Shown: positions 1-32,000, numbered from the stretch's first letter. The stretch is DNA of 32,000 nt from Opitutales bacterium (GCA_046881885.1 JBKSMP010000021.1:43046-75045); one strand, 5' to 3'. Notes: generated by a model not told the origin, from the letters alone. Program-made: numbers and translations.

Positions 1-459
1 ATTTTGGAAGAGCTTTTTAATGGCCTTTCAAGTTCTTTTGTTGAGGAAGTACGCGAAAAACGTGGATTAGCTTATACCGTAGGAGCTACACGCTTGTTGG
101 GCCTAAAGAATGGCATGTTCTGCTTGTTTGCAGGTACACAAAAAGAGCAAGTTCATATTGTTGAAGAAGAAATGTTTAAAGGCATTCGACGTGTTTTAGA
201 ACGGAAACTGACCCAGGAAGAATTCAATTTGTGTAAAACCTGCTTAAAAGTTAATCGGCAATTACGTCTACAAACGATTGGTCGTAAAGCATTTGGTATT
301 GGTTATAACGCTTTATTGGGCCTATCTATCGAACATTGGCTTGCTTATGATCAACAAATAGATGCGATCTCTTTAGAGGCATTTTATGACCGTTGTGCAC
401 CTTATTTAAGAGAAAATTTAGCGAACACACTTTTATTAACCCCATCTTCTAACTCATGA
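1..459 (+). CDS. M16-family peptidase, C-terminal fragment (5' end lies outside the window)
   Basis: Frame is open to the window edge. 'FVEEVREKRGLAYTVGA' resembles the M16 C-terminal-domain signature. ATGA overlap with the next M16 gene. Confidence 0.6.
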   Translation: MLEELFNGLSSSFVEEVREKRGLAYTVGATRLLGLKNGMFCLFAGTQKEQVHIVEEEMFKGIRRVLERKLTQEEFNLCKTCLKVNRQLRLQTIGRKAFGIGYNALLGLSIEHWLAYDQQIDAISLEAFYDRCAPYLRENLANTLLLTPSSNS

Positions 460-3317
460 AAACAATTATCTATAGTTTATTCGTTTTATTCACTTGCGGA
501 AATTTGGTCCTAGGACGTCCTACACCTGCTCCTTCGAAGCAAACTGTTTCGGCAACCTCTCGTACTGCCAGAGATTTATTGCGCAAGTCCCTTAAGCAAG
601 ATTCACAAATAAAGCATGGTGTATTAAAGAATGGAATTCATTACTATTTCTTGCCGAAAAAAGGAGAACGTCTTAGTTTGCGGCTTATGGTAAATGCAGG
701 GGCAGCTATGGAAGAACCACACCACGACGGAATTGCCCATTTTATCGAACATATGACTTTTAATGGAACAACACATTTTAAGCCAGGAACCTTGATTCAA
801 TATTTCCAAAAAAATGGGATGGGCTTTGGTAATGATACCAACGCTTTTACAAGTTATTTGCATACCGTTTACCAAATTGATCTCCCGAATAATTTGGAAC
901 AAAACCTACGAGAAGGGCTAACAGTACTTTACGATCAAGGTTTTGGATGCCTATTTTTACCTCAAGAAATTGATCGTGAACGCGGCGTTATCTTATCCGA
1001 AATGAGGACTCGAGATAATGCAGCTTATCGTAGTTATAAAGCTTCTGCGCAATTTTTTTGTCCAGAAACGCTTTTAGCTAAGCGTTTTGTTATTGGCTTG
1101 GAATCTACTATTAATGCGTTTCAACAAAATGATTTTTTTGAGTTTTATAAGCGCTGGTATACAACCGATCGTATGCGTTTAATTGTCACGGGAGATGCGG
1201 ATTTCAAGTCGATAAAAAAGCTTGTAAACGAAGTTTTTGGTAAAGCTTCCAAGTCTAAGAAAGTACTAAAAGATCCTGATTTAGGTTATTTAAAGAAGCA
1301 AGCTTTCTCAGTTGGTGTCCACAAAGATACGGAATTACCCAATGTAACCTTGTTATTAAGGGCTCAAAAAACAGCTAAAAGAGACGTTAAAACTTTAGCT
1401 GATTTACGTAAAGATTGCGCTTGGAAATTAATTGAAACGATACTTCATCATCGCCTAGAAAGTTTAAAGAAAAAAACCAACTTACAAAATGCTTATTGTA
1501 CTTATGGTTCTGATTTAAATGTTCTGGAAGGTTGCGACTTAACCTTTTGTTGCACTAAAGATCATGTGTTTGCTTTAGTTAAAGAATTGGAAAAATTCAG
1601 CCGTCGCATTTCTACGTTTGGATTTTCACAATCGGAATTAGAAGATGCCAAACAAGCGTTCTGTGGTACCTTAAAAACCCATGCTGGAACCGAAGCTAAC
1701 GATACCGTAAAAGAAGCAGCAGATCGTTTGGTATACCAATTTATGGACTTAGGATTTGTTTTATCCTCACAACAGAAATTAGACTATTTTAATAAAATTG
1801 CTTTTACGATAACGCCCGACTACTGTTTAAGCCTATGGAAAGACTTGTGGGCTGAAAACCAAATTGCGTTGTTTGTAAGTGGGCCATTTGATGCAACTTT
1901 TGCCGAAAAAGATGTGTTAAATGTCTTTAAAAACAGTCAAAAAGAGGTTTTAAAGTTGGAAGAAGCTTATCAAGCTCATACCTTTCAATCACCATTTGTA
2001 AAAGATCGCAAAGTAACAATCATCGATCGATACGATCATCAAAATTTAGGGGTAGAATGTTTGCGATTAAGCAATAATCTTCGCATTAATCTAAAAAAGA
2101 CGGATTTTGAAAAGAATCGTATTTTGGTACATTTAGCAATCGGTAATGGACTTGTGGAATTAAAAGACTCACCTTATCCTGGTATACAGTATTTATTAAG
2201 TTCTTCCTTTATTTCTGGAGGCTTAAAGCAATGTGATCAACAAACCTTGAATCGCATTTTTGATGGTAAACTCATTTCGTTGGACTTCGATGTTGACGTT
2301 AATGGCTACTGTTTTAAAGCGCTTACCGATCGAGAAAATTTCCGTCAACAAATGGAGCTTATTGGAGCTTACATGGTAGAACCTGGTTATCGAGAAGAGG
2401 GGTTGTCGGAATTTAGAAAATGTCTGCCTACTTGGTATGAAAAGTTTGCAAAGACTCCAGAAGGCGTTTTTAAGGATAAAGTTACTCCGTTTTTAACTTT
2501 AAATGATCCACGGTTTACCTATCCTACTCAAACAGTTCTTTTAGAACGTACCTTTGAAGAAGCTCGTAAGCTTTTAGCTCCCGTATTTGCAAAACACTAT
2601 ATGGAATTAACCCTGGTCGGAGATTTTGATCGCAATGAAGTTATTGATGTTTTGACAGATACTTTGGGCCGATTAGATGATCGTGATGCACAAAAAAAGG
2701 AGCTTCCTGAAGATTGCAAGAAGTTAGCTTGGCCAGAAGCTCAAACGAAAGACTTTAGTTTTGATTCTGTTATCGACAAAGCCATTTCAGTTATTGTTTG
2801 GCCTACAGAATCGGTTTGGAATCAGGAACATACGCGTATTTTAACGATTTTAAAGTCTATACTACAAAATCGACTTATTTTTGAAATTCGGCAAGCATTA
2901 GGAGACACCTATTCTCCTAGAGTCGATCTCGTAACGAATGAGGTTTGGGAGAATCGTGGAAGTATGACCTCCTTGATTTATGTAGATCCTAAAAAGTTGG
3001 ATGATATTGCCGAGCGAACCTTAAAAATTGCGGAAGCAATTGCTAATGATGGTGTTTCACAGGATGAATTAGACCGTGCTATAAAACCTTATATCAATCA
3101 ATTAAAGCAGAAAATGGAAACCAATGTTTTCTGGCTTGAGCTTATTAAAAATATTCAGCAATATCCACAAAAAGACGCATGGATGAAGGATATTATTAAC
3201 CATTATGAAGCCATAAAAACAGATGATATACAACGTTTGGCTCGCCTTTATTTGAAACGTAATCGTGCGATTTGCATCCACATTCAACCTAAACCTTTAG
3301 ATAATGCTCAACCATGA
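456..3317 (+). CDS. M16 (pitrilysin/insulinase-like) zinc metallopeptidase, 953 aa, secreted
   Basis: N-terminal hydrophobic signal peptide. Inverted zinc motif HxxEH ('HFIEH', nt 738-752) followed by 'NGT'. Length is typical of four-domain pitrilysin-type enzymes. Confidence 0.85.
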   Translation: MKTIIYSLFVLFTCGNLVLGRPTPAPSKQTVSATSRTARDLLRKSLKQDSQIKHGVLKNGIHYYFLPKKGERLSLRLMVNAGAAMEEPHHDGIAHFIEHMTFNGTTHFKPGTLIQYFQKNGMGFGNDTNAFTSYLHTVYQIDLPNNLEQNLREGLTVLYDQGFGCLFLPQEIDRERGVILSEMRTRDNAAYRSYKASAQFFCPETLLAKRFVIGLESTINAFQQNDFFEFYKRWYTTDRMRLIVTGDADFKSIKKLVNEVFGKASKSKKVLKDPDLGYLKKQAFSVGVHKDTELPNVTLLLRAQKTAKRDVKTLADLRKDCAWKLIETILHHRLESLKKKTNLQNAYCTYGSDLNVLEGCDLTFCCTKDHVFALVKELEKFSRRISTFGFSQSELEDAKQAFCGTLKTHAGTEANDTVKEAADRLVYQFMDLGFVLSSQQKLDYFNKIAFTITPDYCLSLWKDLWAENQIALFVSGPFDATFAEKDVLNVFKNSQKEVLKLEEAYQAHTFQSPFVKDRKVTIIDRYDHQNLGVECLRLSNNLRINLKKTDFEKNRILVHLAIGNGLVELKDSPYPGIQYLLSSSFISGGLKQCDQQTLNRIFDGKLISLDFDVDVNGYCFKALTDRENFRQQMELIGAYMVEPGYREEGLSEFRKCLPTWYEKFAKTPEGVFKDKVTPFLTLNDPRFTYPTQTVLLERTFEEARKLLAPVFAKHYMELTLVGDFDRNEVIDVLTDTLGRLDDRDAQKKELPEDCKKLAWPEAQTKDFSFDSVIDKAISVIVWPTESVWNQEHTRILTILKSILQNRLIFEIRQALGDTYSPRVDLVTNEVWENRGSMTSLIYVDPKKLDDIAERTLKIAEAIANDGVSQDELDRAIKPYINQLKQKMETNVFWLELIKNIQQYPQKDAWMKDIINHYEAIKTDDIQRLARLYLKRNRAICIHIQPKPLDNAQP

Positions 3318-3769
3318 GAACGATCTATTTAGGTTCTGATCATGGCGGATTTGGGCTAAAAGCTGAACTTTTAAAGTATTTGTCCTCGTCCAATATTACA
3401 ATAAAGGATATAGGGACTTTTGATGCAAGTTCTTGTGATTATCCCGAAATTGCTCAGCATGTAGCTCAGGAAGTACAAAAAAATAAAGGTGCTTTGGGAC
3501 TTTTGATTTGTCGATCGGGTGTGGGTATGTGCATAGCAGCTAACAAATTTAAAGGGATTTATGCTGCTTGTTTATCAACATACGATTCCGTTGTAAAAGC
3601 CCGTCAACATAACGCTATTAATGTATTATGTTTGTCGGGAACCCTAGATCTTGTTTTGGCAAAAACACTTGTAAAGGCCTTTTTAACAACAGATTTGGAT
3701 AGAGACGTACGACACTGTAAACGACGTGAACAAATTTATGCAATTGAATCGAAAAATTTTGTTGCTTAA
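3314..3769 (+). CDS. rpiB: ribose-5-phosphate isomerase B (LacAB/RpiB family)
   Basis: 'IYLGSDHGGFGLK' and 'ICRSGVGMCIAANK' are RpiB hallmarks. 4-nt overlap with the upstream gene. Confidence 0.85.
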   Translation: MRTIYLGSDHGGFGLKAELLKYLSSSNITIKDIGTFDASSCDYPEIAQHVAQEVQKNKGALGLLICRSGVGMCIAANKFKGIYAACLSTYDSVVKARQHNAINVLCLSGTLDLVLAKTLVKAFLTTDLDRDVRHCKRREQIYAIESKNFVA

Positions 3770-3811
3770 ACGCTTAAGTGTATTACACTTTTACCAGTTT
3801 ATTGATTTATT

Positions 3812-4006
3812 ATGAAAAATATACTTAATAAAATTTTATTTGGAAGTTCATTATTCTTGAGTGCTTTGGCTTTTGCTGAAACTGAAGAAAACAAAGATGT
3901 AGAACCTGTTTCTGTGGTTTGCACTGGCGAAAACTGTCCAACTGAGCCGGTTTCACAAGAAGAAACTCCTGTTGAAGTTGAAGAACAACCAGCTGAAAAC
4001 AAGTAA
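3812..4006 (+). CDS. small secreted acidic protein (hypothetical)
   Basis: 64-aa ORF with a signal peptide ending 'ALAFA-ETEE', then a Glu/Pro/Val-rich tail. No recognisable domain. Confidence 0.4.
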   Translation: MKNILNKILFGSSLFLSALAFAETEENKDVEPVSVVCTGENCPTEPVSQEETPVEVEEQPAENK

Positions 4007-4042
4007 ACCAGTGGCATGTTAGTCGCATGCCTTTTTAATCCT

Positions 4043-4357
4043 ATGGAAATTTTAACCAAAGATACCTTTGAAGCTTTTACACAAAAGCCTTTTGCAATTG
4101 TTGATTTTTGGGCCCCTTGGTGTGGTCCTTGTCGGGCACTAATGCCTATTTTAGAGCGAATTTCAGAGCAAAAATCTGTTGCAATTGGCAAAATGAGCAT
4201 TGAAGATGAGGATGCACAAGAATGGGTACAACGTTATCAAGTACGTAGCATTCCTACATTGCTCTTTTTCAAAAAGGGTCAGTGTGTAGAAACTCATGTC
4301 GGCCTTTTGACAGAAGAGGCTTTGCTCACTAAAATTGCGAATTATGCAGAACAGTAG
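4043..4357 (+). CDS. trxA: thioredoxin
   Basis: 'DFWAPWCGPCRALMP' active site and 'RSIPTLLFFKKG' motif. ATG at 4043 is preferred over the longer ORF-track start at 4016. Confidence 0.85.
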   Translation: MEILTKDTFEAFTQKPFAIVDFWAPWCGPCRALMPILERISEQKSVAIGKMSIEDEDAQEWVQRYQVRSIPTLLFFKKGQCVETHVGLLTEEALLTKIANYAEQ

Positions 4358-4967
4358 AACCATCGAACTGTTTACGCGATATCCGCAATTAGAAGTTTGC
4401 CGTAATGCAATTGGTGATGTTTTTGCTATTTTATGCAAAACATTTGCGGGAAAAGGGAAGTTACTTATTGCCGGTAATGGTGGTAGTGCTTCAGACGCAG
4501 ACCATATTGCTGGAGAGTTATTGAAGGCCTTTAAAGGCCCACATACCCTTACGGAGCCTTCTTTACCTCAAGATTTGGCCCTTCACTTACAGCACGCATT
4601 ACCTGTCATTCCACTGCCTAATTTAAGCGGAATTTTAACGGCTTATAGCAACGATTGCGAGCCTGATTGGGCTTTTGCACAATTGGTTTGGGGATTGGGA
4701 CAAACCGGTGATTGTTTCTTAGCACTAAGTACTTCCGGAAATTCCAAAAACATTTTAAATGCCGCTAAAGTAGCTCGAGCAAAAGGAATGTCAGTCATTG
4801 GATTAACAGGACAAAATGGAGGTACATTAAAGTCGCTATGTGATTGCTGTATCTGTGTTCCAGAAGAAGAAACTTTTAAAATTCAAGAATTACATTTGCC
4901 CATTTATCACAACTTGTGTTTAGGTCTAGAGGAACATTTCTGGGGTAAAAAACCTGAAAATGCTTAA
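4344..4967 (+). CDS. gmhA: SIS-domain protein, phosphoheptose isomerase (GmhA/DiaA) family
   Basis: 'LLIAGNGGSASDADHIAGEL' and 'LALSTSGNSKNILNAAKVARAKG...GLTGQNGG' match GmhA-type SIS motifs. ATG at 4344; the track start at 4335 is a TTG. Confidence 0.7.
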   Translation: MQNSRTIELFTRYPQLEVCRNAIGDVFAILCKTFAGKGKLLIAGNGGSASDADHIAGELLKAFKGPHTLTEPSLPQDLALHLQHALPVIPLPNLSGILTAYSNDCEPDWAFAQLVWGLGQTGDCFLALSTSGNSKNILNAAKVARAKGMSVIGLTGQNGGTLKSLCDCCICVPEEETFKIQELHLPIYHNLCLGLEEHFWGKKPENA

Positions 4968-5643
4968 CGGCTTCCAACAAAATTTACCTGCACATGTTTT
5001 GGATTTTTGTAAGAAAATTCATGAAAATGGCGGAGAAGCTTGGATTGTTGGTGGTTGGGTACGTGATTGTTTTCTGAAAGAGAAATCGGTCTCGGATGTT
5101 GATATCGAGGTTTTTGGATTATCTTACGATGCATTAAAAATACTTTGTAAACCCATCTGTAAAACGGAATTTCCAAAATTTGGTATCTTCAAATGTGAAG
5201 GTATGGATCTTTCTTTGCCACGAATAGAATACTGCATTGGGAAACGTTATAATAGCTTCAAAACCATTTTGTTACCACATTTATCTTTTCGTAAAGCTGC
5301 ATTACGTAGAGATTTTACCATCAATACACTTGCTTGGAATCCGATAAGGTATGAATTACGCGACCCATTTCATGGAGTGAATGCCATAAAAACGAAACGA
5401 TTGTATCCTATCAGCAAACGTTTTACAGAAGATGCTTATCGTGTTTTGCGGGCAGCACAATTGATTGCACGATTTGGATTTGTTCCAACAAAACCATTGA
5501 TCTACTTGAGTTTAAAGATAAAATCTCCTATTTTGTCACAAGCCCACATAAAGCGTACGCTTGATTGCCTACATACCGCTCCTTATTCAAATACTGCCTG
5601 GCAATTCTTGGAACAAATTCATTGGGATAGGTTTTTAAGTTAA
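4960..5643 (+). CDS. class II tRNA nucleotidyltransferase/poly(A) polymerase family protein, unusually short (227 aa, head+neck only)
   Basis: 'GGEAWIVGGWVRDCFL...DVDIEV' and 'RRDFTINTLAW' catalytic head motifs, plus 'YRVLRAAQLIARFGF'. The ORF stops where the body/tail domains normally begin. Confidence 0.65.
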   Translation: MLNGFQQNLPAHVLDFCKKIHENGGEAWIVGGWVRDCFLKEKSVSDVDIEVFGLSYDALKILCKPICKTEFPKFGIFKCEGMDLSLPRIEYCIGKRYNSFKTILLPHLSFRKAALRRDFTINTLAWNPIRYELRDPFHGVNAIKTKRLYPISKRFTEDAYRVLRAAQLIARFGFVPTKPLIYLSLKIKSPILSQAHIKRTLDCLHTAPYSNTAWQFLEQIHWDRFLS

Positions 5644-5734
5644 CTGTACTAAGTACTACATTAAGATGAAAATATCCATAAATACAGTTGTAATACAACT
5701 TAACGCATTTCTCTACTCAAATTTCTTAGGGATT

Positions 5735-7342
5735 TTATTCCAAATAAATACAATCGTAAGGGTGCCAATCGAGCAAATTGGTATGCCAATTTTGAACAGA
5801 AGGATGCACCAAATGCGACGTAGCGCTTGAATGAAGTGGCAACAAAGGAACTTCATCCAAAATAAGAGCTTCTGCTTTCTGTAAAGTATGCATACGTTCT
5901 GAAACATCGTTCATGTTTGCGGCAGTATCTAACAAATGATCAAATACGTCGTTATGCCAATACGTGTAGTTGTTATAACTATTACTACGCCATAAATCGA
6001 GAAAGGTCGTTGGATCATTATAATCGCCAACCCAGCCACCACGTGCAATTTCGAAATTTTTCTCACGACGTCGATTTAAATATACTTTCCATTCCAAATT
6101 GATCGTTTCCACATCGATATTAAGTTCTTTTTTCCACATTTCTTGAATTGCAGAAGCAAGATACATTTGTCCTTCAGTTGTGTTAAAAATGAGCGATAAT
6201 TTAGGGAAATTTTGACCATTCGGATAACCCGCTTCCGCTAATAACTTTCGAGCAAGATCTGCATCTTCTTCAATAGGATTAATACAGTGAAAACCACAAC
6301 AACCTTCAGGAACCAACTGAAAAGCCGAACGATGTTTAATACAAAAAAGGTCATTCCCCATTAAAGCATCGCGATGCAATGCCAGATTAAGTGCTTTACG
6401 AACACGGACATCGTCCAATGGTTTTATTTTTGTATTAAAGATATAATAAAACGTTCCAAGATAAGGATGGATTTTTAACTGTTCATCTTTTTTCTGGTAA
6501 TATTCCTTTATTTTAGAATAAGGAACATTTTCCGTAATATGCAATTGTCCACGCCTAAAAGCACGCTCCTCAGTAGCATGATCACTAATCGGCTTGAAAA
6601 CAATACCATTAAGCTTTACGCATGATTCGTTCCAATACAATTTATTTTTAGCAAGCTCAATTTTTTCACCCACTTTCCAGTGTTTAAGCACAAAAGGCCC
6701 ATTACCAACAAAATCTTGTACACGCGTCCAAGTAGGATCTCGTGTAAATTCTCCATTACAACGTTTTAGCGTCTCACGATGAACCGGATAAGCTGCAGCT
6801 TGCATCAAGAGGGAAAGAAAGTAAGCCGTTGGACTTTCCAAAGTAAATTCTAAGGTTAAAGCATCAAGTACTTTAATACCAACCTTGTCAAATGAGAGTT
6901 CATTGTTATAAAACTGTTTCGCATTTTTAATCACAAAAAAAGAAGTAGCTCCGGAAGCGCCAACAGCAGGTGTAAGCAAACGCTGAAATGAAAACAAAAA
7001 GTCTTCTGCTTCTATTTTATCGCCATTACTCCAAGTAGCATTTGGCCGCAAATAAAATGTATAACGTAAACCATCTGTACTTACTGTCCATCGCTCTGCC
7101 ACACCTGGTTCTGGTTCCAAAGTCTTTGGATGTGGCTTAACTAAACCTTCAAAAAGAGACCTAAGTACATTTTGTTCGGTAACTCCTGAAATACAATGTG
7201 GATCTAGGCCTTCTGGATCAGGGCCTATACCAACAAGCAGGATACCATCACGATAAGCACGTTGAACTTCTGTTTCTTTTTTAGAGCATCCCAAAAGTCC
7301 CAAAAGACTTACGAGAACAATGTAAACCAATTTAATTTGCAT
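5735..7342 (-). CDS. ABC transporter substrate-binding lipoprotein, family 5 (OppA/DppA-like)
   Basis: Lipobox 'LLGLLGC'. 535 aa with typical family-5 SBP stretches ('GLDPH', 'PYDCIYL' at the C-terminus). Confidence 0.85.
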   Translation of the reverse strand: MQIKLVYIVLVSLLGLLGCSKKETEVQRAYRDGILLVGIGPDPEGLDPHCISGVTEQNVLRSLFEGLVKPHPKTLEPEPGVAERWTVSTDGLRYTFYLRPNATWSNGDKIEAEDFLFSFQRLLTPAVGASGATSFFVIKNAKQFYNNELSFDKVGIKVLDALTLEFTLESPTAYFLSLLMQAAAYPVHRETLKRCNGEFTRDPTWTRVQDFVGNGPFVLKHWKVGEKIELAKNKLYWNESCVKLNGIVFKPISDHATEERAFRRGQLHITENVPYSKIKEYYQKKDEQLKIHPYLGTFYYIFNTKIKPLDDVRVRKALNLALHRDALMGNDLFCIKHRSAFQLVPEGCCGFHCINPIEEDADLARKLLAEAGYPNGQNFPKLSLIFNTTEGQMYLASAIQEMWKKELNIDVETINLEWKVYLNRRREKNFEIARGGWVGDYNDPTTFLDLWRSNSYNNYTYWHNDVFDHLLDTAANMNDVSERMHTLQKAEALILDEVPLLPLHSSATSHLVHPSVQNWHTNLLDWHPYDCIYLE

Positions 7343-8812
7343 CTAGTTTCAATAGTTTTACAGCTGCCAATACACGCTCTTTAACTTCATGAAAATTTCC
7401 TTTGGCGTCAATGGTTACAAAAGGCATCTTGCCTTTTAAGCTTTGTAATGCTGTGAAAGTTTCTTGCATAAAAATTTGATAACGTTGACGAGCGATTTCT
7501 GGATCTAAGTCAGTTTGACGAACCTCTTGCAAAACACCTTGGCCCGACTTGAGAATACGTTCATTATGTTCTTTAGCGCGTTCTCCACGATACAATTGAC
7601 GACGAACACTTTCATCCTCATCCAAAGTTAACACAATGACAGAAAACAAAGGATGGTAACCTTTTTCCTTCAAAGCACGATAAAGTCGATAAATACTATA
7701 AACTTGCTCTTGGGTCCTTGGAAATCCATCAACGACAACACCATCTTTATAAATAGGATCTTGCAAAGCATTGAATACAGAAGAAATGACAGTAGCATCA
7801 TCCAAAAGCACTCCACGATTAATTTTCTCACGCATCTCTGGAGTATTGAACAAACTACTTGCAATTAATGGATTGGGACATAAATGTCCATATTCAATAA
7901 TATAACGCTCATTTGTACCTTTTCCTGCGCCTGGTGCTCCACTTAACCAAACAATCTTATTGGGAATGCTTTCCAAGCTAATGGAATCTATTAAAAGAGA
8001 TTGTTCGGAATTCTCTGAAATACAATGCGGATCTAGACTTTCTGAATCAGCGCCCGTACCTATAAAAAGGATACCATCACGATGAACCTCTTGAATTTTC
8101 GCTGCTTTTTTGGAGCATCCCAAAAGTCCCAAAAAGCTTACAAGCACAATATAAACAAGTTTATTTTTCATTTTTCGTCTAATTTCAATAATTTTACAGC
8201 TGCCAATACACGCTCTTTAACTTCACGCAAACTTCCATTACTATCAATGGTTATAAAGGGCATCTTACCTTTTAAACTTTGCAATGCAACAAACGTCTCT
8301 TGCATAAAAATTTGATAACGTTGACGAGCAATTTCTGGATCTAAATCCGTTGGTCGCACCTCTTTCAAAACCCCTTGTCCGGTCTTACGTATACGTGCAT
8401 TATATTCTTTAGCACGTTCTCCACGATACAATTGACGACGGACACTTTCTTCCTCATCTAAAGTCAAAACAATCACAGAAAACAAGGGATTGTAACTTTT
8501 TTCCTGCATTGCACGATAAAGCCAATAAATGCTATAAGCTTGCCCTTGAGTCCTTGGAAATCCATCAACCACTAATCCATCCTCATAAATTGGATCTTGC
8601 AAGCCACTAAATACAGAAGAAATAACGGTAGCATCATCTAGAAGCAGCCCACGATTAATTTTTTCACGCATCTCTGGACTATTGAGCAAACTACTTGCGA
8701 TCAAAGGACTCGGATATAAATGTCCATACTCAATGATATAACGCTCGTTAGTACCTTTCCCTGCACCCGGTGCTCCGCTTAACCAAACTATCTTATTGGG
8801 AATGCTTTCCAA
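7151..8812. repeat. two-copy tandem direct repeat, unit ~825 bp (copy L 7151-7976, copy R ~7992-8812)
   Basis: Hand alignment. The 5' ~190 nt of the OppA-like gene and the 3' ~640 nt of the kinase gene each occur twice in the same order at roughly 80-85% identity. A 15-nt junction filler lies at 7977-7991. Confidence 0.8.
7332..8171 (-). CDS. chimeric lipoprotein-signal::adenylate-kinase-family protein
   Basis: Intact 279-aa ORF. Residues 1 to ~60 parallel the OppA-like N-terminus (MKNKLVYIVLVSFLGLLGCSKK vs MQIKLVYIVLVSLLGLLGCSKK; both then have RDGIL..G.G.D.E.LDPHCIS). Residues 66-279 are ~85% identical to 8168-8869. P-loop GAPGAGKG and DGFPRT are retained. Confidence 0.75.
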   Translation of the reverse strand: MKNKLVYIVLVSFLGLLGCSKKAAKIQEVHRDGILFIGTGADSESLDPHCISENSEQSLLIDSISLESIPNKIVWLSGAPGAGKGTNERYIIEYGHLCPNPLIASSLFNTPEMREKINRGVLLDDATVISSVFNALQDPIYKDGVVVDGFPRTQEQVYSIYRLYRALKEKGYHPLFSVIVLTLDEDESVRRQLYRGERAKEHNERILKSGQGVLQEVRQTDLDPEIARQRYQIFMQETFTALQSLKGKMPFVTIDAKGNFHEVKERVLAAVKLLKLDAN

Positions 8813-8869
8813 CAAATGACCATCCGTGTCTAATTTTTTTAAAAAAGAGTCTAACTGTTGTGCTTCCAT
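8168..8869 (-). CDS. adenylate kinase / NMP kinase family protein
   Basis: P-loop 'LSGAPGAGKGT', 'VVDGFPRTQGQ', and a late 'R.TDLDPE...R..Y' segment in adenylate-kinase order. ATGA overlap with the downstream chimeric gene. Confidence 0.75.
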   Translation of the reverse strand: MEAQQLDSFLKKLDTDGHLLESIPNKIVWLSGAPGAGKGTNERYIIEYGHLYPSPLIASSLLNSPEMREKINRGLLLDDATVISSVFSGLQDPIYEDGLVVDGFPRTQGQAYSIYWLYRAMQEKSYNPLFSVIVLTLDEEESVRRQLYRGERAKEYNARIRKTGQGVLKEVRPTDLDPEIARQRYQIFMQETFVALQSLKGKMPFITIDSNGSLREVKERVLAAVKLLKLDEK

Positions 8870-8941
8870 AAATCTTTCCTTTCCAAACTAATACATCTAA
8901 TACAATAAAACGGCACTTTTCTAGAAAAAAATAGGAATTTT

Positions 8942-9766
8942 TTATAAAAAATAATTTCTTTGACGTTCCGAAATTGGCATTTGCAAAAATTCCATTACCT
9001 TCAACATATCTTCCCAAACAATACGTTTTGAAGCATTTGTAGCGTTTCGAAGCAGATAAGATGGATGATAAGTAATCATCAAAGGAACACCATTGAATTC
9101 AAACCAATTACCACGACAATCCCGCATACGTCTTTGAGAATCATGTCCAAGTAAGCCACTAACAGCCGTTGCGCCTAAAGCCACAATAACTTTAGGTTTT
9201 ACAATATTCAATTGCCCTTTCAAATATGGCAAGCAAAACTGCATTTCCTCTTGTGTCGGCGGACGATTTCCAATGTGATTCGGCGTTTCTGGCCGCCAAT
9301 TCATAATGTTTCCAATATAAACATCAGAACGTTTCAGCCCCATTGCTTCAATGATTTTTGTAAGCAACTGCCCTGCTCTTCCGACAAATACCTCACCTTG
9401 CTCTTCTTCGTCCGCTCCAGGCGCTTCTCCACAAAAAAAGATATCTGCATCCAAATTTCCACTGCCAAACACAAGCTTTTTGCCTGGATACAAATGCTTC
9501 AAACAATGCGGACAGGTTAAAACACGCTGCTTAAGCCACTTCCATTGTTCTTCTTTTGTCCCTTCGGGTAAAGTAAAAGCTTCAGGTTGTTCCATTTTAC
9601 TTTCGACTTGCATGACTTCAATTCCTTCCACTTCATGATCTTCCTCTATGTGCGAGGCTTGCAAATACTGCTTTAAAACGTCCGGATTGAGTGGAAAATG
9701 GACCTCTCCTAAAGCTTTTTGTGCTTTCAAAATCGTCTTTAACAAATCCTGTATGGGATCCGTCAT
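8942..9766 (-). CDS. uracil-DNA glycosylase, family 4, with ~100-aa N-terminal extension
   Basis: 'FFCGEAPGADEEEQGEVFVGRAGQLL' and C-terminal 'YHPSYLLRN' are family-4 UDG motifs. 4-nt overlap with fabV. Confidence 0.8.
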   Translation of the reverse strand: MTDPIQDLLKTILKAQKALGEVHFPLNPDVLKQYLQASHIEEDHEVEGIEVMQVESKMEQPEAFTLPEGTKEEQWKWLKQRVLTCPHCLKHLYPGKKLVFGSGNLDADIFFCGEAPGADEEEQGEVFVGRAGQLLTKIIEAMGLKRSDVYIGNIMNWRPETPNHIGNRPPTQEEMQFCLPYLKGQLNIVKPKVIVALGATAVSGLLGHDSQRRMRDCRGNWFEFNGVPLMITYHPSYLLRNATNASKRIVWEDMLKVMEFLQMPISERQRNYFL

Positions 9767-10962
9767 GCATTCAACAAATGCTTTATAGGACGTTGAGCTT
9801 CAACATCTGCATCGTAATCGATACCCGCACATTCAAAGCCAAACAACTGCAAGAAGTTTTCTTGATAACCATCAAAATCACTCAATTGATGCAAATTTTC
9901 CGTGTTTATCTTCGCCCAAATCGCTTGTACTTCTTCTTGCACTTCTGGAAGTAGTTCACGATCGTCTAAACGAACACAGGTTTCACGATCTTGCTGCAAA
10001 GGAACTTTATGATCAAACAAGCCTGCAAACAAACGATAAATTTGCTCAATACAATCTTCATGCAAGCCCTTCTCTTTCATCACTTTAAACAGGACGGAAT
10101 TGTATAAAGGAACAACTGGAATGGCAGAACTTGCTTGAGTTACAACCGCCTTATTTACCGAAATAAGCGCACGACCTTGGAGCTTTTCCTGCAGGAATTG
10201 ATTCAATTTTTCAGCAGTTTGCGCGAGATGTTCCTTAGCACGACCAATCGTTCCCGACTTGTAAATCGGCCAAGTAACTTCAGGACCAATATAAGAATAA
10301 GCTATCGTACTTGCTCCTTTTTCCAATAAATTTTCTGCAACCAAAAGCTGGATCCATTCTTCCCAATCTTCACCTCCCATAACCTTGACCGTTTGAAAAA
10401 CATCGTCTTCGGTAGCCGGTTCTAAAGATGTTTCATAGACTTCACCTTTATCGGTATTAACAGTTTTGCTCGTAAATGTCTGCCCAACTGGTTTTAAAAC
10501 AGATTTGTACATATTGCCATCTTTATCGGTACGACGCGGTGCTGCCAAACTGTAAATAACACAATCAACGCTTCCCATTTTTTCGCGCAGTTCACGAACA
10601 ACTTGAGCCTTAAAATCTGCCGAAAAAGCATCACCATTCATCGAATAGGCCTTTAAACCTTGAACCTCAGCAGCTTTTTCAAAAGCAACCGTATTGTACC
10701 ATCCTGGAGAAGCAGGTTTGGTATCATCCCCTGGTCTCTCAAAAAATACACCAAAAGTATCAGCTTTACCTCCCATTGCACTTACAATACGACTGGCAAG
10801 TCCATAACCCGTTGAAGCTCCCAAAATAAGTACGCGCTTCGGCGCCTTTTCAAAAGCTCCTTGTTGCAAAACATACTCCACTTGCTTATTTACTTGAGCT
10901 TCACAACCATCTGGATGGGCTGTAATACATATAAATCCTCGAACTCTCGGTTTTATGATCAT
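9763..10962 (-). CDS. fabV: trans-2-enoyl-CoA/ACP reductase (FabV/TER family)
   Basis: N-terminus 'MIIKPRVRGFICITAHPDGCEAQV' and 'LILGASTGYGLASRI' are characteristic of FabV. 399 aa. Confidence 0.85.
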   Translation of the reverse strand: MIIKPRVRGFICITAHPDGCEAQVNKQVEYVLQQGAFEKAPKRVLILGASTGYGLASRIVSAMGGKADTFGVFFERPGDDTKPASPGWYNTVAFEKAAEVQGLKAYSMNGDAFSADFKAQVVRELREKMGSVDCVIYSLAAPRRTDKDGNMYKSVLKPVGQTFTSKTVNTDKGEVYETSLEPATEDDVFQTVKVMGGEDWEEWIQLLVAENLLEKGASTIAYSYIGPEVTWPIYKSGTIGRAKEHLAQTAEKLNQFLQEKLQGRALISVNKAVVTQASSAIPVVPLYNSVLFKVMKEKGLHEDCIEQIYRLFAGLFDHKVPLQQDRETCVRLDDRELLPEVQEEVQAIWAKINTENLHQLSDFDGYQENFLQLFGFECAGIDYDADVEAQRPIKHLLNA

Positions 10963-11305
10963 GATTACAGTGTGACAAGTTCTGCCAGAAGGTCAAAAAT
11001 TTTCTTATGAAAAATAGAGGTTATGAAAAATGAAAGCCAAAACATTATAAAACATCCTGTAAAACTCGGAGAATAAAAAAGAAAACAAGTGGTGATAGTA
11101 CTTAAGCTAAGGTATCTGGCCAAGGGAAAGTCCGCGATCATTTAAAAATTTGGGAATGGATGTCGATGTACAATGGTAGCGCACAGCACAAATATGCCAT
11201 TTTCGAGGTGTGAAAAAGTATGTTTGATTATAAACATCCTGCAAACAAAAGGTAAAAAATTTTCTTCAATTTTTGCAGAATATTCATTTCTTAAGCAAAA
11301 AAATC

Positions 11306-11334
11306 TTTACAGAAGGCTCAAGCTCGTTTAAATT
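11306..11334 (+). promoter_or_regulatory. candidate sigma70-type promoter for the LysM-ftsW-murG block
   Basis: TTTACA (11306-11311), 17-nt spacer, TAAATT (11329-11334). It lies only ~14 nt before the ATG at 11348, so the leader would be very short. Confidence 0.25.
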
Positions 11335-11347
11335 TTAAGTAATAAAA

Positions 11348-12337
11348 ATGAAAGTAAATAAAATTTTACATCTGGTAGGTGGTGCTTGTTTATTTTTACA
11401 AGGTTGTGAAACTTTGCATTTCAAAAGCAACGATAAAGAAACAAGTAACTTGAATGAAAAAAGTACGTTAATTGCTTCAGAAGCTGAAGAAACTGAACAA
11501 GCGGTTTCTGTTCACGAGTTAGAAGCAACAACGCAATTAAGCAAGCAACACTTTCGTGCTCAACCCCGTCGTCCTATTTTAGAAAAACAAATCGACGAAG
11601 TTGTAGAAGACGATTCTCAATCAGATGCAAAAGCCACATCGTATACAGTCCAAAAAGGTGATACCTTATACAAAATTGCTAAAAAATTTAATGTAACTGT
11701 TGCAAAATTGGTACAAGTTAACAATTTAAATGACCGGAATCGTTTGTCCATTGGAATGGAATTGATAATCCCTAATGGAACAAACAGTTTCTCCACAACA
11801 CCTACTCATGTTTATGTGGTTCAAAAAGGTGATACCTTAACCTCTATAGCCAACCGCTTTCAAACAACAATTGCTGCACTTAAGCAAAATAACAAACTGA
11901 CGAAAGATACGATTTATAGTGGGCAAAAGCTCTACGTTAATGGTACTGCAGAAGCGCAACCTTCTTCAAAAGAATCAAGTTCTAGCTTACCCCCTATAGA
12001 CACTGAAAAGTATGTTGTAAAAGCAGGTGATGTGCTTTACAATATTGCTAAACGTTGCCGGATGACCGTCCAAGAATTAATGCAAATCAATAACATCCAG
12101 GATCCTAAAGCTTTACAAATTGGACAAGTGCTTTATTTAAAGAAAACGATCACACCAGATCCTGTATCACCTATAGAAAATGCGTCCTCATCCCAGATAG
12201 AACCTCAACCAGAAGTTGTTTTGGCAGAGCCTACACCTGTTCCACAAAACTCTTCTATGGTTGAAGAAGATAATTTCGAAGATCTTTTTGAAGAAGGAAA
12301 CGACATTCCAGTTGTTCCTTTAGAAGATATCAAATAA
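11348..12337 (+). CDS. lipoprotein with three LysM peptidoglycan-binding domains and an acidic C-terminal tail
   Basis: Lipobox 'FLQGC'. Three repeats of 'Y.V.KGDTL..IA......L...N.L' follow. No M23 or amidase domain is visible. Confidence 0.8.
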   Translation: MKVNKILHLVGGACLFLQGCETLHFKSNDKETSNLNEKSTLIASEAEETEQAVSVHELEATTQLSKQHFRAQPRRPILEKQIDEVVEDDSQSDAKATSYTVQKGDTLYKIAKKFNVTVAKLVQVNNLNDRNRLSIGMELIIPNGTNSFSTTPTHVYVVQKGDTLTSIANRFQTTIAALKQNNKLTKDTIYSGQKLYVNGTAEAQPSSKESSSSLPPIDTEKYVVKAGDVLYNIAKRCRMTVQELMQINNIQDPKALQIGQVLYLKKTITPDPVSPIENASSSQIEPQPEVVLAEPTPVPQNSSMVEEDNFEDLFEEGNDIPVVPLEDIK

Positions 12338-13450
12338 ATGACGGCTAATCTACGAGTTTCTTATCGTTTGCTCGTAGCACTTAGCCTTATCTTAACAACC
12401 TACGGATTAGTTATTCTTTTCAGCACATCCCAAGCTCTTCAGAATGGGATGTCTTTGCTTTATAAACAATGTATTTGGCTAATAATTTCGCTAGGTGCTT
12501 TTTGGGTTTGTGCTCATGTTAATTTAATAAAGCTAAAGCCATTCTCCAATTGGATTGGCGGATTAACGCTTGTCATTCTAACACTTGTACTCATTCCTGG
12601 CCTTAGTCGATCTGTAAAAGGTGCCCATCGTTGGCTTGAATTCGGTGGCTTACGCATTCAACCTTCTGAACCTGCTAAAATAGGTTTTATCATCTTTTTT
12701 TCCTATTTCCTAACCCATTACATGGATCAAATGGAAGACTTTATAAAAGGCTTTTTAAGACCTTTAGTTGTTGTTGGTATTTTTTGCCTACTTCTTATCT
12801 TAGAACCGGATTTTGGAACAACCGCATTATTTGGTACAGTAGCCGTCATTTTACTATTTGTGCGCGGGGTAAAATTGAAATTCATCCTTCCAGCTTCTGT
12901 CCTTTGCTTAACACTTTTTGGCCTAGCTATCTTTTTTAATCCAGTACGTATGAATCGGATTATCGCTTTCTTGGACCTCGAAAATAACCGTTTAAGCGGT
13001 GCCTATCAACTATGGCAAAGCTTGATTGCATTTTCTTCTGGAGGCTGGATAGGTAAAGGACTTGGACAAGGCCGCCAGCAATTTTTCTTTTTACCAGAAG
13101 CACATACAGACTTTATTGGAGCCATTTTAGGCGAAGAACTGGGTATTTTTCACGTTCTTTTTATTCTTTCTTGTTTCGGTCTCATCTGCTTACATAGCTT
13201 TCGCATCCTAAAACAATTAGGCGATTCTTTTCTTTTTTACTTAGGTCTTGGCGCAATCAGTTTTTTAACAATGCAAGTCTTTATAAATTTAGGCGTTATA
13301 ACAGGCCTACTCCCCACAAAGGGGATTGCACTCCCGTTTTTGAGCTATGGAGGCTCCAATTTATTAACAAGCTTCTGCTTAATCGGACTTATTGTAAACC
13401 TTTCCAGGCCAATCTATTCCCCCATTAACCTTATTAATACCTCATCATGA
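12338..13450 (+). CDS. ftsW: SEDS-family peptidoglycan glycosyltransferase FtsW
   Basis: Polytopic membrane protein with 'RIQPSEPAKI', 'PEAHTDFI' and 'LPFLSYGGSN' SEDS motifs. Directly upstream of and overlapping murG. Confidence 0.8.
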   Translation: MTANLRVSYRLLVALSLILTTYGLVILFSTSQALQNGMSLLYKQCIWLIISLGAFWVCAHVNLIKLKPFSNWIGGLTLVILTLVLIPGLSRSVKGAHRWLEFGGLRIQPSEPAKIGFIIFFSYFLTHYMDQMEDFIKGFLRPLVVVGIFCLLLILEPDFGTTALFGTVAVILLFVRGVKLKFILPASVLCLTLFGLAIFFNPVRMNRIIAFLDLENNRLSGAYQLWQSLIAFSSGGWIGKGLGQGRQQFFFLPEAHTDFIGAILGEELGIFHVLFILSCFGLICLHSFRILKQLGDSFLFYLGLGAISFLTMQVFINLGVITGLLPTKGIALPFLSYGGSNLLTSFCLIGLIVNLSRPIYSPINLINTSS

Positions 13451-14535
13451 GTACCTTTATTATTGCTTGTGGAGGAACAGGCGGCCATCTATCTCCAGGA
13501 ATTGCTTTGGCCGAAAAATTACGTGAAAATGGACATAAGTGCATCCTAATTACTTCACAAAAACGAGTCGATCAAGAGCTTTGTCAAGCGTATCCAGAAT
13601 TACCTTTTATACAATTCCCGGGTATTGGCTTCTCAAAAAACATTTTTAAATGGCCGCGTTTCTTCTATCTGCAAATCAAAAACTTTCTGTATTCTATCCA
13701 TCTTATCAAAACAACACAAACAGATGCGGTGGTTGGGTTTGGAGGCTTTTTAAACGCAGGGGTAATTATTGCAGCTTTTTTACTGAGAAAACATTGTTTT
13801 TTACACGAAGCTAATTACATTCCAGGAAAAGCGGTTCGTTTTTTAAGTATTTTCGCTAAAAGAATTTACCTACCTGAAGGCGTACACCTCAAAAATATTT
13901 TTACGAAAACAGTTTTAAGTTGTGGTATGCCTATTCGCAAAGAAATTCAAAAAATCAATCAAGAAAAAGCAAAAGCACAACTTAATTTCTCACCTCATCA
14001 AAAATTGGTTGTAGTTGTAGGAGGAAGTCAAGGGGCCAGCAGACTCAATAAATGGGTTATTGATCATTTCGAAATCCTTAATAATAAAAACATCAATGTC
14101 CTTTGTGTAACAGGATTAAATAAAGGGAAAGCGCATTCAATGGAAAAAACAAATGCAGAAGGTATTCGTACGCAAGTTACCTTTGTCCCCTTTTGCAATC
14201 AAATGCATCAACTTTATTCAGCAGCAGATCTTGTAATCAGTCGTGCCGGTGCTGGAACACTTGCAGAACTAGCAAAATGCGAAACACCATCTATCATTAT
14301 CCCCTATCCACATGCTGCCGAAAATCATCAATTAGCAAATGCTACCCATTTTGAACAACGTGGTTGCTGCCTTATGTTAGAACAAAGCAATATCGATAAC
14401 CTACTTAATGAAACCTTAAATTTACTGGAAAATCCCAAATTACTCGAAAAACTATCACACAATTTAAAACAACTTAACCAATTAGATGCTACAAACTTTC
14501 TCGCAAATGATATCGAAAGCGTTTTAAAAGCATAG
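13447..14535 (+). CDS. murG: UDP-GlcNAc:lipid I N-acetylglucosaminyltransferase MurG
   Basis: 'ACGGTGGHLSPGIALAE' G-loop, 'VVGGSQGA' and 'SRAGAGTLAELA' are GT28 MurG motifs. Confidence 0.85.
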   Translation: MSTFIIACGGTGGHLSPGIALAEKLRENGHKCILITSQKRVDQELCQAYPELPFIQFPGIGFSKNIFKWPRFFYLQIKNFLYSIHLIKTTQTDAVVGFGGFLNAGVIIAAFLLRKHCFLHEANYIPGKAVRFLSIFAKRIYLPEGVHLKNIFTKTVLSCGMPIRKEIQKINQEKAKAQLNFSPHQKLVVVVGGSQGASRLNKWVIDHFEILNNKNINVLCVTGLNKGKAHSMEKTNAEGIRTQVTFVPFCNQMHQLYSAADLVISRAGAGTLAELAKCETPSIIIPYPHAAENHQLANATHFEQRGCCLMLEQSNIDNLLNETLNLLENPKLLEKLSHNLKQLNQLDATNFLANDIESVLKA

Positions 14536-14578
14536 TCCATCAAATCTGTATCGCCTTACAAAATAACGACAAAAATGT

Positions 14579-14607
14579 TTGACATTACAAATAGATTTTC
14601 GTTGTAT
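14579..14607 (+). promoter_or_regulatory. candidate promoter for tRNA-His
   Basis: Perfect -35 TTGACA (14579-14584), 17-nt spacer, weak -10 TTGTAT (14602-14607), about 12 nt upstream of the tRNA 5' end. Confidence 0.25.
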
Positions 14608-14618
14608 TGTTTTGGAGT

Positions 14619-14696
14619 GGTGGTTGTAGCTCAATTGGTCAGAGCACTGGATTGTGGTTCCAGGGGTTGCCGGTTCGAGCCCGGTCTACCACCCCA
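14619..14696 (+). tRNA. tRNA-His (anticodon GTG), CCA end encoded
   Basis: Cloverleaf folded by hand. Acceptor gtggttg/ctaccac has one U-U mismatch; D stem is gctc/gagc. Anticodon stem is ctgga/tccag with loop ttGTGgt (GTG at 14654-14656). T arm is gccgg-ttcgagc-ccggt. An extra 5' G(-1) opposite C73 is the tRNA-His hallmark. A genomic CCA is present. Confidence 0.9.
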
Positions 14697-14787
14697 GTTT
14701 GTCTTTAATCGCTTTTCATAATAAGCTTATTTTGAAACTGTTACATAATCATTTGACTTTTTTGTCGTTTTTTTATTTAATGAGTAT

Positions 14788-14994
14788 ATGAATGTAGTTT
14801 CTTCTAGTACACAAACCCCCCTTATTCAAAACAATTCAAGCGTAACAACTCCTAAACAAGGTACATACGGAAAGTATACTCTTTCCTCAGGAAATGCAAT
14901 GCTTATAAATACGACATCCATGCATCACGATTTTTCAATCACTTCTCTACCAGCTCACGAAATTGCTATCCTACATCGGCAACAAAACTTCTAA
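14788..14994 (+). CDS. hypothetical small protein (Ser/Thr/Asn-rich)
   Basis: 68-aa ORF in otherwise unassigned DNA just downstream of the tRNA. No motif or clear RBS. Confidence 0.25.
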   Translation: MNVVSSSTQTPLIQNNSSVTTPKQGTYGKYTLSSGNAMLINTTSMHHDFSITSLPAHEIAILHRQQNF

Positions 14995-15079
14995 AAATTA
15001 AAGATTCCTCACTAAGACACGTATAAAAGTGCATTTACAAGGAATCTTCTACGCTATAATTTTTTCAGAACGTTCAGTA

Positions 15080-15409
15080 TTACTGCCTCGGAATAACCGA
15101 TAAATACAATACATCCATATCGGTATCATTGATAAGTGTATGGGTATGTCCTTGAGGACAATAATGAAGATTACCTGCTGTAATACGTTCTTCAACACCA
15201 TCACAAATCGCTTTTATACTCCCCTTAAACACATAGAACATTTCACAGTTATCGGTATGAGTATGTTCGCCTATCGACGCACCTGCAGGTAAAGTTCCAT
15301 ACATAATCTTATTCTTATCTTCCAAAACAATTTTAGCAAACACACTCCCCTCCCCTTTGTAGAAATTCTTAAGCTCTTTTACAGGTAATTTTGAAAAATC
15401 AATATACAT
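15080..15409 (-). CDS. cupin-domain protein
   Basis: 'GASIGEHTHTDNCEMFYVFKG' and 'HYCPQGHTHTL' match the two cupin metal-binding motifs (G.H.H...E / H). 109 aa. Confidence 0.75.
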   Translation of the reverse strand: MYIDFSKLPVKELKNFYKGEGSVFAKIVLEDKNKIMYGTLPAGASIGEHTHTDNCEMFYVFKGSIKAICDGVEERITAGNLHYCPQGHTHTLINDTDMDVLYLSVIPRQ

Positions 15410-15619
15410 ACCAAATCCTTTCTATATTAGCATTTATTTATAAATTTAATTACAAACATCTGCGCCCGCTAAATTAGCCCTGCTATTTATAGGTTGTCAA
15501 CTTTAAAAATGGTAAATTTAATTATATTTATTAGACCTCCTGCAAAAGTCTGAGAGGCAAGAATGCCAAGGATAAAAAAGGATTGAAATAATAAACCTCC
15601 TACTCAAGAAACAGTATTT

Positions 15620-15882
15620 ATGACGGATCAGCGGAGTCAAGTAAGAAAAGTTTTAAAAATGTGTGAGCAGGCTAAAACGGGCTTGGGGAGATGGCACAGA
15701 GGCAGAAGCGCGTTGCCAGCCGACGGTATGGAATTGGTGACTTACGGGAACATTTGCTATTGTTGTTGATGTATTATCGGACGTATACGACACATTTGTT
15801 TTTAGCGCAAATTTTCAAGGTGGATGAGAAATGCGAAACTGTTCCTGAAATTCGCTTCTCTAGGTTTGCAAGGTCTTGTTGA
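15620..15882 (+). mobile_element. remnant of an IS transposase N-terminus (HTH of DDE_Tnp_4/IS5-like type), frameshifted and truncated
   Basis: 'GIGDLREHLLLLLMYYRTYTTHLFLAQIFKVDE' resembles the HTH_Tnp_4 pattern (ls.ed.LL.tLmYLR.Y.T...la..FgVseS). The upstream ATG at 15620 is in another frame. No DDE catalytic domain follows. Confidence 0.5.
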
Positions 15883-16220
15883 ACTGTTTCCAAAATAGAA
15901 ATGGTTGATAGTTTATTCAATTTTTTCTCTGTAGATATTAGCAAAAATTAATTGAGCAATTTGTCTATTTATCTGTTATTATCAGGCAAATAGCTGAAAA
16001 TTGCAAAAGATTATTCGTTGTTTTTAGAACTAACATTCCGTCAAGCATTAAGTAAAAATGACTAAAACCACCATCATTTTTTCAAAATAGGGCATCATTT
16101 TAGGTGAAGCTTGAACACTTTGTAAAATGTCAATATTTTTAAAGTATGCTTTAAAAACTCTGCAGAAAAAACTTTTTTACAAAAATTTCTAAAGATTGTT
16201 CAAAACACGTCATTATTTTA

Positions 16221-17013
16221 CTAATTATGTCTTATTTTTGTGTTACCAAAGTTGTTTTTTCCTGTACCAGAACGGTCTGTTATCAGTAAATCGGCCTCAT
16301 AGAGACTATTTTCACTTAGGAGTTGATCTTCCCAAATAAAATTGGGCAATGTTTTTATCTTTTGCTCTAATTGAATTGCTAATACTTTACGACGCTTTAA
16401 AAACTCAGGATGCGGTCTAACAATAACACGGTAATCCGTTTTACTTAATTCTTCAATAATGGTTTCAATGCCGTTTTCTAGCAAACTAGCCATGCTCCAA
16501 GTCGGCGCAATTAATATCGTTTTTTGTTTAAATTGCTTTTTATACGTTTGAAAATTTCTATATACAATATCCATTCTTGGATAGCCTATTGGCAATAATT
16601 TTTTTGAGGCAAATTGTAAACCTGTTCACGTTTTTGTATTTCCTTAACATGATGCGGACCTACACAAAAAATGGTATCATACGCATCAAAAGATTTTTCA
16701 TTATATTGCAAATGAGTACTTGAAAAAGCATGAAACAAATAGATATATTCTTTCGTATGTTTTGATTTTTCAGATGATACGTATTTAAATCCGGCATTGT
16801 AAACACAAAACACCTTGCATCCATTTTATCAAAAACAGATTTTAAGAAAAAATTAAAATAAAAAGGATATAAACGTTCATGGTGGCTTTTTAATATGGGA
16901 TCATTAATATCTGATGTTATATAACTGCATGTTATAGAAGGATCTTTTAATAATTTCTCCAAAAAAGGACCAAAAGTTTGATAATAAATGCTTCTTTCCG
17001 AATAGAAACCCAC
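16221..17013 (-). pseudogene. CDP-glycerol glycerophosphotransferase (TagF/TagB-like) pseudogene
   Basis: Three consecutive minus-strand ORFs in different frames (16660-17013, 16586-16813, 16221-16595). Together they read like one Glyphos_transf protein ('FYSE..YYQTF.P....L', 'IAPTWS', 'VRPHPE', 'ADLLITDRS'). The C-terminus is short and there is no proper start. Confidence 0.65.
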
Positions 17014-17037
17014 GGGTAAAACCCGTGGGTTTCTATT
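17001..17037. repeat. perfect 17-bp inverted repeat (AATAGAAACCCACGGGT-aaa-ACCCGTGGGTTTCTATT), bidirectional-terminator-like hairpin
   Basis: Read directly. GC-rich core CCCACGGG/CCCGTGGG is flanked by T-rich tails on both strands. It overlaps the 5' end of the TagF-like pseudogene. Confidence 0.8.
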
Positions 17038-17184
17038 GGTTGTATTTATCTAAAACCTTCAGCGCTTAAAATTTTAAAAGAAAATAATTGTTTTTGTGAT
17101 CAGCTTAATGAACATCGTTTATCGGGCATAGTTGATTGCTTACAACAAAAAGGATTCAAGGTAGCTTCTGTAAACGCTCACGGT

Positions 17185-19065
17185 TTGTGGACCGAAGTTG
17201 ACAATCCCATTGATGTTGCACGTTTCGTTTTAACAACGAAAGCTCAAACCTTACATGCACTTAGAACGCATGTTAAAAAATCCAAAATTCTCGACCAAAT
17301 TCATTTTTCAACCCAGCAATGGTTCAAGAATCAAGATGAAGTAATCCGTACGATAATGGAACATTTTGGCAACAAACCACTTGTTGTGCGAAGCAGTTCT
17401 TTACAAGAAGATAGCTTTACTAAAGCCAATGCAGGAAAATTTGAAAGCCTATTAAATGTTTTACCAGAACGTAGTGCCTTGGTTAAAGCTATTACTACGG
17501 TTATTCATTCTTATGGGACCAAAAACAATGCTGATTTGGTATTGGTGCAACCTATGTTGCATGATGTCAATGTCAGTGGTGTTGTTTTCACACGAAGCCT
17601 TAATTACGGAGCACCTTATTACATTGTCAATTACGACAAAAAAGATACAGCAGCTATCACAAGTTGCGCTAGCAAAACGGATGAAATCTTTTATCATTGG
17701 AAGTATGCAAACATTCCTGTGCACGCCCCTGATTTTTACAAAAAATTATTCGAAGCTATCCAAGAAATCGAAAAGTTAACACAATTTGATGCTCTTGATA
17801 TTGAATTTGCGGTTACAAATGATGGGGAATTGTATATTTTCCAAGTTCGCCCCATTGCATCCCAACATTTGAGAGAGGTTGGCGATCATCGTTTAAATGA
17901 ATATTTAGAATGTGCTGCAAAACGATTTGAAGATTATCAGCTAGCACAGCCTGATGTACAGGGCAATACTACAATCTTTGGTGTAATGCCTGATTGGAAC
18001 CCGGCTGAAATTGTTGGAACAAAGCCGCATCGCTTGGCTATTTCTCTTTATCAGCCATTGATTACGAATGATATTTGGGCACAGCAGCGTGCAGAATTTG
18101 GTTACAAAGATGTACGCCCTTATCCGCTTATTATTAATTTTGTTGGACATCCATATGTCGATGTACGCGCAAGTATACATTCGTTTTTGCCAAATAGCTT
18201 ATCTAGCGATACCACTCATAAATTAGTCAATTTTTATGTAAATCGCTTGAGAAATAATTCCGAATGGCATGATAAGTTAGAATTCATGGTAATGCCAACG
18301 TGTTACACGGCTGATTTTAAAGATCGTTGGTATGATCTTCTTATAAATGAGGCAAAACTTTCCGCAAATGAATATCAGCAGTATGAAAAAGCTTTATTTG
18401 ATTTAACGCTATCTGCCTTTGAAAAATGCCAAAAGTGTTACGAAGAAATGGATGCTATCGAGAAACGATTTTCACGTATTTCCGATACGCATCTAAAACC
18501 TTTAGATAAAATTTATGTTTTGATGCAAACTTGCAGAAAAGGTACACTTAACTTCTCTCATTTGGCACGTTGTGGTTTTATTGCAAGTTCATTCTTGAAG
18601 TCCTTTGTTGCTAAGGGTATCATTTCTGAGGAAGAAAAGATCTCACTTGTGGAAAATATCCAAACGATTACAGGACAATTTTTTGAAAAGACACAGCAAG
18701 CTGTTGATAAAGAAGATTGCATCAAAACGTATGGTCATTTGAGACCTGGAACATACGACATTACTTCACCTACCTACCGTTCCGATCCCGATAAATATCT
18801 GTTTTGTAATGCCAGTGGTAAAGCTATTGAACCAGAAAAAACTACAAACATTGTCCAAAATTACAATGCATTAGAGAAATACCTTAAACAAACTTTTGAT
18901 ATCTCTTTAAATGGTTTTAAGTTGTTTTTGAAGCAAGCCATCGCGGGACGTGAATATTCCAAGTTTGTTTTCACAAAATATATTTCTTTAATTTTGGATC
19001 TCATAGAAGAAATGGGGAAAGCTTACGGTTTTACGGCGAATGATATGGCGCACGTACTGGAATAA
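17185..19065 (+). CDS. PEP-utilising enzyme family protein (PEP synthase/PPDK N-terminal ATP-grasp domain), probably truncated at both ends
   Basis: 'LVVRSSSLQEDSFTKANAGKFESLLNV' resembles the PpsA/PPDK ATP-grasp signature. The only start is a TTG without an RBS. The frame is open upstream to 17089, encoding a nucleotidyltransferase C-terminus-like peptide ('GLWTEVDNPIDV'). No convincing phosphohistidine or PEP-binding domain precedes the stop. Confidence 0.6.
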   Translation: MWTEVDNPIDVARFVLTTKAQTLHALRTHVKKSKILDQIHFSTQQWFKNQDEVIRTIMEHFGNKPLVVRSSSLQEDSFTKANAGKFESLLNVLPERSALVKAITTVIHSYGTKNNADLVLVQPMLHDVNVSGVVFTRSLNYGAPYYIVNYDKKDTAAITSCASKTDEIFYHWKYANIPVHAPDFYKKLFEAIQEIEKLTQFDALDIEFAVTNDGELYIFQVRPIASQHLREVGDHRLNEYLECAAKRFEDYQLAQPDVQGNTTIFGVMPDWNPAEIVGTKPHRLAISLYQPLITNDIWAQQRAEFGYKDVRPYPLIINFVGHPYVDVRASIHSFLPNSLSSDTTHKLVNFYVNRLRNNSEWHDKLEFMVMPTCYTADFKDRWYDLLINEAKLSANEYQQYEKALFDLTLSAFEKCQKCYEEMDAIEKRFSRISDTHLKPLDKIYVLMQTCRKGTLNFSHLARCGFIASSFLKSFVAKGIISEEEKISLVENIQTITGQFFEKTQQAVDKEDCIKTYGHLRPGTYDITSPTYRSDPDKYLFCNASGKAIEPEKTTNIVQNYNALEKYLKQTFDISLNGFKLFLKQAIAGREYSKFVFTKYISLILDLIEEMGKAYGFTANDMAHVLE

Positions 19066-19399
19066 TCGTATGGAAGATCCGCTTAAAGATGCCGAAACAT
19101 TTCGTTGGGATCTGGCTTCACGGAAAATTTTTGAATTGGGTAAAAAACCAAAAACCTTGGATGATATTCAAGGTCAATATATTGGTTTGTTTAAAATTTC
19201 AGCCCCGTTTATTAAAACATTTAAGCAAATATACGAAACATTTAAAGCTGTTCATCTAAATTATAAAAATGCGTACATGACAGACTTTTTGCAATTCCTC
19301 ATTGATAAAAACTTTCCTGTATTTGGTGTTCCCGTACGCAATAAATGGGCAGAGTTTGATACCGTTAACGATTTAAATTTGGAACTTGATTGGTTATGA
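19040..19399 (+). pseudogene. sugar/phospho-alcohol nucleotidyltransferase fragment (middle and C-terminus only)
   Basis: 'GQYIGLFKISAPF' and 'KWAEFDTVNDL' resemble the distal half of LicC/MobA-like NTP transferases. The N-terminal G-rich NTP loop is absent. Overlaps the previous ORF in another frame. Confidence 0.5.
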
Positions 19400-19587
19400 A
19401 AAAATCTTTTAAATCTTCATTATTTGTATCTTTATTCCCTTGGGCATTCTTTTGTTTTCAATACAATCAATGCCATGGATATTTTGCAGAAAGTTACGAA
19501 GTTTTGTTCAGCTTTTTTTGGCTTATTTAATGGCTTACGGCACTAAGGAAAAGAAATTAGAGAACTTCGATACGTCATGCTTTAGCT

Positions 19588-19646
19588 TGTGACAGTGTTT
19601 TACGAGTGATCATGCCGGATAGAGGACGTTTTTGACGACTGTCACA
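19588..19646. repeat. inverted pair of TGTGACAGT motifs (19588-19596 and reverse complement 19638-19646), 41-bp spacer
   Basis: Read directly. It is the same 9-mer family as the iteron cluster at 24420-24524 and lies ~240-300 bp upstream of the integrase start. Confidence 0.6.
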
Positions 19647-19884
19647 GTTGTCAAAAAGGAGATAAATACAACAACCGATTGTAGAAATTTCACCGCGGAA
19701 AGTTTTCATAACCTGTGCTAAACACAAAGACGAATATTGGGTGTTAGTCATTTGATAGAATCTGTAAGATTCTTTGCAAGTATTCCCTCCCAACCTTAAA
19801 TTAAAAGCAACATCCAAATCTTACCACACTGGATATATTTTGACAAATTTTTATCTAAAAGGTTGCAACAGAAAGAATAAGTTT

Positions 19885-20511
19885 ATGGCAACGTATAAGG
19901 AAAATTTAACCCAAGGTTTTATTGATAAAATTTCTACCCATAAAACCAACGGAAGCAAATCTGCATTCGATAGTTATTATGACACCAAAGAGCGCGGATT
20001 GGTTTTGTTGGTAACGACGAATGGCGTAAAAACGTTTTATCTGCTTACGAAAATTCAAGGTCGTACTCGGTGGATAAAGATAGGACGTTTTCCGGAATTG
20101 ACCGTTACAAATGCCCGTGAGGTAGCTCAATTGTACAAAGCGCAATTGGCTAAGGGGGAAGATCCTGAAGTTAAAAAGAAGCAATTGAAAGCGGAATTAA
20201 CGTTCGGCGAGCTCTTTAAAATGTTCATGGAACGCTACTCCAAACCGCAGAAACGATCTTGGAAGGAAGATGATCGGACCATCAACAAATACTATCACCA
20301 TTGGTTCAATCGCAAATTGTCTGCGATTTCCAAATACGATGTTAATTTGTACCACAACCAATTGCGTGCTGAACGCGGAATTTACGTTGCTAATCGAATG
20401 CTGGAGCGATTGAAGACCATGTACAACAAAGCGATCGAATGTGGTTGGAACGGCGAAAATCCGGCCATCGGCATTAAAATGTTCAAAAGACCTACTCTTT
20501 ACTTTGGATAA
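19885..20511 (+). pseudogene. P4-type tyrosine integrase, N-terminal ~208 aa only (catalytic domain deleted)
   Basis: Arm-binding DUF4102-like N-terminus ('ERGLVLLVTTNGVKTFYL...IKIGRFPELTVTNAREVA') and the start of the core-binding domain. Similarity ends after 'NPAIGIKMFK' with a stop at 20511. No R-H-R-Y domain follows. Confidence 0.75.
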
Positions 20512-20706
20512 TGAGATTATTACTTCTTACGAAAAGGTACTTGTGGATTTTTTGAAAATCTTAAAAAAAATCAATATAACACACGAAAAAACAAACTTCA
20601 AGAATTCCTTAAAGTTGTACAATCAAGTCAATTTGTTAAAATATTAGGAATAATACAAAAGATTCAGATATTTTCTTATGTTTGTTTATGTAAAAAAAAT
20701 AGCCTA

Positions 20707-21225
20707 ATGGAATTGAGAAAAAATATTTCAGAAGCCAAAGTTGGTCTCGAACAATGTGCCAATGCATTATTAAAAATATGGGAAAAAATCAGACAAGATA
20801 AGGATTTTCCCCAAAATCTAGATCTTTGGGAGCCAAAAATAAAAAATTTACTTCAAGTGTTCTATAACACAGCGTCCGATATTTATGCCCTAAATAAGGA
20901 TTGCGAGACAAAAGATCTTATCTTTAATGCACAAACAGAAAATGTAAAATTGCTGGAATATGAGGATTTTTTAAATAATTCTTGCAGCTATACCGAAACA
21001 GAGTTTGGGCTGGTTGATGTAAACTTGCATCAATTTTTTACAAATAACTACAATAGTCCTCATTGGTTATGGATCGCAGAGTTTTTAAACTGTTTATTTG
21101 ACCGCGCAGAAACAGAAAGTTCAATGAGAAATAATTTAAAAAACCAATTGCAACAAACTGTAGTATTGTTACCACACATCGGTCTTTATTATCTGAAAAA
21201 AAAGGATGAAAAGAAAACTTTATAA
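20707..21225 (+). CDS. hypothetical protein (172 aa), no recognisable domain
   Basis: Clean ORF with an ATG start in AT-rich DNA between the integrase remnant and hipA. Converges on hipA with a 6-nt overlap. Confidence 0.5.
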   Translation: MELRKNISEAKVGLEQCANALLKIWEKIRQDKDFPQNLDLWEPKIKNLLQVFYNTASDIYALNKDCETKDLIFNAQTENVKLLEYEDFLNNSCSYTETEFGLVDVNLHQFFTNNYNSPHWLWIAEFLNCLFDRAETESSMRNNLKNQLQQTVVLLPHIGLYYLKKKDEKKTL

Positions 21226-22443
21226 AACATGCTGAAAAGCAGGTTCCATCTCTTCTTGTTCAGAAGCACTTAAGCCGAAATACTGCGCAATAGATCGCCA
21301 TTGAGCGACAGCCGAGCGTTGTTTGGTTAGAATAGCGTTGGCTTCTTGCTTCGTAAGACGGAAATACTCAGAAACCGATAGTGCTAAATCGATCGAAGTT
21401 GAACTGTCATCTTCTGTGATGTTAAGTTGCAAATGAGAAGTTCTGTCCGGATTGGGATTAACATCGTAAAGTGGCGAAAGTTCGAGCCCATGTGGAGAAT
21501 TTCTTAAAAATCCATGATTGCGCAAATGATCATCTGTGTTGGAAATAAGAATTGAAAACAGCATTCGGCTCCAGAGTTCTCGCAGGTCGTTTTTTACATG
21601 GACACATCGAGTGGTTATAATGTCCGCAAGATTCAAATAGCTGTAATTTCCACTTTCACCATCGTTGGCATTTAACAATGTCATGGCTGAAAAAAATGGA
21701 ATTCTTTTTTCTCCCTGTCGATCAAAACGTTTTGCCAATAAAACAAGTTTATTGTTAATCGTTACCATACGCCATTGTTGTACGCGCAATCCAGCTTGTT
21801 GAGCCAACGTTAGTGCGACAGCTTCCCAATGAACCGCATTATCATTTTGTTTAGGGAATTTGGCTATATATAAATTTTTTCCGTCCACAACAGATGCTTT
21901 GGGACGAGACCCACCAAGCGAAGAACCGGGAATGAGTAGTTCTTTTAAGTCGCTAAAAGTTTCGTTATGAGTTAAGACATTTTCTGAAGCCATCAGCAAT
22001 TTGGATAAGGTCATAATGGACGGAATTTTTTTGCCCGTTTGTGTTAAAAAATCCCCTTTAGGCTCTCTTTTAAACCGCAGTGCTCCTTGACGCGAAAAAT
22101 CATTCAATTGCGTCAAAAAATCAATTTCTCGGAACTGTCGGCGAGGACGTTTTTCTGCTTGAGCCATTTTTGCTTCGTTTCTCTTAATAAGCAAACGTCC
22201 CCAAGAATCTGGTGCACAATCCTCAAATGAAGCAAACAATGCCTTTCGATTGTCCGTATGGAATGTACCCTCTGTTAATGGTAAAAATGGTTCCAGTTCG
22301 AAATTATTCAGATACCTTAGCCAAGATTCTTCGTATTTAAAGGAGGCACTTTCTTTTCCATTGTGATAGTACGACCAAAGCCGACCTACCGGGACATCTT
22401 GGCCGTCCAAATTGCAATAAACATAAAAAAGTGCTTCACTCAT
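21220..22443 (-). CDS. hipA: HipA-family serine/threonine kinase toxin
   Basis: N-terminal coupling domain ('VGRL...F.Y...W', 'APDSWGR') and kinase core ('GSSLGGSRPKA', catalytic loop 'ISNTDDHLRNHGFL'). 4-nt overlap with the upstream HTH gene. Confidence 0.85.
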   Translation of the reverse strand: MSEALFYVYCNLDGQDVPVGRLWSYYHNGKESASFKYEESWLRYLNNFELEPFLPLTEGTFHTDNRKALFASFEDCAPDSWGRLLIKRNEAKMAQAEKRPRRQFREIDFLTQLNDFSRQGALRFKREPKGDFLTQTGKKIPSIMTLSKLLMASENVLTHNETFSDLKELLIPGSSLGGSRPKASVVDGKNLYIAKFPKQNDNAVHWEAVALTLAQQAGLRVQQWRMVTINNKLVLLAKRFDRQGEKRIPFFSAMTLLNANDGESGNYSYLNLADIITTRCVHVKNDLRELWSRMLFSILISNTDDHLRNHGFLRNSPHGLELSPLYDVNPNPDRTSHLQLNITEDDSSTSIDLALSVSEYFRLTKQEANAILTKQRSAVAQWRSIAQYFGLSASEQEEMEPAFQHVL

Positions 22444-22760
22444 AGAAAATTCCTTTTCGTAACAATTCGTTTAGGCAATGTATCACTTGCCAAAGCTTGC
22501 CCAACCTTATCATTCGCAATATCGGCTACCACACTTAGATTTTCCAATAACCCTAAAACATATAGACACGTTGCATAAAACCCAATGGAAACTTGAGAAC
22601 TCCCTAGTTCAATCGAACGAAGCGTCATTCGAGTTGTTCCAACCCGATCTGCCATCAATTGCGTCGATATCCGCCGCCGAATTCGGGCTTCACGAATGTC
22701 ATGCCCCAACTTTTTTAACGTCTTTTTTACGTTCATAGGCAAAGATATTTGCGATCTCAT
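22440..22760 (-). CDS. hipB: Xre-type HTH antitoxin (HipB-like)
   Basis: 'LGHDIREARIRRRISTQLMADRVGTTRMTLRSIELG' is a typical Xre/HipB HTH. Translationally coupled to hipA. An alternative start lies at 22736. Confidence 0.75.
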   Translation of the reverse strand: MRSQISLPMNVKKTLKKLGHDIREARIRRRISTQLMADRVGTTRMTLRSIELGSSQVSIGFYATCLYVLGLLENLSVVADIANDKVGQALASDTLPKRIVTKRNFL

Positions 22761-22906
22761 ATGTATAATATATTATCCGTTATATAAAATAAGGTATGAT
22801 ATATTTATCTTTATGTCAATATTTTTGTTATACCGGGGATAGAGATTCAAAAAAATATTTTTCCATCCCCTGTGTAGCGTAAATCGAAATAAGTTAAACT
22901 GGGTGC

Positions 22907-23146
22907 ATGAACGAAAAGATTCGTAAAAATAAGTTATTAAGTATACAAGAAGCTGCGGAATATTTAGGTGTAAAACCGAACACAATCGCGGTATGGTTAT
23001 CGACGAAACGTTACCCGTTGAAGTCGGTTAAGCTAGGACGTCTGCGGAAATTTCGGCAGGAAGATTTGGATGAATTCATTGCTCAAGCGACGGAAGACAC
23101 CAAAAATGACTGCAATTTACATAAGAAGGGAGGCTTTTATGTGTAA
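22907..23146 (+). CDS. excisionase/AlpA-like HTH DNA-binding protein
   Basis: 'LLSIQEAAEYLGVKPNTIAVWLSTKRYP..VKLGRLRKFRQEDLDEFI' matches the MerR-type excisionase (HTH_17) pattern. Transcribed divergently from hipBA. Confidence 0.7.
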   Translation: MNEKIRKNKLLSIQEAAEYLGVKPNTIAVWLSTKRYPLKSVKLGRLRKFRQEDLDEFIAQATEDTKNDCNLHKKGGFYV

Positions 23147-24443
23147 TTTGGCCGAAATATTGATCGAGGATGCCAAGAAATGTGGTTGTTTACAAAAGGA
23201 GGAAACTCCAAGTAGCACATTTCCACTGGATTGTTTACCGAAAGATCTGAAAAATTACGTTCAAGAATTGCTTCGCGCCGAGCAAGTACCTGTGGACTTT
23301 TCAGCACCGTTGATGTTATTGACAACATCGGCTGTTTGTTTCCGAAAAATTTTTGTACAAATTTTGCCCAACAAAATAACACCGCTCAATCTTTACGGAT
23401 TATTTGTTGCGCCGAGTGGATTTGGTAAGACAAGTATTTTTAAACGTGTATTGCAGCCTCTTTATGATAAAAATAATGCGTTACATCAAGCATTGAACAT
23501 TTCTGGAATGTCGGCTGTAATACCCGCCAAAATATTTGTAGAAGATATTACCTCGGAACGCCTCGCAAAAGTTTTAGCAGAAAATAATGAACGTATCTGC
23601 TATTTAGCTTCCGAAGGCCGAAAATTTATTGATGTGGTCGTTGGATGTTACAAAGATAAAGCAACTGATGAAACTTTGCTTTTAAAATGTTTTTCGGGAG
23701 ATTCCTGTGACATTGAACGCAACAATGGCCAACAAATCTATCTGCAGAATCCGCTAATTACAACCATTATTGCGGTACAACCCGATAAAGCAATGCAATT
23801 GTTTAAGCACAAAACTTTAAGAGACAGTGGATTACTCCCCAGATTTTTGTGTATTGCTAGTCAAGTCGAACCTCAATTACTACCTGCAGATCCTATCGTC
23901 CTGAATTCTGCTATCGAATCCAAGGTTCATAATCGTTGGAAGCTTTTACTGGATGAAGATTTGGCCAGGAAACGACCTGTGATTATTCATGCAAATAATG
24001 AAGTTTACACGCTTTATCGTGATTATTATAATACGATCCAGAAAAGATTAGGTGCTCAAGGAGATATTTCATCTCTTGGAGCACCGTTTGCAGGACGTTG
24101 GGCTGAAATGGCTATCCGTATGGCGGGAATTTTGCATATATACGAAAATCCTGTCGAAAAACTGTTATCTGCAGATACGTTTCAAAAGGCACTTAAAATA
24201 CAGGATTCTTTTTTTGTTCAACAGCAAATGAACTTTATTGATTTTATCTACAACAAAGAACAAGACAATGCTTTGAATAAAATTTATGAACTTTTACATA
24301 AAAATAACCAAAAGTTGTCTATCCGCGATACCTATCGCCAACTTCATATAGATAAAGCTTCGTTACTGCAACTTGTAGAACAAGATCCGAGTCTACGCTT
24401 AGACAATAAATATATTTGTTGTGACAATTGTGACAGTAACTAA
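23139..24443 (+). CDS. DUF3987-family protein (putative replicative helicase/loader of integrative elements)
   Basis: 'FPLDCLPKDLKNYV' N-terminus and 'NLYGLFVAPSGFGKTSIF' P-loop-like segment as in DUF3987 proteins. GGGAGG RBS at 23128-23133 and ATG at 23139 overlap the alpA-like stop. The track start at 23070 is rejected. Confidence 0.75.
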   Translation: MCNLAEILIEDAKKCGCLQKEETPSSTFPLDCLPKDLKNYVQELLRAEQVPVDFSAPLMLLTTSAVCFRKIFVQILPNKITPLNLYGLFVAPSGFGKTSIFKRVLQPLYDKNNALHQALNISGMSAVIPAKIFVEDITSERLAKVLAENNERICYLASEGRKFIDVVVGCYKDKATDETLLLKCFSGDSCDIERNNGQQIYLQNPLITTIIAVQPDKAMQLFKHKTLRDSGLLPRFLCIASQVEPQLLPADPIVLNSAIESKVHNRWKLLLDEDLARKRPVIIHANNEVYTLYRDYYNTIQKRLGAQGDISSLGAPFAGRWAEMAIRMAGILHIYENPVEKLLSADTFQKALKIQDSFFVQQQMNFIDFIYNKEQDNALNKIYELLHKNNQKLSIRDTYRQLHIDKASLLQLVEQDPSLRLDNKYICCDNCDSN

Positions 24444-24524
24444 AAACGGCTTCTATCCTGCATGAATACTAACAAAACGCTGTCACAAAAGCGAATTGCG
24501 ACACTTCGTGACACTTGTGACAAT
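24420..24524. repeat. iteron-like cluster: six copies of YGYGACANY
   Basis: Read directly. Copies: tgtgacaat 24420-24428, tgtgacagt 24429-24437, gctgtcaca 24479-24487 (inverted), tgcgacact 24497-24505, cgtgacact 24507-24515, tgtgacaat 24516-24524. The cluster spans the DUF3987 stop and the gap before the primase-like gene. Confidence 0.6.
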
Positions 24525-24538
24525 TTTTAAGGAATACC

Positions 24539-25459
24539 ATGAGTATATACATACAAAAGCTTTATTCAATCCCAGCTCCGGGTAAGGGTTGCCATACAGC
24601 CCTTCTCGGAGTAGCCAACTGCGGACTTTATGCAGGGCTTTCGGAAGTGCAAATTTTTGAAGATATTCGACAACACATCCCCAATGGAACACGCCACGTT
24701 CCTGACAGTGAGATTTGGGCTGCCGTCGCAAAAGCAAAAAGCGATTACATCCCTTATCGAAGCGTATTTAAAAAGCCATTTAGAAAATCTGCTTCTTCCA
24801 AACCAAAAATTCCTTCAGAATATCGAGATCATCTGCTAGAAAAAGGCAAGGACACAGAAGAAGTCGATTTTTGGGAAGCTTCCCCGGTTCGATTATTGGA
24901 TTCGCCCGAAAAAGATGCTGAACTTCTTTTGAAAACACTTTACGAACCTGATGATTACTTATTCATTGGAACGCAGTATGATACAAAAGTTCGAACCGTC
25001 GCTCAATGGCTAGACTTTTTTAAAAAACATCCATTGTTTCTACCCTTAATTTGTCCAAATCCCGTCGATGGCCAACTGCATCCAACAAAATCCGGGGCCC
25101 TATCCTATCGTTGCGATGCTGCTGTTTGCAAATTTAAGTTCGCTGTACTGGAGTTTGATTCACTAAGTCGCACCGAGCAATTTGCCTTTTGGGGCGAAAT
25201 GCTCAACGTACTACCCGTGGTTGCGCTCATAGATTCCGGCAATAAGAGCCTTCACGCGTGGATTCATGTGCCTGATGTTCATACCCTCGATGAATGGAAA
25301 ATAAAGATCGAACAAAAATTTTTCGAGCAATGCCTAAAACCTCTCGGCATCGATACCGCCTGCAAAAACCCTTCCCACATGAGCCGCCTCCCCGGCTGTA
25401 TCCATAAGGAAACAGGACGGTGGCAAAGGCTGTTGTATCTGCATCCGGACGTAAAATGA
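24539..25459 (+). CDS. archaeo-eukaryotic primase (AEP/Prim-Pol)-like protein
   Basis: Motif order is 'FAVLEFD' (acidic motif), 'SGNKSLHAWI' (sG..H motif), then 'NPSHMSRLPG'. The N-terminal 'GKGCHTALLGVANCGLYAGLSEVQIFEDI' resembles PriCT-type helper domains. AAGGAA RBS upstream. Confidence 0.5.
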   Translation: MSIYIQKLYSIPAPGKGCHTALLGVANCGLYAGLSEVQIFEDIRQHIPNGTRHVPDSEIWAAVAKAKSDYIPYRSVFKKPFRKSASSKPKIPSEYRDHLLEKGKDTEEVDFWEASPVRLLDSPEKDAELLLKTLYEPDDYLFIGTQYDTKVRTVAQWLDFFKKHPLFLPLICPNPVDGQLHPTKSGALSYRCDAAVCKFKFAVLEFDSLSRTEQFAFWGEMLNVLPVVALIDSGNKSLHAWIHVPDVHTLDEWKIKIEQKFFEQCLKPLGIDTACKNPSHMSRLPGCIHKETGRWQRLLYLHPDVK

Positions 25460-25464
25460 AAAAC

Positions 25465-26175
25465 CTAAATGTCAAATCCTTTAAATTTCATGCAATAAAT
25501 TTCTTGATAAAGTTTACTGCAATCTGTTTCTGCACATACTTTGGCCCAAGTATCTAGTGCCGAAGACAAAACATCCTTTAATTCTTTTTCTGTAGAAAAG
25601 TTTTCTAAGAAATTTTTTAATCTTTCGATAGTCTCTGGGGTAAACTCTAATACCACAGGGCTTTCTCGAAAATGACCACGGTCTTCCTCTATTCCAATAC
25701 ATGGAAGTTCCACCTTTTCACCAAAAATCGCCTCCATTTTCTCAATATATGACTCAGGATAATTACCCATCAAGGCTTTGTGTAAATTATAACCAGCACC
25801 ATAAGATCTGGATAACAAAAGCTGCATTGCTCTTGCACATACTACAGAAGCAGGACCACAAAATTCCAGGGATGAAAGTTCCGACAAAGTCCTCATATCA
25901 CCACCTTTAATAGCACAGGCAACATTTTGCATCATAATAGAACCAATTAGTTTTTTATCAAATTTTTGAGAGGCTTCTGGATCCTCATAAATTTTTCGAT
26001 AAATATGAGCTAAAAAAGAATACTGCCTTATACCTTTTAATTTTTTTGCTCGATCTGAACACTTTTTTTGCAAATCCGTTAGACTAGGTAACTCCCTTAA
26101 TCTTTCGATATCAAAATCACCACCGAAACATTTTAATCCGACACATATTAAGGATAAAAATAATACTTTTTTCAT
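25465..26175 (-). CDS. secreted Cys-containing hypothetical protein (236 aa)
   Basis: Signal peptide 'MKKVLFLSLICVGLKCFG-GDFD'. No known domain. Immediately downstream of the zincin gene on the same strand. Confidence 0.55.
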   Translation of the reverse strand: MKKVLFLSLICVGLKCFGGDFDIERLRELPSLTDLQKKCSDRAKKLKGIRQYSFLAHIYRKIYEDPEASQKFDKKLIGSIMMQNVACAIKGGDMRTLSELSSLEFCGPASVVCARAMQLLLSRSYGAGYNLHKALMGNYPESYIEKMEAIFGEKVELPCIGIEEDRGHFRESPVVLEFTPETIERLKNFLENFSTEKELKDVLSSALDTWAKVCAETDCSKLYQEIYCMKFKGFDI

Positions 26176-26232
26176 CTTTTACCTCTTTCTTTTTCGCTTC
26201 ATTATTTTTCAATGTTTAAATAAGTCAAGTAT

Positions 26233-27339
26233 TTATTTGGAAATTGTTATGGTTTCCTCTTCGTTTAAATCGGTTAAAATTTGTTTTAGAAGAGTTAAAG
26301 GTTCAATTATATCACCATCCTGTGTCTCGAACATTTGTAATTCGCTATTTATTTCCAAATTAAGGCCTTCAAAATCAGTTTCTGTTTCGTAAAAAACCCT
26401 TATAGGAATATTATCCAATATTCTAAACATTAACTCTGAAACATGGTCAGGAACACTATCTTCGGAAGTTGAATTCTTTACGGAACGGACTCCCCAAATT
26501 GTATATAAATCATCATATAGCCCCCAAAAATCTTCACCACCATATTTATCGTGATCAAGTTTATTAGGACTGTTTTCTCCCGTTGCTTTATTTTCGAGAC
26601 TATGCATCAAATGTATAAGTTCATGCACTAAACCTAAATAAAAAGGCCTCTTGTGTTCAGCAAAGCGTATTGGTGTTTTTACTTCTGTACTTTCCTTTTC
26701 ATACACATATACATCTTCTCCTTTCTTGGCTTCCTTAAAGCCAAAAGAAAGTTGATTATTTGCTTTCGCTGTATTTCCATCAAATTCTATTTTTGGAATT
26801 TGTATTTCATATAAATCATTTTTGGAAATAACGTATTGAAATGCAAAAAATCCAATATTAAACAAGATCATTTTATCCCCAATTTTATCTAAAATCCTGC
26901 TAATAAGAGCACATCCTATTGGATTATCTACAATATGGTACATTATCACACGAATGGCACTCAACGTGTTTATATCTTTTGTCGAAAAACGAACATGAGC
27001 TAGAAATGCATTAACAAAAGTTTCTGTATCTATAAATCGTGTTCGATGAGCTAAATTTTCTGGATGCAATTTTTTATCTAATGTTTTAGGAATAATGCGA
27101 AAACAATCACGTCCATTTATCTTCTCTTGCAAGATGTTAGCTTCATTCAAAAGGATCGATATTTTGCTTAAATCTGTTTTTTGACGCTTTTTTGCTGGGA
27201 TATCCTGAATTGTTTCATTTTCTAAATTATAATAGTTTACTTCTCCATCATAACTAACCAAGCTGGATACATCAATGAAATCTCCATAGGCGACAAAATT
27301 TAATAACGTAAAAATTAACAATGTATGTAGTTTATTCAT
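26233..27339 (-). CDS. secreted HExxH zincin metalloprotease, M91 (NleD)/M27-like motif
   Basis: Signal peptide 'LLIFTLLNFVAYG-DFID'. 'GLVHELIHLMHSL' (H239-E240-x-x-H243, nt 26611-26625) with downstream acidic residues. 368 aa. Confidence 0.65.
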   Translation of the reverse strand: MNKLHTLLIFTLLNFVAYGDFIDVSSLVSYDGEVNYYNLENETIQDIPAKKRQKTDLSKISILLNEANILQEKINGRDCFRIIPKTLDKKLHPENLAHRTRFIDTETFVNAFLAHVRFSTKDINTLSAIRVIMYHIVDNPIGCALISRILDKIGDKMILFNIGFFAFQYVISKNDLYEIQIPKIEFDGNTAKANNQLSFGFKEAKKGEDVYVYEKESTEVKTPIRFAEHKRPFYLGLVHELIHLMHSLENKATGENSPNKLDHDKYGGEDFWGLYDDLYTIWGVRSVKNSTSEDSVPDHVSELMFRILDNIPIRVFYETETDFEGLNLEINSELQMFETQDGDIIEPLTLLKQILTDLNEEETITISK

Positions 27340-27472
27340 ATCACTTTAATATATCGGCCATTTTTTAAAAAACTTTAGTGTTTTTTTAATTTTTTTGAAA
27401 AATTTTATGAAAAAAGCCTAAAATCTTCAAAATTCATATGCGGAGGAGCGTAATTAAGGAATACCTCACATC

Positions 27473-27528
27473 CACTAAGAAAACTTAGTCAATTATCTTT
27501 TCTTAGTAAATTTCACTAAGAAAACTTA
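27473..27528. repeat. 15-bp perfect direct repeat CACTAAGAAAACTTA (27473-27487, 27514-27528) with an inverted core TTTTCTTAGT (27498-27507) between the copies
   Basis: Read directly. Lies between the stop of the 295-aa ORF and the zincin gene, and allows two mutually exclusive 10-bp hairpins. Confidence 0.6.
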
Positions 27529-27530
27529 AT

Positions 27531-32000: not shown

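Follow-up and report, generated by a model that had tools for sequence, protein, structure and literature searches.

The window, i.e. the whole stretch of 32,000 nucleotides analyzed here from an Opitutales bacterium (GCA_046881885.1 JBKSMP010000021.1:43046-75045), carries on its minus strand three consecutive genes that ORF calling found in exactly the order and at the coordinates given by a preliminary description made from the sequence alone. Kinase A (8168..8869, 233 aa), the 5′ copy, is a parental, predicted cytoplasmic adenylate-kinase-like NMP kinase that has retained its original N-terminal helix. It is followed by a chimera (7332..8171, 279 aa), in which an OppA signal peptide, lipobox and linker are fused to kinase residues 20-233, and by an OppA-like family-5 solute-binding lipoprotein (5735..7342, 535 aa; 308 bits with Pfam SBP_bac_5), which is the signal-peptide donor and the 3′ flank of the duplication. 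The chimera consists of: (i) codons 1-19 (8115..8171), with an n-region MKNK, a hydrophobic core LVYIVLVSFLGL and a lipobox L-L-G-C (Cys19), (ii) codons 20-57 (8001..8114), a remnant of the mature OppA N-terminus that forms a fast-evolving tether, (iii) codons 58-65 (7977..8000), a fusion junction of ambiguous parentage (SLLIDSIS, compared to SLWGDSVK in the related lineage L001) and (iv) codons 66-279 plus stop (7332..7976), a copy of the kinase core including the P-loop, DGFPRT and the LID arginines. Upstream of kinase A lie, on the same strand and in conserved synteny, UDG (8942..9766) and then FabV (9763..10962); this FabV-UDG synteny was used as marker of the locus in relatives and has the same order in L003-L008, L010-L014 and L020. 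A promoter and terminator scan of 5400-11400 gave a site count not above that of shuffled sequences and no terminators, and an Rfam scan of the window found a tRNA-His only.

The chimera lies at the join of two head-to-tail repeat units, both read on the minus strand, and both flanking parental genes are intact, as expected for a chimera born by tandem duplication. In unit 1 (7992..8812), codons 20-233 of kinase A are followed by junction 1 and by the chimera's 5′ end, which derives from OppA; in unit 2 (7151..7976), the kinase core of the chimera is followed by junction 2 and by the 5′ end of the true OppA gene. These segments share 83.9% DNA identity over 814 nt (767 bits, compared to 25 bits for the best of 50 shuffles), and direct repeats across the kinase/OppA boundary were also found separately. 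Residues 66-277 of the chimera align without gap with residues 20-231 of kinase A (182/212 identical, 86%, E = 1e-139) and its first 60 residues share 39 identities with the first 60 of OppA (65%, E = 4e-16). These values bear out the similarity of the two segments, the copying of the OppA N-terminus over the first ~60 residues and the ~85% identity from ‘LESIPNK’ onward that the preliminary description had noticed. Both copies also retain the P-loop (GAPGAGKG) and DGFPRT, together with all family-invariant residues, in agreement with the preliminary description. Its statement that the stop/start overlaps are retained stands only in part: both junctions overlap but they are not alike, since the chimera/OppA junction has kept the ancestral 11-nt overlap (..GATGCAAATTAA) whereas the kinase A/chimera junction has a derived 4-nt ATGA overlap, resulting from a 7-nt insertion plus substitutions. 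Per-codon comparison with both parents brackets the fusion point: up to codon 57 the chimera clearly comes from OppA, from codon 66 onward it clearly comes from the kinase, and codons 58-65 have diverged beyond assignment to either parent. A 12-nt deletion that left OppA codons 62-64 ‘TCT CTT TT’ in place would give a putative alternative junction, which is just as possible.

Seven related lineages (L003-L008, L011-L014) have an unduplicated FabV-UDG-kinase(233)-OppA(535) locus with the 11-nt overlap and without chimera. The tandem duplication giving K, O′::′K, O proposed in the preliminary description therefore holds, and the gene tree agrees with it: the two chimeras found, that of the window and its orthologue in L001, cluster together (100% bootstrap), their kinase core is sister to the clade of kinase A from the window, L011 and L012 (83%), and the chimera N-terminus is closest to the local OppA. 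It is thus almost certain that the chimera arose by duplication-fusion, and we show here that this event occurred once, in an ancestor common to the window and L001 lineages. A tandem duplication of ~830 bp, with one end point near codon 15-20 of the kinase gene and the other near codon 57-64 of the oppA-like gene that overlaps it downstream, produced an in-frame fusion in which the OppA signal peptide, the lipobox Cys19 and ~40 N-terminal residues of mature OppA precede a complete kinase catalytic core. Similar fusions at duplication join points have reportedly been obtained in Salmonella by Anderson & Roth, and chimeric duplicates are said to have been described in Drosophila by Rogers & Hartl; in both cases, as here, end points inside two adjacent genes generate parent 1, 5′-gene2::3′-gene1 and parent 2. 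The bacterial join-point chimeras described so far are mostly laboratory-selected and unstable. Unlike them, the chimera of the window is old (dS about 0.65-0.75), conserved between lineages sharing ~86% DNA identity and under purifying selection, and its predicted protein compartment has probably changed.

The kinase core belongs to the ADK superfamily, as both the chimera (39.7 bits) and kinase A (40.2 bits) exceed the gathering cut-off of Pfam ADK (PF00406, 26.8 bits). The motifs GAPGAGKGT, DGFPRT, RRQLYRG, VRxTDLD and ARQRY do not vary among 40 family members, one of which is the chimera. A Foldseek search with the AF2 model retrieved an ADK-type three-domain fold, the best PDB matches being all adenylate kinases (probability 1.0, TM up to 0.76), with AK1, AK5 and bacterial Adk at the top (TM 0.7-0.76). 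However, none of the 21 adk models of NCBIfam recognizes it as an equivalog (best score of 69 bits compared to a cut-off of 168 for adk/TIGR01351, all models being far below). HMMER alignment with PDB Adk chains also did not recover the AMP-binding motif TGDxxR (Arg36, E. coli numbering), ‘StGDmfR’ being aligned with ‘ypspliA’, and the NMP-site arginine of canonical Adk is an alanine in the kinase family of the chimera. This family shares with canonical Adk (PF00406, TIGR01351) the fold, the P-loop GxPGxGKGT, DGFPRT..Q and the LID and phosphate-binding arginines, but shows only 18-25% identity to it, has an extra N-terminal helix and carries a helical insert that replaces the usual LID. The name adenylate kinase used in the preliminary description is thus right for the fold and superfamily; since the protein is only a distant relative of Adk, it should be read as a fold or family label. 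To our knowledge, canonical Adk has no signal peptide. Adk and Ndk of P. aeruginosa and Ndk of M. tuberculosis are secreted, and an ecto-adenylate kinase is known in eukaryotes. These enzymes are phosphotransferases acting on external adenine nucleotides, as predicted for the chimera, but they are housekeeping enzymes released without classical signal peptide whereas the chimera is a dedicated paralogue with a predicted Sec/lipoprotein signal.

Export-like N-termini are found elsewhere in this family, with at least five separate origins in the family tree. A second chimera, P0030, was detected in the Opitutales MAG Horse_feces372 (GCA_024407725.1, L010), where the first transmembrane helix of an MFS transporter, copied from the downstream gene, is fused to the kinase (repeat period of 767 bp, 81-83% identity; core dN/dS = 0.074; relatives L020 and L021 unduplicated). 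It shares with the chimera of the window the FabV-UDG-kinase locus, the kinase family and the duplication mechanism, but results from an independent event in a different lineage, its donor is the first helix of a transporter and not a lipoprotein signal, and the whole kinase is kept, including the N-terminal helix. Classical signal peptides were predicted in 37 of the 47 family members of ~285 aa, whose catalytic residues are intact, and in none of the 73 forms of 405 aa; they are carried by a large Puniceicoccales clade of these ~285-aa members. These MAG-encoded ‘nucleoside monophosphate kinases’ resemble the chimera in size, export signal, low-complexity linker of ~50 aa and complete kinase core, but form a separate old clade with type-I (AXA) signals, no lipobox and a retained N-terminal helix. 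The chimera does not descend from them (36-37% core identity) and nests in the 233-aa cytoplasmic clade, so that it reached this architecture independently, via the signal of its neighbor. Therefore, the second chimera and the signal-peptide clade indicate that export, as predicted from the signals, is recurrent in this PVC kinase family. The preliminary description had considered an exported kinase as unusual; this is true for textbook Adk but not within the PVC kinase family of the chimera, where signal-bearing members are common. Two other signal-bearing kinases, P0194 and P0273, have neighborhoods with a T3SS SctD-like gene and a TLC ATP/ADP translocase; a chlamydial assignment based on these neighbors was dropped, their named relatives being Puniceicoccales MAGs.

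Selection was examined by comparing the chimera of the window (P0001) with its orthologue of 279 aa (P0002) present in L001 and L002, a lineage with ~86% DNA identity to the window; the two proteins are 85% identical over their full length. The kinase-core dN/dS is 0.074 between these orthologues (window versus L001) and 0.113 between chimera and kinase A, compared to 0.03-0.05 for kinase A versus its single-copy orthologues (P0004-P0006, L011 and L012), and the nonsynonymous rate of the chimera is ~3.6-fold above that of kinase A. All 42 family-invariant residues are retained in the chimera. Twenty derived substitutions at sites invariant in single-copy kinases are common to both chimeras, a derived Cys98 being found in the chimera, and fixed differences (N27/S16) exceed in nonsynonymous proportion those found within clades (N16/S64 and N26/S58; Fisher p about 1e-5, a test biased by synonymous saturation). 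In codons 20-60, dN/dS reaches 0.47 between chimera orthologues, compared to 0.027 for the same codons of true OppA orthologues. Purifying selection thus very likely maintains the chimera, which agrees with the preliminary view of a gene ‘maintained rather than decaying’: neither a dN/dS near 1 nor disrupted copies, which had been named as signs against this view, were found in the two lineages. The new gene first fixed about 20 amino-acid changes in kinase positions that do not vary otherwise; afterwards, strong purifying selection acted on its kinase core, the signal and lipobox were conserved, and the OppA remnant drifted, forming a flexible tether.

The repeat could have been created by assembly, a single kinase gene being spuriously doubled, as the preliminary description had feared. 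The short-read contigs of two further public assemblies (L018 and L019) end at the end of the chimera and the repeat therefore does trouble assemblers. However, both assemblies reproduce kinase A and the chimera (99.8% identity, 5-6 mismatches in 2.9 kb), the window contig covers the entire region, and assemblies agree for two lineages (three for that of the window and two, L001 and L002, for another). Furthermore, the copies differ at 16% of positions, and 120 ordered differences plus a coherent fusion ORF cannot come from an artefactual duplication. The copy divergence and the independent assemblies rule out such an artefact, whose probability is practically nil, and the copy pair is genuine. 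We also considered a decaying pseudogene, which is ruled out by the dN/dS of 0.07. That the duplication left behind a neutral or slowly decaying gene, whose ORF would persist by chance or to relay translational coupling to oppA, is very improbable: the raised nonsynonymous rate of the chimera and its absence from the nearest relatives would fit this, but its reading frame of 279 codons has remained intact in two lineages that are a dS of 0.73 apart, the core dN/dS is low, all catalytic and family-invariant residues are kept, and the amino-acid sequence would be unconstrained if coupling alone were selected. As suggested in the preliminary description, the chimera was searched for in related genomes: its orthologue is present in L001 and L002 but not in L003-L008 and L011-L014, and is thus missing from the two nearest sampled relatives, L011 (95-97% nucleotide identity to the window) and L012, whose MAGs come from SRP315200 and SRP225648. 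Since it is absent from its closest sampled relatives, the chimera is a dispensable, accessory gene and cannot be essential. It is also rare, as the homology search gave two chimera clusters (P0001 and P0002) among 472 family hits; a scan of JGI metagenomes for further chimeras gave no match, and the exact protein P0001 has no record in the contig index. The absence from L011 and L012 requires two losses, lateral transfer or bypass of the repeat in MAG assembly. The OppA tree, (((window,L011),L012),L001) with 99-100% support, implies that vertical descent needs two precise losses, and the window carries a clean one-unit insertion relative to L011, with no divergence peak in its flanks; both points would favor a lateral origin of the duplicated segment, transferred through homologous recombination among related Opitutales, over an ancient gain followed by two losses. 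Such a transfer nevertheless appears unlikely: the divergence of the chimera between the window and L001 (dS 0.73) equals that of the species (0.80 for OppA and 0.78 for a kinase A fragment), unequal crossover within the near-identical 3′ stretch of ~55 nt would readily cause a precise loss, and the L011 sequence is the exact product expected from such a crossover. A recombination tract was also sought on either side of the unit that the window has in excess of L011; mismatches there are evenly spread. The function of the chimera would be the same under the lateral-transfer and the descent-plus-loss models. The junction k-mers defined for the chimera include GATTCCATTAGCTTGGAAAGCATTCCC and GACGAAAAATGAAAAATAAACTTG.

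Whether the maintained protein leaves the cytoplasm was assessed with a lipobox rule (PROSITE PS51257-type regex: positively charged n-region, uncharged hydrophobic h-region and [LVI][ASTVIL][GAS]C among the first ~35 residues). It is positive at Cys19 for both chimeras, confirming the OppA-like signal peptide and lipobox announced in the preliminary description, and for nine OppA orthologues, whereas kinase A, P0030 and P0031 do not match it. Both chimeras have the same LGLLGCS, the OppA lipobox LGLLGCSKK is conserved in the orthologues, and the hydrophobic core differs between the chimeras by conservative changes only (V/I, V/A and F/L). In the AF2 model, residues 1-65 have a pLDDT of 42-58 and residues 66-279 are above 90, i.e. 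a linker predicted to be disordered precedes a confident ADK fold. The chimera is thus probably exported as a lipoprotein, and chances are about even that it is active as a nucleotide kinase outside the cytoplasm; the uncertain supply of ATP in this location counts against the latter role. Alternatively, the chimera could be functional but not exported, as a second diverged kinase (dosage or subfunctionalization) with an unprocessed N-terminus or a tether on the cytoplasmic face, the OppA piece being passive. Purifying selection is demonstrated for the kinase core only, the OppA-derived mature part is relaxed, and the signal region is short, so that its conservation (19 codons in two lineages only) is statistically weak. 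We nevertheless regard this as improbable, since both lineages have kept the n-region, the h-region and the lipobox over a dS of about 0.3-0.7, with hydrophobic-to-hydrophobic changes only, the donor signal functions as a lipoprotein signal and is conserved across nine OppA orthologues, bona fide signal peptides occur in independent family members, and the burst of 20 substitutions fits an adaptation to a new compartment.

Taken as a whole, a maintained, duplication-born fusion encoding an exported, membrane-tethered phosphotransferase is the likely explanation of this locus. The translation of the chimera would be coupled to that of kinase A through the ATGA overlap, and the protein would be exported by Sec, after which the lipoprotein pathway would lipidate it and cleave it at Cys19. 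It may act as a phosphotransferase tethered to the membrane, on the periplasmic or outer side, its most plausible role being an extracytoplasmic nucleotide interconversion, e.g. 2 ADP <-> ATP + AMP, that would need no energy input, and kinase A would retain the cytoplasmic job.

This work reveals an unusually clean natural case of new-gene birth in bacteria, from gut Verrucomicrobia. With both parents and the chimera at hand, as well as its orthologue, unduplicated outgroups and lineages with apparent loss, one can directly read by which mechanism and when it arose and how it was selected. The fusion is predicted to relocate an enzyme in one step by borrowing the lipoprotein signal of its neighbor. 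The independent MFS::kinase at the same locus and the old secreted clade argue that an extracytoplasmic kinase is adaptive in gut/host-associated Verrucomicrobia. If its activity is confirmed, the chimera would be a dedicated Sec-exported nucleotide kinase that bears on the handling of extracellular ATP/ADP in the gut, and a tractable model of compartment-switching through duplication-fusion. More tentatively, this adenylate-kinase-like PVC family (Opitutales/Puniceicoccales) may have been repeatedly recruited to the envelope, the possible recruits being the clade with old signal peptides, several signal-bearing lineages that stand isolated, and the two recent chimeras, which took their N-terminus from the exported or membrane protein encoded downstream. 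Such a pattern would point to an unrecognized but valuable extracytoplasmic nucleotide phosphotransfer in host-associated Verrucomicrobia. If so, these enzymes could serve in scavenging, by ADP/ATP/AMP equilibration at the surface or in the periplasm, in energy parasitism alongside ATP/ADP translocases or in the manipulation of host extracellular-ATP signalling, and the chimera of the window would be a natural experiment on the birth of such an enzyme.

Three successive genes occupy positions 5735-8869 on the minus strand, in the order given by the preliminary description: kinase A, an adenylate-kinase-like ORF of 233 aa (8869->8168), the chimera of 279 aa (8171->7332) and the OppA-like lipoprotein of 535 aa (7342->5735), a family-5 solute-binding protein (Pfam SBP_bac_5, 308 bits). 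Residues 66-277 of the chimera match residues 20-231 of kinase A without gaps (182/212 identical, E = 1e-139) and its residues 1-60 match residues 1-60 of OppA (39/60 identical, E = 4e-16), the fusion point being bracketed only to chimera codons 58-65. The proposed DNA repeat is real: 7151-7976 and 7992-8812 share 83.9% identity over 814 nt (767 bits), and none of 50 shuffles scored above 25 bits. Reading frames are conserved and both stop/start overlaps are retained, as had been claimed, but the two junctions differ: the one between the chimera and OppA is the ancestral 11-nt overlap, whereas the one between kinase A and the chimera is a 4-nt ATGA overlap that derives from a 7-nt insertion and two substitutions.

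Relatives were gathered by a database search with the chimera, after which the contigs of the closest ones were inspected. The kinase belongs to a family annotated as "nucleoside monophosphate kinase" in Opitutales/Puniceicoccales (Verrucomicrobiota). The tandem-duplication model (K, O'::'K, O) predicts an unduplicated ancestor, and this arrangement, FabV - UDG - kinase (233 aa) - OppA (535 aa) with an 11-nt overlap and no chimera, was found in seven lineages (loci L003-L008 and the GTDB species representatives L011-L014), whose MAG titles point to animal-gut Opitutales (Hadza gut, horse faeces). The model also agrees with the neighbour-joining tree of kinase cores, in which the chimera copies form one clade (100% bootstrap), sister to kinase A and its closest single-copy orthologues (83%), within more distant single-copy kinases. 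Overall, the origin by duplication-fusion is essentially proven, with an unusually complete account. Chimeric genes at the join points of tandem duplications arise by a known mechanism, as in Salmonella join-point fusions and Drosophila chimeric duplicates. It should also be mentioned that the OppA-like lipoprotein (5735-7342) and its orthologues in L003-L014 are orphans, permease and ATPase genes not being adjacent, and that all single-copy relatives examined of the gut clade have an 11-nt overlap between the kinase stop and the OppA start. The translation of an exported binding protein is thereby coupled to that of a cytoplasmic kinase, a conserved arrangement for which no rationale is apparent.

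An assembly artefact is contradicted by L018 and L019, two other public assemblies from separate ENA analyses, which reproduce kinase A and the chimera (FabV'-UDG-kinase A-chimera) and have 5-6 mismatches against the window over 2.9 kb. Each of these contigs begins at position 10311 and stops where the chimera ends (7342 and 7404), a place at which short-read assembly would be misled by the repeat; a stretch of about 34-55 nt identical between the kinase copies acts as the breakpoint of these short-read contigs. Furthermore, the search in related genomes revealed an orthologous 279-aa chimera (P0002) in L001 and L002, in which the junction and the derived ATGA start are as in the window. The L001 lineage is distant from the window (about 86% DNA identity, OppA dS 0.8).

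The distribution of the chimera is patchy. The OppA tree is (((window, L011), L012), L001) with 99-100% support; the window lineage and L001 carry the chimera, and L012 and L011 lack it, the latter showing 95-97% nucleotide identity to the window. The distribution is most simply explained by a single gain and two later precise losses. The L011 kinase matches kinase A at essentially every informative site and is followed by the ancestral junction, and unequal crossover within the near-identical 3' stretch (about 55 nt) of the kinase copies would yield exactly this sequence. Lateral exchange is a possible alternative, and no foreign tract was seen in the flanks of the extra unit of the window compared to L011; a bypass of the repeat during MAG assembly is possible too. 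Under loss, exchange or bypass alike, the chimera is an accessory gene. In L001, both junctions (232-252 and 1061-1081) encode LDEK-stop/MKNK, while the window has it only at the upstream junction (8160-8180) and keeps the ancestral LDAN-stop/MQIK downstream (7332-7345). The derived form at the second L001 junction suggests gene conversion or sequence exchange between the repeats in this lineage.

Ordinary housekeeping genes surround the locus (M16 peptidase, RpiB, SIS-domain protein, PolyA_pol-domain protein, LysM protein, FtsW and MurG). Further along, within 14620-27400, what looks like an integrated mobile island lies downstream of a tRNA-His gene (14620-14696). It comprises a stretch poor in ORFs and low in GC (0.30 at 16-17 kb), a 626-aa ORF (17185-19065) matching only a piece of about 60 residues of the PPDK_N domain (pyruvate phosphate dikinase ATP-binding), a 245-aa ORF with only the Arm-DNA-binding domain of an integrase (19774-20511), a HipA_C toxin-kinase homologue (21220-22443), a DUF3987 protein (23070-24443) and, past the low-GC stretch, several further ORFs devoid of Pfam match.

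The chimera had been described as maintained rather than decaying, and Nei-Gojobori estimates bear this out, the kinase core being strongly constrained: its dN/dS (214 codons) is 0.074 between the two orthologous chimeras (dN 0.054, dS 0.73), compared to 0.113 between chimera and kinase A and 0.03-0.05 between kinase A and single-copy orthologues. Nonsynonymous change since the duplication is about 3.6 times that of kinase A. This excess is concentrated early, since both chimeras share 20 substitutions at sites that vary little or not at all among eight single-copy kinases, against only 2 (window) and 11 (L001) later lineage-specific changes at such sites. An MK-style contrast (fixed N27/S16 versus within-clade N16/S64 and N26/S58; Fisher p of about 1e-5) is liberal and biased by synonymous saturation. 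The pattern is that of a burst of protein change, then renewed constraint. The two chimeras have the identical lipobox segment LGLLGCS and differ in the hydrophobic core only by V/I, V/A and F/L. In contrast, the OppA-derived mature stretch (codons 20-60) has a dN/dS of 0.47 between chimeras versus 0.027 between true OppA orthologues. The predicted signal peptide and lipobox are therefore conserved, whereas the stretch that follows is released from its former OppA-like constraint. AlphaFold2 gives low confidence to residues 1-65 (signal helix, then disordered segment) and pLDDT >90 to residues 66-279; adenylate kinases account for all of the best PDB matches (TM up to 0.76, 18-23% identity). 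Together with the selection contrasts, this division indicates an export signal, a lipobox, a flexible and relaxed tether and a folded kinase.

Although an NMP kinase of the ADK fold, the enzyme is not orthologous to bacterial Adk. Its Pfam ADK score is only 40 bits, all NCBIfam adk models are far under their cut-off (69 bits versus 168) and the best PDB sequence matches have E values of about 1e-8. Across the family there is no variation in the P-loop, DGFPRT..Q or the LID/core arginines; the AMP-site arginine of "TGDxxR" aligns to alanine. Forms of 405 aa with an additional C-terminal domain dominate in free-living Opitutales (P0034-P0120, from Coraliomargarita, Lentimonas and Ruficoccus); this conserved domain of about 150 aa (alignment columns 325-466) ends in GSEIRRGR and has no Pfam annotation. 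The family may extend to eukaryotes, and P0184, P0186, P0221, P0239 and P0248 carry long Ser/Thr/Arg-rich N-terminal extensions resembling organellar transit peptides. In Puniceicoccales MAG Cd354_bin116 (L015, 631-4642), a 235-aa kinase lies downstream not of FabV-UDG but of two ORFs that, from their sequence, resemble nrdD and nrdG of anaerobic ribonucleotide reductase; this hints weakly at a role of the family in nucleotide metabolism.

Translation of the chimera would be coupled to that of kinase A via the ATGA overlap; the protein would be exported by Sec and processed by Lgt/Lsp at Cys19, giving a membrane-tethered kinase that faces the periplasm or the outside and may carry out phosphotransfer among external nucleotides. 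As the adenylate-kinase reaction is energy-neutral, an ATP supply would not be strictly needed. An exported-kinase function is a well-motivated proposal. Extracellular nucleotide kinases are known (secreted Adk and Ndk of Pseudomonas aeruginosa, Ndk of Mycobacterium tuberculosis, eukaryotic ecto-AK), but these are housekeeping enzymes without signal peptides. To our knowledge, no lipoprotein-anchored or Sec-signal-bearing ADK-family kinase has been reported, nor has this Verrucomicrobia kinase family been characterized.

Other members of the family also bear export-like N-termini. In Opitutales MAG Horse_feces372 (L010; GCA_024407725.1, JAKSVZ010000010.1, 5309-7978), the equivalent FabV-UDG-kinase locus holds tandem kinases of 221 aa and 246 aa (P0030), then an MFS transporter gene. 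The N-terminal addition of the 246-aa kinase, MHYKKLILLGAIMFQGLCGFGE, copies the first transmembrane helix of the directly downstream transporter, MHYGWVVLCVVTLLEGLSGFGR, with two lysines (KK) gained at its start. The intergenic sequence is duplicated as well (repeat period 767 bp), dN/dS between the kinase cores is 0.074 at dS 0.95, and the relatives L020 and L021 are unduplicated. P0030 is a second duplication-fusion, independent of that of the window. Furthermore, an exhaustive profile-free search and a further homology search brought to light numerous members of about 280-290 aa, many of them named Puniceicoccales MAG proteins. Classical n-h-c signal peptides with AXA-like sites were found in 37/47 of these, followed by an acidic linker of about 50 residues and a complete kinase in which every catalytic residue is kept, and in 0/73 of the long forms (at least 320 aa, mostly about 400 aa). 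The uncharacterized signal-bearing set of about 285 aa comprises P0121, P0122, P0146, P0152, P0194, P0267, P0273 and P0275-P0318 (loci L025-L029). Its gene is directly downstream of glgC in two lineages (L026/L027 and L028/L029), the neighbourhood including a TLC ATP/ADP translocase in L028 and a T3SS SctD-like gene in L026/L027. In the kinase-core tree, the signal-bearing proteins form one large clade plus the isolated lineages P0121, P0122/P0146 and P0152, while separate positions among the cytoplasmic forms are taken by P0030 and by the window/L001 chimeras, which implies at least five independent acquisitions of export-like N-termini. Export thus appears to be a recurrent theme in this kinase family, which is the main addition to the preliminary description. 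The chimera re-creates, by another route, an architecture already present in the family, and with this precedent functional export gains considerable credibility beyond what the lipobox by itself provides.
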